A stretch of 64,000 nucleotides of DNA, taken from IMG/VR virus record IMGVR_UViG_3300027759_000043; one strand, written 5' to 3'. The position numbers and the translations under genes were made by a program. This document shows, in pieces, positions 1 to 64,000 of this stretch (the first letter of the stretch is position 1; every line of letters begins with the position of its first letter). This DNA is from a virus. Its lineage: Duplodnaviria; Caudoviricetes. The notes below the pieces were generated by a model that did no database searches, had not been told where the DNA came from, and saw only the letters and a program-made list of their open reading frames with translations.

Positions 1-21
1 CTTGTCATCTCAGCACAAAGG

Positions 22-50
22 TTGACAAATAATCAAAATAAATATATACT
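22..50 (+). promoter_or_regulatory. sigma70-type promoter of the tmRNA gene
   Basis: TTGACA (22-27), 17-bp spacer, TATACT (45-50); predicted start ~57, just before the tmRNA acceptor piece. Confidence 0.85.
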
Positions 51-57
51 GCTAGTT

Positions 58-340
58 ATTGCTGTATGAAGCAGATAAAAATGGATTCAAGACTCGGGGG
101 CAGTGCCCGAATGGTCCACCAGAAGCATAATCGATTGGCTCATAGCCAGTTGAGACATAAGAAACATGATTGTGCTTCTGGTGGGCCATACACAGGATCG
201 ATTGGGTCAGAAGTATTGAAGTGGACAGCACATCAGAGTAGATGTTAAAACTAAAAAAAAGTAAACGCAAACGACTCACAGTTCGCATTGGCCGCGTAAA
301 GTAGCCTAGGGTAGGAAATACCTCGTAACAGAAACCACCA
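58..340 (+). ncRNA. ssrA: circularly permuted (two-piece) tmRNA
   Basis: T-arm TCGGG-GGCAGTG-CCCGA (94-110) followed by ATGGTCC-A-CCA (111-121) lies upstream of the 5' acceptor strand GGGCCAT (183-189). The two strands pair with a G3.U70 alanine determinant. Intervening segment 122-182 is closed by a stem. Tag ORF GCA AAC GAC TCA CAG TTC GCA TTG GCC GCG TAA (267-299) = ANDSQFALAA*. Outer ends are approximate. Confidence 0.92.
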
Positions 341-367
341 AGCCCGCTTCGGCGGGCTTTTTCTTTT
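340..367 (+). terminator. Rho-independent terminator after tmRNA
   Basis: AAGCCCGC-TTCG-GCGGGCTT hairpin followed by a T-rich run. Confidence 0.9.
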
Positions 368-374
368 ATAAATA
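367..374 (+). promoter_or_regulatory. T4-type late promoter TATAAATA
   Basis: Exact T4 late -10 element, 6 nt before the ATG at 381; a gp55-like sigma factor is encoded in the window. Confidence 0.6.
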
Positions 375-380
375 TCCCTG

Positions 381-1112
381 ATGAAACCTGTCTTAATCCT
401 GCAACACCAAACACCTGAGCGACCTGCTTATCTTGTGACATGGTTGACGCAACACAATATTGAATATGAAACACGCTGTGCTGGTGCAGGTCAAGAATTC
501 CCCCAATCAATAGAACCTTATTCAGCCTTGGCTGTGATGGGTGGCGGTATGAGTGCTAATGATCCGTTATTGTCAAACCGTCAAGCCGAGATCTTAATCC
601 TGCAGGCCATGCGCCGGGATCGTCCAGTAATAGGACATTGCTTGGGTGGGCAACTCATGAGTCGCGCACTGGGTGGTGTTATCAGCACATCACCACAGCC
701 TGAAATAGGTTGGCAACCCATTGACTATGAACAGGTTCCCGAAGTAACAGAGTGGTTTGGTAACAATCCTACTCCACGTGTGATACAGTGGCACTATGAA
801 ACTTTCAGCATACCTGAAGGTGCCACACGGCTAGCAGGTTCCACAGCCTGTCCAAATCAAGCCTGGGCCATGGGTCCACATTTGGCCATGCAGTTTCACA
901 TAGAAATGGATGAGATCAAAGCACGGGAATGGGTCGGAGATGAAGATCCCAAATGGGCCGCGGCCCGAGCACAATACGTTACTGTGCAAGACAGTCAAGC
1001 AATTGTGGCGGGAATCCAACCACATTTGACACAGCATCAAGCCACTGCTGATCATGTTTACCGAACTTGGCTAAAAAACACAAATTGGAACGCTGCCTTG
1101 TCAACTAACTAG
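381..1112 (+). CDS. class I glutamine amidotransferase-like protein
   Basis: VMGGGMS oxyanion strand, GHCLGGQL nucleophile elbow, QWHYETF, QFHIE (His-x-Glu). Confidence 0.85.
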   Translation: MKPVLILQHQTPERPAYLVTWLTQHNIEYETRCAGAGQEFPQSIEPYSALAVMGGGMSANDPLLSNRQAEILILQAMRRDRPVIGHCLGGQLMSRALGGVISTSPQPEIGWQPIDYEQVPEVTEWFGNNPTPRVIQWHYETFSIPEGATRLAGSTACPNQAWAMGPHLAMQFHIEMDEIKAREWVGDEDPKWAAARAQYVTVQDSQAIVAGIQPHLTQHQATADHVYRTWLKNTNWNAALSTN

Positions 1113-1151
1113 AGCCCTAAGGCGTTGTATATGTATGTCAAGGAGACATTG

Positions 1152-1307
1152 ATGATACATGCTACCAAATGTGACAGTCAGGACAAGCCCGGCAAAAATG
1201 AAATACCAAAGTCCATGATCAACTGGATGCGAGTTCGAGATTGTCCAGACTGTGATCGCAAACGAACCACTGTTTGTAAAGATCCCACTTGCAGTCGTCG
1301 AAAGTAA
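1152..1307 (+). CDS. small Cys-rich hypothetical protein
   Basis: AGGAG at 1141-1145 before ATG 1152; CPDC and CKDPTC motifs, possibly zinc binding. Confidence 0.5.
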   Translation: MIHATKCDSQDKPGKNEIPKSMINWMRVRDCPDCDRKRTTVCKDPTCSRRK

Positions 1308-1321
1308 TCCTACCAAACCGG

Positions 1322-1349
1322 TTGATTTCCTACACAATTCCTGTATAAT
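1322..1349 (+). promoter_or_regulatory. sigma70-like promoter
   Basis: TTGATT, 16-bp spacer, TATAAT; ATG at 1357 follows after 7 nt. Confidence 0.55.
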
Positions 1350-1356
1350 ACCATGT

Positions 1357-1599
1357 ATGGGAACGCAAACAGACTATTTCGAACGCATAGGTTACCGGGC
1401 CCAGTACCAGATAGGCGATAGAGTATTTGGGCACTGGAACTCAATTCCGTTTGTGGGCACTGTGGGCAACGACCGCGTGATTGACAAGACCGGCCCACAA
1501 GTGACCATTCATTTAGATCTACCCATACATCATGACCAACAAACACGCAATGTGGTTATTGTTCAACACAAAGATATCACCAAACTTAAAGAAATGTAA
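1357..1599 (+). CDS. hypothetical phage protein
   Basis: In-frame ATG of ORF 1252..1599 just downstream of the promoter; 80 aa. Confidence 0.65.
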   Translation: MGTQTDYFERIGYRAQYQIGDRVFGHWNSIPFVGTVGNDRVIDKTGPQVTIHLDLPIHHDQQTRNVVIVQHKDITKLKEM

Positions 1600-1608
1600 A
1601 GGAAACCC

Positions 1609-1848
1609 ATGTCAAGACTCAGCAGTGAATTAGCAGTGGAACGAATTGGCAATCGTTATGATTTGATCCTAGTGGCCAGTCGACGTGCCCGAGAACTCAG
1701 CCGCGGCGATCGGCCCCGGGTTGATCCAGGACAGAGCAATATCAGCACAGCCCTGCTGGAAATCGAGCAAGGTGCTGTAGATCGCAGTTATCTCTATAAA
1801 AATCAAGATTTAGCCGCCACAAGCCATCATAGGAAATATCAATCATGA
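1609..1848 (+). CDS. rpoZ: DNA-directed RNA polymerase omega subunit (phage-encoded)
   Basis: MSRLSSELAVERIGNRYDLILVASRRAREL...ALLEIEQG matches the omega signature (IGNRFDLVLVAARRARQ...ALREIEEG); AAGGA RBS. Confidence 0.88.
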   Translation: MSRLSSELAVERIGNRYDLILVASRRARELSRGDRPRVDPGQSNISTALLEIEQGAVDRSYLYKNQDLAATSHHRKYQS

Positions 1849-2006
1849 TCAAACCCGGAAGCACTTATAAAATGAGTCGTGCCAATAAAGTGATGTTGGC
1901 TTCATATGTTGACCGTAACAAGCGTGGCGAAATCAAACGCACAGTGATTCAGGCAGATCTTTATGGTCGTCAGTTCACGCCCAAAAATCGTGACACGAAT
2001 AAATAA
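1845..2006 (+). CDS. 53-aa hypothetical protein (absent from ORF track)
   Basis: ATGA overlap with the rpoZ stop; MIKPGSTYKMSRANKVMLASYVDRNKRGEIKRTVIQADLYGRQFTPKNRDTNK*. Confidence 0.6.
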   Translation: MIKPGSTYKMSRANKVMLASYVDRNKRGEIKRTVIQADLYGRQFTPKNRDTNK

Positions 2007-2022
2007 ACACTATAGTTGTCTC

Positions 2023-2472
2023 ATGTATAAATCACGATATATACAGTATATACATCTGCCAACAATACCTCAAGATATTGTAGCAGAGGCGGTGTCCAAT
2101 ATTCCGTTGCACCTTAATAATAGCATTCCTAGTATTAATGACACTTATTATTGGTCCGATTTTGACAACAGACAATTAGATTCTTGGTGCAAGTCCAATA
2201 TCTGTCAGGATATATACTTTGCTTTTCAACTCATAACCGGCAACTTGTCATTGCACAAGGACAATATAACAAAGACTAAATTCAATTATCTTATACAAAC
2301 TGGCGGTGATTCAGTAATCACTACGTTTTATAACAACAATAAAGAAATAATTGAGTCCTATTCGATAGAGATCAACCGTTGGCATATAATCAAAGTTGAC
2401 ACATATCATAGTGTAAGCAATGTGCAACCTGGGCAAATAAGATTTTCAGTTACTGGTCGAATTTTTGAATAA
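2023..2472 (+). CDS. putative 2OG-Fe(II) oxygenase / cupin-fold protein
   Basis: LHKD...YHSV...RFSVT arrangement (HxD...H...R); AT-rich. Confidence 0.55.
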   Translation: MYKSRYIQYIHLPTIPQDIVAEAVSNIPLHLNNSIPSINDTYYWSDFDNRQLDSWCKSNICQDIYFAFQLITGNLSLHKDNITKTKFNYLIQTGGDSVITTFYNNNKEIIESYSIEINRWHIIKVDTYHSVSNVQPGQIRFSVTGRIFE

Positions 2473-2544
2473 ACCAATTTAGCCAAAATCAAAAATTAAG
2501 CCCAAAGTATTACCTTAAAAAAGTAATACTCTAGTACTACAAAA

Positions 2545-2572
2545 ACCCTGCAGAAATGTGGGGTATTTTTTT
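2545..2572 (+). terminator. putative terminator hairpin with GAAA loop
   Basis: ACCCTGCA-GAAA-TGTGGGGT (two G.U pairs) followed by a T-run and preceded by an A-run. Confidence 0.6.
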
Positions 2573-2574
2573 GG

Positions 2575-2603
2575 TTGACCGAATATTCCCTTTTTGCTAT
2601 AAT
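2575..2603 (+). promoter_or_regulatory. sigma70 promoter with extended -10
   Basis: TTGACC, 17-bp spacer, TGc-TATAAT; AAGGAG RBS before 2635. Confidence 0.85.
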
Positions 2604-2634
2604 ACTTGTATAGAAACTAAAAAGGAGTCAAAAA

Positions 2635-2895
2635 ATGAGTTATATGTCCACTGTACGTGCATTCGCAGAAGATGCCGCCCGTTCCCAAGTTTACGGGGGA
2701 CAACGCCGTCTTCAAAGTTACGGTCAAACCAGTTACATGCTGGGCGTAGGTATTGTGCGTTTTCGCAATGCAATTGACAAAGTAATGCCACAATATGTTG
2801 CAAAATTTGAAGCAGAAAAAATTGCTAGACAAATTGCCGAATTAGAGCGTGCCGGTTATACAGTAACCAAAAACACAGAAACAGTAGGAGCCTAA
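2635..2895 (+). CDS. hypothetical phage protein
   Basis: Strong RBS and promoter; 86 aa. Confidence 0.7.
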   Translation: MSYMSTVRAFAEDAARSQVYGGQRRLQSYGQTSYMLGVGIVRFRNAIDKVMPQYVAKFEAEKIARQIAELERAGYTVTKNTETVGA

Positions 2896-2897
2896 AA

Positions 2898-3362
2898 ATG
2901 GGAACTCGTAGTCGTATCGCAGTCATGCATGGTGAAGTCTGTAAATCAGTTTATTGCCATTGGGATGGCTATTTGGAACACAACGGTGCTATCTTGCAGG
3001 AACACTATGATTCAAGCAAGGCCAATCAGTTGGTTGCCATGGGCGACTTGAGTAGCCTGCGTCCCGAGATTGGTGTCAAGCATCCTTTCTCTAGTTTGGA
3101 TCCCGAAGCCGGTAGCGACTACGATCAACGCTATGGCAACATGTGTACCTTTTACGATCGTGATCGTGGTGAAACAGACTGCACTTGGAGCGTTGATCAT
3201 ACGTTTGAAGACTTTTTGGCCCGTGCCCGAGATTGCTGTGCCGAGTTTTACTATGTGATGAAAGATGGTGAGTGGTATGTGGGCGACACTTATGGCTCAA
3301 CTGAGTTAAGTAATCGATTAACGCCACTTGCCCAAGCCATGCAAGCCGTAGAAACTGTTTGA
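2898..3362 (+). CDS. conserved phage hypothetical protein (HWDGY motif)
   Basis: MGTRSRIAV...SVYCHWDGY motif common in phage early proteins; AGGAG RBS. Confidence 0.75.
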   Translation: MGTRSRIAVMHGEVCKSVYCHWDGYLEHNGAILQEHYDSSKANQLVAMGDLSSLRPEIGVKHPFSSLDPEAGSDYDQRYGNMCTFYDRDRGETDCTWSVDHTFEDFLARARDCCAEFYYVMKDGEWYVGDTYGSTELSNRLTPLAQAMQAVETV

Positions 3363-3387
3363 CACAAAATTGCATTTCGCATATAAT
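3359..3387 (+). promoter_or_regulatory. sigma70 promoter
   Basis: TTGACA, 17-bp spacer, TATAAT (perfect consensus). Confidence 0.9.
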
Positions 3388-3417
3388 TGACTTATCTTAA
3401 CTAGCAAAGGAAACACA

Positions 3418-4500
3418 ATGTCAGAATCCCGTACAGTCACAGCCGTGCAGGCTCGTAAAAGTTTGCTCCGTGCATTCAAGGTTCAACGTCCCTTGTTCTT
3501 GTGGGGGCCTCCCGGTATTGGCAAGAGTGAACTGGTAGAAGGTATCACTCGAGAACTTGGTGGCTTGATGATTGACTTGCGTTTGGGACAAATGGAGCCA
3601 ACAGACATCCGTGGTATTCCTTTTTACAACAAGGACATTGGCAAGATGGACTGGGCTGAGCCTGTGGAACTGCCTGATGAGGCCACTGCCAGCCAGTATC
3701 CTGTTGTGGTGTTGTTCCTAGACGAACTTAACTCAGCCGCACCCTCTGTCCAGAGTGCCGCTTATCAACTAATTTTGAATCGACGCATTGGCAAGTATAA
3801 GTTACCTGACAATGTTGTGATGGTTGCCGCAGGTAACCGTGAAAGCGACAAAGGTGTTACTTATAGAATGCCAACTCCCTTGGCAAATCGCTTTATCCAC
3901 CAAGAAATGAAGGTGGACTTTCCTTCCTGGCAAGAGTGGGCGGTGAACAACAACATCCACAAAGACGTGGTGGGTTACTTGAGTTTTGCCAAGCAAGACT
4001 TATATGACTTTGATGCCAAGAGTGCAAGCCGTGCATTTGCTACACCACGCTCTTGGACCTTTGTGAGCCAGTTACTGGACGAGGAAGAAGACAATGACAC
4101 TGTGACCAACTTGATTGCTGGTACAGTTGGCGAGGGTCTTGCTGTGAAGTTCATGGCACACCGCAAGGTTGCAAGCAAGATGCCTAACCCCAGCGACATC
4201 TTGAGTGGCAAGGTCAAGGACTTGAATGTAAAAGAAGTCAGTGCCATGTACAGCCTGGTGATCTCCATGTGCTATGAACTTAAAGGTGCAGTGGAGACCA
4301 AAGTAGAGGACAAGAAGTTCCATGAAATGAGTGACAACTTCTTTGGTTACATGATGAAGAACTTTGAGACCGAGTTGGTTGTGATGGGTGCTAGAATTGC
4401 ACTTACCACATACAACTTACCGTTCCAACCCAGCAAGTTGAAGAACTTTGATGAGTTCCATCAGCGTTATGGCAAGTACATCTTGCAGGCGTCAGCCTAA
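3418..4500 (+). CDS. MoxR-type AAA+ ATPase
   Basis: Walker A GPPGIGKS, Walker B LFLDE, VAAGN sensor, LANRF arginine finger, ATPRSW. Confidence 0.9.
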   Translation: MSESRTVTAVQARKSLLRAFKVQRPLFLWGPPGIGKSELVEGITRELGGLMIDLRLGQMEPTDIRGIPFYNKDIGKMDWAEPVELPDEATASQYPVVVLFLDELNSAAPSVQSAAYQLILNRRIGKYKLPDNVVMVAAGNRESDKGVTYRMPTPLANRFIHQEMKVDFPSWQEWAVNNNIHKDVVGYLSFAKQDLYDFDAKSASRAFATPRSWTFVSQLLDEEEDNDTVTNLIAGTVGEGLAVKFMAHRKVASKMPNPSDILSGKVKDLNVKEVSAMYSLVISMCYELKGAVETKVEDKKFHEMSDNFFGYMMKNFETELVVMGARIALTTYNLPFQPSKLKNFDEFHQRYGKYILQASA

Positions 4501-4524
4501 TCAATACAGAAAGATAGTACATAC

Positions 4525-5271
4525 ATGGTAGCCAAAATTAGAAAATTGACATTTAGTCCGGCGTTTCCGCAAACTCATTCAACAAAATTTACCAATTTAT
4601 TGGTCAGTGGTGGAAGTTATGTCTGGAATAATTCTGAAGATCATGTGTGTACTTGGCCTTACGTGTTGAAAGATCTAGCGGGCTTTCAAGAAGTGTATGA
4701 TTGCAGTCAGAGCGGAGCGGGTCCAACTCATGTGTTCAATAGTATAATCAATGAGATAGAAACAAATAAAGATTTGAACTCTGATAACACAATAATAATT
4801 GTCATGCTGTCAGACATGTCTATTACTGATACTATTACAATCAAAAGTATTACAAAAACATGGCACCACATGAGCAATTATGATTTCAATGATCAATTTA
4901 GTACGTTGACCTTGTTTAAAGAAATTGCTCATAAAGATTCTTCAAATTCTTCTTTAGAAAAACTTTGTGTTGAGTATGCTAAACATATTGATTTTGATGC
5001 TCAAGTTTATGAGAACTTGATCAAAATCAAAGCATTACATGCCTATCTCAATGCAAAAAAATTCCAAACAATTTATCTGCATTGGAATACTGCAGAGATA
5101 CCGGATTTAAACAATTATTTGGATCAAATCGAGTCGTTGGACCATTGGACTCAACATAACAATATGAGAATACCTGGAGATCCGCATCCTGCACCCGAGG
5201 CACACCTGACTTGGACTAGAAATGTATTGGTTCCGTATCTTGAAGATAAAAAACTAATAGATAAAATATAA
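4525..5271 (+). CDS. SGNH/GDSL-like hypothetical protein
   Basis: LLVSGGSY N-terminal Ser motif and C-terminal GDPHP; AT-rich compared with neighbours. Confidence 0.55.
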   Translation: MVAKIRKLTFSPAFPQTHSTKFTNLLVSGGSYVWNNSEDHVCTWPYVLKDLAGFQEVYDCSQSGAGPTHVFNSIINEIETNKDLNSDNTIIIVMLSDMSITDTITIKSITKTWHHMSNYDFNDQFSTLTLFKEIAHKDSSNSSLEKLCVEYAKHIDFDAQVYENLIKIKALHAYLNAKKFQTIYLHWNTAEIPDLNNYLDQIESLDHWTQHNNMRIPGDPHPAPEAHLTWTRNVLVPYLEDKKLIDKI

Positions 5272-5304
5272 ATGATCCGGTTATAAAAAGTATTATTTTT
5301 GTGT

Positions 5305-5333
5305 TTGACTATAAATTCATGAAATGCTATAAT
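5305..5333 (+). promoter_or_regulatory. sigma70 promoter with extended -10
   Basis: TTGACT, 17-bp spacer, TGc-TATAAT; AAGGA RBS before 5360. Confidence 0.85.
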
Positions 5334-5359
5334 ATACACATACACAACAAAGGACACCA

Positions 5360-6628
5360 ATGACAACAACCACAGTATCAAAAGAAGACGCTAAAAAGTT
5401 CGCTAATCTTATTGGGCCAATGGATGCCAAACTAGATCGCGAAGTACGTGAAATTTTAATTACTGCTCGTGTGGGCCTGTTGTTAAAAGCGTCATTCTTT
5501 GGCAACCTTGCTACTCGTTTAAAACTAGTAAACGCAGATGAGTGGTGTGCTACTGCCGCAACAGACGGCCGCAATTTCTACTACAATAGTCGTTTCATTA
5601 AAATGTTGAGGCCCAAAGAAGTTGAGTTCCTGTTTGGACATGAGGTATTGCATTGTGTTTATGATCACTTTGGACGTAGAGGTGATCGCGATCCACAGTT
5701 GTGGAACATTGCAGACGACTTCTGTGTGAACGCAGACTTGAAGAAACACCATGTGGGCGAGTTTATTACGTCAGTGCCATGTTTGTATGATCACAAATAT
5801 GACGGCATGAGTGCAGAAGAAGTGTATGATATCTTGTATGAAAAAGCAGACAAGATTGATATCAGTAGCCTGTTGGACAAGATGATCGACGAGCACATGG
5901 ATGGTGACGACGAGCAAGATGGTGGTGGCAATGGTGACCAAGAAGGCAAAGGTCGTCCACGTTTGAGTAAAGAAGAACGTCAACAGATCAAGGATGAAAT
6001 CAAAGAAGCCATGTTGGCAGCCGCAAGTGCAAGTGATGCAGGCAACATTCCAGCAGGTGTCAAGCGTCTTATACAAGAGTTGACCGAGCCCAAGATGAAC
6101 TGGCGTGAACTTTTGCGTATGCAATTGGAGAGCACTATCAAATCGGACTTTACTTGGATGCGGGCTAGTCGCAAAGGTTGGCACATGGATGCTGTGATGC
6201 CGGGCATGAAGGTAGATCCCATGATTGATATTGCTATTGCAATTGACGCATCAGGTTCAATTGGTGAACGCATGCTCAAGGACTTTTTAGGTGAGATCCA
6301 AGGCATTATGGATTCGTTCCCTGCGTATCGTATTCATTTGTTTACATTTGACACTGATGCATACAATCCTGCACAATATGATTCAGATAACTTGGATGAC
6401 ATTTGTGACTATGAAGTTGCAGGTGGCGGCGGTACTGACTTTGATTGTATCTTCAAGTATTTGAAAGACAATGAGATTGAACCCAAGCGTCTTGTGGTGT
6501 TTACAGACGGCTACCCATTTGGTTCGTGGGGTGATGAGAACTATGCAGACACTGTTTGGATCTTGCACGGTACTACGACTATTGAACCACCCTGGGGCCA
6601 ATATGCCTACTACGACGAGGCCGAGTAA
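5360..6628 (+). CDS. metallopeptidase-like (HExxH) plus VWA-domain protein, partner of MoxR ATPase
   Basis: AATDG...HEVLH zinc motif; C-terminal MIDAS DASGS, GGGGTDF, FTDG. Confidence 0.88.
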   Translation: MTTTTVSKEDAKKFANLIGPMDAKLDREVREILITARVGLLLKASFFGNLATRLKLVNADEWCATAATDGRNFYYNSRFIKMLRPKEVEFLFGHEVLHCVYDHFGRRGDRDPQLWNIADDFCVNADLKKHHVGEFITSVPCLYDHKYDGMSAEEVYDILYEKADKIDISSLLDKMIDEHMDGDDEQDGGGNGDQEGKGRPRLSKEERQQIKDEIKEAMLAAASASDAGNIPAGVKRLIQELTEPKMNWRELLRMQLESTIKSDFTWMRASRKGWHMDAVMPGMKVDPMIDIAIAIDASGSIGERMLKDFLGEIQGIMDSFPAYRIHLFTFDTDAYNPAQYDSDNLDDICDYEVAGGGGTDFDCIFKYLKDNEIEPKRLVVFTDGYPFGSWGDENYADTVWILHGTTTIEPPWGQYAYYDEAE

Positions 6629-6843
6629 TGGACCCGCGCATTGAAGAACTTGCACTCAAGTGCGGTGCTTGGAATCAAGTGTATGGCAACAGAACATTCA
6701 TGATTGACGAGCACTTTGATATTGAGAAGTTCGCCCAGTTGATTGTTCGGGAATGTGCCGCAGAAGCCGACAAGCAAACCATTTACTGTAGAGGTATTCC
6801 TTGGGGTAGATGGATTAAAGAACATTTTGGACTCCAAAATTAG
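6628..6843 (+). CDS. hypothetical phage protein
   Basis: TAATG coupling; FAQLIVRECA motif common in small phage proteins. Confidence 0.65.
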   Translation: MDPRIEELALKCGAWNQVYGNRTFMIDEHFDIEKFAQLIVRECAAEADKQTIYCRGIPWGRWIKEHFGLQN

Positions 6844-6859
6844 GAGTGCCAATTTTACC

Positions 6860-6896
6860 AAAATCCCCGTAAAAAAATGACTACGGGGATTTTTTG
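6860..6896 (+). terminator. Rho-independent terminator (possibly bidirectional)
   Basis: AAAATCCCCGTA ... TACGGGGATTTT inverted repeat with T-run. Confidence 0.85.
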
Positions 6897-6910
6897 TTGT
6901 AAATATCTAC

Positions 6911-7153
6911 ATGAACGACACAAATGAATCAACACAATTCACTATTGCTGATCTTGCTGGAATACGCAACATCATCGACCTGGCTTGCCAGCGTGGCGCT
7001 TTTCGTGGGGAAGAAATGAAGGACGTGGGGTTGGTATTTGAACGCCTCACTAACTTTATTATCAGTGCCCAGGAAGCCGCCGAAGCACAAGCCCAGGCTC
7101 CGGACGCTGAACAAGAGCCTACCGAGCCAGCCACACCAACTCAAGGAGAATAG
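6911..7153 (+). CDS. hypothetical protein
   Basis: 80 aa; TAAATA at 6900-6905, 5 nt upstream of the ATG. Confidence 0.7.
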   Translation: MNDTNESTQFTIADLAGIRNIIDLACQRGAFRGEEMKDVGLVFERLTNFIISAQEAAEAQAQAPDAEQEPTEPATPTQGE

Positions 7154-7154
7154 C

Positions 7155-7892
7155 ATGGCATTTTTAAAACACATAGGCAAACATGGCGACCGTAAGGTTG
7201 TTATTATTTTTAGACAGATTCCAGGTGACGAGCACATGTGCTTGTGCATCTATCCAGACTTGTTGGCATCACACTGGCACGATACCATTATGAAGGTATT
7301 GGAAAGTCCCGTGGGGCAGGCCGCTGAAGAGTTTGCTGACGCACTCAACCGCAACCTCCTACCTGATGGTCGTAACATCCTGGGCGCATTACACGCTGAG
7401 CGCATGATGAAACGTGTGAACACCGAACAAGTGTTAATGACCCCCACCATCAACAGCAACGTCAAACTTGTGGAACTCAACAAGATCCTTAACGAGATGA
7501 AAAAGGGTGAAGACGCTGTGCGCAAGATGGCCGAGATTGACGGGGCAAGAGGCTTGGTTGATCCCAAACAAAAACGTGCCGCTGAAGCACAATACAAATC
7601 CGAACAACAAGCACCCAAGGCACAGTCAGGTTATACTGCCGCGCCAACAGATGGTGCTTTAGATGACAAGAGTCTGGCTGCCAACATGCTGACACAGGCT
7701 GTTCGTATGCATAATGAAGCCACTAGCATGATCAATGAAGCCGCACGTATGCGCAAAGAAGCAGAGAAAATGTTTCCTGGTGTTAAAATGATGGACCTTC
7801 CCAAGATGGCACCAATGCCCACAGTAGAAACAGAAGCACCTGCGCCTAAAAAGCGTGGACGTAAACCTGCTGTGGCTCATGCAACTCAGTGA
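7155..7892 (+). CDS. hypothetical protein
   Basis: AAGGAG RBS before ATG 7155 (in frame with the ORF-track start at 7038); basic Pro-rich tail. Confidence 0.75.
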   Translation: MAFLKHIGKHGDRKVVIIFRQIPGDEHMCLCIYPDLLASHWHDTIMKVLESPVGQAAEEFADALNRNLLPDGRNILGALHAERMMKRVNTEQVLMTPTINSNVKLVELNKILNEMKKGEDAVRKMAEIDGARGLVDPKQKRAAEAQYKSEQQAPKAQSGYTAAPTDGALDDKSLAANMLTQAVRMHNEATSMINEAARMRKEAEKMFPGVKMMDLPKMAPMPTVETEAPAPKKRGRKPAVAHATQ

Positions 7893-8181
7893 TGAATTTC
7901 TTGAGCAATGGGATCATATAATTTCTGGCGTAGACAAAACTGAAGTTCCGTTAGAGTGCATTAACAAAATTGTTATTCGCTTGCAAGGTGGTCGTCAAAA
8001 GACCATCAACCTTGCTCGACTCAAACGTGATGGTTTTGATCTTGAAGAAATTGAATCGTATCTCACTAGAAACCTTGTTGAACTTGGAGATATGGTGCGC
8101 GACATAGACTTCTTGGTAGATGTCAACGCTGTGGCTCGCCTGGTACAACCAGAAACCGATAAACTTTTAAAAGATCTATGA
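7879..8181 (+). CDS. hypothetical protein
   Basis: Coupled between neighbours; start adjusted to MQLSDEF. Confidence 0.65.
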   Translation: MQLSDEFLEQWDHIISGVDKTEVPLECINKIVIRLQGGRQKTINLARLKRDGFDLEEIESYLTRNLVELGDMVRDIDFLVDVNAVARLVQPETDKLLKDL

Positions 8182-8849
8182 ATGTCCGACTTGTCTCGTA
8201 TTCACAACCAACACTTGAGTTCGCAAATCTTGGCATATCAGACGCCCAAGAACTCATTGCCTATTGCGCTAGAGTCTCAAACCCTTCAAACCAATTCAAC
8301 AATGAAACAAGCGAACGACTCATCCGATACCTCGTTAAACACCAACACTGGAGCCCACTCGAAATGGTCAGTGCTTGCATGGAAATTACGACAACACGAG
8401 ATATTGCACGGCAAATCCTCAGACACAGAAGTTTCAGTTTCCAAGAGTTCTCTCAACGATATGCTGACCCGACAAAAGATCTTGAGTTTGTTACCCGCAG
8501 TGGACGACTCCAAGACCCACAAAATCGACAGAACAGTATAGAGCATGACGACCACTTGTTGGAAAACGAGTGGTATCGTGCGCAACAAAGAGTTATCTAT
8601 GCGGCTCAACGTGAATACGAATGGGCTATCAAGAACGGTATTGCCAAAGAACAGGCCCGTGCTGTGCTACCCGAAGGCCTAATTCAAAGTCGCATCTACA
8701 TGAATGGTACACTACGTAGTTGGATTCACTTCGTTGAGTTGAGAAGTGCCAACGGCACACAATTAGAGCATCAACAGGTGGCTGTGGCCTGTGCTCAAGC
8801 CATTGCCGCAATCTTCCCAATGGCTACCGATCTAGTTGCAAAAACTTGA
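8178..8849 (+). CDS. thyX: flavin-dependent thymidylate synthase
   Basis: RQILRHRSFSFQEFSQRY ThyX signature, HWSPLE, ARAVLP. Confidence 0.95.
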   Translation: MNVRLVSYSQPTLEFANLGISDAQELIAYCARVSNPSNQFNNETSERLIRYLVKHQHWSPLEMVSACMEITTTRDIARQILRHRSFSFQEFSQRYADPTKDLEFVTRSGRLQDPQNRQNSIEHDDHLLENEWYRAQQRVIYAAQREYEWAIKNGIAKEQARAVLPEGLIQSRIYMNGTLRSWIHFVELRSANGTQLEHQQVAVACAQAIAAIFPMATDLVAKT

Positions 8850-8864
8850 TCCATCTGCTATACT
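8836..8864 (+). promoter_or_regulatory. sigma70 promoter (likely leaderless transcript)
   Basis: TTGCAA, 17-bp spacer, TGc-TATACT; ATG 5 nt downstream. Confidence 0.7.
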
Positions 8865-8869
8865 AATGT

Positions 8870-9202
8870 ATGGCTATTACTAACTATCAGCCCACACATT
8901 CCGATCTATCCAAACCCCGCGAAGTCAAAGTAATTGATGGTGTTGCAATTGCATATAGCGATGTGGTTGTGCATCACTTCCCTATGGGCGATGTAGAGGA
9001 TCCGGACTTGTATGCGGCACAACCTTTATATGAATGGCAACAGAGCGAAGTGGGCGCATGGGTAATGGCTCATGCTGTGGAGCCTCCTTTTTGGACCAGA
9101 CAACCAGACATGGACTCATACGGGTATCGCTATTATATTGTGGCTAGATTGAAAGAAGCAGATCAAACTTATTTTAAATTAAAGTGGAGTAATATCAAAT
9201 GA
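8870..9202 (+). CDS. hypothetical phage protein
   Basis: 110 aa; GDVEDPDLYAA...FKLKW; ATGA-coupled to the epimerase. Confidence 0.7.
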   Translation: MAITNYQPTHSDLSKPREVKVIDGVAIAYSDVVVHHFPMGDVEDPDLYAAQPLYEWQQSEVGAWVMAHAVEPPFWTRQPDMDSYGYRYYIVARLKEADQTYFKLKWSNIK

Positions 9203-10167
9203 AATTTTTAGTAACAGGCGGCTTGGGTCTTATTGGACACAACGTAGTCCAACGACTACAAAAACGCGGCGAAGATGTTGTGATTGTAGATAACCGCACC
9301 ACGTATGGTATCGTACCACAAGACGAACTAGATTACTTGATGGCAGAACGTTGGAAAAAGATTGACCCAACAGATGTATACTATACAGATATTGCTGATG
9401 GTGCCAAGTTTGATCAAATTGTAAAGAATCACAAACCCGAAGTGATCATACACATGGCGAGTTTTCCTAGACAGAAAGTTGTTAATTCCAACCCTGCGGC
9501 TGGCGCCAGGATTATGATGGAAGGCTTGATGAACATTTGTGAGAGTGCCAAAAAGCACGGTGTTGAGCGTGTGGTATATATAAGTTCGAGCATGGTGTAC
9601 GGGGACTTTGAAGACCAAGTGGAGGAAGAAGCAGAGTGCAAGCCCATTGGCCAATACGGCATCATGAAACTGGCAGGAGAAGACATTGTCCGAGACTACC
9701 ATAGACGCGGCGCTTTTGATTACGCTATTGTTCGCCCTAGTGCTGTGTATGGCCCACTTGATGTGGAGGACCGGGTGGTTGCAAAGTTTATGCTCCAGGC
9801 CATGCGTGGTGAGGTTCTCCGAGTTAACGGAGCCTCGGAAACACTTGACTTCACGTATGTTGATGATGCGGCAGATGGTATTGTTGCGGCGGCCACAAGA
9901 ATTATGGCGGCAAATCGTACATATAATATTACCCGATCACATTCGGTAAGTTTGCTAGAAGCCGCCGAAATGATTGTGAAGATTGTGGGTAAGGGTACTA
10001 TTGAGTGTCGTGATAGAGATGCAGACTTCCCCACACGTGGTGCATTGTGTATTGATCGCGCACGAGTGATCCTGGGCTTTGATCCCCGAGTAGACGTTGA
10101 AGAAGGATTCCAAAATTACTACAACTGGCTTAACAATTCCGTTTACTGGTCTAAGAAAACAGTATAA
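9199..10167 (+). CDS. NAD-dependent NDP-sugar epimerase/dehydratase (extended SDR)
   Basis: GGLGLIG Rossmann motif, ISSSMVYG, YGIMK (YxxxK), DFTYVDD. Confidence 0.92.
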   Translation: MKFLVTGGLGLIGHNVVQRLQKRGEDVVIVDNRTTYGIVPQDELDYLMAERWKKIDPTDVYYTDIADGAKFDQIVKNHKPEVIIHMASFPRQKVVNSNPAAGARIMMEGLMNICESAKKHGVERVVYISSSMVYGDFEDQVEEEAECKPIGQYGIMKLAGEDIVRDYHRRGAFDYAIVRPSAVYGPLDVEDRVVAKFMLQAMRGEVLRVNGASETLDFTYVDDAADGIVAAATRIMAANRTYNITRSHSVSLLEAAEMIVKIVGKGTIECRDRDADFPTRGALCIDRARVILGFDPRVDVEEGFQNYYNWLNNSVYWSKKTV

Positions 10168-11212
10168 TAATCTCCGCACAGAAATCCTGGACGCCACAGA
10201 TGAAGTGTTGCGTTCGGGTATTCTCATGGGCGGTAACTATACTGCTGAGTTTGAAAACTGGCTGGCCCAAAAGAATCATGTGAGTTATGCTGTGACTTGC
10301 CACTCAGGCACACAAGCACTTGAGATATTGGCTGGTTTCTACCGCGATATGGACTTGGCGTTTATTAAGCCTCCCACAGTGATTGTGCCAGCACTAACGT
10401 ATCCGGCCACTGCTAATGCTTTCCTACGAGCAGGTTGGTCGGTCATAATTGGGGACACTGACTACTACGGTCAGATTGATGTGAGAAAAATGATCAATGA
10501 CTTGGACACACACTATCATGCTGTGTGTGCTGTTGGCCTGTATGGTGCGGCCCTACGTGACATGCGGCCAGTCGAAAGTCGTGCTTTGTTAATTGAAGAT
10601 GCGGCTCAGCACTGGTTAAGCGACGGGTGTAAGAGACAAGGTAGTGCCACTGCTATCAGTTTTGATCCCACAAAGAACTTGGCCAACTATGGCAATGGTG
10701 GTGCCATAGTGTCAGATGATCGTAATCTCTTGGACTATGCAAGAAACTGGGTCAACAATGGCAAGCATACTAGACACGCTGAAACTGGCACAAACTCAAG
10801 AATGAGTGAAACAGATTGTGCTCAGATGATGATCAAGACACGTTATATTGATGCTTGGCAAAAACGACGGGCTGAGATTGCCAATCACTGGATCGAACGA
10901 TTAAAGAACACAGGCATACGTACCCTAATAGATGATACCAACTTTTCAACGCATTGTTATCATAAGTTTGTAATTGAAGTGGATGCCAGAGATATTGTGC
11001 AACGTAATCTTGCCATACGCAAGATCGAAACCAAGGTACACTATGCTGAACCCTTGCACGAACTGCTTGCATACAGAAGTCTTGCTGGTCCTGACTTGTT
11101 GAGTCCGGCAAGTGCGCTGAGTCGGCGTTGTCTAAGTCTTCCTATCTACCCTGAGTTGTCAGACTTGGAAGTAGAATACATTATTGATCAGTTGTTAGAT
11201 TGTGTCAACTAA
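10097..11212 (+). CDS. DegT/DnrJ/EryC1/StrS PLP-dependent sugar aminotransferase (start uncertain: TTG 10097 or ATT 10115)
   Basis: SGTQAL, IEDAAQ, SFDPTKNL catalytic Lys motif, GTNSRMSE, LSLPIYPEL. Confidence 0.9.
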   Translation: MKKDSKITTTGLTIPFTGLRKQYNNLRTEILDATDEVLRSGILMGGNYTAEFENWLAQKNHVSYAVTCHSGTQALEILAGFYRDMDLAFIKPPTVIVPALTYPATANAFLRAGWSVIIGDTDYYGQIDVRKMINDLDTHYHAVCAVGLYGAALRDMRPVESRALLIEDAAQHWLSDGCKRQGSATAISFDPTKNLANYGNGGAIVSDDRNLLDYARNWVNNGKHTRHAETGTNSRMSETDCAQMMIKTRYIDAWQKRRAEIANHWIERLKNTGIRTLIDDTNFSTHCYHKFVIEVDARDIVQRNLAIRKIETKVHYAEPLHELLAYRSLAGPDLLSPASALSRRCLSLPIYPELSDLEVEYIIDQLLDCVN

Positions 11213-12025
11213 ATGATTAAAATTGATTTTCACGGCAGTACCCACGGGCATTTTTTAGAATATGTTGCCAACGTTTATATTATGCAAACTGTGGCAAGTC
11301 AGGCCAGCATATTTAAACCACCCACTTATTCAGCACATGCACCAGATCAAAATTATCTAGAAAATCGTATGATCAGGTGTGGACATTACTCAGATACAAA
11401 TTATCCCCAGTATGAAATCAATAACGATGATCAAGTAATTCGAATAATAATTGATACAAATAGTGACAATATGTTTTTTGTGTCACTGACTAATTTGATG
11501 TTTAAAGCAGGTGACGTGGGTCTTGAAAAACAACTATTATCTATACCTGAGCATGTAAGAAAAAACAAAGTTGAATATAGGAATAATTGGTACAGCAAAT
11601 TTAATGAGAGAGATACATACGTAAATCATTATACTAATTTTATACCGCTCACTAATCCTGTATTTAATTTTCACTTTGAATCATTTTTTTCCTTCAAAGA
11701 TTTTTGCACAGAGTTAGAACAACTGGCTATGTTTCTCAATCAAACATTTTTTCCTGATGCTTCCTTGTACAATCTTTGGTCAGAATTTATAAGTTATAAT
11801 CAAGGTTGGCAGTCGCATATCAAATGTAATCAACTGTTAGAAAATATGTTTGCTGGAAAGTCTACTAATATAGACTGTACTGTGATTGAAGAAGGATGGA
11901 TAAATTACAATTTATCCAAGACCTGCAGAATGTATGGAGGTCAAATGTTTGAGCAGGAAGAATACCCAACAAACACAGAATTAGCATACAAAATTATTCA
12001 GGATCACCTTAGTACTTTGAGATAA
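11213..12025 (+). CDS. hypothetical protein, possibly sulfotransferase-like
   Basis: AT-rich 270-aa ORF; N-terminal DFHGSTHGHFL loop loosely resembles a P-loop/PSB region. Confidence 0.55.
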   Translation: MIKIDFHGSTHGHFLEYVANVYIMQTVASQASIFKPPTYSAHAPDQNYLENRMIRCGHYSDTNYPQYEINNDDQVIRIIIDTNSDNMFFVSLTNLMFKAGDVGLEKQLLSIPEHVRKNKVEYRNNWYSKFNERDTYVNHYTNFIPLTNPVFNFHFESFFSFKDFCTELEQLAMFLNQTFFPDASLYNLWSEFISYNQGWQSHIKCNQLLENMFAGKSTNIDCTVIEEGWINYNLSKTCRMYGGQMFEQEEYPTNTELAYKIIQDHLSTLR

Positions 12026-12030
12026 AATTA

Positions 12031-13839
12031 TCAATCAGTTGTTAGAGATCGTTTGATAAACGCATACGTGGCCAGCCAACTCCACTCATAACTCTTTTTA
12101 AGGGCCTCAAAATCCCCACCAACTTCTTCGTAATATTCAACAGCATCTTGAGCGCCTTTAGAACTCCACTGGCCTGCACCGTGGTCTACTTTGAGCCAGG
12201 CATTTAATCTGTATTCGTTTTCTACGTCAGGTAAACTGGCCCGCAATTTTAAACATTCTCTAAATGCTGTGCGCCAGGCAACCCAGTTTGAGGTGTAGTA
12301 TATGGCTTCGCCTGACAGTACAGGTACTACTTCGTGCGGTTGATCTAGTGTAAAGTCCAAGCCTGTGCCTGTATTCTCCAGCACTAATTTCTTGTTGTAA
12401 GCAATCATGCCTTGATGACCGTATTCAAGATCGTTGATGGTGTTTTTTGCGTGAAAGATATAGTGCTTGGCCTGTTGCATACGGTCAGGTTGCCAGGACC
12501 AATCAAAGTGTTGATTCACTCGCAATTTAGCAAACACAGCAAAGAACCAAGGCGTGGTGCTCATTCGGGCCGCGGCATGATAGGCCGCCACACGACCTGT
12601 TACTCCATCCGACCAGTGTATGCGATTGGGCACATGTCTAGCCACAGTTTCCAACCAACTGTATAATTCAATGGCATCTTTCTCACCGTTGCTGATAAAC
12701 ACAATGTCTAGGGACTGATCTTTTAATACACGAAGCGTTTTGTCTATGTAGGCGTAATCGTACAACTGTGTCTTTATCTCACCCACTGCGGCACGGGGCA
12801 CAATCACGCTGGCTGCCCCTGTACTTAACGGCACAATAGTTTTGGTTTCTTGACGCCATAGCGGAACTGTGGCCAAGTTTTCATGCACGTAATCTGTTGT
12901 GGTATACACAGCAAGTGGCCCATCAAACGGCAATGCTCGAACTGCTTCGGCTTGACTGTCATAGTTGTGTTCCACAACAGGCATAGGTCTACGTGGCACG
13001 CTGGTTGCAACAAAGTTACAGTCATACCATTCCAACAAAGCCGCACGTTCAGCACGGTGAGCAAATGTAGGCACATGCATGAAGAATGTATCACCAAACT
13101 TTTCTCCATCTGACGCAAATACATGTAGCATACTGGCTTGCCATTGCTCAGGATGCCAAGAGAAATCAAAGTTGCTGTAGTCACAAATGCTAGAACAAAT
13201 CCACACAAACTCGTGTTCATCACCTATGCTCTTGGCCAAGCGGATCAAGGTATCCTTGTAATTGTCAAAGTAACGCACACGTCGTGTGGTGTTAGCAATA
13301 TTACCGGCCGCACCATCCATATGATCAATTTCGTATATGGCTGTGGCCACTCTGCTGGTTGTCACACGTATTTGATCTACAAACTTTAGATCGACAGCAC
13401 CGGGCACATGATACTGTGGACCTCCTGTGCGTTGATGTTGTGTACCAAATTGATATATGTAGGGTGGCTCTGTAGAATCTGGGTGCCAACTCCAATCAAA
13501 ACTGTTAGTATCAATTCCTTTAGGAACTTTCCAACAATCTTTTTCTTTGTGTATGCGATTTACTATTGGTGCGGTATGATAATTAGTATCAGTATAGCCT
13601 TCTCTAGGCACAAGATATATGCCTGAATCTTTTTGCCATTGACTGGCCCAAGCATGACGTTGATGTGCTTGCCACGGCACCGGTTCCCAAAGAAAATCCC
13701 AGTCACTGAGATCCGCTAAGTATGTGACCCACCAAAAATACCTAGTACGGCATTGTTGTTGGGATTGTTCAATTGATTCTACCAACCGCTCGTGCGGAAA
13801 TAAACAAGGCTTAGTGCCAGTATAAAATATATCAAACAT
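12031..13839 (-). CDS. Trp-rich repeat protein with C-terminal GT-A-like domain
   Basis: Repeated (F/W)D(F/W)xWxP motifs; C-terminal DIVFISNGE...GVTGRVAAYHAAA...AWRTAFRECLKL, paralogous to 30352..31278. Confidence 0.7.
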   Translation of the reverse strand: MFDIFYTGTKPCLFPHERLVESIEQSQQQCRTRYFWWVTYLADLSDWDFLWEPVPWQAHQRHAWASQWQKDSGIYLVPREGYTDTNYHTAPIVNRIHKEKDCWKVPKGIDTNSFDWSWHPDSTEPPYIYQFGTQHQRTGGPQYHVPGAVDLKFVDQIRVTTSRVATAIYEIDHMDGAAGNIANTTRRVRYFDNYKDTLIRLAKSIGDEHEFVWICSSICDYSNFDFSWHPEQWQASMLHVFASDGEKFGDTFFMHVPTFAHRAERAALLEWYDCNFVATSVPRRPMPVVEHNYDSQAEAVRALPFDGPLAVYTTTDYVHENLATVPLWRQETKTIVPLSTGAASVIVPRAAVGEIKTQLYDYAYIDKTLRVLKDQSLDIVFISNGEKDAIELYSWLETVARHVPNRIHWSDGVTGRVAAYHAAARMSTTPWFFAVFAKLRVNQHFDWSWQPDRMQQAKHYIFHAKNTINDLEYGHQGMIAYNKKLVLENTGTGLDFTLDQPHEVVPVLSGEAIYYTSNWVAWRTAFRECLKLRASLPDVENEYRLNAWLKVDHGAGQWSSKGAQDAVEYYEEVGGDFEALKKSYEWSWLATYAFIKRSLTTD

Positions 13840-14992
13840 GATCAGAATAGACGAAATTTACGAAAATACATTTTTACCTTGGGTAAGAAAAAACTGCCCC
13901 GACACTGCAATATTTTACTGCGATCCATTTGGGCGTAGCGATCATGATAGTATCCTGTGCAGAGGCTTGCCAGACGGTGGAGAGAAAAATAGCATATTCT
14001 TTTTTGATCAAGAGCCTGTACAACTTAGTATTCATTTACCTACTTTTCAGTCTTTCAATTTGAGAAATGTACAAGGTATTAAAGAAAAAAAATTTGTAGT
14101 AACCAGCGAAACCAACAGTGACAATGTAGATTATATATGCAAAGCGTTTGAATTGCAACCTTTTTATTATTTCTTTCACGGCTGGGCCGCACTAGACTGG
14201 TATCGAGGGTACGATCGAACCTTTTTAATAACTCCCCCTGAACAACGGCATATTAAGAAAACTTTCTTCAGTGCCAATCGAATTATTGGAGGCGAACGTA
14301 GTCATCGGGTGGTTCAATTGTATCATTTTAAATTGTTTGATCTGATGCATAATCATATCAGTGCGCCACTAATATGTCCGGTGGAAAATCAACATATCGC
14401 TGATATTGCTGACTTCTATAAACATAGGTATCCTGAAAATTATCCAATCAGAGGGACAGATTATAGAGGCGGCATAATAGAAATAATTGCCCAAATGGAT
14501 TTGCCAAAATTATTTCCTGGGGAAGATACTCAACGTATGAGTAGTTGTTGGCTGGATCAATTTGAATTATGTGCAGAGAGTCTTATATATCATGTAAGTG
14601 AAACAATATTTTTTGGACGTAGACAACATCTAACTGAGAAAACTTTTAAACCCATAGCACTAGGTATGCCTTTTGTATTGAGTGCCCCTGCAGGTAGTCT
14701 AGCATATCTTCAACAATATGGTTTCAAAACGTTTGACACTATTTGGGATGAGCATTACGACACTGTAAAAGATGATAGTCTTCGAATTGGAATTCTAACT
14801 CGATTGTTAAAAAAAATAGATCAACAAAGTGAACAAGAAAAAAACGAAATGTTTAAAAAATGCATTCCAATTATAGAGCATAACTGGAATCACTTTTATC
14901 ATGGTGGATTTGAAAAAATCTTGTGGGCAGAATTGACTGCAATGCTAGACAATCTTAAGGTAGCCGTACAAGGTGATTTATCTAGCCATTGA
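13838..14992 (+). CDS. TEK-family putative glycosyltransferase (GT10/GT-B-like), paralogue 1
   Basis: HLTEKTFKPIALGMPF...YGFKTFDTIWDEHYD. Confidence 0.55.
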   Translation: MIRIDEIYENTFLPWVRKNCPDTAIFYCDPFGRSDHDSILCRGLPDGGEKNSIFFFDQEPVQLSIHLPTFQSFNLRNVQGIKEKKFVVTSETNSDNVDYICKAFELQPFYYFFHGWAALDWYRGYDRTFLITPPEQRHIKKTFFSANRIIGGERSHRVVQLYHFKLFDLMHNHISAPLICPVENQHIADIADFYKHRYPENYPIRGTDYRGGIIEIIAQMDLPKLFPGEDTQRMSSCWLDQFELCAESLIYHVSETIFFGRRQHLTEKTFKPIALGMPFVLSAPAGSLAYLQQYGFKTFDTIWDEHYDTVKDDSLRIGILTRLLKKIDQQSEQEKNEMFKKCIPIIEHNWNHFYHGGFEKILWAELTAMLDNLKVAVQGDLSSH

Positions 14993-16160
14993 TCATAGAG
15001 ATCCTGCGACAGGTAGGCCCATGCCCAATGGTATTCCATTGAGCCAACATCATTTGATCGAACTCATGGATGGTTATAGACTAGACTATCCTAGAATCAT
15101 ATATTACCTGCATCAGTGTCAGATTCCTATGAAAATAGTTTCAACAGTTGATGCACCTGCAGGTGCTTGGTACCCTGTTGTACTTGGATGGTTTGATTTT
15201 TCAGCAGACTATCTTGCCATGATTGATACTGCCGCATACAAGTATATCAAACAAAAACAAATGAAGTTGATATTTACGTATCATGAAGGTGATAATCCTG
15301 CTTGTATACGAGAACGTATCAATCATTTGTGTGCTGACCATGCAATAGATCCTGAACAGGTATGGTTGATAAGTGGTAACACATCGGCTGATCTTGTGCC
15401 CGGTTGTGTGTACTGGCCTGAGTTAGAATTTATGTATTGGCGCACCGTGGATCGATCAGCAGGTGCCCGGTATCATCTGCGCCCAAGAAGTCGAGCGTTT
15501 ACTGGCCTATGTAGAATAGACAAACTGTGGCGCAAAGTATTCATGAGCGAACTATGGGCCGATGATTTACATAAAAATGGATATTTTAGTTACAATCAAC
15601 ATCTATTAGGCGGTGAGGATGACTATTTTGGTTGTGCGTTGAACAACAGTTATTTGTCTAACAAACAATCGCAAGTTGACCAATTTATCGCCGCAGGACC
15701 ATTTCGTGTGGACCAACTAAACACAGACTCTCATAACAACTATGCGGCCAATATGACCAACCTCTATGAGGACAGTTATTTCAATATTGTGTTGGAAACC
15801 ATGATTGATGTGGACGATTCAGGTGGGGAGTTTCTGACAGAAAAAACATTCAAGCCTATATTCAACAATCAATTTTTTATCACGGTTAGCGGCGCCAATC
15901 ATATGGCACATCTACGTGAACTAGGGTATCAATCTTTTGGTCTTGTGATAGATGAACACTATGACACAATAGAAAACAATCAAGAGCGATTTGAAGCGGT
16001 GCTGGCGCTTACTAAAGATTTGTGTGCTAGACCATTGACAGAGTTGCACTCGATCTATCAGCAGTTACAACCGGAAATCACACACAACCATCAAGTATTT
16101 GTAGCAGGTATGGGTCACCGACTACAAGCAGTGGTTGATCGCATCAACTGCAAACCTTAA
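14973..16160 (+). CDS. TEK-family putative glycosyltransferase, paralogue 2
   Basis: FLTEKTFKPIFNNQFF...LGYQSFGLVIDEHYD. Confidence 0.55.
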   Translation: MIYLAIDHRDPATGRPMPNGIPLSQHHLIELMDGYRLDYPRIIYYLHQCQIPMKIVSTVDAPAGAWYPVVLGWFDFSADYLAMIDTAAYKYIKQKQMKLIFTYHEGDNPACIRERINHLCADHAIDPEQVWLISGNTSADLVPGCVYWPELEFMYWRTVDRSAGARYHLRPRSRAFTGLCRIDKLWRKVFMSELWADDLHKNGYFSYNQHLLGGEDDYFGCALNNSYLSNKQSQVDQFIAAGPFRVDQLNTDSHNNYAANMTNLYEDSYFNIVLETMIDVDDSGGEFLTEKTFKPIFNNQFFITVSGANHMAHLRELGYQSFGLVIDEHYDTIENNQERFEAVLALTKDLCARPLTELHSIYQQLQPEITHNHQVFVAGMGHRLQAVVDRINCKP

Positions 16161-17622
16161 CACTATACAACTGCTCAAAACGATCTGCATCTGCACGATC
16201 ATTCACCATGGGTTCGCCACGTATGTTAAGACTGGTGTTCAACAACATAGGGCATCCTGTTAACACGTACCATTTCTCTAGTAGTTCTCTTATGCCCGAA
16301 CCGTCCCGCGCCACAGTCTGTACTCGGCTGGTACCATCAACATGACATATAGCAGGAGTAAGGTCAGGCTGGCGACACCTAGCGACTGACTGCATATAAG
16401 GACTATGATGCCAACCCACTGGCATATCAAAATAGTCATGAACCACCTCAGCCAATATAACCGGGGCAAAAGGCCTAAACTGTTGTCTACGTTTGATTTC
16501 ATTCACTTTCTCCTTGATCTCGCTGCCTCTAGGGTCTGCAAGGAGGCTACGGTTTCCCAGTGCGCGGGGGCCGAACTCGGCTCTTCCTGATGCCACTCCG
16601 ACAATTTTGTCACTAACAAGCCGATCCAACAACTGGTTAACAGGATAAACACCTGGAATGCAATGGCCGAGATAACTGTCCCGCCAGTTAATTCTACTCC
16701 CAAGAGCCAAAGCGGCAGCACCGAGACTGCTACCAGCATCACCGGGGCAAGGCATAATCCAGATTTTGTCAAAGTAATCTCCTAACATGCGGTTGGCTGT
16801 GCAATTTAGTGCCACCCCACCCATATATACCAGATTTGAACTAAAACCTGTGTTTCTGGCACGAATCATTACTTGTCGAATAAGATCCTCTGCTACCAGT
16901 TGCCCAGAGGCCGCAATGTTTTCATTGCTGGCGCCCTTTAAGAAATCCTCACTCATTCCTGTGTGAAAGTTTTGCTTTAGTTCAATATCACGATCGTTTG
17001 CAATCACATGTGAACGCATGTCATGATACCACGTGTTACGACCCCAGGCAGCCATGCCCATAGTGATGTATTCTTCGTCTAGTGGGTGTAGGCCAATACG
17101 CTGGGTGACTGCACTGTAAAATAACCCAATGCTGTGTGGATAAACCTGTCTCCACAATCTCTTGTACCGGGCCTGGCCTTTTGAATCATATTCTGCACCC
17201 CATATACTAATAGTATCCCATTCACCAATTGCATCTATTACCACTACTGTGGCACGTTCAAAAGGTGACGTTTGAAAACCCCCTGCCGCATGCGATAAAT
17301 GATGATTATAACTATGCACCTTTGTGGGTTCAATTTGTCTACCCAGTTGTTTCTTTAATATCTGCTGGGTGGTGAGTTTGTCCCATTCAATACCTTGACC
17401 TGCGTACCATTGTCGTGCTTGTTTTGCCCAAGGGCGTTCATAGTAAGCAACCACTTCAGGACCATATGCAAGAACTTCGTCTAGCAGACCTTGACAAAAG
17501 TCTGCATCATTTTTCTTTTTGCTATAACGCTCTGAATGGCCGGCAAACAATATCTCCCCGTCAAGGCTTATGACTGTTGCAGCCGCATCATGAAAGCCAG
17601 CAGAGATGCCCAGGATGTTCAT
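16144..17622 (-). CDS. carbamoyltransferase, NodU/CmcH/TobZ family
   Basis: GISAGFHDAAA, HHLSHAA, IDAIGE, MGMAAW, GDAGSSLGAA, EFGPRALGNRS, RPFAP, LLNTSLN. Confidence 0.93.
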   Translation of the reverse strand: MNILGISAGFHDAAATVISLDGEILFAGHSERYSKKKNDADFCQGLLDEVLAYGPEVVAYYERPWAKQARQWYAGQGIEWDKLTTQQILKKQLGRQIEPTKVHSYNHHLSHAAGGFQTSPFERATVVVIDAIGEWDTISIWGAEYDSKGQARYKRLWRQVYPHSIGLFYSAVTQRIGLHPLDEEYITMGMAAWGRNTWYHDMRSHVIANDRDIELKQNFHTGMSEDFLKGASNENIAASGQLVAEDLIRQVMIRARNTGFSSNLVYMGGVALNCTANRMLGDYFDKIWIMPCPGDAGSSLGAAALALGSRINWRDSYLGHCIPGVYPVNQLLDRLVSDKIVGVASGRAEFGPRALGNRSLLADPRGSEIKEKVNEIKRRQQFRPFAPVILAEVVHDYFDMPVGWHHSPYMQSVARCRQPDLTPAICHVDGTSRVQTVARDGSGIRELLEKWYVLTGCPMLLNTSLNIRGEPMVNDRADADRFEQLYSVKVCS

Positions 17623-17720
17623 TTGTAGATAAATGGATCTCGCTTGCGTAGTTCTTTTAATTTTTTACGATAACGAATTTCTAATGTAATTCTTGCCCAA
17701 AGTCTTTTAAACCAATTCAT
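17619..17720 (-). CDS. 33-aa basic micro-protein (absent from ORF track)
   Basis: MNWFKRLWARITLEIRYRKKLKELRKRDPFIYK*; ATGA overlaps at both ends. Confidence 0.75.
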   Translation of the reverse strand: MNWFKRLWARITLEIRYRKKLKELRKRDPFIYK

Positions 17721-18754
17721 TTTATATTCCTAATTTGTTGTTCTGCGTAGTCTGGATCACTCCAGTGATACTCATATGTAGCCTGTGCTGTACTGGTACG
17801 TATTTTATACACGTTTTGATGTTGACTCAATTGCGAGTATATGTTGTCCCAGTCTTCTGTACCAAACGACCTCGAGAGATCAACTTGCCCGATGCAAGGG
17901 TGGCCGATTGTAAGACTTGCATCATCTGGGTCAAATCCATTCCGTTCAAGCCATAGTCGAAATTCTGCCAACTGCTTGATTTGCCAAGGGAATGAGCCGG
18001 GATCACGGGCCCATTCAATATCAAAGTCACCAGCCGCTTGAGTCTGGACACGTAGTCCTGTAGTAACCAATTCTGAAATTCTCGAATCTCTACCTTCATC
18101 TTGAAATACCTCCCAGTGATGCTTGCCCACTGCTTTATTTACACCCACATACACACCGCCCAATTTTCTGTTGATTGTGTCTATACCAAACAATTCTAAA
18201 TCTTCAGCATCTAATTCATAGCGCGGAGCGTTTAACCAACACATGAGTTGTGATGGTCTGCGCCATTCAGGTGCAGTTCGGGCTTTGCGTATGCTAAGTA
18301 CCAGGCTTTCAAACTCATGACATAGCAAATTTAACTGGCGTATGTGCCAACGTGTGTAGTCATCGGCTGAATCATAATAGGAACTCATGGCTCCGGCTGT
18401 TCCTTGTAAGTCTTCAAAGTAACGATGCAGTTGATTCATGTGTGCATGATCCACCCCTCCATTGTCAGCAACGGTGTTGGCCGGGGAGAAGAAGTCTTGT
18501 ATGGTATAGCCTAGGTTGGCTGAGTTGATGGCGTGTATACTGCGATTGATTTGAGTACACAGGTATTCAGGATTGCGAGCACTTTCAGCCCAACCCAACC
18601 AGCAGTAATTCTTTTCCAAATGTAGATTATTTTGAATAATATTATTCAACGCCGCAAGCCATTTACGGCTGAGACTGTTGTCCTCGACATCTATGTGTAC
18701 CGTTAAAATTTCATTGTTATGACCGCGCAGGTCCATTTCGATATGATCAAGCAA
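17717..18754 (-). CDS. hypothetical protein in the modification cluster
   Basis: 345-aa ORF coupled to both neighbours; no motif recognised. Confidence 0.7.
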   Translation of the reverse strand: MLDHIEMDLRGHNNEILTVHIDVEDNSLSRKWLAALNNIIQNNLHLEKNYCWLGWAESARNPEYLCTQINRSIHAINSANLGYTIQDFFSPANTVADNGGVDHAHMNQLHRYFEDLQGTAGAMSSYYDSADDYTRWHIRQLNLLCHEFESLVLSIRKARTAPEWRRPSQLMCWLNAPRYELDAEDLELFGIDTINRKLGGVYVGVNKAVGKHHWEVFQDEGRDSRISELVTTGLRVQTQAAGDFDIEWARDPGSFPWQIKQLAEFRLWLERNGFDPDDASLTIGHPCIGQVDLSRSFGTEDWDNIYSQLSQHQNVYKIRTSTAQATYEYHWSDPDYAEQQIRNIK

Positions 18755-20036
18755 TTTTCATCCACCATTCTAGTACTTCTGGTCGCGAGCCCAGGATATC
18801 TGTCATTGTTACTGACTGTGTTCTTATCTGTTCTAATTGTAAAACACGAACCTTGCCCTTGACAAGAGCCGCTTGGTATTGATCCGGCCACTGTTCTGCA
18901 AATGTGGGCCGGGTCTTTAATTGTAACAGTACATCACGCATGGCACCTGCGGAGCGGCCTGCTAGTTCGTCAACCCATGGATCCAGCACGGCTCTAGGCA
19001 ATGCTAGTGGACTCATAATGATATCTGGCGAGAAACTAAAGATAACTTTGGCCAGTAGTTCTACTCCAAACTGTCGCGCCAATTGTTGTATCGCATCAAC
19101 TTCGAGCATTCCGGGCAACGTGAGTGTAAAATCAATGCGCATTTGTCTGGGGGTTGTTGCGTAACGTAGTCCGTGTTCAAAATTACGCTTGAACTGTTCA
19201 TAATCCAATCCTGTACGAATATATTCCCCAATCTCGTTAGTTCCATCCAATGAAGCACATATTTGCCAGTCCCGGACATGGCTGAGAATATCGCCAAAAA
19301 GATCCATGCCGCGATAATTAATTCTGCTAAGGTTTGTATTATATCTAGCATACAGTCGAGGTCCATCTCCTAATTCAATTATTCGTCGCATGTAACGCCA
19401 ATGCTGTTCATACATTAGGGGTTCACCGCCAACCCAGTATATTTCTTCTACTGCATGTCGTTCCACGGCGGCAGCAAATTCGGCTTCAACCTGATTCTCC
19501 TGAAAGTGTGCGATCTGTCCACGTATATCTGTTCGCATCCAATTGTTCTTTGGATTTGATAAGTCAACCATGTTGTTCTGTTTTTGTTCACTTTCCCAGG
19601 CCGAGGATAGCATGTCGCCACAGGTTCTGCATTTGAAGTTACACAAGTTGCTGAACCTATAATCCCACGACACAGGAGCCATAGTTGTAGAACCATCCTC
19701 ACTAGTGGATGCAAATATCTCGGGTAATTTATGCTGAAATAAATGGTCGAAGTATGTTCGATATACATTGGTGTTTAAAAGTCGATCGTTGCAGACTTCG
19801 CATTCGGGCAGGGTTTCTCCAGCCATCATTCTGCGGCGCACTGACTTCATATGCTCTGAATTCCAGTGACCCTCTAGTGTAATGGGAATATACTTTCCTG
19901 TGCCCGAACTCGTATCTATATACTGCTCAAAGTTCTGCGCTGGTTCTCTTGACGCACAACACATCCTGCGTTCGGTCTGCGGTGAAAGATATGTATGCAC
20001 CCAGGGCGCAAGACACATGGTATCAGGTTTCTGCAT
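18747..20036 (-). CDS. radical SAM enzyme with N-terminal auxiliary Fe-S (SPASM/twitch-like) domain
   Basis: CLAPW...RMCC...CEVC; CNFKCRTC; VGGEP; YNTN; CASLDG. Confidence 0.88.
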   Translation of the reverse strand: MQKPDTMCLAPWVHTYLSPQTERRMCCASREPAQNFEQYIDTSSGTGKYIPITLEGHWNSEHMKSVRRRMMAGETLPECEVCNDRLLNTNVYRTYFDHLFQHKLPEIFASTSEDGSTTMAPVSWDYRFSNLCNFKCRTCGDMLSSAWESEQKQNNMVDLSNPKNNWMRTDIRGQIAHFQENQVEAEFAAAVERHAVEEIYWVGGEPLMYEQHWRYMRRIIELGDGPRLYARYNTNLSRINYRGMDLFGDILSHVRDWQICASLDGTNEIGEYIRTGLDYEQFKRNFEHGLRYATTPRQMRIDFTLTLPGMLEVDAIQQLARQFGVELLAKVIFSFSPDIIMSPLALPRAVLDPWVDELAGRSAGAMRDVLLQLKTRPTFAEQWPDQYQAALVKGKVRVLQLEQIRTQSVTMTDILGSRPEVLEWWMKIA

Positions 20037-20925
20037 ATGATATCAAAGGTTCAACAATTTCTTTAAATATACGTTGTTCTACTAATTCTTTATTAAAAAA
20101 TAAATTATGATTGTGTTTGAGTTTGCCAATGGTAATAGAATCATATGGAATTTTATAAAAGTTATCTATGTTTGCTATAACAGTATTTAATCTTGCATCA
20201 AAATCTTCTATGTTGTCATATGATTCGTCAAATATATTATCATATGTTTCAAATCCCAATTCTTTTAATCTTTTTAATGTATGATGTTGTCCAATAATTA
20301 AAAATGGATGATAATAAGCGCATGCCTTGAATGTTTTGTCAGTGGGCCACCAGCAGTCCCCAATTTGGCTAGTTTCCACTACGGTGCTAAAATAAGTGTC
20401 ATCGTACCACTCAGAGTTGAAAAATCGTTGATAATTTGGATCTATTGTTGTTGTATCATTGGGTAGTTTTTTGTCTTGATAACTCCATATGAAATTTTCA
20501 AGCCTGGCCCCTAGTAAATCAATTATTGCTTTTCGTTCTTTGCTTGGTCGTCTGACCGACATAAATGATAGTTTTTTATATGTTTTCTTAGGTACATAAT
20601 TATGATATCCTAAATGTTGCCACCATAAACTTTCGTTATACCAACACCAATTTTTATTATTCAATTCATAATAGTTGTTGCTGTATTCCGATCTGGGGAG
20701 TTCCCAAAGATTGTCAATTATCACAATGTGACCTGAATTTTTTAACTGGCGACTATATTTGTCATCAGCGTTCATCCACCAGACTGCAAAAAGGGTTGAT
20801 TTGTCATATGTTTTTTCACTATCAAACCATTCAATATCAAAATATTCTTGCCAAAAACTTTCTAGATAGAAACTAGTAAAACTAGTGAATTCGTCTGGTC
20901 TCAAAATTAACTTGACTTTAGACAT
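20023..20925 (-). CDS. TEK-family putative glycosyltransferase, paralogue 3
   Basis: WPTDKTFKACAYYHPF...LGFETYDNIFDESYD; start adjusted to MSKVKL; very AT-rich. Confidence 0.55.
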   Translation of the reverse strand: MSKVKLILRPDEFTSFTSFYLESFWQEYFDIEWFDSEKTYDKSTLFAVWWMNADDKYSRQLKNSGHIVIIDNLWELPRSEYSNNYYELNNKNWCWYNESLWWQHLGYHNYVPKKTYKKLSFMSVRRPSKERKAIIDLLGARLENFIWSYQDKKLPNDTTTIDPNYQRFFNSEWYDDTYFSTVVETSQIGDCWWPTDKTFKACAYYHPFLIIGQHHTLKRLKELGFETYDNIFDESYDNIEDFDARLNTVIANIDNFYKIPYDSITIGKLKHNHNLFFNKELVEQRIFKEIVEPLISYAET

Positions 20926-22123
20926 AGTTAAGTAATTTTGCCAGTTCAGGGGCAACAGTGGCTAAATTTTGTTCACGGCGGCTGTCTAATTTTTGTATTT
21001 GCTTTCGAATTTCAACACCATCAGTTGATTGGCCACGTATCATGAAATCAATGATGCCCGCAAAGTCTTCCTTGTACTTAGACGGACTTAATGCAGTATT
21101 TAAATGATTAGCGACGGCTTGTTTTGCAGAATCAGGCAATGCGCCAATGGAAAAATACGGTGCATCATGCATGATATTCCAGTATACAAAATCAAAGCCT
21201 TGTACACTGATCCAGTGTGCCAGTTGGTCGATATAACGAACATTGAATATATTCACGGTGGAACAACATTGCAGTTGAATATTAGAATGCTGCCGACGTA
21301 TTTGACGGAACAGTTCAAGATTTCTTTGAACATCAACCCATTTAGCACCAGTGCGCTGATATTCAAATCGTTCACACAAGTCATCGATACTAAATGCAAT
21401 CTCCACTGTTTTAAAATGCTTCCAAATTTCAATAGCATCCGCTGGATACTGAGTGCCATTGGTATTGTAGTGTATTTCGACTTGGTGTGCTATGCCACGG
21501 TCCACTATGCCTTGTAACATAGTAAAATGTTCTTCAATCATAAAGGGCTCGCCGCCTGTAAATTCAATGTAACGAATGTCGTTAAGTACTGAATCAATCT
21601 GTGTCCAAAATTGATCATTTTCTCTGGGCCAACGTCCGGCCTTTAACATTTGATAAGCAAAACTTGTCTTGCTGTGCGCTTCTATTGAAGTTGCGATTTC
21701 TTCTACAGCAAAACTACTGCTAGACCAAGACCCGCATATACGGCATTTGAGATTGCAGATGTTGCCCAATTTAAGGTCAAGGAACATGAGTGGCTTGGCG
21801 TCCCGAGTCCATTCCGTACTAATGCCCATGTGCTTGAGTCTGTCTAGTGTGTGCATACGTTTACTAGTACGCCCAGCGTCTTCCTCATTCCAACACTTGC
21901 GGCAAGTGGCGGGTTGTTTTCCTGCTAAGAATGCTTGTCGCAATTGGTACATGTATTCGCTATTTTGAATATCTCGAAAATTAGCAGACTTCAAGTTAAA
22001 CTTGACACTATTACTGTCTACAATTTCATCATCGGCCAAGCAACAGGGACGCACTGTACCTATAGGGCTGGCTTCTAGGCTTACCCAGGGCAATACACAA
22101 AATTTATCGTGTGGTAAATTCAT
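20918..22123 (-). CDS. radical SAM enzyme with N-terminal SPASM/twitch-like domain
   Basis: CVLPW...RPCC...CRKC; CNLKCRIC; TGGEP; YNTNG; FSIDD. Confidence 0.88.
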   Translation of the reverse strand: MNLPHDKFCVLPWVSLEASPIGTVRPCCLADDEIVDSNSVKFNLKSANFRDIQNSEYMYQLRQAFLAGKQPATCRKCWNEEDAGRTSKRMHTLDRLKHMGISTEWTRDAKPLMFLDLKLGNICNLKCRICGSWSSSSFAVEEIATSIEAHSKTSFAYQMLKAGRWPRENDQFWTQIDSVLNDIRYIEFTGGEPFMIEEHFTMLQGIVDRGIAHQVEIHYNTNGTQYPADAIEIWKHFKTVEIAFSIDDLCERFEYQRTGAKWVDVQRNLELFRQIRRQHSNIQLQCCSTVNIFNVRYIDQLAHWISVQGFDFVYWNIMHDAPYFSIGALPDSAKQAVANHLNTALSPSKYKEDFAGIIDFMIRGQSTDGVEIRKQIQKLDSRREQNLATVAPELAKLLNYV

Positions 22124-23382
22124 TTCAAAACCTTGAGTTCAGGAAGCACGTCCAAGACGTTTTCATTTCTAATGTCATCCAGTTCGTGCGTTTTACGCCA
22201 GAATGTGTCGATCAACTGTGTATTGTCTGTTGCGTTCATGAATTGAATGGCTGATTGAAATCCTTGCGTGGCACGACCCAATGGATCTCTATCACTCATC
22301 CAGGACAAATGCTTACGGTATTTTTCTTCTAGTCGTTGTTTGTACTCAACCGTAGCAATATCTATTCTATAGTATGCTGGATCTTGCAAAATGTTTACAT
22401 TTAAATCTTGTGGCTGAATTAGTCCAGCGGCACACCATTCTCTGTGAAAGTCTGGCAAATGCCAAGCATTTAATATGCTGAGTGTGGGCGAAATGTAAAA
22501 GTCTACATTGGGACACGTTGCAATCATTCTGTGACGATTCTGCACAACGTCCGACCATCGGGTACCTTTGCGTATGTATTCGGCAGGATGGCCCATGCCG
22601 TCCAATGACGCACCCACTGCCACTGAGTCAAACTGTCGCCAGTATTCAAATACTGAACGGCCTTTTAGATCTATGTGCGTGAAATTTGTATTGTAGATTA
22701 ATCGTACATCAAAGCGTTTTCTCTTTACCAGTTCTTCTAAGATGTTGTAGTGTTCTTCCATCAGCAATGGCTCGCCACCTGCGAAGTAGATTTGTTCTAC
22801 ATAGTCCAAATGCGGTTCTAATTGTGTCCACATGTCTGTTTCTGTGCGCCCTGCATAGTTAAGAACTGCGTTGCGATCTTTCCATTCAGGGCCTGCTAAT
22901 TTCACTTGATCCTGGTACCATTGGCTTGAAAAGATATGCCCACATGAGCGACATTTTAAATTGCAAAGATTGCTGAAACGAATATCCCAATAGGTCATTT
23001 CAAACGGATTAGCATCTAATTTTTTAACATGATGCCCGTGATGTTTATTTGCTGATCGGCGTCCTGAAAAGAATCCCGATTGTTCTTGTTCATAACAACG
23101 TACACAAGCGGCATGTGGCGTTTCACTCAGCATATCAGCACGTAACTGTTGCATAGGCTTGTCCTGCCATATTTCTTCAAGCGTGTTTGTTCTACAGTTG
23201 CCCACTACTCCTGGCTTCATTTCAGCATGACAGCAAGGATATGCTTCACCTGTGGGATATGCATGCAAATGAATCCAAGGATAGATACAGAATGTCTTGG
23301 AGTCTTCTAGCAAGAAACGTTCACGCTCGGTGAGTTCTGTGGCACGTACTAGATCAGTAGAGTTATACTTGTATTGCGTCAT
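22120..23382 (-). CDS. radical SAM enzyme with N-terminal SPASM/twitch-like domain
   Basis: CIYPW...YPCC...CVRC; CNLKCRSC; AGGEP; YNTN; ASLDG. Confidence 0.88.
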   Translation of the reverse strand: MTQYKYNSTDLVRATELTERERFLLEDSKTFCIYPWIHLHAYPTGEAYPCCHAEMKPGVVGNCRTNTLEEIWQDKPMQQLRADMLSETPHAACVRCYEQEQSGFFSGRRSANKHHGHHVKKLDANPFEMTYWDIRFSNLCNLKCRSCGHIFSSQWYQDQVKLAGPEWKDRNAVLNYAGRTETDMWTQLEPHLDYVEQIYFAGGEPLLMEEHYNILEELVKRKRFDVRLIYNTNFTHIDLKGRSVFEYWRQFDSVAVGASLDGMGHPAEYIRKGTRWSDVVQNRHRMIATCPNVDFYISPTLSILNAWHLPDFHREWCAAGLIQPQDLNVNILQDPAYYRIDIATVEYKQRLEEKYRKHLSWMSDRDPLGRATQGFQSAIQFMNATDNTQLIDTFWRKTHELDDIRNENVLDVLPELKVLK

Positions 23383-24700
23383 ACCATTCTTTTAATTCAG
23401 GAAATACAGCACTAAAGTCTTTGCCACGACGTTGATCGTATTGTGTATAGAACTGTTTAAAGTCATTCAATAACCGGGGCCGATCAAATGCTTCTGAGTG
23501 CGGGGTCTTGACCACATCCAAATAATCAATCAAGCGTTGGGTGTGATTGACTTCGTGTTCGTGAATGAACTCACTATCAGCCCAGTGCGCCAACCAGGTC
23601 TCCAAGCGTTGTCTATACACTATGCGCTGGGCATCAGGCAATACCAGCGGCGACTGAAAACTGGGAAAGCGCAAGATATTTAATGTAAACGAAACAGCAT
23701 CTTGACCGTATTCCAGTTTCCAATTCATTATGCACTCTAGTAATTGATCCAAGGTGCTTAAACATAGTGCGTTGACAGTACACATAACATGTATACCACG
23801 GAACTGTCCTGAATCTAGCAAGCGTTCTACGTTGTTAGCCCATTCATCCCACACAAGTCCATCACGTATATATTCTGCCTGAGTTGATATTGACTCATTG
23901 CTGGTGTACAAGTCGATTGCCATTCCGGCTGTGCTGGCAAGCAGTCGGTCAACATCAACTTCGGTTCCCAAGTTACTATTGATAGCCAAACGTGTGTGAC
24001 TCTTGCCCTGATTTGTTTTAAACCAATCAATAAGGCGCCAGGTGTGGGCCGACATGAGGGGCTCTCCTCCGGTGATTCTAAGTTCCTGGAGTGTATGATG
24101 TAGGTCTGATTCCCACCATGCGAAAAATGCATCAATGTAGGGATTACTCTCCGTGATCTTAAACAACTGAGCACTATCATGGGTGTGGGTAAAGTGATTG
24201 CGCCCGTCACTAACAAGATTGTTGTAGGGTCCGTTGCGTCGAATATCACTAACCCAAGTTGTGCTAAAAGCAGGGTTGCAGTAACTGCAAGCAAATTGAC
24301 AAGTACGATCAAAAGCAATTTCCAGTGTACGGAGATTGATCTCTTGCATTGCAGGAGTATTAAATGCGTCATGTAAGGCCTCTATGGGATATATTTTACT
24401 CTTGTACACACGGTCACTAACAGCATCCTTGCCCATGTCCTCAATCTTCCAGCAGTATTCACAACCTTTAGGTCGTTCACCTGCAAGCATTTTACGTCTG
24501 TCTTCTTTCTTTTGATCAGTATTGTGCAACAGCCTAGGGTTGGCCTGGACTTTATCAATGTCCACCAAATGGGCTGGAGGGTGGTGACAACTTGTGGTCA
24601 TACCAGAGCCTAACCAAATAGTGGCATTGTACCATTTGGCCGCACAAAAACTATCAGATAGTTTGTCTAAAACTTCATGTTTGAATTCTAAATCGTTCAC
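23363..24700 (-). CDS. radical SAM enzyme (second subfamily)
   Basis: CAAKW...SCHHP...CEYCW; CQFACSYC; TGGEP; INSN. Confidence 0.88.
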   Translation of the reverse strand: MNDLEFKHEVLDKLSDSFCAAKWYNATIWLGSGMTTSCHHPPAHLVDIDKVQANPRLLHNTDQKKEDRRKMLAGERPKGCEYCWKIEDMGKDAVSDRVYKSKIYPIEALHDAFNTPAMQEINLRTLEIAFDRTCQFACSYCNPAFSTTWVSDIRRNGPYNNLVSDGRNHFTHTHDSAQLFKITESNPYIDAFFAWWESDLHHTLQELRITGGEPLMSAHTWRLIDWFKTNQGKSHTRLAINSNLGTEVDVDRLLASTAGMAIDLYTSNESISTQAEYIRDGLVWDEWANNVERLLDSGQFRGIHVMCTVNALCLSTLDQLLECIMNWKLEYGQDAVSFTLNILRFPSFQSPLVLPDAQRIVYRQRLETWLAHWADSEFIHEHEVNHTQRLIDYLDVVKTPHSEAFDRPRLLNDFKQFYTQYDQRRGKDFSAVFPELKEWYDAIQV

Positions 24701-25806
24701 AAATTATTTTGGATAAAATTAACAAAACGGTCAGGAAATTCGCTAAAGATTCTAGGTCCTTCTGCCGCCAAGTGTTGTTGATTATACTTAGTTACTGCTC
24801 GACTTGCAACCAGAAATTCCGCCAGATTGCTCTCACATAAGTCTTGCACCACTTGGGCTATTCGATCCAATCGATCTTGATTGTTGTCTATTGAGTCAAA
24901 TGATTCATCAATCAGGTGATCAAATGTTTGGAATCCTGCGCGACGCAAGTCGCGATAAAAACCGCAATTGGCCACTGCCACAAAAGGATGACCCATGGCA
25001 ATGGGTTTGTAAATTTTTTCACTACGCAGGCTGTAAGGGTAGTCAAACACAGTTTCTGACACCAAACTGAAATAGGTATCTATGTAGGGTTCAGCACGAA
25101 TATACACGTCGCCCCATTTGTTATCAAACAATTCGTGTTTGACAAATGCATGTTGATATTGGTCTTTTTGTCCTGCATGAAATTGTTCTACTTCATATTC
25201 GGCGGGTAACAGTTGTATCTTGTTGGGTCTCTCAAACAGATCAGTCGAATAGGTGTGATGGTATACTGGGGTAGTGTCCAAGTTGGTCCAAAGTGCATGT
25301 GCCAACAGGCCAGCATCACGCATGAGTTCTATCATGTATTTTCTGTGTGGTCTCGTGCGTCCATTCAAGAAAAGAAACTTATAGGGTTTGTGTAATTTGT
25401 TATAGATTTCACCTACACGAGCACCTTGTTTGGCATTGCTTTCATAACAGGTTGCTCTGTAAGCATAATGATCGTACACCATGCAGTTGAGTTCAGGCTC
25501 CATATCTCCGCACCCAACTAATAATAATTTCTTGTTTCGAATTAGATCTATCAATCCTAGTCGTTGGCATTGTAATTTAAGAGTAATCGATCCTTCTGAT
25601 GGATTGGCCAGTACGGGTAAGCAAATCTCTGCAAGTTGTTTCACACGATCTGCATAACGATTTACAGTTTGTCTGGCCAGCACAACAATGTCATTAGGCT
25701 GGGGTTCGTATTGCTCAAAATCCCAAAATGTATCATCTACGAGATGTTGTATTTCTGTGTGTATCTCGCAGGAAGTATCGCATACAAGTCTGTGGTTACC
25801 TAGCAT
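24697..25806 (-). CDS. TEK-family putative glycosyltransferase, paralogue 4
   Basis: LRSEKIYKPIAMGHPF...AGFQTFDHLIDESFD; FLFLNGRTRPHR; start adjusted to MLGNHR. Confidence 0.55.
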   Translation of the reverse strand: MLGNHRLVCDTSCEIHTEIQHLVDDTFWDFEQYEPQPNDIVVLARQTVNRYADRVKQLAEICLPVLANPSEGSITLKLQCQRLGLIDLIRNKKLLLVGCGDMEPELNCMVYDHYAYRATCYESNAKQGARVGEIYNKLHKPYKFLFLNGRTRPHRKYMIELMRDAGLLAHALWTNLDTTPVYHHTYSTDLFERPNKIQLLPAEYEVEQFHAGQKDQYQHAFVKHELFDNKWGDVYIRAEPYIDTYFSLVSETVFDYPYSLRSEKIYKPIAMGHPFVAVANCGFYRDLRRAGFQTFDHLIDESFDSIDNNQDRLDRIAQVVQDLCESNLAEFLVASRAVTKYNQQHLAAEGPRIFSEFPDRFVNFIQNNL

Positions 25807-27169
25807 GATATCTGCACTCGTCCCACCACGACCGCATTTCAGGGAATGTGTTTGAGAAGTCTGTGCCACGTCGACGATCATGTTCCGCAAAGAATCTGTA
25901 AAAGTCTGCACGTGCCTTGGAGTGATCTTGTGCTTGCGCACTGCGCATCCAAGCAATGTCTCTATCCAATCGAGCCACTTCGTAGTCTTTGAATCCTTGG
26001 TGCGGGTATCGTGGATCTTCCATGTGTTCTAGCATGAACTGTTTGACTTCTTCCAATTTAAGAGCATAACTCTCAGGTAATATTTGTAAACTCTGCCAAC
26101 TGGGTGTGCGTAGTACAGGAGTATCAAACCATACTCGCTGATAAGTTCGGCTATGTGTTCTTCTCAAAAATAATATCCAACCCAGTAAAGATTTTAATCC
26201 TGTTACAGAGAGATTGTTCATGGTAATGATAAATGTGAGACTGTTATAACTAGGCACTTTGGTCAAGTAGCGGTTCACATTGTCGAACATTCGCATGTAG
26301 TCAAGTCCATGGCGTATGTATTCGGCTTGTGCTGGTATTCCAGAGTCCACACTCACATACTGCATAAAGTGTTCAATGCGTCCGTCACAAATGTTCTTTA
26401 CGTAGTCAAGGTATCGTTTGAACAATTCAGGTTCTACAGAGAAGTTACTGGTAACGTTCAGATGTAGTTTTTTACTAGGGTTAGCCAACACATAATCAAA
26501 CACCCGATAAGTGTTCTTGTCCATTAGCGGCTCGCCACCGGTCATACGGAAGTGTTCTAGTTCAGGGTATAGCGTCGGCCACCAAGACCAAAATGCTTCA
26601 ACATACGGATTGTGTTCGCGAACTGGGATGGGTTGTCTATTACCCATAAAATGCGATGGATCATTATGGGTAGTACTAGTTGGATAGCCACCATCACGGG
26701 CAACTTCATCAGCCCAACTACTACTAAACTGAGGACTACAATAACTACACTTGAGGTTACAAGCATGGTTAAAGTTGACTTCCACATAAGAAGGAATAAC
26801 ATCTTCATCTCCTGAGGAGTTTTTAATTTTTTCAAAGTCTACTGCGGCCCAGGGCTCACCTGAACGATAATGCCTGTCACTTAGTTTGCCTTGGTCTTCC
26901 ATGTTCCAACAATAGGAACATTCTGCAGGACGCTCCTGACGCAACATTATTCGACGCTGTTCTTTTTTGTGTTCAGTATTGTGCAAGGCCGCAGGATTGG
27001 CGGCAATGGCCACAGAATCTATAGCATGCAAGGGCGGATGGTAACAGGAGTTGTTGAGTCCTGTGGGCAAGTGTAAACTCACTTGTTTCCATTTGGCCAA
27101 GCACAGTGCATGTCCCAGTTGAGCCTGCATGTGTTCTGCGGCATTTAAAAAATTTGATTTTTCAGCCAT
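25796..27169 (-). CDS. radical SAM enzyme (second subfamily)
   Basis: CLAKW...SCYHP...CSYCW; CNLKCSYC; TGGEP; VTSN; VSVDS. Confidence 0.88.
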   Translation of the reverse strand: MAEKSNFLNAAEHMQAQLGHALCLAKWKQVSLHLPTGLNNSCYHPPLHAIDSVAIAANPAALHNTEHKKEQRRIMLRQERPAECSYCWNMEDQGKLSDRHYRSGEPWAAVDFEKIKNSSGDEDVIPSYVEVNFNHACNLKCSYCSPQFSSSWADEVARDGGYPTSTTHNDPSHFMGNRQPIPVREHNPYVEAFWSWWPTLYPELEHFRMTGGEPLMDKNTYRVFDYVLANPSKKLHLNVTSNFSVEPELFKRYLDYVKNICDGRIEHFMQYVSVDSGIPAQAEYIRHGLDYMRMFDNVNRYLTKVPSYNSLTFIITMNNLSVTGLKSLLGWILFLRRTHSRTYQRVWFDTPVLRTPSWQSLQILPESYALKLEEVKQFMLEHMEDPRYPHQGFKDYEVARLDRDIAWMRSAQAQDHSKARADFYRFFAEHDRRRGTDFSNTFPEMRSWWDECRYHAR

Positions 27170-27849
27170 TGTTCCACTCTAGGTTTTAGATATTGTGCAA
27201 ATTCTTCATTGGCTTTGGGAGTAGGATGTTCATGACAAAAATATCCCTCATCTTCCCACCAACACCATTCTTTGATCTGTTCATCCCAAGCGAAGGTAGC
27301 GGCACGGCCTGGCCTAATACCATTACTATGCATGCGCCAGCCCACATCACTGGCTCCCCAGCCATGCACAAACCACTGCGAATTTAAAGTTTGTGCTATC
27401 CATTGTTGCCAACTGGCACATAACACATCAAACCCATATTCCTGTGCTAGTGTTGTGTCAACGTCACTGAGACCTCCAATAAATGCAATAGGATTTTCTA
27501 CTCTTGCTCGAATCTCACTCATTATAGCATGATTTAGCCTAGTACGCAACTCAAACATGTCCTCTCGTTCGATCCATTCGTGAGGCGGTGCATTTTGTAT
27601 GCGTCCGTAATCTCTGCCGGGCTCGGTCCATACCCAAATCACAGGTACTGTAGACGGAACACGCATGTCGATCAATTTATCCAAGCAAGCAAGATTGCCT
27701 TGTCCTGGGCTCAAACAATGCTGATAAGGCCAAGGCCAATGGTCGGCCAGCCTAACATCGCCGGGCAATGGTTGTTGATTACCTTTGTCGTAATTGCTAT
27801 CAGTAAACCCTTTGAGTGCCCAACTATCTCCGGCAAATATGTATGTCAT
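27145..27849 (-). CDS. SGNH-like hypothetical protein
   Basis: FAGDSW N-terminal motif and C-terminal HEHPT. Confidence 0.55.
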   Translation of the reverse strand: MTYIFAGDSWALKGFTDSNYDKGNQQPLPGDVRLADHWPWPYQHCLSPGQGNLACLDKLIDMRVPSTVPVIWVWTEPGRDYGRIQNAPPHEWIEREDMFELRTRLNHAIMSEIRARVENPIAFIGGLSDVDTTLAQEYGFDVLCASWQQWIAQTLNSQWFVHGWGASDVGWRMHSNGIRPGRAATFAWDEQIKEWCWWEDEGYFCHEHPTPKANEEFAQYLKPRVEQWLKNQIF

Positions 27850-28709
27850 TTTAGATCCTTTTTGTGTTGAGCAAAAATTTGATCACCGTGATATTGTTCG
27901 GGACAAAAACGACATTGATCAATGGGCTGGTTAAGATTGGCAATAAATTGCTGTTTGACTTCAGCACTGTCATTGATTTGTAAAGGGCGATAACTCAGCA
28001 TGAGATCACGATCCTCAGTCGTCAACGCCAACTTATTTTGTTCATCAAATTCAGGTAATACAGCCGCCACACCACATTTATACAATCCGCCACGTATGAA
28101 ATGATGACAAGTTTTCATGTGACAAATATCATGTGCTTTGACAGGATCGCTTTGATGCAGAGTCAGCACATTGTCTTGTTTGACAATAGCACCTTGATGG
28201 AACCACCAATTGTATTCTATTTTGACCCTCACACCATTGGCATCTGTTATCATCATGTATTGTTGATAAGGATTGTCACTGTTAAAACTCACCTGATGTG
28301 GTGCTTGGGTAAAGTCTTTTACTTTTTGTATGACTTCTTTCTTGTGCTGTTTGTTGTGTATTCCGACCCATAATACAATATTAGGGTGTTGTTGCAGTAT
28401 TGAATACAATTTTGGTTGCCGATCAAGCCGTAATCCATTGCTGATAATTCTTATTGCCTTTTTAGGCCATAACTGATTTATACCCACAACCCATTCTATA
28501 AAAGTAGGATTAAGTAATGGTTCACCACCTAGGATTCCTATACTGCCGATGTCAACCTGTCTGGACCATTGTTGATAAGTTTCAGCATAATCGCCCCAAC
28601 TTTGATACCCATTGAATTGGTAATTGTTAAATCGATTGCAACCCGGACAAGCCAAATTACAAACATTTATCATGTAAAATTCTGCATATGGTATAAACAA
28701 TTTAGACAT
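27846..28709 (-). CDS. radical SAM enzyme (short form, C-terminal Cys cluster)
   Basis: CNLACPGC; LGGEPLL; ISNG; C-terminal CHMKTC...KC...CRFC. Confidence 0.85.
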   Translation of the reverse strand: MSKLFIPYAEFYMINVCNLACPGCNRFNNYQFNGYQSWGDYAETYQQWSRQVDIGSIGILGGEPLLNPTFIEWVVGINQLWPKKAIRIISNGLRLDRQPKLYSILQQHPNIVLWVGIHNKQHKKEVIQKVKDFTQAPHQVSFNSDNPYQQYMMITDANGVRVKIEYNWWFHQGAIVKQDNVLTLHQSDPVKAHDICHMKTCHHFIRGGLYKCGVAAVLPEFDEQNKLALTTEDRDLMLSYRPLQINDSAEVKQQFIANLNQPIDQCRFCPEQYHGDQIFAQHKKDLK

Positions 28710-29661
28710 ACAATTGTTGTGTTTCTAGACTTTTCATCAGATGATAATTGTGATCAACTGTTTGTTTCATATCTGCGTACATAGATTCAAGTTCACTGAT
28801 TGACAATTGACTTATACGATCTATTATTTTAGGAATTTCTGTCAGTTGCCACCCTTCGGGATCTTCGCTATAACCTTCGTCCCACCATTGGCCAAAAGTT
28901 TTAAATCCTAATTTTTGTAGTCTTGATAAAAAGTTTTGTGGTCCATGCACAATAAAAGGTGTACGCATCAACATAGGACGCCAAATTTTTTCATCAATAT
29001 AAAATGTATTACCGGACCAATAGGTCAGGTTAACAACTTCAACAAAAAATTCTGGATATAATTTAGTGATGTTAAATGTTGCAGGACTCAAAATAGGGTA
29101 TTGATCAATTTTGTCAGATGTGATAGGCGCAGACTTTATCAATTCTATTGCACTATCAACACAATCCCAGCCATGCTGAGAAAACATCAAATCTTCTAGC
29201 CCTATAAAAGGTCGATGATACTTTTCTGTTGTATCACAATGATACGTTTGTAAAGTTCTTTCACGGTGGTTTCGATAAAGATAACTGCCTAGATACAATC
29301 TAGGACCATTACCGTGTCCTATAAAATGCCCAAAGTGCTTTTGTATTTGTTTACCAACACTGGGAGGTGTATATTTTTGTGCAGTATTTAGATAATACAC
29401 CTGGGGATTAATTATAATATTATAAATGTGATGTTTTTCTACTAGGTTACAGGTAGTTAGGTAAATTTGATTACCTGGGTAATTAAATCTACTGCACATG
29501 TTGTCTAACAGATCATACAAACCGAGACTAATGGCACACGGTCCTTCTCCATTGGCTTTGAGATCTATTCTTGGTAATTGTAGACTCATGGCATGTGCCA
29601 AGTCAATTACAAGTTGATCTCTATTCCAAATAGTACTATTGCTGTTGGCAAATACGATCAT
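28702..29661 (-). CDS. TEK-family putative glycosyltransferase, paralogue 5
   Basis: YIDEKIWRPMLMRTPF...LGFKTFGQWWDEGYS. Confidence 0.5.
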   Translation of the reverse strand: MIVFANSNSTIWNRDQLVIDLAHAMSLQLPRIDLKANGEGPCAISLGLYDLLDNMCSRFNYPGNQIYLTTCNLVEKHHIYNIIINPQVYYLNTAQKYTPPSVGKQIQKHFGHFIGHGNGPRLYLGSYLYRNHRERTLQTYHCDTTEKYHRPFIGLEDLMFSQHGWDCVDSAIELIKSAPITSDKIDQYPILSPATFNITKLYPEFFVEVVNLTYWSGNTFYIDEKIWRPMLMRTPFIVHGPQNFLSRLQKLGFKTFGQWWDEGYSEDPEGWQLTEIPKIIDRISQLSISELESMYADMKQTVDHNYHLMKSLETQQLYV

Positions 29662-30350
29662 TCAAAATACTTTTTAATGTAGTCAAACGTCTGACTTTGT
29701 GAGAAATTATAACGACCAAATGGTGGTTTCTCACATGATAAATTGTACGGCTCACAAGATGCACTGTTGACTGAGATATTAGGAAAAAATCGATCAATTA
29801 TTATTTGATCTTTGATGGGTTCGCTCACAAGATTTATGTCTTGAATATTGTTGTTGATAATAGTGTTTATATCTTCAACTAATTTATCTAAAGGATAATA
29901 TTGTCTAACTGTATTGGCATTGATTTTATCCAAATACAAACTGTGTTTTAAATCATACAGTATATTTTTTCTAATGTCACTGTGAATCAATGTACACAAT
30001 CTTATCACATGATGATTGTTGAATTGAGTTTTGACAAATTTTTCAAGTTGTCCTCGATTGTGACCATAAACAGTTTCTGGCGCATGTAACACATCAACAG
30101 AACTTATCAAAACAAATCTATCTACTGTGATTGTTTTAAGATAGTCTATTAGCAAACGTATGTTGGATTGATCTTGCTCTGGATACTTGTTGGCCAAAAG
30201 CCTATTGCTCGAGGGAGCGGCGCAATACAAGACATCAAAGTGCTTGCCTTGTATGTCTGAAATGTTTGAAGTGTTGTATTCTAAATCAAATAAAATAGTA
30301 GATTTAAGTACTCCGCCAATCAAGCCTGTATTTCCAATCAACCCAATCAT
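29658..30350 (-). CDS. Rossmann-fold NDP-sugar epimerase/reductase-like protein
   Basis: MIGLIGNTGLIGG glycine motif, LISSVDV, YGHNR; start adjusted. Confidence 0.65.
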   Translation of the reverse strand: MIGLIGNTGLIGGVLKSTILFDLEYNTSNISDIQGKHFDVLYCAAPSSNRLLANKYPEQDQSNIRLLIDYLKTITVDRFVLISSVDVLHAPETVYGHNRGQLEKFVKTQFNNHHVIRLCTLIHSDIRKNILYDLKHSLYLDKINANTVRQYYPLDKLVEDINTIINNNIQDINLVSEPIKDQIIIDRFFPNISVNSASCEPYNLSCEKPPFGRYNFSQSQTFDYIKKYFE

Positions 30351-30351
30351 G

Positions 30352-31278
30352 CTACCAACCTTCTTGTGCTCTAATAACATCAATTTCTCGCACCATGATG
30401 CCTTGGTTGTGCCAGTTGCTACGATAGTGGTGTTTAAAGAACCGGCTGGCTTCTGCTGTGAGCATGTGCATGGGCAAGTCCAGTTGTGTGGCCAAATCAT
30501 CTGCCAGTCGATTGGCAATGATTTCTGGTTGATCGTTTTCCACGGTCTTGAAAAGTTCAGCCAGTGCCGCAAAGTTTTGTACCTGTAAGTAATCCCAGTT
30601 AGTAAGCATGGTCATGTATGTGCCTTGCCTTGCACCTGCAATGCTCCAGTAACCATAATCTACATCACCGCCCACATTGTGCCAAATGGTCAAATGATCT
30701 AAGTTTCTTTGATGCACACGATCACGGAATTCACTCACAGTGGGTCTTGCTCCGCGATTCAAACACATTTTGACGCCTTCGCGGAATCCGGCACGCCAGG
30801 CGTGAAATGCTGATCCATTTGGATATGTTACACTATAGCAGTCATGCATGGCCCAGTACAAGGGATCAAAACAAAATTCTATTTGTGTTTCTGTGCGACC
30901 ATCTGTGGCTTCGTGTGTGCGCATGTTGCGTACAAATTCACGTGTCCAGGAACTTAGGCCACCATTGCCGTACATGAGTCCGTTTATATGATTACGTGCT
31001 CTCCATCTAAACACAGCCTGCTCATAATCACCAGCAGGAAAATCCAATGTTTGATTAAAAAACGCCGGGTCCGGGAGGTTGTCTCCATCAATGAGAATAA
31101 ATCTTTCTGTATCACTTGCATCAGCGGCTGCCTTGTGTGCCGCGTCAGAGCCGAATACACCATCAATTCTTTGGGCCCATGGAACCATGTTTTTGATCTT
31201 GACCCAGAATTCTTCTTTTTGTGGCTCATCATATGATAGGTAAATGCAATCTAAATCTGCTATGTCAATCTTGCTCAT
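30352..31278 (-). CDS. GT-A-like putative glycosyltransferase
   Basis: DCIYLSYDEP, GVFGSDAAHKAAA, ILIDGD (DxD), AWRAGFREGVKM. Confidence 0.65.
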   Translation of the reverse strand: MSKIDIADLDCIYLSYDEPQKEEFWVKIKNMVPWAQRIDGVFGSDAAHKAAADASDTERFILIDGDNLPDPAFFNQTLDFPAGDYEQAVFRWRARNHINGLMYGNGGLSSWTREFVRNMRTHEATDGRTETQIEFCFDPLYWAMHDCYSVTYPNGSAFHAWRAGFREGVKMCLNRGARPTVSEFRDRVHQRNLDHLTIWHNVGGDVDYGYWSIAGARQGTYMTMLTNWDYLQVQNFAALAELFKTVENDQPEIIANRLADDLATQLDLPMHMLTAEASRFFKHHYRSNWHNQGIMVREIDVIRAQEGW

Positions 31279-31606
31279 ATTGTTTTAATTTCCATTGTTG
31301 GTTGGATTTTTGCTCACTCACAACAACAGCAACATCATTAGGGTAACACGGTGTTCCTGTGCTACTGGGCACCAATTTTGGTGGTCCAGGTCTTTTGCGT
31401 GGTGTTAACACACCATTAACCACACGCACCTGCAGGTCTCTTAATGCAAACTGTTCCGGAGTAAGATCAATGTACTTACCGGGTTGATCTTCATGGCTGT
31501 AAAACAATGGCATGCCCTGATCATCGTAGTAAAGTCTGTGGTAAACTGTTTTGATTTCAGGCCACTCAATGGCGTTCCAAAAGTCTAAGAATTCTTGTTC
31601 AGTCAT
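31265..31606 (-). CDS. hypothetical protein
   Basis: Coupled ORF; start adjusted to MTEQEFL. Confidence 0.65.
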   Translation of the reverse strand: MTEQEFLDFWNAIEWPEIKTVYHRLYYDDQGMPLFYSHEDQPGKYIDLTPEQFALRDLQVRVVNGVLTPRKRPGPPKLVPSSTGTPCYPNDVAVVVSEQKSNQQWKLKQYEQD

Positions 31607-32333
31607 TTCGCCAATCCTTTTGATGATAATGCACTGCACCCCACTGAGCCACTGTGTTGAATCTCAAAGGATTATTTTCCCAAATTAACTCCTGTGTCCA
31701 ATTTTGCGTGTGCGTAGGAATCATATGGCGTTTCATATGCACAATCCGGGGATAACTTGCAAACGGCATAGTTACTTGTTCTGGTCCCATAATTTGTGCG
31801 GCCATAGCATATACTAAATCTGTAGAAGCCTCTTCATCTGGAAACTTTAGTAATGTTCGATATTCAGTCCAGTTTTCAAAAATATTTCGCACCAATTGAA
31901 AAAACTCTTTTGCTGTTTGACTCACTCGCCAATAGGTTATGGCATTGTAAACATCGGGCAAGTGGTTGGCATCAAACACTTTTCTATAATATCTACTGGT
32001 GGCTGGTTGATCATAAAAGTCTCTGGCACTGGTGGATACCACAACGTCTCTATGCTGTAGCATAGTCCACCAATGCTCAATGGGACTGGCTATGACCATG
32101 TCGGCTTCTAGTTTGATAGTTTGTCTATAAGGGCTGGCTGCGAAGCATTGCCAATCATTGGCAAAGCCACCTTGATCACCATTGGGCAACATTTCTCTGG
32201 TGAGTATGGTTATGTTGACCTCAGGGTGCCACTGCCGTATGCTGTCAGCCAACTGCTCGGCACAGACCACATAATCTGTATCTTCAGTATTGACGGCAGG
32301 TATTAGATAGCCACGTTCAGCAAGAATTGGCAA
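31599..32333 (-). CDS. nucleotide-diphospho-sugar transferase-like protein (TTG start)
   Basis: SPYRQTIKLEADM, PDVYNAITYW, HMK motifs typical of GT-A/GT8-like folds. Confidence 0.6.
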   Translation of the reverse strand: MPILAERGYLIPAVNTEDTDYVVCAEQLADSIRQWHPEVNITILTREMLPNGDQGGFANDWQCFAASPYRQTIKLEADMVIASPIEHWWTMLQHRDVVVSTSARDFYDQPATSRYYRKVFDANHLPDVYNAITYWRVSQTAKEFFQLVRNIFENWTEYRTLLKFPDEEASTDLVYAMAAQIMGPEQVTMPFASYPRIVHMKRHMIPTHTQNWTQELIWENNPLRFNTVAQWGAVHYHQKDWRND

Positions 32334-33123
32334 TGATATCTCCTAAATGTTTTTTGCCCATGGCATGAAAAGATGTGCCAGCCCATGCTATCTTTTTTGG
32401 GCGTTTGTTGTCTAGATATTCAATTTGAAAAAAGTCTTCATCTAGTTGTGTAAGTTTGTGTTCGGGCATGACGCTGGCCATTCTGAATGGTATGTTGTCT
32501 ACTTTTAGTGTGTGTCCACTCACAATACCTAGAGCGATACTGAGAGCATAGTCATTGCGATAGGTAGAGCCTGGAATATGATATAAGTCCTTGTAGTGGC
32601 GCCAGTTTGCACGTATCATGCCCATGCAATCAAAAATGTATTGTGCTGTGTTTGATTTGCGGAACATCATGACTGTGGCCCACCACATGGGCATGCGATT
32701 GTGCCCAAAATAGTTGAGCCCGTCAAAGTCATTCATGCTGGTCATGTCCCAGGCCAATCTGTGACACATAAAATCTTGCGGACTGTTGATTACCATTTGT
32801 AATTCTTTACTGCACACTACATAGTCAGCGTCTAGTACTAAAGTTTGATCCCAAGGCGTAAGTCGATATGAATCAGTTCTACTTGCGTTGTGCCAAGACA
32901 CAGTCGCTTGATAATCCGCAAACCAACGTTTTCCACCGGAAACTGGCGTTGCATTAATGATTTGATCTGCGGCAGCCAGGCGTCGATCTGTTGGACTTGC
33001 GTCGGTGACGATGGCCACTGGAATGTTGAGGTGCCTATGAATTCTGTTAGCACTCCATCCAGCCATAGCAACGTAGTCGGTTTGTTCATTGTCAAACGCA
33101 AATATCAATGCGCCCGTGGTCAT
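32317..33123 (-). CDS. nucleotide-diphospho-sugar transferase-like protein
   Basis: TPWDQTLVLDADY (DxD), WATVMMF, RNDYALSIA; paralogue of 31599..32333. Confidence 0.65.
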   Translation of the reverse strand: MTTGALIFAFDNEQTDYVAMAGWSANRIHRHLNIPVAIVTDASPTDRRLAAADQIINATPVSGGKRWFADYQATVSWHNASRTDSYRLTPWDQTLVLDADYVVCSKELQMVINSPQDFMCHRLAWDMTSMNDFDGLNYFGHNRMPMWWATVMMFRKSNTAQYIFDCMGMIRANWRHYKDLYHIPGSTYRNDYALSIALGIVSGHTLKVDNIPFRMASVMPEHKLTQLDEDFFQIEYLDNKRPKKIAWAGTSFHAMGKKHLGDIIANSC

Positions 33124-33428
33124 CTTTTTCGACTTTGTTCTTCATATTCTACCAGCCAGGCATTCATTTGTTCTTGCCAATGGCCATGTGATTTTGCAAA
33201 CAGTTCGGGAACATTTACACGTACAGGGGTTTCGTATAGATCTAGTAGCACAACATCCTTATCTTGAGCACAACTGAGCAAGGTACATTGTAATTCAGGT
33301 CCGGCTCGCCACATGCCTCCAGCATGAGCAAACAACATTCGAGCCTCATACTTTTCTTTCAACACACGTCGTGCGGCCACATGATCAAAACGTGCTCGTG
33401 CATGAGCAATTAATGTGTCGGTATTCAT
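33120..33428 (-). CDS. hypothetical protein, first gene of the modification operon
   Basis: 102 aa, immediately downstream of the promoter at 33435-33463. Confidence 0.7.
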   Translation of the reverse strand: MNTDTLIAHARARFDHVAARRVLKEKYEARMLFAHAGGMWRAGPELQCTLLSCAQDKDVVLLDLYETPVRVNVPELFAKSHGHWQEQMNAWLVEYEEQSRKR

Positions 33429-33434
33429 TGTAGT

Positions 33435-33463
33435 ATTATAAAAGAAAAAAGGGCAAAAGTCTA
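33435..33463 (-). promoter_or_regulatory. sigma70 promoter driving the modification operon
   Basis: Minus strand TAGACT, 17-bp spacer, TATAAT; ATG 6 nt downstream. Confidence 0.7.
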
Positions 33464-33474
33464 CCTTTTGCCCT
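33440..33474 (-). terminator. Rho-independent terminator ending the virion operon
   Basis: Minus strand AGGGCAAAAG-GTAGA-CTTTTGCCCT followed by TTTTTCTTT. Confidence 0.85.
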
Positions 33475-33489
33475 GTTTGGGTTTGCCAA

Positions 33490-34482
33490 TTAGGCTACGC
33501 TGGCAGCAATTGTGGGTGTTCCCCACGAATTACTCAAAGTGGCCGAACTTGGTGGAAGATATGTGACCAAAGTTGTGGGTGCTGTGCCTGAGATTGTGGT
33601 TGATGGACTGGCAGTTGCTGTACCTCCCGAAATATCAGCAGTAGTACCTGCACCTGATGATCCATCGCTGACCCAGGTTGTGACCAAGGTCAACACTGTG
33701 GAACTTGTGGCTGTGGCAGTGGTACGAATGTATTCGCCTGAATATGGACTAGTGGCATTGTTCAATTGGAATATGGTAGCGGGTGATGCTGTTAGATTGT
33801 ACCAACCTGTTGTGGTAGCGAGAGTGGTTTGTGTACCACCTGTGCCACTGAGTCTGGTGGTTCCGGTGTAGGCTTGGGCGGCAATTGTGTTGGTAGTGTT
33901 GTTAATACGACCAGTAAGGTTGATTGTGCCGCACTGTCCAGCAAATGTGTTCCATTCAGGATCATTGTCAGTGCCTGTGGAACTCTTGCCGTATTTTAAA
34001 CGTACAATACCGCCCGCGTTCCAGAAATAACGTGCTTGGTTGGCTGACGGGAATGTCACAGTGTGTGTGAATGTGATAGACCAAGCGGCTTGTCCTGACC
34101 CAGTGGCAGTGGTTTTGCTTGTGGTGCCTGTAAATGTTCCGTACTCAGTACCAGAGGCAGCCGCATTGCCGCGATTGGTTGTTACACTAGTAATATCTGT
34201 TTGTACATTGGCCAAGATGGCAACAATGTTTCCTGTGACAGGTGCTGTTCTTGAAGTGAGAGTTGTGCCAGTTTGAGTACCAGATGTGGCCAAGTTATTG
34301 ACCAAAGTAGCCCAGTTTGTGGCTGTAACAATTCCGCTTGCAGCCACTGTGGCAATGTCGGTTTGTCCCCACCCTGCATCACCCGATCCTGTACTCCAAA
34401 CACGATTTAATCCTGCTGTGGTGTTACCTGCAAACGTGTTGTAGTCTGCGGCTAATATTTGTGATCCTACGGTATAAGTCAT
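33490..34482 (-). CDS. Thr/Gly/Ser-rich virion fibre-like structural protein
   Basis: MTYTVGSQILAADYN N-terminus typical of jumbo-phage fibre proteins; low-complexity beta-rich composition. Confidence 0.65.
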   Translation of the reverse strand: MTYTVGSQILAADYNTFAGNTTAGLNRVWSTGSGDAGWGQTDIATVAASGIVTATNWATLVNNLATSGTQTGTTLTSRTAPVTGNIVAILANVQTDITSVTTNRGNAAASGTEYGTFTGTTSKTTATGSGQAAWSITFTHTVTFPSANQARYFWNAGGIVRLKYGKSSTGTDNDPEWNTFAGQCGTINLTGRINNTTNTIAAQAYTGTTRLSGTGGTQTTLATTTGWYNLTASPATIFQLNNATSPYSGEYIRTTATATSSTVLTLVTTWVSDGSSGAGTTADISGGTATASPSTTISGTAPTTLVTYLPPSSATLSNSWGTPTIAASVA

Positions 34483-34494
34483 TGCTGTTTCCTG

Positions 34495-35697
34495 TTATTT
34501 AATTGTGACAATGGCTTCTACTGTGCCAAGTCCTGTGTCTAATTTATCTGTCAATGCACGACCGATAACATTAAACGCATTTGCTTCTTCGGGTTGAGCA
34601 GATCGGGCAATGCCGTCGCCTGCCGAAATCAATCTATCGCCTTTGCGTACTGCACCTGTTACACGAACAGGCACACGACCTGTCATGGCCACTGGAGGGT
34701 GTGTGTCGTTTTCACCCGCACCACCGTTCATGGTAAATGCAGGTCTAGTAGAAATTACACCAAACACATTGTTGCTGGCGTCTGTCCGGACCATGGTGAT
34801 TTCGGCTGAGCCACCTAGTTCAACTACTGTACCTGGTGTGTAGATTTCGTCTGCGGCAAAGCGTTCTGCAACGTCGGCGTAAAGTGCTGTGGTTGCCGTG
34901 GCAAAAATTGTGTTGAAGTAACTGCCCGATGATCCAATATTACCAATTGCATTACCTGCACCGTTGATGATACCAGTAGCGGCACCACTGGTGTTCACTG
35001 TGATTGTGCCTGAGCAAGCGGTATTGGCATCACTACGCATGAATTGACTACTGGTTAAACTATTCAAAGCCAATGAATTTGTTGAGTTGCCCCAAACAGC
35101 GTTATTAGCAATACTAGTGCCCAAGGTGAGACCAGGGTTGACTGCTTGTACACCCCACCCACCAGCAACAGCCGAACCAGGAGTAAATGTTTGGTCCTTG
35201 CTGATGATGCCAACAATGCTGTTGTTGGCATATAATTCAATTACAAAATGTGATGTTGCTGTGTTGTCTACAATTGTGGCAACAATAGCACCTGTTGTGC
35301 CTGTGCCCGGAGTATACGCAGGACCTACTACGATAAAGGCTGTGCCCGTGTAAACATTCAACTGTTGATTGACTGTGTCATACCACAAATCGCCAGCAAC
35401 GTTTGATGTTGGAGCAGAAGAACTGGCTGCGGCGCCGCCAATGGTCTTGAATGTGCTACCGTTGTACACCTGCATTGTGCCCGAAGTTTGGTTCCACCAA
35501 AGTTGCCCAGTTAGCGGTGCGCCAGGTGCTGTGGTATTAGAACCATTCTCCAATAGACGAATAAAGTTGTCGTCTAGGAATTGTCCGTAACCGGCCCAGT
35601 TTTTACCCACCAGGGTCATGCTGGAATCAGTGTTGATGGTGCCATCTGCTATGGTAGCAAAAATCGCGCCATCAGTTAGTGTAATTGTATATGACAT
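34495..35697 (-). CDS. tail fibre-like protein with C-terminal intramolecular chaperone/autocleavage-like domain
   Basis: LVGKNWAGYGQFLDDNFIRLLENGS...PLTGQLWW; C-terminal YADVAERF...PGTVV...PVAMTGRVPVRVTG...GDRL. Confidence 0.7.
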   Translation of the reverse strand: MSYTITLTDGAIFATIADGTINTDSSMTLVGKNWAGYGQFLDDNFIRLLENGSNTTAPGAPLTGQLWWNQTSGTMQVYNGSTFKTIGGAAASSSAPTSNVAGDLWYDTVNQQLNVYTGTAFIVVGPAYTPGTGTTGAIVATIVDNTATSHFVIELYANNSIVGIISKDQTFTPGSAVAGGWGVQAVNPGLTLGTSIANNAVWGNSTNSLALNSLTSSQFMRSDANTACSGTITVNTSGAATGIINGAGNAIGNIGSSGSYFNTIFATATTALYADVAERFAADEIYTPGTVVELGGSAEITMVRTDASNNVFGVISTRPAFTMNGGAGENDTHPPVAMTGRVPVRVTGAVRKGDRLISAGDGIARSAQPEEANAFNVIGRALTDKLDTGLGTVEAIVTIK

Positions 35698-35721
35698 GTG
35701 TTACTCCGAATGCTCTATCTC

Positions 35722-35727
35722 TATTTA
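35722..35727 (-). promoter_or_regulatory. late promoter core TAAATA
   Basis: CATAAATA upstream of a GGAG RBS and ATG 35697. Confidence 0.5.
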
Positions 35728-36339
35728 TGCTGTGCTTAGGTTGGTCAGGGTCTGTATACGCACAGTATAATCAATCTGTATCTGACGATTTAATGATTTT
35801 TGTACAGGGTGAAAAATCACGTGGGTCAGCAGTCTGTCAGCAGTTGTGCCTGTCCAGGCTTTTAAGCCCAGTTCATCAAACACATATTCACCGTTAAAAT
35901 TGGTACTATTGTCAAATGCTTGTTGCCCAGGTGGTTCACCGTAATCCAGCAAACAACTGACCAAAATATCAGTATAAACCTTGCCTGACGTATGCAATAC
36001 TGACATATAGTTGTTAGTGGGGTCTGTATCGGCTGCTGAGTTGTCATCAACCACTTTGGCGTAGGTTTCATTGTAGAGATCGGCATTGATACCTGTGGTA
36101 TTTGGGGGCAAGTATGTGATAATACCTGTGGGATCCACACTGGATCCACCGTTGCCAAATGCCATGGTGTAAATCCATCCGCCGCCTTGTGCGCTGGTTC
36201 TATTGCTGAGAGTTTCAGCAAGGCTGATGCTCATATTTTCGTAATGAATAGCGTTCTTTTTGTCCACAAAAATTTCGCCGTTGTTGGGGTCAAATATTTT
36301 GACAAATCCTTCAATTTTTACCATGCCCGGAGAAATCAT
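35725..36339 (-). CDS. virion structural protein (baseplate region)
   Basis: GFVKIFDP...KKNAIH...MAFGNGG...FDELGL...HVIFHPVQKSLNRQIQIDYTVRI. Confidence 0.7.
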   Translation of the reverse strand: MISPGMVKIEGFVKIFDPNNGEIFVDKKNAIHYENMSISLAETLSNRTSAQGGGWIYTMAFGNGGSSVDPTGIITYLPPNTTGINADLYNETYAKVVDDNSAADTDPTNNYMSVLHTSGKVYTDILVSCLLDYGEPPGQQAFDNSTNFNGEYVFDELGLKAWTGTTADRLLTHVIFHPVQKSLNRQIQIDYTVRIQTLTNLSTA

Positions 36340-36482
36340 GCTCTAGTCTCCACAAAAGTTTCTTTAGTTTTTGGATCAAAAATCTTTACAAAACCTGTAA
36401 CCGAAATTGATCCCTGTTCGTTAGGGCGTTTTGGCTGTGAGTTTGTCTCTTGTTTGACAGGTTGTTGATTATTTTGCATCAT
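36336..36482 (-). CDS. 48-aa micro-protein resembling the N-terminus of the next gene (absent from ORF track)
   Basis: MMQNNQQPVKQETNSQPKRPNEQGSISVTGFVKIFDPKTKETFVETRA*; TAAATA at 36487-36492; ATGA overlap. Confidence 0.7.
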   Translation of the reverse strand: MMQNNQQPVKQETNSQPKRPNEQGSISVTGFVKIFDPKTKETFVETRA

Positions 36483-36501
36483 GTTTTATTTACCTTGTTC
36501 T

Positions 36502-39500
36502 TTAGCCTCTAAAAAACTGTGCCGCCAAAGTGGTACTATCTTGTAAAGGTGTACCAGTGGTTTCGTACACACCGGGGCCGTACCAACCCAATCCTTGACG
36601 AACTTGAATTGTTACTTGATAGCCTGCTGTGGGTGCTGTGTCAAATTCTACAGTTACAGGATTGTCGCCGGTTACTGAGTATCCGCTGGTTTGTTTGATT
36701 CCGCCCACATACACCAAAATAGCCTGTTCATCAAAAGTTGAGTCTTCTAGACTTAGGTTAACATCTGCTGTGAAGATTGTGGTTGTTCCATCTGCTAGAG
36801 TATTAGAACCCAAGTAGTGATCTTGATATATCACAGGCGCTAAATTATCTCGATTTAGATTATAAACAGTCGCACCCACGCTGTGTAACGCAACTGCTGT
36901 GCCGGCTGTGCCTCGCAGGAGACTGCTCACTGTATTTGTCAAAAGATTGCGTTCACGATACATGATACGCTCACCATTCACTGTTAACACACCCCAGATG
37001 TTGTTGGCTAGATCAGGTTCTGCAAGTGCGCCAGCATCATCCACATATGCAATGTCATTGTCAGGATACAATGTTTGAATCAATGTGGTGGTAGTTGCTG
37101 GAGTCATTCTGTAAGTGGCTTGTACCCCGCGCATGTCTTGGAAAATACGCAATTCCAGCCCAGTGACTGGATCAACTTCAAGTATTACAATCACAGCACC
37201 TGCGGCTGGTGCAGTGTTGAATGTGACTTCTGCAACGGTACTGTCACCTGGATCAACTGTGTATTCGTTAGGAGAAATTACAACATTGTTGACTGCCACT
37301 TCAACGTCTAACGATGCTGTGGGCGCATAGTACGGTCCGGTAGTGCTACCATCTCCGTAAGAGATATTAATTTGACGAGTGTACACACGGAAGTCCATGG
37401 TATCAAATACCGATGCTGGTACCAGTTCTTCAGGTGCATGACTTTCGTAAGGGCCCACAAACTCACCACCCACAACATTGATATCGGTTGCTCTGGTTCC
37501 CAAATAGATATCAAGGAACGAACTTTCGTAAGCGGCATCAAGTATGGCAGGATCGTATGTGGGTTCACCTTCTGGGCCATAACTGATGTTGTCAAACGGA
37601 TTGATGTCAAAGTTGCCCACATCAAATCCTGTGTTTTGTGAGAATGTGGGTGCAGTAACTTGTACGCCCGGATAGTCGACTCCATCGATCAGCAATGGTA
37701 AGTCTAGTCCAGGTTCATTTGGTCCAGGCACATAATACCCCATGGTACGATCAACCCCGCTCAGGGAACTGGCTGGTACCAGAGTCCAATTGTCAGGATC
37801 AAATGTAGCACTTGATACTGTTGCATCTGCTGACCACACACGATTATCATAACGCACCAGTGTACCGGTAGGGTAACTGACATTGGCTGTCCAAGGCACA
37901 ATAGTAGTTGCATACTGATATCGATCGTACTTGATGGTGGTGTTGATGCTACGAACCAAGTTGTTGCCCATTACAGCAACAATTCTGCCACCTGTTCCGT
38001 TGCCACCAGAAACTGTGATTATGGCTGTGGTGATATAGCCTGATCCAGGATCTGTAACAACTACTTGGCTGATATTTCCTGCACTATTGACCACTGCTGT
38101 CATTGTGGCTTGAGTGACACAATCACCTGTTACTATCAGTTGCGGTGCCACAGTATATCCCGAACCGCCGTCAGCAATGACCACATCTTGTATGCTGAGA
38201 GCGTAGTTGTCGAACCAAAAACTATAGGGCTGTGTTTGCCACAACGAACTGTCAGGGGCAACGTCGCTATAGGTACTAGGATGTCCAGTGCCTGTTGCAG
38301 TACTCAAAGTGTAAGGAGTCAAAATTGGACTCATGTACTGATTGGGCACTTGTGTGGTGTTATAAAACGCAGGTAAATCAAAGTCGGCTACACTGCCTTG
38401 ATATACATCAAGGCCGTTATAGATCAAATTGAATTCACGTATCTGCACGTGATATGGTTTGACTTCCTGGATATAATTCAACACAAAGTCTTGATTGTCT
38501 CGCTGATATGTTTGATACGGCACCAACTGTCTAATTTTATGATCAACATCAATCAAACTGGTCTTGGTCAACCATTCAGGTGCTTCAAACTCGCTTAATA
38601 TAAAGTTAAACATCAAGATCAATGCACGATTGCGTTCAATCAACAAGTCGCCAATCAGCAATTGCTCGTTGATTGCTTGTATGATCTTGCGTGTTTCAAT
38701 CACAGGCTCTTGATCAAAGTATTGTGCGTCAAACACTTCAACGTCAAATCCAAATCGTCCCAGTGCATAGTCCCAAAGTTCTGCCCGGAACTGGATAGTT
38801 CCGTCTTGCAGTCCCACACGATCCCAGCCAGTATCTGTTCTAAGATAAATTTCAAATTTGCCTTGGCTGTTGGCAGTGACTTTTACACTACTGCCCACAG
38901 GTGCCGCTGCCAAACTCAGTGTGTCTAATGTGGCCACATTGGCCACTTCGGCAATGATCTTGACACTGGAGTTATATCCTGGCAAGTACCAAGTAACATA
39001 GTTCCAATAGTTTCTAGTATCATAGTTTTGCACACGGCTCAAGAACAATGTGGCAAAAGTCTTGGCTGCGGTAACTGTATAAATGGTCCATGCACCGTTT
39101 TGAGTACTGTCACTTACCACAAGATATTTGTATCCTACTGGTACCTGGGCAAGATTTTGATAACTTAGTTCTTCGATGTTGGCCACACGTTTATTCCAAG
39201 CACCTGTGCCTGCTTGCGGTTCTGCTTCACTGCTGTTCAATAAACTGAAGTTTCTGGTTTCAGATATAGGGTACTGCAACAACACTGCGTTGACATATTC
39301 TAAATAATTTTGCAAAGCCGTGAATCTGTCGGCAAACATGCTTTGCCGTGGGCGGAATAGCACGCCGTACCGTTGTGCCGGGCTCAGATTAGGATCCGGC
39401 ACAAGAGCACCTTGTACATTTACCCCACAGAAACTGTCTTGTAATTTTTGATACAAGTTATCAGGTAAAAAGCCATCAGCACGATCTTGTGGCAATAAAT

Positions 39501-42500
39501 CATACTGTACGTGAACATTGTCATCAGTCAGTTGTCGATCAAATTCAATACTGAGCACAGTATCTTGGGCACTGATTTGATCCACAGCATTATAGATTGC
39601 GGTAGCACTGGGACTTACAAATGCCACATAAGGAATACCACTGCTACGGGGATCAGCAATATATCTTGCAATGCCAGATGGGCTGAGAGTTTTACCTATT
39701 GCAGTATTGATTGTGGTAATGTTTTTTACCCAGAAATAATAGGTAGTTCCAAATACGCCTGTGACATTTAGTCCAGTGGTCACACAGTAATTGATTGTGT
39801 TTCTAGGTATTCCAGGGCCTGTGTAGTTGGCTGGCGGCACTGAACTAGCAATCCACTGGTATACATCAATGCTACTGCCCGGGAATATTTGTCCCCATCT
39901 ACGTGCGGCATACACAATGTCGTCTTGATTGGGATCAATAAATCTTACTGAATTAGTATCCCACCAAATTTGTCCTTCATGCGTTGCGGCCCAGATTCGA
40001 CCGTTGTTGTTTTTTGCGCCCACGTTGTAGGCAGCAGGATCAACTGCACCAATATAGTCAATGTTTTGTCGAGCCGCGCCCAAGATCTTGCCCTGCAATG
40101 GATCAATGAAATCAAAGAAAGTGGTCTTGGCACTGGTGATTCGATCGTATGCAAATACACCATTGATTAATCCAACATCTACCACTGGCTGCTGTAGATT
40201 GGTCACTTTCCATGATGGGGAAAGATCGGGGTTGTTGAAAATAGACACTGCGCCGTAGTTGCGGGCAATCAATGTACTATCTCCAAGATCATCGCCTGGG
40301 CTACCAGCCAATAATATACCATTGGTATAGTCAACTGCTGTGCCGTATTGATCTAGTTCAGTCACTGTTTGATCATAAACTTGTTGGCCAAATGCAAACT
40401 TGCCAGGATTTGTTACAGAACTATCTGTACTGGCAAAGTAGTTGTATGTGTATACTGCACCACTCTGTATCAATGGTCCATTAAATATTGTGGTTTTGCT
40501 GTCAAAATATGTGAGTCCACCATCAAATGTTGTGGGGCGATATAAGTTACCACGCGGTGCACCTACTGTGAGTGTGAGCGCACTGGTGTCAATGTTGACC
40601 GCGCTACCAAACCCTGCATAGGCCACCGAATAAGGACTAGAAATAGTCTGAGTATATACAAAAGTTTCAAACCCCAGGCTGTCAAAGATGTTGCCAATTA
40701 GGCCAGGAAGCACAGTCAACTTGTTGCCTGGCGCCGCGGCGTCTGTATTCTTGACGCTGACAGTGAGTAGTCCAAACGTTTGTGTGCCGGGGACATCACC
40801 TGCACGAGCAATCACATTAGGAACTGTGCTGTTGTCAATGTCTTGAGCCAATACTGCGGCCCAACTGCTAGGCTGCCAGTACGTGGTGTCGCTTAATGCT
40901 GTGCCAACAGGAACAGATTTAATAGCAATCCAGAGACCTTGATTGTATTCAACTATAGTACCGATTGTATAGGTCAGCGCACTGTTCCACGCAGTTGGTG
41001 TACTTAACGCCACTTCCATGTTGTTGATTCTAATTGTATTGCCAGGATTCAGTCTGGCATTCACAGTTGATGTTGTTATTCCGTACACGCGACTTTGATT
41101 TACTTGACGCTCCACTGAGCCTGCTTCGGGCAACACGCTGCCATCTTGAGGTGCTCCTGTGTACAAACTGCAATTGTTGATACAGAGATCAACTGCTTGA
41201 CCAAAGTTTGCACTCTGGAATGGCACGTTAGATCCAACCACTTGAATCAGACTAAAGGTGTTTACGTCAATCTCTAATATGTCTCCTACTGCGGCAGGAA
41301 CAGTTAAAGTAATTTCATTGGTGCCGGTCACTGTGTAATCTCCCGAAGCATTACCAGCGGTATTGGTCAAGAATTGATTTTTTAACATTACCGAAGTTGG
41401 AGATACCAAAGAGGTATCAACTTGATATACTGTTTGAGTGGCATCTGTCACAATAAATCTCTGCACAGAACGATCGTATATGTAGACTGCGCCTGCATCA
41501 GCGACTGAGTCGTATGTGTCGTTGGGACAACCAATCATGATCTGTCTGCCATCAGTAGAGCAACTGATTGATTGACCAAATCTTTCGCCGCCAGAGAGTC
41601 CGGCTGGAGTTAATGTTTCGACGTAGTCATAATAACTTTGTGCTGATACATCAATTGTACCAGTTGGTATGTGTCCAGAATCAAATGTTATATTTCTAGT
41701 GCTGTTGCTGAATGTATAATCAATATTGGGTCTTTGGATTATGCCATTCACTTCCACTTTGAAACTGTAAATGTTGGTGGCGCTGTACAAGTATTCGTTT
41801 AACGAGAAAGTTTGTGTGACTCCATTACCAGTAAAAGTTTTAGCAACACGGCGACCAATGCGTAACACAAGATCTTTAACTGGGGTTGAATTTAAAGAAA
41901 CTGTGGTGGCATTTACTGTGTAATCAGTTGTGTAAGTCAATAACTGATCATTGAGTACTACAAACAACTGTTGATACTCGCCAGAATCAATTATGACATC
42001 AAGGTTGTATTGATAGACGCTTTGTACTCCATCAGTAACATATTCCACCAGTTGTGTTGCCACCTCTACTAGTCCATATGCGAGAACCTGATTAACGCCC
42101 GGCGCACCAACATACAACCATTGTTCATCTGGACTAACAACAACGCTGGTGCCAAACTCGCTTCCTGAATCTATGTAGGTAGCATCCGGCACAGTCAACA
42201 GTGTTGACAGCAAGAAAGTAGGACTGTTGGGGAATCTGTAAATTGTAGCCACGTATCCAGAGTTTGCACTAGAGTCTGAACCAATACTGGTTGGAGCACC
42301 CACTGCTCCCCAGGTTTGATCGCCAATGCTGACCGAAGATCCAAATCCATATGCGCCAGGATTGTTGCATTGAATAATACTGTTCTGAGTAAACGGATTA
42401 CCCGATGTTCTTACATAGGTGTAAAGTGCGCCTGATTGTGTGTCTCCATACCCAGGAGCGCCTACAAACGCAAATGCATTGTCTCGAGCCTGCGCAACGC

Positions 42501-45500
42501 TGGCACCAAATTGGCTATCAGCAACTGGTGAAGTTACTTCAAGTTGGCCGCTGGTGTGGAATACTTCTTGCTTCTGCACCACTTGCCATAGTCCGTTTTC
42601 GTTACTGTCGATCCAGGCATAACTACCCGCTATCAAATTATTGACATATGGTAGTGTGATAATATCACTACCTTGTGCAACTCGTTGAGTTTGTAGTGTA
42701 AAAGGTGTTCCTATTCCTGTGGCCACAATCTGATCTGTTTGCAAGAAAGAAAAAACAACAGTGACTTGATTGATGTTTGGCACGTTTAATATTCGATACA
42801 CGCCATCTAAACCAGATCCAAAATTTTTGATCAGCAAAATATTGTCTGCAACTAGTCCATGTGCTTGACTAAATGTAACAACTGCTGTGCCGTTGAGATT
42901 GCTATTGATTTGAGTAATCTTGCCGGGTATCTGTGCTGTTCTGTAAATGCCCCAATCGTAGTCGTTGATCTTGGCTACCCATACTATGGTTCCTACATTG
43001 ACGTTGTTTAAATTTCCTGCTAACGAAGCAGTGTTGTCAATGTTGAATACTGTGATATCAACGTCATCAATGTTGACATATCCAGCACTGGGCAATACAG
43101 TATCTGTTACTTTGACCAATGTAGTGGTCAGTATGTCAGGGCTGGTTATCTTGTAACTTTGATTCCACAAGTTGCTGAGTAGCACTGTCTGTTCGGCTAG
43201 ACTTGATTCACCAGGAATGACCACTTGAATCAGACTGGGGTTTGAAGTTAACAACGCTTCGTTTAATCGCATCTCATAGAAACTTCTATTGGCGTTGGCA
43301 CCATATACACCACGTTGTACTGCCCAGTTTTCATAGATTTGATATTCATTGACGCCACGACCAAGGTCAGCAAATGTAAAGATTTCTGCGGCACGCACTG
43401 TGCCTTTTGTTCCAAGGAACTGTCGATACAAGTTGATCTGACTGGTGCTGTCCAAGTTGAGGGCAACCATGTATTCTCTGGGAGTAAAGCCAATCAAATT
43501 GTAGGCAAATAGATCCTGATTTAGTTCCAGGTTGGCTTGATACACATTGTATGTGTTGGCCAACTGATCACTCTTGTTGGGCAAGTTAGGCAACAAGCCT
43601 TGTTGAATCTTGGTGTAGTCACTACGAGTCCACTCATTGAAATCAAACTTTGCTTTGGGTTGCACAATATCAACTGCACTATAATAGAAGTTTTTGTACA
43701 ACACAATTTCGCCGCGAGCATACTTGCGCAGAGGTTGCCATTCTTTTATGTTGTTTTGATTTAATATAAAGCCGGGTGCATTCAGTTGACCGTTCCAATC
43801 TGTGGTAGTTGAACCTATCAGGCGCACTCGGCTTTGTCTAGCACCGGTTGCAGGATAGTAAATCAAGTCAGCAAAAATACTTGCATTGTCCAGCACAACC
43901 ATGTTTTCATATGACGTAAACTTGATGTGGAAATAATTTATAGTATCAGCAGTGAGACTGCGAAGAGTAAATGTATTGTCTAGACGTTCGACCACAAGAT
44001 CTCTAGTGGCAAATGGTGTACGATCAGCATTTAGCACCATGTTCTCTGTGGTTTGTAGTGCAATGCTGTCAACTATGGCGCCAGGCCTTTCCACAATGAC
44101 CTGTGTGGCCCCAGGATTCAAGTTGATAATACTACCCTCGGCCCAGCCTTGACCGCTCCAGTACAGAAATTCGCTGACCATTTGATTCCAGTCAAGCACA
44201 TAACCATTTTCCATTTGGCTGAATACCAGACCTTGTTGTTGCAACAATGCGCCATAACTCAACAAGAAGTCTGCCAATAGTGTTCTATTGGTGAACACAT
44301 AACCGTAAGGAACCTGTACCACTTGATTGCTGTAAGTCACAGGCACGCGAACTTCAAATCCGCCGGCGCTGATTGTTCCTAGTGTGCCATTGACTCGACT
44401 GACCGAAATATTAAAATACGGTTGTGTGGTACTGTAACCGTAGACTGCCCAACCGCTGGCAGTTGATTGCACAATTATACTGCTGTAGGTCAACTGATCA
44501 AAAGGCACATTCTTGTAAAACAACAAGTTGTAACTTTCATCGGGCAACAACAAACTTGAGTTAAGACTGTTGGGACTTGACTTTTCAGTATAAATTTCTA
44601 TTAGATTTTTACCTGTAAAGGCTGCCATTCTGTAGCACAAGCGCACATCAAGATTTTTCAAATCTGCTGTGAGTGCATCAGTAGAATTAATTCCGCTCAC
44701 ACGATTATAGTCCACAATCCAATCAATGTAACTGGCCTTGCTGACCCCATTGCCATATACTTCAACGCCGTTGGCATCTAGTCTATAACGACCATTATAG
44801 AGATATTGCCCAAGTTCTGCGTCGTATTTGTACAAGTCTCGATCAGCAAACAGGCTGAAAAATTCTGCAGGACGTGTTAGTACCAACATTCGCATGATGG
44901 CAAATGGATATGCACTGCTGGTTCTCCAGGCATTCTCCACAGGAGCATCATCACCCACTGCCCAGTTTCTTTGGAAGTTGTTGCTGTTAAAGTTGCCAAC
45001 CACTGTTTCAATAGGAGGTAACAATGCGCCTTCACTTCCAGAAGGGATCACCTGTGTCAATTGGGGTCTTGCATATTGCGGCAACACATAAGGTGCCACT
45101 GGGTCTCGTACTAGGCCTGCAGCCAAGTCATCCCAGAGAACCAAGTTACCTGAGGTATAAGGAGCAGGACCATATTCGTTGATCCACCATACGGGCATCA
45201 CGCTGAAGCCCAACATTTCCCAAGGTCTTGTGTTGGGGCTTATGGTATCATAGAAGTAATTGTAAATGCCGCGCCAGGCTCCAACTGCCAAAGGTTGATT
45301 GTTAGTTAGTTTGTTACTGGCTGTGCTGTAGTTCCAAGTAAATCCATTGTTAGGTAAGTAATCTTGTGATTTGTAATCCAGTTTGTTCCAACCAACCCAG
45401 GTCAAGAAATCTTGACTCTCTATGTCAGTGATCTCTCCCAGCGTATAATCTGTTGTACGGAACTGACCGGGCACAACTTCTGTGGCAGTAAGGGGCACAG

Positions 45501-48500
45501 GATTACCATCCAGTTTTAAGTTACTGTAGATTCTAGTTTCAAATTCCAACAACAATTGATCTCTAAAATCACCAAATGCCACAGTGATTGATCCATCATG
45601 ACCGCGTATGACACGCCTGGGCGTAACATAGGTTGTGTCTAGATATATTTCAGGTACGAATGCAGGATACAATCCTAACTTGGTAGGAGTGTTAGGAACA
45701 AATGTGCCATATGTTTCTGCATATTCTTGAATGGCAACTGTGTCGCCTACTGCCAATGGAATTATAATGGTCAATGTAGGAGCATCAGTGGAGACCACGT
45801 ACTCAATATCTCTCGTGAGCAATCGATCGTTCACATATACCAGCAGTCCCAGATAATTGGCCGAAGTGTAATTATACACCTGTGTTGTATCAAATATTTG
45901 TGTGGAGATTGGTGTGATCACTGTGACAGATTCAGTGTACACATTACCACCAGGCAACATGTCACTCCAGTAGAAAGGATTCGAACTTGTGCGGCCAGCG
46001 ATGAGATCTGTTATGACTGCTGTCAATATTTCGGGCACAGTCATATTCACATAGTCGCCAGATACAGCGGCATTCAGTAACTGTGCTTTGTACTTTTCGT
46101 ATTCTCTTGAGTTGTATTCAAGGCTGGCAAAAATATTGTATTCAGGACTGCGCAAGAAATAACCGGCCAGGGTCATTGGAGAACTCTGTTGCAGTATGCT
46201 CAATCCAAAAGGTACAATGTTGCCTAGATCTCGTGAGTTGTTGGCACCATTAATTTTGCCCGTGAGTCCAATAAGATTTTGGCCAATACTATCATAATGC
46301 GTTCTAATAGTACCCAGTGTGAGATTGTCTGCATTTTGATTGAGAGGATTATTTTCAAGATTGATCGGTACTTGATAAAATCCCACTGCACTGGCTTGAT
46401 CGCTTAGGACCAATACTTCAATCACTTGACCGGGAACAATTACTGTAGTACTAGGGAATGTTATTGTTGTGGTGTTGTCAGTTGTGACATAGGTGTATGT
46501 TCCTGGATCTTGAAAGGTGCTATCAATATACACTTTAACAGACGGAACTGTGTCCACTGGCAAGGCTGCCACGTCCAATAACAAAGGTGTATTGACCGCA
46601 TACACAAAACTAAACTGTTGGTAAATCTTGCTCTTGACCGCGGCTGTTTGCCATCCAAGTTCTCGTTGATAAACTAGTCGGTCGGCATATTGTCTTACAA
46701 AACCTATGCTGACATTTTTTGTATAACTTACGTTATCTTTGACATAGAGAAAAGTATCTGCGTAAAGATTATTGTCAAACACAATATCACCAATGTTGTT
46801 GATACTGAGATAGCGCAACGGAAATCCCAACACAGTGTCATCTAGTCCGGGACCAAGGGCATAACTAAACAATTTGGATCCTGCAAAGGTGCTACTAGGG
46901 TATACCACACGATTACTAAGACTGTAACCATTACTGTCATAGACATCAAACAACGGCGCTTGATTTACGCTGGTCTTTTGTTGTGCTCTAATCCATTGCA
47001 CACCGTCATAGTAAAAACTTATACCTTGCAAAGTATCTCCGCTGAGGCAGACTACTGTTTGATCAACAAGCACGTCAGCATCACTTGCGGGCACTAGATT
47101 AATAACTGGCTCTGAAAATGAACTGCCATCATCACTGAATGTGACAAATTCAACAACATAAATTTTATCCCTGACATCAGGGTCAGTATCCCGGGCAAAG
47201 ATAACTCTGGATCCAGCGATGAATGTGTACCCATCAACACCATAACCCACAGTTCCGTTAATGGTACTGAGAGCATCGGTTGTGGTAAAGTCAATAATGT
47301 CCACGGGCTGTTTGCCTTGTGTGCCCATTTGATACAATCTTGTGCCGCCGCGAAATTCTAAAATAGGCCGCTTGGCCCTAAATGCATTGTCTACAAGAGG
47401 TACAGTGTTATTATACGTGGCCGAGGCTGTGATAACATCAATATGGAACCAGCGATTGCTACGTGTCCAGGCGTTGAGGTCGGGGGAATCCAATGCTATG
47501 GTCAGGTAGTCAGGGACCAAAGGCTGATTCAAACTGGCATCAAAGTTACCCACATCATAAGGAGTTGAATCAAAAGGTACTGTGGCACTTTGTGTAGAAG
47601 TTTCTGGTGTGACATAGTTAACAACTGGCAACAGTTGAATGGCTGTGCCAACTCCGGCCACATAGTATTCCTGATTGGCGTAACTGGTAGGCACAACTGG
47701 TGCAAGAAATTGCACTTTAAGGTTGTTGGTAAACACCACGCCATTGGGACTGGTATAATTCTTTTTGCCTAAAATATCTGTAACAACATTGATAGTTGAA
47801 CTGTCGACTTGATCAACCAATCTAATTTGACCAAATATGTCTGGGTTGGTACCATCTTGGTACCATAATACGTCTTTGATTGCAGTCAGTAACGGAACTT
47901 CAGTGATTGCGCTACTGGCGTCACTGTACCAGGTTGTGCTGGCCCATTTGGTACCAAACAAAATACTGAATTTGGTCAACGTGTTTACTGTGGCAATAGG
48001 AGCCAAATTCACAATAGGCAGACCATCAATATCATAAGTGTATTGTATTTGCCAAACGTTGTTGGTTGGGAAAGTGGGGGAGATTGTGAATACCAGAGTC
48101 TTGTTGTTGAGATTGGTGATTCCATCTATACCACCATAATCAGCAATAATGTCACTAAGATACATGCCATTTAATTGCTCATAACTCAATTCACACAACA
48201 AGTCCACGTTGCCAAGGTTGGTTAAATCATAGTAGAATTGCTGTGCATTTTTAAATGGTACATAGAAACTAACTGTACCCAAGTCTTCACCATTGTTGGA
48301 TACTCCTGCAACAGTTCTACTACTGATGTTAGGAGCGTAAGGTAATTGTCCGTTGATGCCCGGATCGGTTTGAATCCAGAATGCGTTTCCAGTTTGACTC
48401 ACATCAAATGTATAGTTGCCGCCACGTACCAGGGTAATCACAGGGTTGTTACCAATCACACCACTAAAGGTGTAAGCATTGGTAGAGCGGGTGACTGTGA

Positions 48501-48963
48501 AGTTATCTGTTAATGGTATCTCGGTTGCATAAACATCTACTGAATCGGGGCCTGCTGGTAACCAATAGTACTGACTGTAGTTTACAAATTTGTCAAAACT
48601 AACAAACGGATCCCAAGTGTAGTACTCACTGGTATAAAGTCTATCGCTCTTGGTAGTGTTGGCACCTTGAACTGCCAGTGCATCTGTGATGCCTGGATAT
48701 GTGATGGCATCTTGTATGTCAGTGGTGTCAGGTTTGAGACTGATAACACCTGGTTCCAACTGATAGTTGGCTCTAGTGGCATCAGGTTCTAGTACATAGT
48801 AGTCGTTGGGATTGACACCGGGGCCAACCCTACGACCTACATAACCTTGTGTTTTCTTAAATGAAGGCTCTTGGACCAGTTGATCCAGGGTGGCATTTAA
48901 AAATTGTTTGTTGGGAACAGTCTGAAATATATCAGGTAAAAAATCAACAGTGCGTATGGCCAT
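36502..48963 (-). CDS. giant 4153-aa baseplate/tail-associated structural protein with seven FG-GAP-like repeats
   Basis: Uninterrupted 12.4-kb ORF, TAATG-coupled to the gp6-like gene; FGxSV...GAP repeats; beta-rich composition. Confidence 0.8.
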   Translation of the reverse strand: MAIRTVDFLPDIFQTVPNKQFLNATLDQLVQEPSFKKTQGYVGRRVGPGVNPNDYYVLEPDATRANYQLEPGVISLKPDTTDIQDAITYPGITDALAVQGANTTKSDRLYTSEYYTWDPFVSFDKFVNYSQYYWLPAGPDSVDVYATEIPLTDNFTVTRSTNAYTFSGVIGNNPVITLVRGGNYTFDVSQTGNAFWIQTDPGINGQLPYAPNISSRTVAGVSNNGEDLGTVSFYVPFKNAQQFYYDLTNLGNVDLLCELSYEQLNGMYLSDIIADYGGIDGITNLNNKTLVFTISPTFPTNNVWQIQYTYDIDGLPIVNLAPIATVNTLTKFSILFGTKWASTTWYSDASSAITEVPLLTAIKDVLWYQDGTNPDIFGQIRLVDQVDSSTINVVTDILGKKNYTSPNGVVFTNNLKVQFLAPVVPTSYANQEYYVAGVGTAIQLLPVVNYVTPETSTQSATVPFDSTPYDVGNFDASLNQPLVPDYLTIALDSPDLNAWTRSNRWFHIDVITASATYNNTVPLVDNAFRAKRPILEFRGGTRLYQMGTQGKQPVDIIDFTTTDALSTINGTVGYGVDGYTFIAGSRVIFARDTDPDVRDKIYVVEFVTFSDDGSSFSEPVINLVPASDADVLVDQTVVCLSGDTLQGISFYYDGVQWIRAQQKTSVNQAPLFDVYDSNGYSLSNRVVYPSSTFAGSKLFSYALGPGLDDTVLGFPLRYLSINNIGDIVFDNNLYADTFLYVKDNVSYTKNVSIGFVRQYADRLVYQRELGWQTAAVKSKIYQQFSFVYAVNTPLLLDVAALPVDTVPSVKVYIDSTFQDPGTYTYVTTDNTTTITFPSTTVIVPGQVIEVLVLSDQASAVGFYQVPINLENNPLNQNADNLTLGTIRTHYDSIGQNLIGLTGKINGANNSRDLGNIVPFGLSILQQSSPMTLAGYFLRSPEYNIFASLEYNSREYEKYKAQLLNAAVSGDYVNMTVPEILTAVITDLIAGRTSSNPFYWSDMLPGGNVYTESVTVITPISTQIFDTTQVYNYTSANYLGLLVYVNDRLLTRDIEYVVSTDAPTLTIIIPLAVGDTVAIQEYAETYGTFVPNTPTKLGLYPAFVPEIYLDTTYVTPRRVIRGHDGSITVAFGDFRDQLLLEFETRIYSNLKLDGNPVPLTATEVVPGQFRTTDYTLGEITDIESQDFLTWVGWNKLDYKSQDYLPNNGFTWNYSTASNKLTNNQPLAVGAWRGIYNYFYDTISPNTRPWEMLGFSVMPVWWINEYGPAPYTSGNLVLWDDLAAGLVRDPVAPYVLPQYARPQLTQVIPSGSEGALLPPIETVVGNFNSNNFQRNWAVGDDAPVENAWRTSSAYPFAIMRMLVLTRPAEFFSLFADRDLYKYDAELGQYLYNGRYRLDANGVEVYGNGVSKASYIDWIVDYNRVSGINSTDALTADLKNLDVRLCYRMAAFTGKNLIEIYTEKSSPNSLNSSLLLPDESYNLLFYKNVPFDQLTYSSIIVQSTASGWAVYGYSTTQPYFNISVSRVNGTLGTISAGGFEVRVPVTYSNQVVQVPYGYVFTNRTLLADFLLSYGALLQQQGLVFSQMENGYVLDWNQMVSEFLYWSGQGWAEGSIINLNPGATQVIVERPGAIVDSIALQTTENMVLNADRTPFATRDLVVERLDNTFTLRSLTADTINYFHIKFTSYENMVVLDNASIFADLIYYPATGARQSRVRLIGSTTTDWNGQLNAPGFILNQNNIKEWQPLRKYARGEIVLYKNFYYSAVDIVQPKAKFDFNEWTRSDYTKIQQGLLPNLPNKSDQLANTYNVYQANLELNQDLFAYNLIGFTPREYMVALNLDSTSQINLYRQFLGTKGTVRAAEIFTFADLGRGVNEYQIYENWAVQRGVYGANANRSFYEMRLNEALLTSNPSLIQVVIPGESSLAEQTVLLSNLWNQSYKITSPDILTTTLVKVTDTVLPSAGYVNIDDVDITVFNIDNTASLAGNLNNVNVGTIVWVAKINDYDWGIYRTAQIPGKITQINSNLNGTAVVTFSQAHGLVADNILLIKNFGSGLDGVYRILNVPNINQVTVVFSFLQTDQIVATGIGTPFTLQTQRVAQGSDIITLPYVNNLIAGSYAWIDSNENGLWQVVQKQEVFHTSGQLEVTSPVADSQFGASVAQARDNAFAFVGAPGYGDTQSGALYTYVRTSGNPFTQNSIIQCNNPGAYGFGSSVSIGDQTWGAVGAPTSIGSDSSANSGYVATIYRFPNSPTFLLSTLLTVPDATYIDSGSEFGTSVVVSPDEQWLYVGAPGVNQVLAYGLVEVATQLVEYVTDGVQSVYQYNLDVIIDSGEYQQLFVVLNDQLLTYTTDYTVNATTVSLNSTPVKDLVLRIGRRVAKTFTGNGVTQTFSLNEYLYSATNIYSFKVEVNGIIQRPNIDYTFSNSTRNITFDSGHIPTGTIDVSAQSYYDYVETLTPAGLSGGERFGQSISCSTDGRQIMIGCPNDTYDSVADAGAVYIYDRSVQRFIVTDATQTVYQVDTSLVSPTSVMLKNQFLTNTAGNASGDYTVTGTNEITLTVPAAVGDILEIDVNTFSLIQVVGSNVPFQSANFGQAVDLCINNCSLYTGAPQDGSVLPEAGSVERQVNQSRVYGITTSTVNARLNPGNTIRINNMEVALSTPTAWNSALTYTIGTIVEYNQGLWIAIKSVPVGTALSDTTYWQPSSWAAVLAQDIDNSTVPNVIARAGDVPGTQTFGLLTVSVKNTDAAAPGNKLTVLPGLIGNIFDSLGFETFVYTQTISSPYSVAYAGFGSAVNIDTSALTLTVGAPRGNLYRPTTFDGGLTYFDSKTTIFNGPLIQSGAVYTYNYFASTDSSVTNPGKFAFGQQVYDQTVTELDQYGTAVDYTNGILLAGSPGDDLGDSTLIARNYGAVSIFNNPDLSPSWKVTNLQQPVVDVGLINGVFAYDRITSAKTTFFDFIDPLQGKILGAARQNIDYIGAVDPAAYNVGAKNNNGRIWAATHEGQIWWDTNSVRFIDPNQDDIVYAARRWGQIFPGSSIDVYQWIASSVPPANYTGPGIPRNTINYCVTTGLNVTGVFGTTYYFWVKNITTINTAIGKTLSPSGIARYIADPRSSGIPYVAFVSPSATAIYNAVDQISAQDTVLSIEFDRQLTDDNVHVQYDLLPQDRADGFLPDNLYQKLQDSFCGVNVQGALVPDPNLSPAQRYGVLFRPRQSMFADRFTALQNYLEYVNAVLLQYPISETRNFSLLNSSEAEPQAGTGAWNKRVANIEELSYQNLAQVPVGYKYLVVSDSTQNGAWTIYTVTAAKTFATLFLSRVQNYDTRNYWNYVTWYLPGYNSSVKIIAEVANVATLDTLSLAAAPVGSSVKVTANSQGKFEIYLRTDTGWDRVGLQDGTIQFRAELWDYALGRFGFDVEVFDAQYFDQEPVIETRKIIQAINEQLLIGDLLIERNRALILMFNFILSEFEAPEWLTKTSLIDVDHKIRQLVPYQTYQRDNQDFVLNYIQEVKPYHVQIREFNLIYNGLDVYQGSVADFDLPAFYNTTQVPNQYMSPILTPYTLSTATGTGHPSTYSDVAPDSSLWQTQPYSFWFDNYALSIQDVVIADGGSGYTVAPQLIVTGDCVTQATMTAVVNSAGNISQVVVTDPGSGYITTAIITVSGGNGTGGRIVAVMGNNLVRSINTTIKYDRYQYATTIVPWTANVSYPTGTLVRYDNRVWSADATVSSATFDPDNWTLVPASSLSGVDRTMGYYVPGPNEPGLDLPLLIDGVDYPGVQVTAPTFSQNTGFDVGNFDINPFDNISYGPEGEPTYDPAILDAAYESSFLDIYLGTRATDINVVGGEFVGPYESHAPEELVPASVFDTMDFRVYTRQINISYGDGSTTGPYYAPTASLDVEVAVNNVVISPNEYTVDPGDSTVAEVTFNTAPAAGAVIVILEVDPVTGLELRIFQDMRGVQATYRMTPATTTTLIQTLYPDNDIAYVDDAGALAEPDLANNIWGVLTVNGERIMYRERNLLTNTVSSLLRGTAGTAVALHSVGATVYNLNRDNLAPVIYQDHYLGSNTLADGTTTIFTADVNLSLEDSTFDEQAILVYVGGIKQTSGYSVTGDNPVTVEFDTAPTAGYQVTIQVRQGLGWYGPGVYETTGTPLQDSTTLAAQFFRG

Positions 48964-51900
48964 TAGATTACTCCACTGCCAGGTGCAGTTCTAATATTGG
49001 TACTGGTCAATGCAGTAATCACTTCCACGCTACTGACTCCGGCGCCATTTGCAAATATCTCGCTAGGGCCACTGCGTATCTCATATAGGTCACCAAAACT
49101 CTTTAATGGGTCCAGCGGTACCAGCACAACCGAACTTACTACTCCGCCCATGTTGGAATGGATGTAAGCGGCCAATTCTGAGAAATAGAATGTTTGCCCA
49201 AAGTCCCACTTGTCAATACTAAAATAATTGTTCAAATTTGCTACCACTAGATTTTTTATTTCACTTTCGCTGGCTGTACTATCGGCTGCACGAATAACTT
49301 TGATTGTGGCCTGTAATTCTTTAGCGGCCTTGGGACCAAACAATGGTTTGAATACCACGCTGTTTACAATCACATTGTCACTGATCATCTTGTAGTCATT
49401 AAGTCCTTGATAGGCTGTATTAAGTTCATCTATAGTAGGGACATCGGGTTTAGGAACTGTGTCAGTAACATCACGCAACCAATTTTGATAAGCAGTGTAG
49501 TAGGCTTGGTTGACCACATAGAGATCAATAATATTGGTTGTGCCTGGATCAATTCTACTGGTCAATGCGGCGTTGTGTCTGTATTGATAGTACAGGCTTT
49601 GGCGACCAACTCTAGCCAACCAATCACCTGACACTTCCACAAGACTACGAACACCGGTGCCACTAATAACTAGTTCATAGAACGCACCCAGTTGACCGGC
49701 CAATGGACCAACTGTGATGGTTTGATTGTAAGCATAAAATACTTGACCGGGCACGAACTGCGATAATACTACTTCGATGTCGTCTTTGGTGGCATATTCA
49801 GAGACTACACGTCCGGGTTCTACTAACAGGTAGCGTTGCAGATTGTCAAAGTCCACGGTCTTTTCAAAGAATACCAATTTGGTAGTGGGGTTCACTGTGG
49901 GCGCCACAATCTCATCAAAAAAGTCCGGATCATCGGGCACACCATCGCTGTCTGAATCTTGATAACTCACAAACACCTGATAGTCATCAACAAAGCCATC
50001 ACTTTCTACTGGCTGTCCAACAATGGCCATTCGAATGTCGCCAGGTAACGGAACATTTGTATCGGGTCTTGAATTGGTTTTTAATACATTCACAAAGTCA
50101 GCAATCACTGTGCCTGTACGGCTGTCATAAATGCGTTGAGCAGTTTCAAAGAAAAATCTAGTTTGTAGCACGGACCCAAACAAGTAAAACAGCGCACGAC
50201 TGGTCACAGTATATGTGGTGCCGTTAGTAACAAACTGTATCAACCAACTAGCATCTTGGTTGGTTCCCGATGTACTTTGTGCATTGGCCAAACTGAATGG
50301 TGCATCAACTGCTAAATTTGTGCTGGTGATCACGTACCAAGTGGCTGTGGTGTTATCGTAACCCAGTCCAAAATTACGATATAATACGATTTGATTGGTA
50401 ATGTCAGTTATTGTGGTGCTGGGTAAATCTGTCACAAACAGCGGGATAACCTCAACAGGGATAGCACCTGTGGGTACAAAGTTATTGAGTGTAACTGGCC
50501 CTGTGCCATTTGAAAAATTGCCCTGACCTTGATTGGTCCCGTCTAGCACAATTGCAGTGGGACTGGCCCAGATAATCAACTTGTCGTTGTCCTGGCTAGG
50601 TGTTCCTAGTTTGAGTCTGTTGTTGCTGTCAAAGTAGTAGCCGGTAGGGGGTACAAATTGTACCAGAGAACCCACTTGTATGTATTTGCCCACAGTACTA
50701 CTGTAAGTTCCGATGGCAGCAGGAAAACCCAATGCGTTTACAAAGTAACCAGTGGTCTCATTTGCCAGTGTGGTGCTTTGATTCCAGGTGAAGTTCAATA
50801 CTTCAAGATTGGGCCTGGGGAAATTTGCGTAATAGAATTGATCTAATCCAGTAGAAACCAACAAAGGCTGAATGTTGTTTGTGACCACTGTGGCTATGTC
50901 ATTACGTGTGAGCCAGGTGAAGTTAAAAGTGGGCAGTTGATTTTCTTCCCACAAAGCACCATCACTGCCAAAGGTATTGGTACTTGAGTACTTGCCGGTA
51001 TTGTCTACTAGGTCAAGATAACGACTGGTACCAATGCTGGCACGATTCAGTGCGTTACTTTTGATAATTGAGTTGTAAAGAGTAAACGGGAAGTTGCTGT
51101 AGTCTTCACCATTGACCATGCGATTCTGTGTGTAATATCTAGCAGGCGCACGTTGCTTGATTTCATCCAGTGTCTCACGAGGTTGTGCATTGCTCACAGG
51201 TTGTGTGATGCCGCAAGTGAATGTGATAGTTTCAATTTGTCCCGTACGGCTTACATAACTGATGGGTATGACCACACTCTGCATTTCTTCAGGATTGATA
51301 ATGTATCCCAATCCGTTTGATGCGCGAACATAAGCACGGAATGTTCCCACTGGTATGGTACTAAACACACCATCACCAAATGTGAGTGTGATCTGATCAT
51401 TGGTTCTGCTGACCACAGAAAATAATTTTCGTTGATCTGGTGCCAGTTGTTCTGTAGCGGCGGCATACACACTTTGCACATACTGCCATTCAAATTGAAC
51501 ATTGCCCACTGTGTCCAATTGATACAACCAACGATCTTGGTTGTTGACCCCTTCAATATTGATAGGAACTGTACGATTGGCAATACGTTCTCCGAGATTG
51601 AAGTCTTGATTTTGCAACACACCTTGTTTGAAGTAAAAGAAGTAACCTGTATTGGCGCTGGCAAAACCCAGTTGGTCGTTACGGAACAACACATTGAAAA
51701 TACCGTTAGGTAGAGGACTAGGCTCATACACATAGTCTCGGCCTACAGAAGTTGAACTCACTGCTTCAAACGGCATAGCAATGCCGTCCACAGCGGCAGT
51801 ATAAGGAATTACTGGCAAGAATCCAGGAACTAAATTGATACTGTATTCTGATGTGTCAACTCCTACAATAGTTTGTTTGGCACCTGGACGACCCACACGT

Positions 51901-52403
51901 TGTGTGTTGACCAAGGCAGCATTAAGGATAGCAGTAAATTGTTCGACCCAGTTGAAGTTGGTAGGATCGTTCCAGTTTATAGTAACATTGGCTAAATTTA
52001 CACCATTAAAGTCTGTGACATTTTCTGTAGTCTGTACGCTGAATACTTTGAGATAACCTTGTGCGGCTTGATTACGCTTGGGTGTGTAACTGACCAATTC
52101 AGCCAATTTGACCACGCTGTCTCTGCGTTCGGCTGTGCCTAGGTAATTTTCTCTTGTGTTTAAATCATTGCGGAAACTCATGGCCTGCCCCATGAATGCA
52201 ATGACGTCTAGCATGGCAATAAATTCTGAACTTTCAATATAGTCATTGAAACTTTCAGGATAGTATTGACGTATGTAGTCTACAAAACTCTTGCGTAGGG
52301 TTTCAAAGTCATAACTTTGAAAGTCTGCTTCGCGATAGGTTTGATAGATTCTTTTCCAATCCTCAACACCAAATACAACTGTTTGTCTTGTGGTACGTGC
52401 CAT
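48963..52403 (-). CDS. baseplate wedge subunit (T4 gp6-like, extended)
   Basis: YDFETLRKSFVDYI...NDYIESSE...ENYLGTAERRDSV...ETLDEIKQRAPARYYTQNRMVNGEDY. Confidence 0.85.
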   Translation of the reverse strand: MARTTRQTVVFGVEDWKRIYQTYREADFQSYDFETLRKSFVDYIRQYYPESFNDYIESSEFIAMLDVIAFMGQAMSFRNDLNTRENYLGTAERRDSVVKLAELVSYTPKRNQAAQGYLKVFSVQTTENVTDFNGVNLANVTINWNDPTNFNWVEQFTAILNAALVNTQRVGRPGAKQTIVGVDTSEYSINLVPGFLPVIPYTAAVDGIAMPFEAVSSTSVGRDYVYEPSPLPNGIFNVLFRNDQLGFASANTGYFFYFKQGVLQNQDFNLGERIANRTVPINIEGVNNQDRWLYQLDTVGNVQFEWQYVQSVYAAATEQLAPDQRKLFSVVSRTNDQITLTFGDGVFSTIPVGTFRAYVRASNGLGYIINPEEMQSVVIPISYVSRTGQIETITFTCGITQPVSNAQPRETLDEIKQRAPARYYTQNRMVNGEDYSNFPFTLYNSIIKSNALNRASIGTSRYLDLVDNTGKYSSTNTFGSDGALWEENQLPTFNFTWLTRNDIATVVTNNIQPLLVSTGLDQFYYANFPRPNLEVLNFTWNQSTTLANETTGYFVNALGFPAAIGTYSSTVGKYIQVGSLVQFVPPTGYYFDSNNRLKLGTPSQDNDKLIIWASPTAIVLDGTNQGQGNFSNGTGPVTLNNFVPTGAIPVEVIPLFVTDLPSTTITDITNQIVLYRNFGLGYDNTTATWYVITSTNLAVDAPFSLANAQSTSGTNQDASWLIQFVTNGTTYTVTSRALFYLFGSVLQTRFFFETAQRIYDSRTGTVIADFVNVLKTNSRPDTNVPLPGDIRMAIVGQPVESDGFVDDYQVFVSYQDSDSDGVPDDPDFFDEIVAPTVNPTTKLVFFEKTVDFDNLQRYLLVEPGRVVSEYATKDDIEVVLSQFVPGQVFYAYNQTITVGPLAGQLGAFYELVISGTGVRSLVEVSGDWLARVGRQSLYYQYRHNAALTSRIDPGTTNIIDLYVVNQAYYTAYQNWLRDVTDTVPKPDVPTIDELNTAYQGLNDYKMISDNVIVNSVVFKPLFGPKAAKELQATIKVIRAADSTASESEIKNLVVANLNNYFSIDKWDFGQTFYFSELAAYIHSNMGGVVSSVVLVPLDPLKSFGDLYEIRSGPSEIFANGAGVSSVEVITALTSTNIRTAPGSGVI

Positions 52404-52419
52404 AATATTCCGTTTCTTT

Positions 52420-52425
52420 TATTTA
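52420..52425 (-). promoter_or_regulatory. late promoter core TAAATA
   Basis: AATAAATA upstream of the gp6-like ATG. Confidence 0.45.
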
Positions 52426-52446
52426 TTGCAAAAATAAACGGCGTAG

Positions 52447-52821
52447 TTAAACAAAACTGGCTCGTCTTGCTTGTTGATCAAAAAATATGCTTAATCTTTC
52501 TGCTGTGGTGCTAGGAACTATTTGTACTTGCAATTCTATTAATACTCCGTTCAGTTGAGGATAATAATTTACATCACTGAGATAGATTCTTGGATCGCCG
52601 CCGGCAATTCGTTGTATCTCTGCCAAGATAGCGGTCTGTGTAGTGGTATCTTGATTTTCAAAAACATAATCTAACAATGTGGAACCATAATCAGGACGTC
52701 CTGGTAGGGATCCTTGACGAATATTAAAAGCATTTAGTAAATCACGTTTGACTAATTCCCCGTCTGTAAGCGTGAATTTTTTGTACTGATTAATAGTGCT
52801 ATACCCGATAAATGTGGCCAT
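52447..52821 (-). CDS. baseplate wedge protein (T4 gp25-like)
   Basis: LVKRDLLNAFNIRQGSLPGRPDYGS...GDPRI, gp25/GPW fold signature. Confidence 0.85.
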   Translation of the reverse strand: MATFIGYSTINQYKKFTLTDGELVKRDLLNAFNIRQGSLPGRPDYGSTLLDYVFENQDTTTQTAILAEIQRIAGGDPRIYLSDVNYYPQLNGVLIELQVQIVPSTTAERLSIFFDQQARRASFV

Positions 52822-52826
52822 ACTAG

Positions 52827-52834
52827 TATTTATA
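52827..52834 (-). promoter_or_regulatory. T4-type late promoter TATAAATA
   Basis: Exact consensus, 5 nt before ATG 52821. Confidence 0.7.
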
Positions 52835-52842
52835 TCCTAACA

Positions 52843-54288
52843 TTACCAGAAACTAGCAATAAACTCAAAGGCCTCTTCGGCCAATGGTGCGGCGTCGGCT
52901 AGAACTGAGTCAGCGCCGCCTAATAGATCTGCAGGTAATTCAAATGCTGAAATATCAAGTTCGGCTAAATCAAGTGGTATGTCAAGTGCGGCTGACGAAA
53001 ATTCAATATTTGACAATATATCCGATGCTCCGGGTATGTTACTCAACAGGTCGGCTGCTCCTGGAAGATTACTGATCTTGCTCAGCAATTGCGAAGCACC
53101 TTGTATTTGATTCACAAGTCCTTGTCCTGATTTTATCAATGATAAAATCTGGTTGGCGCCAGGCACCTGAGATAGTACTGCTAATCCTGCAGATGACTGT
53201 GCCAGTTTAGTAAGTAAAATTGAAGATGACTGATTGACTGCAGCCACTTGTGAACTTTGCGCCCTTGCATCAACTCCCAACACTGGATTGGCAAATATGT
53301 TACTGGGTATTTTGTTATTACCTATTATGCTATTGAAAGCAGTATCTATTACTGAACGATTCACTGTGTTAGAATAACCTCGGGGAGTTTGAACACCTGT
53401 TTGCAATGGATTCCCGCCGCCACTAACTGACTGATTTACTGAGCCAAAATTCATACCAAATATGGATTGCACTGCAGAAGTGGTCAACTGACCGATATCA
53501 CTGCCACCTACTGTGTTATTCAACCATGCTGTGGTTGCGCCAGTACCATAATTGGCCGCATTATTGACCACTGCACCTAAATCTGTGTCGGAACCGAACA
53601 CATTATTTTTAGTATCCGATACCACACCTAATTCAGATAAGTTATCGTAACTGCTGGCCAGACAACTTTGTTGTGCCGCGCTCTGTAATGTGGAGTTGGT
53701 CAATACCGAATCAAGATTTTCTGCGCCGCCCTCACCGGTCCATACAGTGGGACTACTGAGTATGCTGACTGTGTTTGCAGGATCTTGATTGATCAAGTCT
53801 GCTGTGCCGGGTTTGATTAGGCCGGCCTGTTGCAATTGATCTGGTGTGAGTCCGTAAGTGCCCAGTCCCTTTTCATTTGTAACTTCTGTGGCTGGTTGAT
53901 TTACTGCCGCCGCTGTGCTTGACAACAGGCCTTGTACCTGTGTAGTTGATAGTGGTCCCACTACACTACCTGCCAAGACCGGTGTGTTAACAAACGTTGA
54001 TATTGTGGTGGGGTTCAGTACCGGAAGATTTGGTATCTTGGTTATGGCCGCACCAATTTGAGATATTGTGCTGGGTGTGATTGATGATGTCACTTGACTC
54101 AGAGCCGTAGCAAGTCCTCCTTTGGCCTGTACCAAACTGTTTAGTACATCACCAGCACGTAATCCTGTTAGACTACCAGTTGAGGATTGTTGATTAAAAA
54201 CAGCCAAGGCTTGATCGTAGGTGGATCCTGCTGGCCCTGTTAATTCAATTGGTTGGCCTGTGGGTGTGATAAACTTAAAAACGTTCAT
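52843..54288 (-). CDS. virion-associated hypothetical protein with possible degenerate lysozyme-like segment
   Basis: GLGTYGLTPDQLQQAGLIKPG segment; C-terminal PGAxxxLS repeats; ATGA-coupled to the gp5-like gene. Confidence 0.55.
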   Translation of the reverse strand: MNVFKFITPTGQPIELTGPAGSTYDQALAVFNQQSSTGSLTGLRAGDVLNSLVQAKGGLATALSQVTSSITPSTISQIGAAITKIPNLPVLNPTTISTFVNTPVLAGSVVGPLSTTQVQGLLSSTAAAVNQPATEVTNEKGLGTYGLTPDQLQQAGLIKPGTADLINQDPANTVSILSSPTVWTGEGGAENLDSVLTNSTLQSAAQQSCLASSYDNLSELGVVSDTKNNVFGSDTDLGAVVNNAANYGTGATTAWLNNTVGGSDIGQLTTSAVQSIFGMNFGSVNQSVSGGGNPLQTGVQTPRGYSNTVNRSVIDTAFNSIIGNNKIPSNIFANPVLGVDARAQSSQVAAVNQSSSILLTKLAQSSAGLAVLSQVPGANQILSLIKSGQGLVNQIQGASQLLSKISNLPGAADLLSNIPGASDILSNIEFSSAALDIPLDLAELDISAFELPADLLGGADSVLADAAPLAEEAFEFIASFW

Positions 54289-55793
54289 TTAACTTGAAAA
54301 TCCCATCCTGCGGGCACTGGTTCAGCAGTGGGAGGTGGTGTGGGTTGCCCATCAACAAAATCTACCACCACACTCACACCCTGGTTATGATATTTATAGG
54401 GCTCATGTGTGGGTGCTCGTGTCACAATACTTTCCAATGCACCTGTTTTAACTTGCCAACCAGTGCTGTTGTTAAAACTGGTGTCGTCTAGTGTGCGTTT
54501 GGGATACAGTTTGGGAGGTGTCACTGTTTTGGCCGATCCGCCATTGAGATCAATACGTCCCGCTTTGAGTGCTAGTTTTGTTCCACCTTGCCAAGAACTT
54601 GAGGCGCCTTGCAGACTCAAACTGCCATCACTACGCACACCCAATGCGGCTGTGCTGTACAAAGTCATACCTGCTTCGGCCGCCAAGTTCATTGTGGTCA
54701 CAGCACCTATATTGGTGGCTGCGCCACTCTTCATGCTGATGTTGCCACCAGCATACATGTTGATATCTTTGTCAGCATGAAGATTAATTGTGCCTTCTGT
54801 GCGCACGTTTACACTGTTAGTAGAATACACATCTACTGTGCCTTCCACTCCCAGTTCAATCCAGGTTTGTCCATTGGCATGAGCGATGTAGATAAAGTCG
54901 TTGGAGTCATTCATCATGATCTGATGACCTTTGGCCGATCTTAAACGGAACAAGGCATTGTTACTGTCAAGGTCTCCATCGTCCATGACCAAGGTATGTC
55001 CGCCATAGCGACCGGTTACTTGTACGTCTTGTGGCTTTACGGAACCTTCGCTGAGTTGTTTACGAATTGTGTTGGGATCTTGACCCCCAGCATAGATGGG
55101 TATCCCCGGAGTAGATATACCATAAACTGTGCTGGGACTTTCTCGCTGTGCGCTTGAGCCAATGGGTCCACGTTCGGGGTCGTTGTTCAGTCCCTGTTGG
55201 AAATATATTGCGGCCTGTACTGAATGCACAGGCTTGGGTTGATCATAGAACCTGGGATTTTCATCAAGTTGTTTGTTTTCATTATTGATTTCAGTAACTG
55301 GCAATTGCGGTGAATTTGCAAAATATGCCGCTTGTGCTTGGTTGCCGGTGACATACTCACTCTTGGGCACCGCGCCAATTGCTGGAATCATACGGTTAAC
55401 ACCGGGATCAGGTATGCACCCTATGTAGTAGCCAAGGCTGGGATCACCGTTGACAAAGAAACACAAAACTCGTGTGCCTATGTCTGGGGTTGTGAACCAC
55501 ATGCCATAACTTTGTTGATTGCCTGGGTAGGTGCCTGGACCTGTACTGGTACTGGTTTTTTCTGTGACACCATAGAATGGGGACAGGTAATTTACTAGAC
55601 GCCACCCGCTGGGATTGTCTTCAGGGTTGTTGCCACTAAACTGTTCAATATAAACCCATAGTCGCCCTGATCTAATGCTGTCCACATTGTTTTTGACCAC
55701 ACCCACAAACGGTCCCATCTCAGCAGGGGTACCGCCGCGATCAAATTTAAAATTTTCTGATCTTCCTGAACTTCGCTCTAGGTTTTCTGCCAT
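54285..55793 (-). CDS. baseplate central spike (T4 gp5/VgrG-like), no lysozyme domain evident
   Basis: N-terminal OB fold (GVVKNNVDSIRSGRLWVYI...YGMWFTTPDIGTRVLCFF); GHTLVMDDG, GHQIMMND, beta-helix repeats. Confidence 0.8.
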   Translation of the reverse strand: MAENLERSSGRSENFKFDRGGTPAEMGPFVGVVKNNVDSIRSGRLWVYIEQFSGNNPEDNPSGWRLVNYLSPFYGVTEKTSTSTGPGTYPGNQQSYGMWFTTPDIGTRVLCFFVNGDPSLGYYIGCIPDPGVNRMIPAIGAVPKSEYVTGNQAQAAYFANSPQLPVTEINNENKQLDENPRFYDQPKPVHSVQAAIYFQQGLNNDPERGPIGSSAQRESPSTVYGISTPGIPIYAGGQDPNTIRKQLSEGSVKPQDVQVTGRYGGHTLVMDDGDLDSNNALFRLRSAKGHQIMMNDSNDFIYIAHANGQTWIELGVEGTVDVYSTNSVNVRTEGTINLHADKDINMYAGGNISMKSGAATNIGAVTTMNLAAEAGMTLYSTAALGVRSDGSLSLQGASSSWQGGTKLALKAGRIDLNGGSAKTVTPPKLYPKRTLDDTSFNNSTGWQVKTGALESIVTRAPTHEPYKYHNQGVSVVVDFVDGQPTPPPTAEPVPAGWDFQVK

Positions 55794-55802
55794 TGTTGTT
55801 CC

Positions 55803-57449
55803 TTATCCTGGGTTGCCGTCTTTGACTATGCGCTGTGGTCCTGTACGTATGCCAGGAAGTGCAGTGCCTTGATTATTATTTGTACCGGCTGCTGAAGCGG
55901 CTCTTGCAACTGCCAATGCCTGTACATCATTTTTGCCTGCTTTACGGGCTTCAACATAGGCAGGTGATCCACGTAACTCAGCATCAGCCGCGGTGGCCGG
56001 CACATCAACTGGATTCAAAATCTGTTGCACACCTTTGGCCAAACCAGTCTGTTGAGATGCCACTGCTTTGTTTCGTGTTTCTTGTTGTTGCTGTCTTTGT
56101 TGAGCGACCCGAGCCGTGTTGTCAACTGGTGTTGTGGTTTCACGCACTGTTGGCTGTGCCTGTTCAGTTTTGTCATATGTGACCCATGTCCCGCGTAACT
56201 CTTGTGTGAATTTACCACTTTTAAATGTGGACACTGCATCTAATGCCATGTATATAGTTGACACTGTGTTGAGTCCATCACTGCCCACAGTTGAGGACGC
56301 TGGGTCTGATGGGTCAATCAATCCAGTTTGTGGATTGTAATCTGCGGGAGTGTTAAAGGTGATTTGAAAATATGCACCGCTGGCAGTGGTATTGATAGCA
56401 CCATCGTTTAAAAAAGGTTTTGCTGAAAATAATCTGTCGGCAGTTACAATGTTTGGTACAGGCAACCAAGCAGGGTCTCCTACTATGGATATTTTTGCTT
56501 CGTGTAAGTCAGAAGTGTAAAGAAAATCAGCGGCGTTGGCCCCGGGCTCATTGGTGAGTTTGTCTCCACCTTGATTGCTTTGATTACTGGCCGGAAACGC
56601 ATTGGTTTTCCATCTCTGCACATACCCCGGATTGATTTGATCATTGACCTTGAGCACACGATTATCTGGTGCTCCTGTGCCTGTCAGTGCCTGAGTCCAT
56701 TGAGCATTATACGATTGTTCAAAACTCAAAACTGAATTGTTTTCGCCTGTGAACCAATATTGATAAGATTTGTGTACTCCTCTGTATTTTCCTGACGGAA
56801 AATATGTACTCAGCATGGGAGTTTCAAAAGGTACAATTGTAAATGTCATGCGATAAGCATAGTCATTTCGCAAGTTGTCATACTCAAGTTGTTTTATATC
56901 ACATAGAATTTGAAACCAGGCAAACTGTTCTGCCTGTTGCTGGCGTGTTTGCGGTTGAAATTTGCCGGTTGATTGATTCCAAATCTGTGTGGATTGATTT
57001 TGTATGTAGGTACTGCCTCTTATGGTCTGTTCAATAAATTGTACAATTTGTTGTCCAACAGTGGCTGCTCTTGCTCGAGATTTTGGATTCATGCTCTGCT
57101 TGCTGGGCAATAGTCTGTCGGCTGCGGTGCCACCGTTGGCCCCAACTGCTAGTGCTTTGTCAAGACCTTCGCCGGTCACCATTGATGCATCAGCAATAAT
57201 ACTGTCGCCAAATTTTATTTCATACACGTCAACTTGTTCAATTTTTCCAATTTTTAACAAATTCAGTTGATCATTGTTCAATGCTGCCACAAGACCTGTG
57301 CCCACTGTGTTTGTAGAAGGTTTGGGAGCGGCAGCGGCGTTGGGTGGTGCGGTGGTTGTGCTTGCAGTAATAGGATTTCCGTATACTCCTTCTGAATTTG
57401 GGTTCAGTGCTCTAGAATATCTTTGTCCAGGTGTAAGTGTAGTTGCCAT
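55803..57449 (-). CDS. baseplate hub-like protein, C-terminal part
   Basis: Y.FTGEN..VL.F; ISIVGDPAWL; FQITFNTPADY; FKSGKFTQELRG; own AGGAGG RBS. Confidence 0.6.
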   Translation of the reverse strand: MATTLTPGQRYSRALNPNSEGVYGNPITASTTTAPPNAAAAPKPSTNTVGTGLVAALNNDQLNLLKIGKIEQVDVYEIKFGDSIIADASMVTGEGLDKALAVGANGGTAADRLLPSKQSMNPKSRARAATVGQQIVQFIEQTIRGSTYIQNQSTQIWNQSTGKFQPQTRQQQAEQFAWFQILCDIKQLEYDNLRNDYAYRMTFTIVPFETPMLSTYFPSGKYRGVHKSYQYWFTGENNSVLSFEQSYNAQWTQALTGTGAPDNRVLKVNDQINPGYVQRWKTNAFPASNQSNQGGDKLTNEPGANAADFLYTSDLHEAKISIVGDPAWLPVPNIVTADRLFSAKPFLNDGAINTTASGAYFQITFNTPADYNPQTGLIDPSDPASSTVGSDGLNTVSTIYMALDAVSTFKSGKFTQELRGTWVTYDKTEQAQPTVRETTTPVDNTARVAQQRQQQQETRNKAVASQQTGLAKGVQQILNPVDVPATAADAELRGSPAYVEARKAGKNDVQALAVARAASAAGTNNNQGTALPGIRTGPQRIVKDGNPG

Positions 57450-58981
57450 TATAGTCCTCCTGCCCCAAATGCCACACCCTGGGGGTTAAAGGTGTTGGGA
57501 TCATTGCCTGTGTTGTTTGGCGGCGCAGAGACGATTGGTACACCATTTCTTGTGTTATCACCTGCTGCCTGGCTTGCTGTCTGCTGTTTGATTTGTCCAA
57601 CCAAGATATCTTTAACTGTGTTTCCTGTAAATTGTGCGTTAAAAGGAATGCTACCTCGATTGGTACTGTATCCAATTCCAGTTTCGGGTGTGGCTCCTTC
57701 TATTTTGTACTCCATCAGTTTACTGCCCATAGCATAATCAAATCTGTTCATTTGAAAAAAGATAAATTTTTCCACGGCTGCCTTGGGATCTGTGCTGCCA
57801 ACATTGTTGGTTATGGGTACAACCAGTTCACCTCTGTCGTTGTATCCATAGAAACGTATGACCATGCAGTACATTCCAGCGGCATAATTTGCTCGCAGAT
57901 CAGGTTTATTAGATTTTGCAAACATGTCTTGAACTGCGTTGTATAAATTTCTTGGCAAAGTAAATCCGTTGGGTTCACTAATTGTAAAGGACAAGTTAAT
58001 TACTTTTATAGGGCCGCCACTGGCAGACGTACCAGGATAGGCTGTGTGAATCACTAGATTGTCTATGTAATAATCTAGATTGAAGAAAGGGCTTCGAGAA
58101 GCACCAACTGGAGCAGTTGGTCCAGTGGCCGATTGTGTCACTCCACTTTGTACAAAATTTATATCCATGGGCATGGTATAACCGCTGGTGCCTGGGCTGT
58201 TTCCGGCTCCGCCACTTTGTGCCAGCAAGTAATATCCGTTGAGATTTTTTTTAATTTGATCAACAGTGACGTTGTAGGCCACTGGGTCTACCAGATACCA
58301 ACTGAGCGAGTAGGTATAACTGTAATAATCGTCAAGCACATTAGATTTTGAAGTTATAAAATTATTTTTGGCCGCATAGAGATTATCCAGTTGATTGACC
58401 ACAACTGAAGGTGTTTGTGGGGTGTTGTCATCTCCCCTTGCCCCTGCTCCTGGACCACCGGTGTCTGTTCTGCGAGGGTCATTTGCGGCAAAACCAGCGG
58501 TGGACCGTGCTGGCCCAGCACCAGCATTACTTAGGTTGTTGATGGCTTGTGTTTGAGAGAGTGGCCTTACGTTGGCATCTGTACCGTTTGTGGGGTTGCG
58601 TTCGCTTGTGGGAGTTGCTTGAGCATTTGTGCCTGCTGGCGCCCCTTCAGGCACAATGCGACCAGTAGGAGTGATTACTTCTTGACCAGTAGGTGGGCGG
58701 TTAGCATTGGCCCCTTCATCTCGAGCCAGGTTAGCATTGCCCACAATGGCGCCTGAACTGGCCACTGGCTGTGCGGCAAAATTATTGAACTCAATTAAAA
58801 ATGTGTTTAATTGCTGTTGCAGGCCGGCTAGATAGGTTCGGCCGCTTTCAATTTGCTGTTGTAATCTTGTGTTGCCGGGATTTTGTGCCAGTGAGGCTTC
58901 GTCTCTAGCAATGTTTGCTACGGTTTGTTTGATTGCGGCTTGAATTCTCGCTACGTCAGCGGCCCAAGGATTGCTTGCCAT
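57449..58981 (-). CDS. baseplate hub-like protein, N-terminal part
   Basis: NVLDDYYSYTYSLSWYL, YYIDNL, FTISEPNGFTL, IRFYGY; start adjusted to MASNPW. Confidence 0.6.
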   Translation of the reverse strand: MASNPWAADVARIQAAIKQTVANIARDEASLAQNPGNTRLQQQIESGRTYLAGLQQQLNTFLIEFNNFAAQPVASSGAIVGNANLARDEGANANRPPTGQEVITPTGRIVPEGAPAGTNAQATPTSERNPTNGTDANVRPLSQTQAINNLSNAGAGPARSTAGFAANDPRRTDTGGPGAGARGDDNTPQTPSVVVNQLDNLYAAKNNFITSKSNVLDDYYSYTYSLSWYLVDPVAYNVTVDQIKKNLNGYYLLAQSGGAGNSPGTSGYTMPMDINFVQSGVTQSATGPTAPVGASRSPFFNLDYYIDNLVIHTAYPGTSASGGPIKVINLSFTISEPNGFTLPRNLYNAVQDMFAKSNKPDLRANYAAGMYCMVIRFYGYNDRGELVVPITNNVGSTDPKAAVEKFIFFQMNRFDYAMGSKLMEYKIEGATPETGIGYSTNRGSIPFNAQFTGNTVKDILVGQIKQQTASQAAGDNTRNGVPIVSAPPNNTGNDPNTFNPQGVAFGAGGL

Positions 58982-58983
58982 GT

Positions 58984-59283
58984 TTAGAATCCTAACACAC
59001 TTCTTAGTGTAGTGATTTTGGGTAGATAGATTTGTACGCCAGCCTTGAAGTCCAAGGGAGGGGCAGTGAGTGTGTTGGGATTGCGTTGATAAAACACCCA
59101 CCACAAGGCCGGTGTAGTGTACAAGTCATAGGCCAGGAGGTCTGGCCTGTACTGATAGGTTTGATTGATCAACATGATTTGATCATCAGTTTCTTTGGGT
59201 ATGGGTCTGTTGGTCATTGTGTCCAAAAAGAACTGACTGTATCCTGTGGTATAGTAAGGACTGGTTGCATTGTATGTGGCCAT
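58984..59283 (-). CDS. baseplate wedge protein (T4 gp53/LysM-like)
   Basis: YQYRPDLLAYDLYTTPALWWVFYQRN...DFKAGVQIYLP. Confidence 0.85.
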   Translation of the reverse strand: MATYNATSPYYTTGYSQFFLDTMTNRPIPKETDDQIMLINQTYQYRPDLLAYDLYTTPALWWVFYQRNPNTLTAPPLDFKAGVQIYLPKITTLRSVLGF

Positions 59284-61355
59284 TACCAGAATCCTCCTCT
59301 GAGTAGATTGCCATTGGCATATTCTTTAACGCTGAACTGTTTGCTAACTTGATTGCGTGTTTGTACAGGTAGCAGGGTCAATGAAATCTCCAATTTAGTT
59401 GGTACGTAAGTAGGTTGATTTTCTCCCAGTGTGGGTGGACCAGGTGGGTAGAACAATGCACCTTTGTTTATGCCTTGACTGCTGAAAAGATTTTGTAGTC
59501 GGGCCACTGCACCCGAAATAGGATTGGTTGGCAAGTCTTGTCTGCTTCGACGAGTCAATAAATCGGTACCATTTACATTGATTGATCTTGCACGTATGTA
59601 GTCCACATCACTAGGTAGGTTATAATTAAAACTGGACACCACGCATGGGTGTTGACTGAATTGAAACTCGCCCAGACCTGTCAGGTAAACCAAGGGAGGT
59701 GGTGCTCCACGAAAATCTGTTGTGTCTTGGCCGTAAAACATCTTGGTCACTGAACGGAAGAAATGTATCACCGCCAACAAATACTGCGCTTCAGTTGTGT
59801 CTTGTGCTGTAAATGAAGCCGTCATGTTCACAGCATCTGCATAACTGCTCTTGTAAAAATATCCTTTGTAATTGCTATGGGTTAATGCATAACTTTCGTA
59901 GTCGGCCTTGTAACCTATTTCAATTTTGGGAGTGTACGGAAATATCACTCCACCAGTTTGTCTTAGTGGCCACAATATACCTGGTTGTGGTGCATTGTAT
60001 AGGTATTGAGCGCTGGGAGCCAACTGCAACCGTACTCGCCAGTCACTGTTGTTGGGGATACGTCTTTGAGTGGCCACCACCTGCTGGCGTTGTGCCAGTT
60101 GGCGACCCACTTCCGCAGCCGCTGCCGCCTCTTGTTCAGCATCAGGATTGGCACCAAAGAATGGTGCGGTGGCAGTTGTGGCGGTTGTGGTTGCTATACC
60201 TGCTGTGTTAGCATTGACTGCCGCGGCAGTGGTAGTTGGATTCACTGCCGCACCAGTGGCAGCGGTTGCTGTGACGTTGGGATCAACGTTGATCGGAACC
60301 ACAGTGGTGTTTGAAGGACCAGTACTGTCTCGATATACTGCGGCGTTCTCGTTGATGCTTGCTTCGTTGAATTGTATTGTGTCTTGTGTGGTAGTAATGT
60401 AGGCTTGATTTTCAGTTACGCTTTGTGTTTGGTTAAAAATATTTTGTACCTGAGCGGCGTTGTTGGCTTCAAGTTCTGCTCGGCGTTCTGCACTGATGTT
60501 AGGATCGGCCAACTCAGCATTTTGCTGTGCAATAATACTTTCACTATCCACAATTTTTTGTTGTGCTGACTGAATAGTTTGATTTGCGGTTGCAATGCCT
60601 GCAGTACCTCTGGCAATTGCGGCACCAGCCTCCTCAATGTTTGTCAAGAAAGGATTAGGAGTTTCTGAATAAGAATTTTGGCGGGCGGCCGCGGCCACTG
60701 TCTGGCGGTATTCTGTGCGTGGTCCTACTTCTGGATCAGCAACAGCAGTGGGTGCCAGATTTGTTGGGGTGTGATTGAACTGATTAATTCTAAGTTGTTG
60801 TTCTTGAGTAATTGCTACATTTGCAGGCAGTAGTTGTCGTCCTTGTGAATTAACAGGATACGATAGTCCTGTTACCGGATTGAACGCAACACCGTTTGAA
60901 TCAACATACACAGATACTGGTGCGGCAGATGTGTTGACAGCGTATTTTGGGTTTTCTACCCATTCACCATTTGCATCTTTAATAAACGAATCTGGCGGGC
61001 CAGCAAGATTGCTTTGGCCCGGTTTCACTGCTGTGGCAGTTTTATTCACTGCATTCTGGACAGTTTGTGCAGTTGGTGTGTTGGGATCAACAAAGTTGTT
61101 GATAAATGCTGGATTGATATTTCTTGTTATTTGTGCTGTTTGTTCAGCATTGAGAATGTTTAAACCGTATGCATCTTGAGTAGGGTTTGCGGCTGTGTCT
61201 GTTATTTGTCCTGGATAGGTGTCGTCCCACCAGGCGGGATTGCCGGCCTCATCAGCCACCTGTTCACCTGAGTTGTCTTCTGTTACAGCACCGTCCGGCT
61301 GTATTTCTGCAGGCACATCTTCGGGTGCGGTCCAGATAAAATTTTCTTCATCCAT
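59283..61355 (-). CDS. tail-tube initiator-like baseplate protein (gp48/gp54-like C-terminus) with long low-complexity N-terminus
   Basis: DWRVRLQL...GVIFPYTP...HSNY...FTAQDTTEAQYLLAVIHFFRSVTKMFYG...PPPLVYL...HPCVV. Confidence 0.7.
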   Translation of the reverse strand: MDEENFIWTAPEDVPAEIQPDGAVTEDNSGEQVADEAGNPAWWDDTYPGQITDTAANPTQDAYGLNILNAEQTAQITRNINPAFINNFVDPNTPTAQTVQNAVNKTATAVKPGQSNLAGPPDSFIKDANGEWVENPKYAVNTSAAPVSVYVDSNGVAFNPVTGLSYPVNSQGRQLLPANVAITQEQQLRINQFNHTPTNLAPTAVADPEVGPRTEYRQTVAAAARQNSYSETPNPFLTNIEEAGAAIARGTAGIATANQTIQSAQQKIVDSESIIAQQNAELADPNISAERRAELEANNAAQVQNIFNQTQSVTENQAYITTTQDTIQFNEASINENAAVYRDSTGPSNTTVVPINVDPNVTATAATGAAVNPTTTAAAVNANTAGIATTTATTATAPFFGANPDAEQEAAAAAEVGRQLAQRQQVVATQRRIPNNSDWRVRLQLAPSAQYLYNAPQPGILWPLRQTGGVIFPYTPKIEIGYKADYESYALTHSNYKGYFYKSSYADAVNMTASFTAQDTTEAQYLLAVIHFFRSVTKMFYGQDTTDFRGAPPPLVYLTGLGEFQFSQHPCVVSSFNYNLPSDVDYIRARSINVNGTDLLTRRSRQDLPTNPISGAVARLQNLFSSQGINKGALFYPPGPPTLGENQPTYVPTKLEISLTLLPVQTRNQVSKQFSVKEYANGNLLRGGFW

Positions 61356-61373
61356 GTTTGTTCCTTGACCCTG

Positions 61374-61379
61374 TATTTA
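61374..61379 (-). promoter_or_regulatory. late promoter core TAAATA at the head of the baseplate operon
   Basis: GGTAAATA upstream of an AAGGA RBS and ATG 61355. Confidence 0.55.
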
Positions 61380-61411
61380 CCCAAAAAATTAACTGCTATG
61401 TTTATAAAAGG

Positions 61412-61439
61412 TTGACAAGTACTAAGAATGTGTTACAAT
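61412..61439 (+). promoter_or_regulatory. sigma70 promoter for the late-sigma gene
   Basis: TTGACA, 16-bp spacer, TGt-TACAAT; AAGGA RBS. Confidence 0.75.
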
Positions 61440-61466
61440 AAGTAATATTTTAAAGGAATCCAGTTA

Positions 61467-62360
61467 ATGACTGTAACTGTACGTGCTACACCCAAAACAA
61501 ACTATCTCAACAATAGAGATATCCTCAAAGAGATTCACCTAAGTAAAAACACCTACTGCACTTTTCGAGACCCTGCGCTGGATCATCAATTTGACATCAT
61601 CTTGCCCAGTGTCAGTAAGATCAATCAAAAGACTGTGGCTGAGGCTAGACGTAATCGAGCAGATCGTCTCAAACGCGAAGGTACTATAGTGGATCCCAAA
61701 AAGATACCCAACACAGACATTGTGTTCCGTATCACTTGTTGGGATCATATTCCCATGGCCGCCAAGAAGATCACCAAGGCTGAAGCCAAAAAGCGCCGGT
61801 TAGAAGACCTGTTGGAACTGGATGATGTTGTAGAAGATCCATTAGCGGACCTTGTGGAGGAGCCAATTTTGAATCCTACTCACATGCGAGTTAACTTTCC
61901 CCCGTTCTGGCATTACAGAATTGATGACAACAAGGTGCCGTTTGTGGTGGGTAAAAGCCACTGGCGGGGTGACTTAGACACAGGCGAGTTCTGTAAAGAA
62001 CATGGCAAAATGACTCGAACTTTGGCCAACATGTTCATGAAACTATGCGAAAGATATGCTACAAGGAGTAACTGGCGTGGGTACACATACAACGAAGAAA
62101 TGCGGGGACAAGCCCTGTTGCAACTCAGTCAAATCGGATTGCAGTTTGACGAGTCAAAATCGCAGAACCCTTTTGCGTATTATACTGCCGCTATCACTAA
62201 TAGTTTCACTCGTATCCTAAACATTGAAAAGAAAAATCAAAACATTCGAGACGACATTTTGGAAATGAACGGGCTCAATCCTTCATGGACTCGCCAGAAC
62301 TCAGGCAAACACAGCATGGCTGCCATGTCCGGACCGGTTGTATCTAGTCTTGATGAGTAG
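61467..62360 (+). CDS. late transcription sigma factor (T4 gp55-like)
   Basis: NYLNNRDILKEI...NWRGYTYNEEM...FDESKSQNPFAYYTAAITNSFTRILNIEKK. Confidence 0.85.
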   Translation: MTVTVRATPKTNYLNNRDILKEIHLSKNTYCTFRDPALDHQFDIILPSVSKINQKTVAEARRNRADRLKREGTIVDPKKIPNTDIVFRITCWDHIPMAAKKITKAEAKKRRLEDLLELDDVVEDPLADLVEEPILNPTHMRVNFPPFWHYRIDDNKVPFVVGKSHWRGDLDTGEFCKEHGKMTRTLANMFMKLCERYATRSNWRGYTYNEEMRGQALLQLSQIGLQFDESKSQNPFAYYTAAITNSFTRILNIEKKNQNIRDDILEMNGLNPSWTRQNSGKHSMAAMSGPVVSSLDE

Positions 62361-62366
62361 TATAAT
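62338..62366 (+). promoter_or_regulatory. sigma70 promoter for the gp47-like gene (likely leaderless)
   Basis: TTGTAT, 17-bp spacer, TATAAT; ATG 6 nt downstream. Confidence 0.6.
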
Positions 62367-62372
62367 AGCAGG

Positions 62373-63389
62373 ATGACTAACCTATTTCGTAAAGCCGCGG
62401 TCTTCACAGACATTCACTTTGGCTTGAAAAGCAACAGCACTCAACACAACGAGGACTGCCTGAACTTTGTAAAATGGGCCACTGCCAAGGCCCGATCAGA
62501 AGGTTGTGAAACCTGTTTGTTTCTTGGCGACTGGCACAACAACCGTGCCAGCCTAAATATTGTTACCCTAAACTACAGCCTCAGGGCACTGGAGCACATG
62601 AATGATAATTTTGAAAACGTGTATTTCATTCCTGGTAATCATGATTTGTATTATCGAGATAAGCGCGACATACAAAGTGTGGAATGGGCAAAGCATCTCC
62701 CTCGCGTACAGATATGCAACGATTGGTTTAGCAGTGGCGACGTTGTCATTGCTCCTTGGCTTGTAGCCGATGACCACAAACGCATACCCAAACTAAAGGG
62801 CAAGTACATGTTTGGGCACTTTGAACTACCTGGGTACATGATGAACGCCATGGTAGAGATGCCGGATCACGGCGAAGTGCGCAGGGAAGACTTCAACAAC
62901 TTTGAGCATGTGTTCACTGGACACTTTCACAAGCGTCAGACCAAAAAGAACATTACCTACATTGGCAATTGTTTCCCACACAACTATGCCGACGCCGGAG
63001 ACGACGAACGTGGCTTGACCATTATTGAATGGGGACAAGATCCTGTGTATCATGCCTGGCCTGATCAACCTAGATATCGTGTGCTAGGCCTGGCCAGCAT
63101 CATTGATAATGCACCCACCTTACTTGCAAAAGACATGCATGTGCGTGTGCAACTAGATATTGAAATATCATATGAAGAAGCCAATTTTATCAAAGAAACC
63201 TATATTAAAGAATACGGGCTAAGAGAGATGGCTTTGATACCCAACAAGAACTCATCTGTGGACACTGACATGGCGCCAGGTGAAGTCAAATTTGAATCAG
63301 TGGATCAGATTGTTACTGATCAAATTACCAATATTGATTCAGAATTCTACGACAACAAGTTATTGTTGAAGATCTATCAGACTCTATGA
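62373..63389 (+). CDS. recombination endonuclease subunit (T4 gp47 / Mre11 / SbcD-like)
   Basis: FTDIHFG, LGDWHN, PGNHD, FGHFEL, TGHFHKR metallophosphoesterase motifs. Confidence 0.92.
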   Translation: MTNLFRKAAVFTDIHFGLKSNSTQHNEDCLNFVKWATAKARSEGCETCLFLGDWHNNRASLNIVTLNYSLRALEHMNDNFENVYFIPGNHDLYYRDKRDIQSVEWAKHLPRVQICNDWFSSGDVVIAPWLVADDHKRIPKLKGKYMFGHFELPGYMMNAMVEMPDHGEVRREDFNNFEHVFTGHFHKRQTKKNITYIGNCFPHNYADAGDDERGLTIIEWGQDPVYHAWPDQPRYRVLGLASIIDNAPTLLAKDMHVRVQLDIEISYEEANFIKETYIKEYGLREMALIPNKNSSVDTDMAPGEVKFESVDQIVTDQITNIDSEFYDNKLLLKIYQTL

Positions 63390-64000
63390 GTGAACCAACT
63401 ATCAACAACCATCACGTAGTTATTGCAAGTGTGCCTTTGGTCGAAGGTATGCATGCCCCAATGGCTGCTCCGGCTGTGTTAAAAGCGTCATTATCCCGGG
63501 CCAACATCAAATCAACAGCCATTGATCTCAACATAGAAGTTTTAGTCAAAATTAGATCACATCCTGAACAAGATAATCTTAAGAAATTTTTCAAAACACA
63601 AGGTGCCGACGATTGGGTTGTACAAGAAATATCTAAAATATTGTTTTATTGTGCCAATCGAATAGTTAAAGAAAAACCAACTATTATTGCACTAAGTTTG
63701 TTAACCTATGAGTGTCAAAATTTTACTGCATGGTTATGTTTGATACTTAGACAACTGTGCCCTAACGTAAAAATTGTAATTGGGGGTCCAGGAATTAAAT
63801 TTCAAGTGGCCAATATAAATGATCGTTTTCGTAACGTTATTAAAAACAGAGGCCTTGTTGATGATTGGATAGCCGGCGATGGCGATCAGGCTCTAATAGA
63901 ATATGTCAAAGGCAATTTTAACTATCCTGGAATAAATTCCGACATATGGCAACCTGTTAAAGATCTTGATTCTTTGCCTTACCCAGACTGGTCAGACTAT
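63386..64000 (+). CDS. cobalamin-binding domain of a class B radical-SAM-type enzyme (partial, runs off the window)
   Basis: Open frame from an ATGA overlap to the window end: ...AIDLNIE...IIALSLLTYE...KIVIGGPG...IAGDGD...DLDSLPYPDWSDY. Confidence 0.75.
   Translation, partial: MSEPTINNHHVVIASVPLVEGMHAPMAAPAVLKASLSRANIKSTAIDLNIEVLVKIRSHPEQDNLKKFFKTQGADDWVVQEISKILFYCANRIVKEKPTIIALSLLTYECQNFTAWLCLILRQLCPNVKIVIGGPGIKFQVANINDRFRNVIKNRGLVDDWIAGDGDQALIEYVKGNFNYPGINSDIWQPVKDLDSLPYPDWSDY

What the first reader, a model, noticed from the sequence alone, without database searches (positions are those of the whole stretch)
22..367. Jumbo phage carries a complete circularly permuted, two-piece tmRNA gene with its own promoter and terminator
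The 3' tRNA-like half (T-arm 94-110, ATGGTCC-A-CCA 111-121) comes before the 5' half (GGGCCAT 183-189). They pair G-C, G-C, G.U, C-G, C-G, A-U, U-A, keeping the alanine determinant. ACCA (118-121) pairs with TGGT (179-182) and GAAGCATAATC (122-132) with GATTGTGCTTC (168-178), so the intervening segment extends the acceptor stem, as expected of a permuted precursor. Helix 2 is supported by TTGGGTC/GATTCAA and GCTGT/ACAGC. The tag reads ANDSQFALAA with a canonical LAA degron. Permuted tmRNAs are established in alphaproteobacteria and some cyanobacteria and betaproteobacteria, and phage tmRNAs are known, but a permuted one in a phage is unusual and easily missed. It could sustain ribosome rescue during infection or when host tmRNA is cleaved.
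Basis: partly seen in the sequence, partly recalled or inferred. Interest (0 to 1): 0.85.

Follow-up and report, generated by a model that had tools for sequence, protein, structure and literature searches.

The report
Two-piece tmRNA gene in freshwater jumbo phage
A giant freshwater phage carries a real, complete "two-piece" ribosome-rescue RNA (tmRNA) gene of the betaproteobacterial type; such phage genes are already known and this family is common, but this one has an unusual T-loop that makes the standard detector miss it.

Summary
Window 9-362 (+) matches Rfam beta_tmRNA (101 bits, E 1e-29) and tmRNA_permuted (95 bits).

The window is phage DNA with T4-like baseplate, late sigma factor and SbcD genes. 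Its baseplate protein is 68-94% identical to those of 320-353 kb phage genomes, one of them complete with terminal repeats.

The gene is not rare. I found 93 unique homologous permuted tmRNAs on IMG/VR viral contigs. Compensatory changes occur in the acceptor stem, T-stem and helix 2, and G3.U70 is invariant. Published surveys already report two-piece tmRNAs in phages and tmRNAs in huge phages.

No SmpB was found in ten related phage records, so host SmpB is presumably used. Contigs from lake RNA libraries match this allele exactly over 220-332.

The new detail is the T-loop, GGCAGUG instead of UUCGAUU. Its first six bases are conserved in 21 diverged phage sequences, and it comes with a changed D-loop. 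It was absent from 33 sampled cellular tmRNAs. ARAGORN finds only 5 of 20 GGCAGUG/GGCAGUU sequences.

Verdict: real, a new member of a known kind, of moderate interest.

The parts
22..50 (+). Sigma-70-type promoter: -35 TTGACA 22-27, 17-nt spacer, -10 TATACT 45-50. The transcription start at about 57 is inferred.
   Evidence: 11 of 12 matches. The -35 and -10 hexamers are recognisable in 5 of 7 aligned relatives.
57..121 (+). Acceptor piece, the 3' tRNA-like half, about 65 nt. It holds helix strands 61-65 and 84-90, the T-arm 94-110 (stem 94-98/106-110, non-canonical loop GGCAGUG 99-105), the acceptor 3' strand 111-117, discriminator A118 and C119-C120-A121.
   Evidence: Covariation in the T-stem and helix strands. 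The 5' end is inferred from the promoter.
122..182 (+). Intervening segment, removed on maturation (inferred). Positions 122-132 pair with 168-178, and ACCA 118-121 pairs with 179-182, extending the acceptor stem. There is an inner hairpin at 135-147.
   Evidence: In 83 of 88 relatives at least 80% of the flanking positions tested (up to 15) pair, although the sequence and length (23-342 nt) differ.
183..362 (+). Coding piece, the 5' tRNA-like half plus the mRNA-like part. It holds the acceptor 5' strand 183-189 with G185 (G3.U70), the D-loop analogue 190-201, helix strands 202-208 and 225-229, the PK1-position hairpin 230-245, the tag, and the 3' region.
267..299 (+). Tag reading frame: resume codon GCA 267-269, ANDSQFALAA, stop TAA 297-299.
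   Evidence: In relatives fetched independently of the tag (L001-L031) the tag is ANDS/EQFALAA, with synonymous changes in the Ala codons and UAA/UGA stops.
309..334 (+). Short hairpin 309-313/319-323, followed by the motif CCUCGUAACAGAA, which is almost invariant across the family.
   Evidence: the motif is essentially invariant among the 45 commonest sequence variants listed from 93 unique sequences, and U312-A320 becomes C-G in 2 sequences. Cellular beta-type tmRNAs have a similar motif, CCUUGUUACCAAAG.
340..367 (+). Intrinsic terminator: stem 340-347/352-359, loop UUCG, then a T run.
   Evidence: Covariation in relatives.

Best explanation
Window 57-362 is a genuine, expressed, circularly permuted tmRNA (ssrA) gene of the betaproteobacterial two-piece type. 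It sits at the edge of the tRNA region of a roughly 350 kb T4-like freshwater jumbo phage.

Likely mechanism:
1. Host RNA polymerase transcribes one precursor from a strong sigma-70 promoter, probably early in infection.
2. The precursor folds so that the intervening segment 122-182 extends the acceptor stem.
3. Host tRNA-processing enzymes cut it: RNase P at the 5' side of G183, and 3' trimming to CCA121. This leaves an acceptor piece of about 65 nt and a coding piece of about 150-180 nt, held together by the acceptor stem and helices 84-90/202-208 and 61-65/225-229.
4. Host AlaRS charges it through G3.U70. Host SmpB and EF-Tu deliver it to stalled ribosomes.
5. Translation resumes at GCA267 and adds ANDSQFALAA, marking the product for host proteases and freeing the ribosome.

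Shown: the sequence and structure match, family-wide covariation, the phage setting, and contigs from RNA libraries that match this allele. Inferred: the processing sites, charging, use of host SmpB, tagging, and the timing of expression.
For: - Model match: Rfam RF01850 at 101.1 bits and RF04321 at 95.2 bits, both full-length.
- All stems are present in the sequence, and the fold has z = -5.2.
- Promoter and terminator are present.
- 93 unique homologues on viral contigs. On a sequence-only alignment, acceptor positions 4-7 switch GC/CG/TA/AT, the T-stem switches GC/CG/AT/TA, and helix 84-90/202-208 has four pairs with double changes. Paired counts exceed all 500 shuffles, and G3.U70 is 83 of 83.
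- The PK1-position hairpin stem varies AUC/GAU, GGU/ACC, GAC/GUC, GAG/CUC.
- The tag is conserved with synonymous changes in relatives found through the neighbouring GATase gene, not through the tag.
- Phage setting: baseplate wedge, baseplate hub, gp25, late sigma factor and SbcD. The baseplate protein is 94% identical to that of a 122 kb fragment rated 35% complete, and 68-71% identical to those of four 320-353 kb genomes.
- All six genomes of this set rated at least 92% complete carry the gene.
- Contigs from lake-water RNA libraries of three runs, each from a different study, match window 220-283, 227-289, 227-276 and 263-332 with no differences. Those strings occur in no other of the 93 family members.
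Against: - The T-loop GGCAGUG lacks U54, U55 and A58 of the canonical T-loop. All 33 sampled cellular tmRNAs have UUC[GA]A, so folding, SmpB binding or EF-Tu delivery could be impaired or altered.
- The second stem of pseudoknot PK1 could not be identified.
- The helix that the Rfam beta model places after the tag is not formed.
- No phage SmpB was found, the host is unknown, and no experiment exists.
- Logan contigs cannot show RNA ends, and DNA can be present in RNA libraries.
- Tag conservation among loci L033-L152 is circular, because they were fetched with a tag pattern.
Confidence: 0.82

Rival explanations
1. Decoy or inhibitor. The RNA is charged or bound by SmpB but, because of its aberrant T-loop, works mainly to block or divert host trans-translation. 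[quoted passage not shown]
For: The T-loop is non-canonical, conserved in 21 phage sequences and absent from the sampled cellular tmRNAs. There is no phage SmpB. The DS6A precedent is cited in PMC11915505.
Against: The tag frame, the resume-codon context and the stop codon are intact, and they are conserved with synonymous changes. A pure decoy would not need them; the DS6A form lacks a tag CDS. Sister phage tmRNAs with canonical T-loops carry the same tag and architecture.
Confidence: 0.09
2. Specialised tagging. The tmRNA is fully active but serves the phage programme rather than general rescue. It might clear non-stop products created when tRNAs are cut out of phage transcripts, or speed turnover of host proteins.
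For: The gene lies beside the phage tRNA array: tRNA-Ser(ACU) and tRNA-Gly are about 1 kb upstream. An earlier unchecked note (e1-5407744) says two upstream ORFs have stop codons inside tRNA genes. A similar idea is raised for phage Melnitz in PMC9004378.
Against: Nothing in the sequence separates this from general ribosome rescue.
Confidence: 0.06
3. Inactive passenger: a host-derived ssrA copy or an integration-site remnant with no function in the phage.
For: Temperate phages often integrate into ssrA and can carry fragments of it (PMC9004378).
Against: The gene is complete, with its own promoter and terminator. It occurs in 93 diverged versions with compensatory changes. It is present in all six near-complete genomes of the set. 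It is only distantly similar to the sampled cellular beta-type tmRNAs. Its G+C of 0.44 matches the phage.
Confidence: 0.03

Closest known systems
Betaproteobacterial two-piece tmRNA (Rfam RF01850 beta_tmRNA; Sharkady & Williams 2004, cited from memory and from reference lists, paper not held)
   Same: Same permuted order: acceptor piece, intervening segment, coding piece. Same helix layout, a short tag ending in ALAA, a similar motif after the tag, and a terminal hairpin. It is the best-scoring model of the tmRNA clan. The closest sampled cellular example is L271 (169 bits, G+C 0.43, tag ANDENFALAA).
   Different: It scores 101 bits, against 169-296 for the cellular examples. The T-loop is GGCAGUG, not UUCGAUU. 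The D-loop analogue is CAGGAUCGA, not UGGUUUCGA. The helix after the tag is not formed. It is phage-borne at 44% G+C. Only 3 of 151 sampled genomes of that bacterial order have the type at all.
Two-piece tmRNAs of marine myophages (Methylophilales phage Melnitz, pelagimyophages; Buchholz et al. 2022, PMC9004378)
   Same: A complete permuted ssrA in T4-like phages, downstream of an early-type promoter, in an aquatic habitat, with no phage SmpB reported.
   Different: Those are the alphaproteobacterial type, and Melnitz carries a glutamine riboswitch. This one is beta-type, sits in a roughly 350 kb freshwater jumbo phage, produced no riboswitch hit, and has a non-canonical T-loop.
tmRNAs of huge phages (Al-Shayeb et al. 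2020, PMC7162821)
   Same: A jumbo phage with a large tRNA set plus a tmRNA.
   Different: That survey used ARAGORN, which misses this gene, and it reports SmpB in some huge phages. None was found in this group.
Mycobacteriophage DS6A tag-less tmRNA-like RNA (mentioned in PMC11915505)
   Same: A phage-encoded tmRNA-like RNA that depends on host factors.
   Different: DS6A lacks a tag reading frame and inhibits the host tmRNA. The window gene keeps a full, conserved tag frame.

Membership tests
tmRNA, permuted (two-piece) form, beta type (RF01850 / RF04321) | Score above the curated gathering threshold of the covariance model, over the full model length | tested here: met
   RF01850 101.1 bits against 84, positions 1-331. 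RF04321 95.2 bits against 47, positions 1-213.
tmRNA, permuted (two-piece) form, beta type (RF01850 / RF04321) | Seven-pair acceptor stem with G3.U70, discriminator A, and 3' CCA | tested here: met
   183-189 pairs with 111-117, including G185.U115, followed by A118-C119-C120-A121. G.U is found in 83 of 83 relatives, while positions 4-7 covary.
tmRNA, permuted (two-piece) form, beta type (RF01850 / RF04321) | Permuted gene order: the 3' tRNA-like half lies upstream of the 5' half and tag, separated by a removable segment that extends the acceptor stem | tested here: met
   57-121, then 122-182, then 183-362. The extension helix is present in 83 of 88 relatives.
tmRNA, permuted (two-piece) form, beta type (RF01850 / RF04321) | T-arm: a 5-pair stem and a 7-nt loop next to the acceptor stem | tested here: met
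   94-98/106-110 with loop 99-105. The stem covaries.
tmRNA, permuted (two-piece) form, beta type (RF01850 / RF04321) | Canonical T-loop sequence (U54 U55 C56 R57 A58). This is a near-universal trait rather than a formal criterion. | tested here: not met
   The loop is GGCAGUG. 33 of 33 sampled cellular tmRNAs have UUC[GA]A. GGCAGU is conserved in 21 unique phage sequences that are 64-97% identical to each other, and 18 of the 21 have the D-loop CAGGAUCGA.
tmRNA, permuted (two-piece) form, beta type (RF01850 / RF04321) | Helix 2 joining the tRNA-like and mRNA-like domains | tested here: met
   84-90/202-208 and 61-65/225-229, with compensatory changes.
tmRNA, permuted (two-piece) form, beta type (RF01850 / RF04321) | Pseudoknot PK1 upstream of the resume codon | tested here: inconclusive
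   Hairpin 230-234/241-245 is present and its stem covaries by eye. No convincing second stem was found.
tmRNA, permuted (two-piece) form, beta type (RF01850 / RF04321) | Tag reading frame that starts at an Ala codon without an initiator, ends in a hydrophobic Ala-rich degron, and has a stop codon | tested here: met
   GCA267 to TAA299 reads ANDSQFALAA. Synonymous variation occurs in independently fetched relatives.
tmRNA, permuted (two-piece) form, beta type (RF01850 / RF04321) | Maturation into two RNA pieces, Ala charging, SmpB-dependent tagging | not testable with these tools
   The only data are RNA-library contigs that match 220-332 exactly. Contigs cannot show RNA ends. No SmpB is encoded by the relatives.

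The most novel reading that the evidence does not exclude
A lineage of freshwater jumbo-phage tmRNAs has rebuilt the tRNA elbow. The T-loop GGCAGUG has no U54, U55 or A58, so it cannot be a substrate for the usual m5U54 and pseudouridine-55 enzymes. It is matched by a changed D-loop analogue, CAGGAUCGA. A second class pairs UGCGAAU with AG instead of GG in the D-loop. This may make the phage tmRNA partly orthogonal to host factors, or resistant to something that targets canonical T-loops.
Probability: 0.25. Interest if true: 0.6.

Novelty: new member of a known kind. Interest (0 to 1): 0.38.

Why it matters
It shows that a whole group of roughly 320-350 kb freshwater phages carries its own ribosome-rescue RNA but no SmpB. 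That points to heavy phage investment in keeping host ribosomes free during infection.

It also shows that ARAGORN-based phage annotation misses most of one T-loop class: only 5 of 20 GGCAGUG/GGCAGUU sequences are found. Surveys of phage tmRNAs therefore undercount.

The conserved non-canonical T-loop, with its matching D-loop change, is a natural test case for which elbow contacts tmRNA-SmpB function really needs.

The basic fact, a permuted tmRNA in a phage, is already published.

Tried and rejected
- ARAGORN on the window: no genes.
- INPHARED phage records: blastn of 1-8000 and of 1-400 found no relative of the tmRNA, only terminator-like scraps.
- Whole genome of the window: not held.
- Host naming: the tag-pattern scan of genome contigs gave mostly unrelated hits. 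Rhodocyclaceae, Dechloromonas, Uliginosibacterium and Limnobacter share an NDxQFALAA tag. The Dechloromonas and Limnobacter genomes tested score only 29-32 bits on RF01850, below the cut-off. The two close hits, L166/L262 (a 23 kb contig in a 'Haliscomenobacter' MAG) and L242/L261 (a 3 kb contig), are flanked by tRNAs and look like phage contigs binned into MAGs.
- Second stem of PK1: not found by inspecting 87 upstream regions.
- An RNAalifold run on the region after the tag crashed, so I read that region by eye.
- Phylogenetically independent test of T-loop against D-loop class: 3-4 independent contrasts, all in the same direction, sign test p about 0.125-0.25, not significant. The 199-column tree is poorly resolved.
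- Sharkady & Williams 2004 (PMC516066) is not held.
- Read laying: there was no cover over 361-1080 (the GATase gene) and almost none over the intervening segment 122-182. Many RNA contigs end at 330-335, with adapter sequence behind 332/335 in two runs. That is at best a weak hint that the mature 3' end lies before the terminator hairpin; no DNA run was laid for comparison.
- The minus-strand ORF 52-510 that overlaps the gene has no Pfam hit and overlaps the GATase start, so I treat it as spurious.

Full report
**Observation.**
- The acceptor stem is GGGCCAT 183-189 paired with ATGGTCC 111-117. It includes the G185.U115 wobble at the third pair and is followed by ACCA 118-121.
- The T-arm is 94-110.
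- ACCA/TGGT and 122-132/168-178 form a 15-pair helix that prolongs the acceptor stem.
- The helix 2 strands are 84-90/202-208 and 61-65/225-229.
- The frame GCA267 to TAA299 reads ANDSQFALAA.
- A TTGACA-17-TATACT promoter (11 of 12) lies at 22-50, and a GC-rich hairpin plus T run lies at 340-367.
- The MFE fold of 57-367 recovers the T-arm and the long acceptor/precursor helix, with z = -5.2.

Infernal gives full-length matches to RF01850 beta_tmRNA (101.1 bits, gathering 84, E 1.4e-29) and RF04321 tmRNA_permuted (95.2 bits, gathering 47). ARAGORN reports nothing in the window.

**What the genome is.** No whole genome is held, and INPHARED has no near relative. The window encodes the following:
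- a T4-type baseplate wedge (phrog_10646, E 1e-274), baseplate hub proteins, gp25, a gp55-like late sigma factor and an SbcD-like nuclease;
- ThyX, a MoxR-type ATPase and a DUF2201/VWA protein;
- sugar-modification and radical-SAM genes.

The 1146-aa baseplate protein is 94% identical to that of an IMG/VR fragment of 121,846 bp rated 35% complete. It is 68-71% identical to those of four phage genomes of 320-353 kb rated 92-100% complete, one of them with direct terminal repeats. So 'jumbo phage' is justified by kinship.

A JGI contig identical to window 1-2119 adds 2.9 kb upstream, holding tRNA-Ser(ACU) and tRNA-Gly(UCC). The tmRNA gene therefore sits at the edge of the phage tRNA region.

**Relatives.**
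- The neighbouring glutamine amidotransferase gene (381-1112) led to 32 IMG/VR loci. Seven of them have a beta_tmRNA hit of 110-156 bits near that gene.
- Two complete or near-complete relatives without one at that spot have it elsewhere in the genome, at 129 bits.
- nhmmer and parsing gave 111 loci and 93 unique genes with the same permuted order. They sit on contigs of up to 352,754 bp.

**Structure support.** On a sequence-only hmmalign alignment:
- G3.U70 is 83 of 83, while acceptor pairs 4-7 switch among GC, CG, TA and AT;
- the T-stem switches among GC, CG, AT and TA;
- helix 84-90/202-208 shows double changes at four pairs, and pair 62/228 switches CG/TA;
- paired counts exceed all 500 shuffles at these columns.

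The hairpin at the PK1 position changes its stem in a compensatory way across the family. I could not find a second pseudoknot stem.

The intervening segment varies from 23 to 342 nt. In 83 of 88 cases its ends still pair to extend the acceptor stem (87% paired, against 40% for shuffles). This fits a spacer that is processed out.

In the seven relatives found independently of the tag, the tag is ANDSQFALAA or ANDEQFALAA, with synonymous changes in the Ala codons and UAA or UGA stops. Tag conservation among the pattern-fetched loci is circular and is not counted.

**The odd T-loop.** The window's T-loop is GGCAGUG. Across the 93 sequences the loops fall into three classes:

| T-loop class | Unique sequences | Usual D-loop analogue |
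|---|---|---|
| Canonical UUCGAxU | about 30 | ..GGUUUCGA |
| UGCGAAU-like | 36 | ..AGUUUCGA or ..AGAUUCGA |
| GGCAGUG/U/A | 21 | CAGGAUCGA (18 of 21) |

The GGCAGU class members are 64-97% identical to each other. They carry five different T-stems and three acceptor stems, yet keep GGCAGU. All 33 sampled cellular tmRNAs of the related bacterial order have UUC[GA]A loops, and so do the three cellular beta-type genes examined.

On a poorly resolved tree there are only 3-4 independent contrasts between T-loop and D-loop class. All go the same way, with p about 0.125-0.25. Co-evolution of the two loops is therefore suggestive, not shown.

ARAGORN finds 73 of the 93 genes. It finds only 5 of the 20 with GGCAGUG or GGCAGUU, and all of those with canonical loops. 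That explains why it misses the window.

**Partners and expression.** SmpB (PF01668) was not found in ten related phage records, four of which are at least 92% complete. It was also not found among the window ORFs that were scanned. The RNA presumably uses host SmpB, AlaRS, EF-Tu and RNase P; this is inference.

The stretch occurs in freshwater metagenomes from several studies. Logan contigs from three lake-water RNA libraries, each from a different study, match window 220-283, 227-289, 227-276 and 263-332 without a difference. Those strings are unique to the window among the 93 family members. This is consistent with transcription of this allele, but contigs cannot show RNA ends. Parts of the stretch without cover are listed only under Tried and rejected.

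**Comparison with what is known.**
- Two-piece tmRNAs are established in three bacterial lineages, and RF04321 was built from them (PMC11915505).
- Buchholz et al. 2022 (PMC9004378) describe a two-piece ssrA in the T4-like phage Melnitz. They count 53 two-piece forms among 133 unique phage tmRNAs, mostly from aquatic phages.
- Al-Shayeb et al. 2020 (PMC7162821) report tmRNAs and SmpB in huge phages, detected with ARAGORN.

The kind is therefore known. What is specific here:
- the gene is beta-type, and only 3 of 151 sampled genomes of the relevant bacterial order have that type;
- it appears near-universal among the roughly 320-353 kb freshwater phage genomes examined;
- no phage SmpB was found;
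- the non-canonical T-loop class is conserved.

**Verdict.** I am confident this is a functional two-piece tmRNA gene that relies on host factors (0.82). The rivals are a decoy role (0.09), a specialised tagging role (0.06) and an inert passenger (0.03). It is a new member of a known kind, and interest is 0.38.

Noticed in passing
window 1609-1848 (+): A 79-aa ORF matches Pfam RNA_pol_Rpb6, the RNA polymerase omega family (46.5 bits, E 3.8e-12). The phage therefore appears to encode an RNAP omega-like subunit about 1.2 kb downstream of the tmRNA gene.
   Followed up: partly
L299 1837-2006 (about 0.9-1.1 kb upstream of the window start): ARAGORN calls tRNA-Ser with anticodon ACU, an A34 anticodon that is unusual for bacteria, directly followed by tRNA-Gly(UCC).
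   Followed up: partly
window 36502-48963 (-): A single open frame of 4153 aa lies directly upstream of the 1146-aa baseplate wedge gene. It is presumably a giant tail or baseplate-associated protein. It was not analysed.
   Followed up: no
window 16144-22123 (-): A cluster holds a carbamoyltransferase, two radical-SAM proteins (one with a SPASM domain) and ORFs without Pfam hits. Sugar epimerase and aminotransferase genes lie nearby at 9199-11212. This may be a modification pathway.
   Followed up: no
L006 4243-4329: About 800 nt upstream of that relative's real tmRNA gene there is a second, partial copy of the promoter and the 5' part of the acceptor piece (83% identical to window 26-113). 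It looks like a partial duplication.
   Followed up: no
L166/L262 and L242/L261 (genome contigs): Close homologues of the phage tmRNA, flanked by tRNAs, sit on short contigs (23 kb and 3 kb) of MAGs, one labelled Haliscomenobacter. These are probably phage contigs mis-binned into bacterial MAGs.
   Followed up: partly
window 57-362 compared with L006 and L079/L111: The window's T-arm and acceptor stem are identical to those of L006. Outside the T-loop and D-loop, however, its nearest rows on the family tree are L079 and L111, which are of the UGCGAAU class, and its PK1-region hairpin matches L079. This hints at recombination among phage tmRNA genes.
   Followed up: partly
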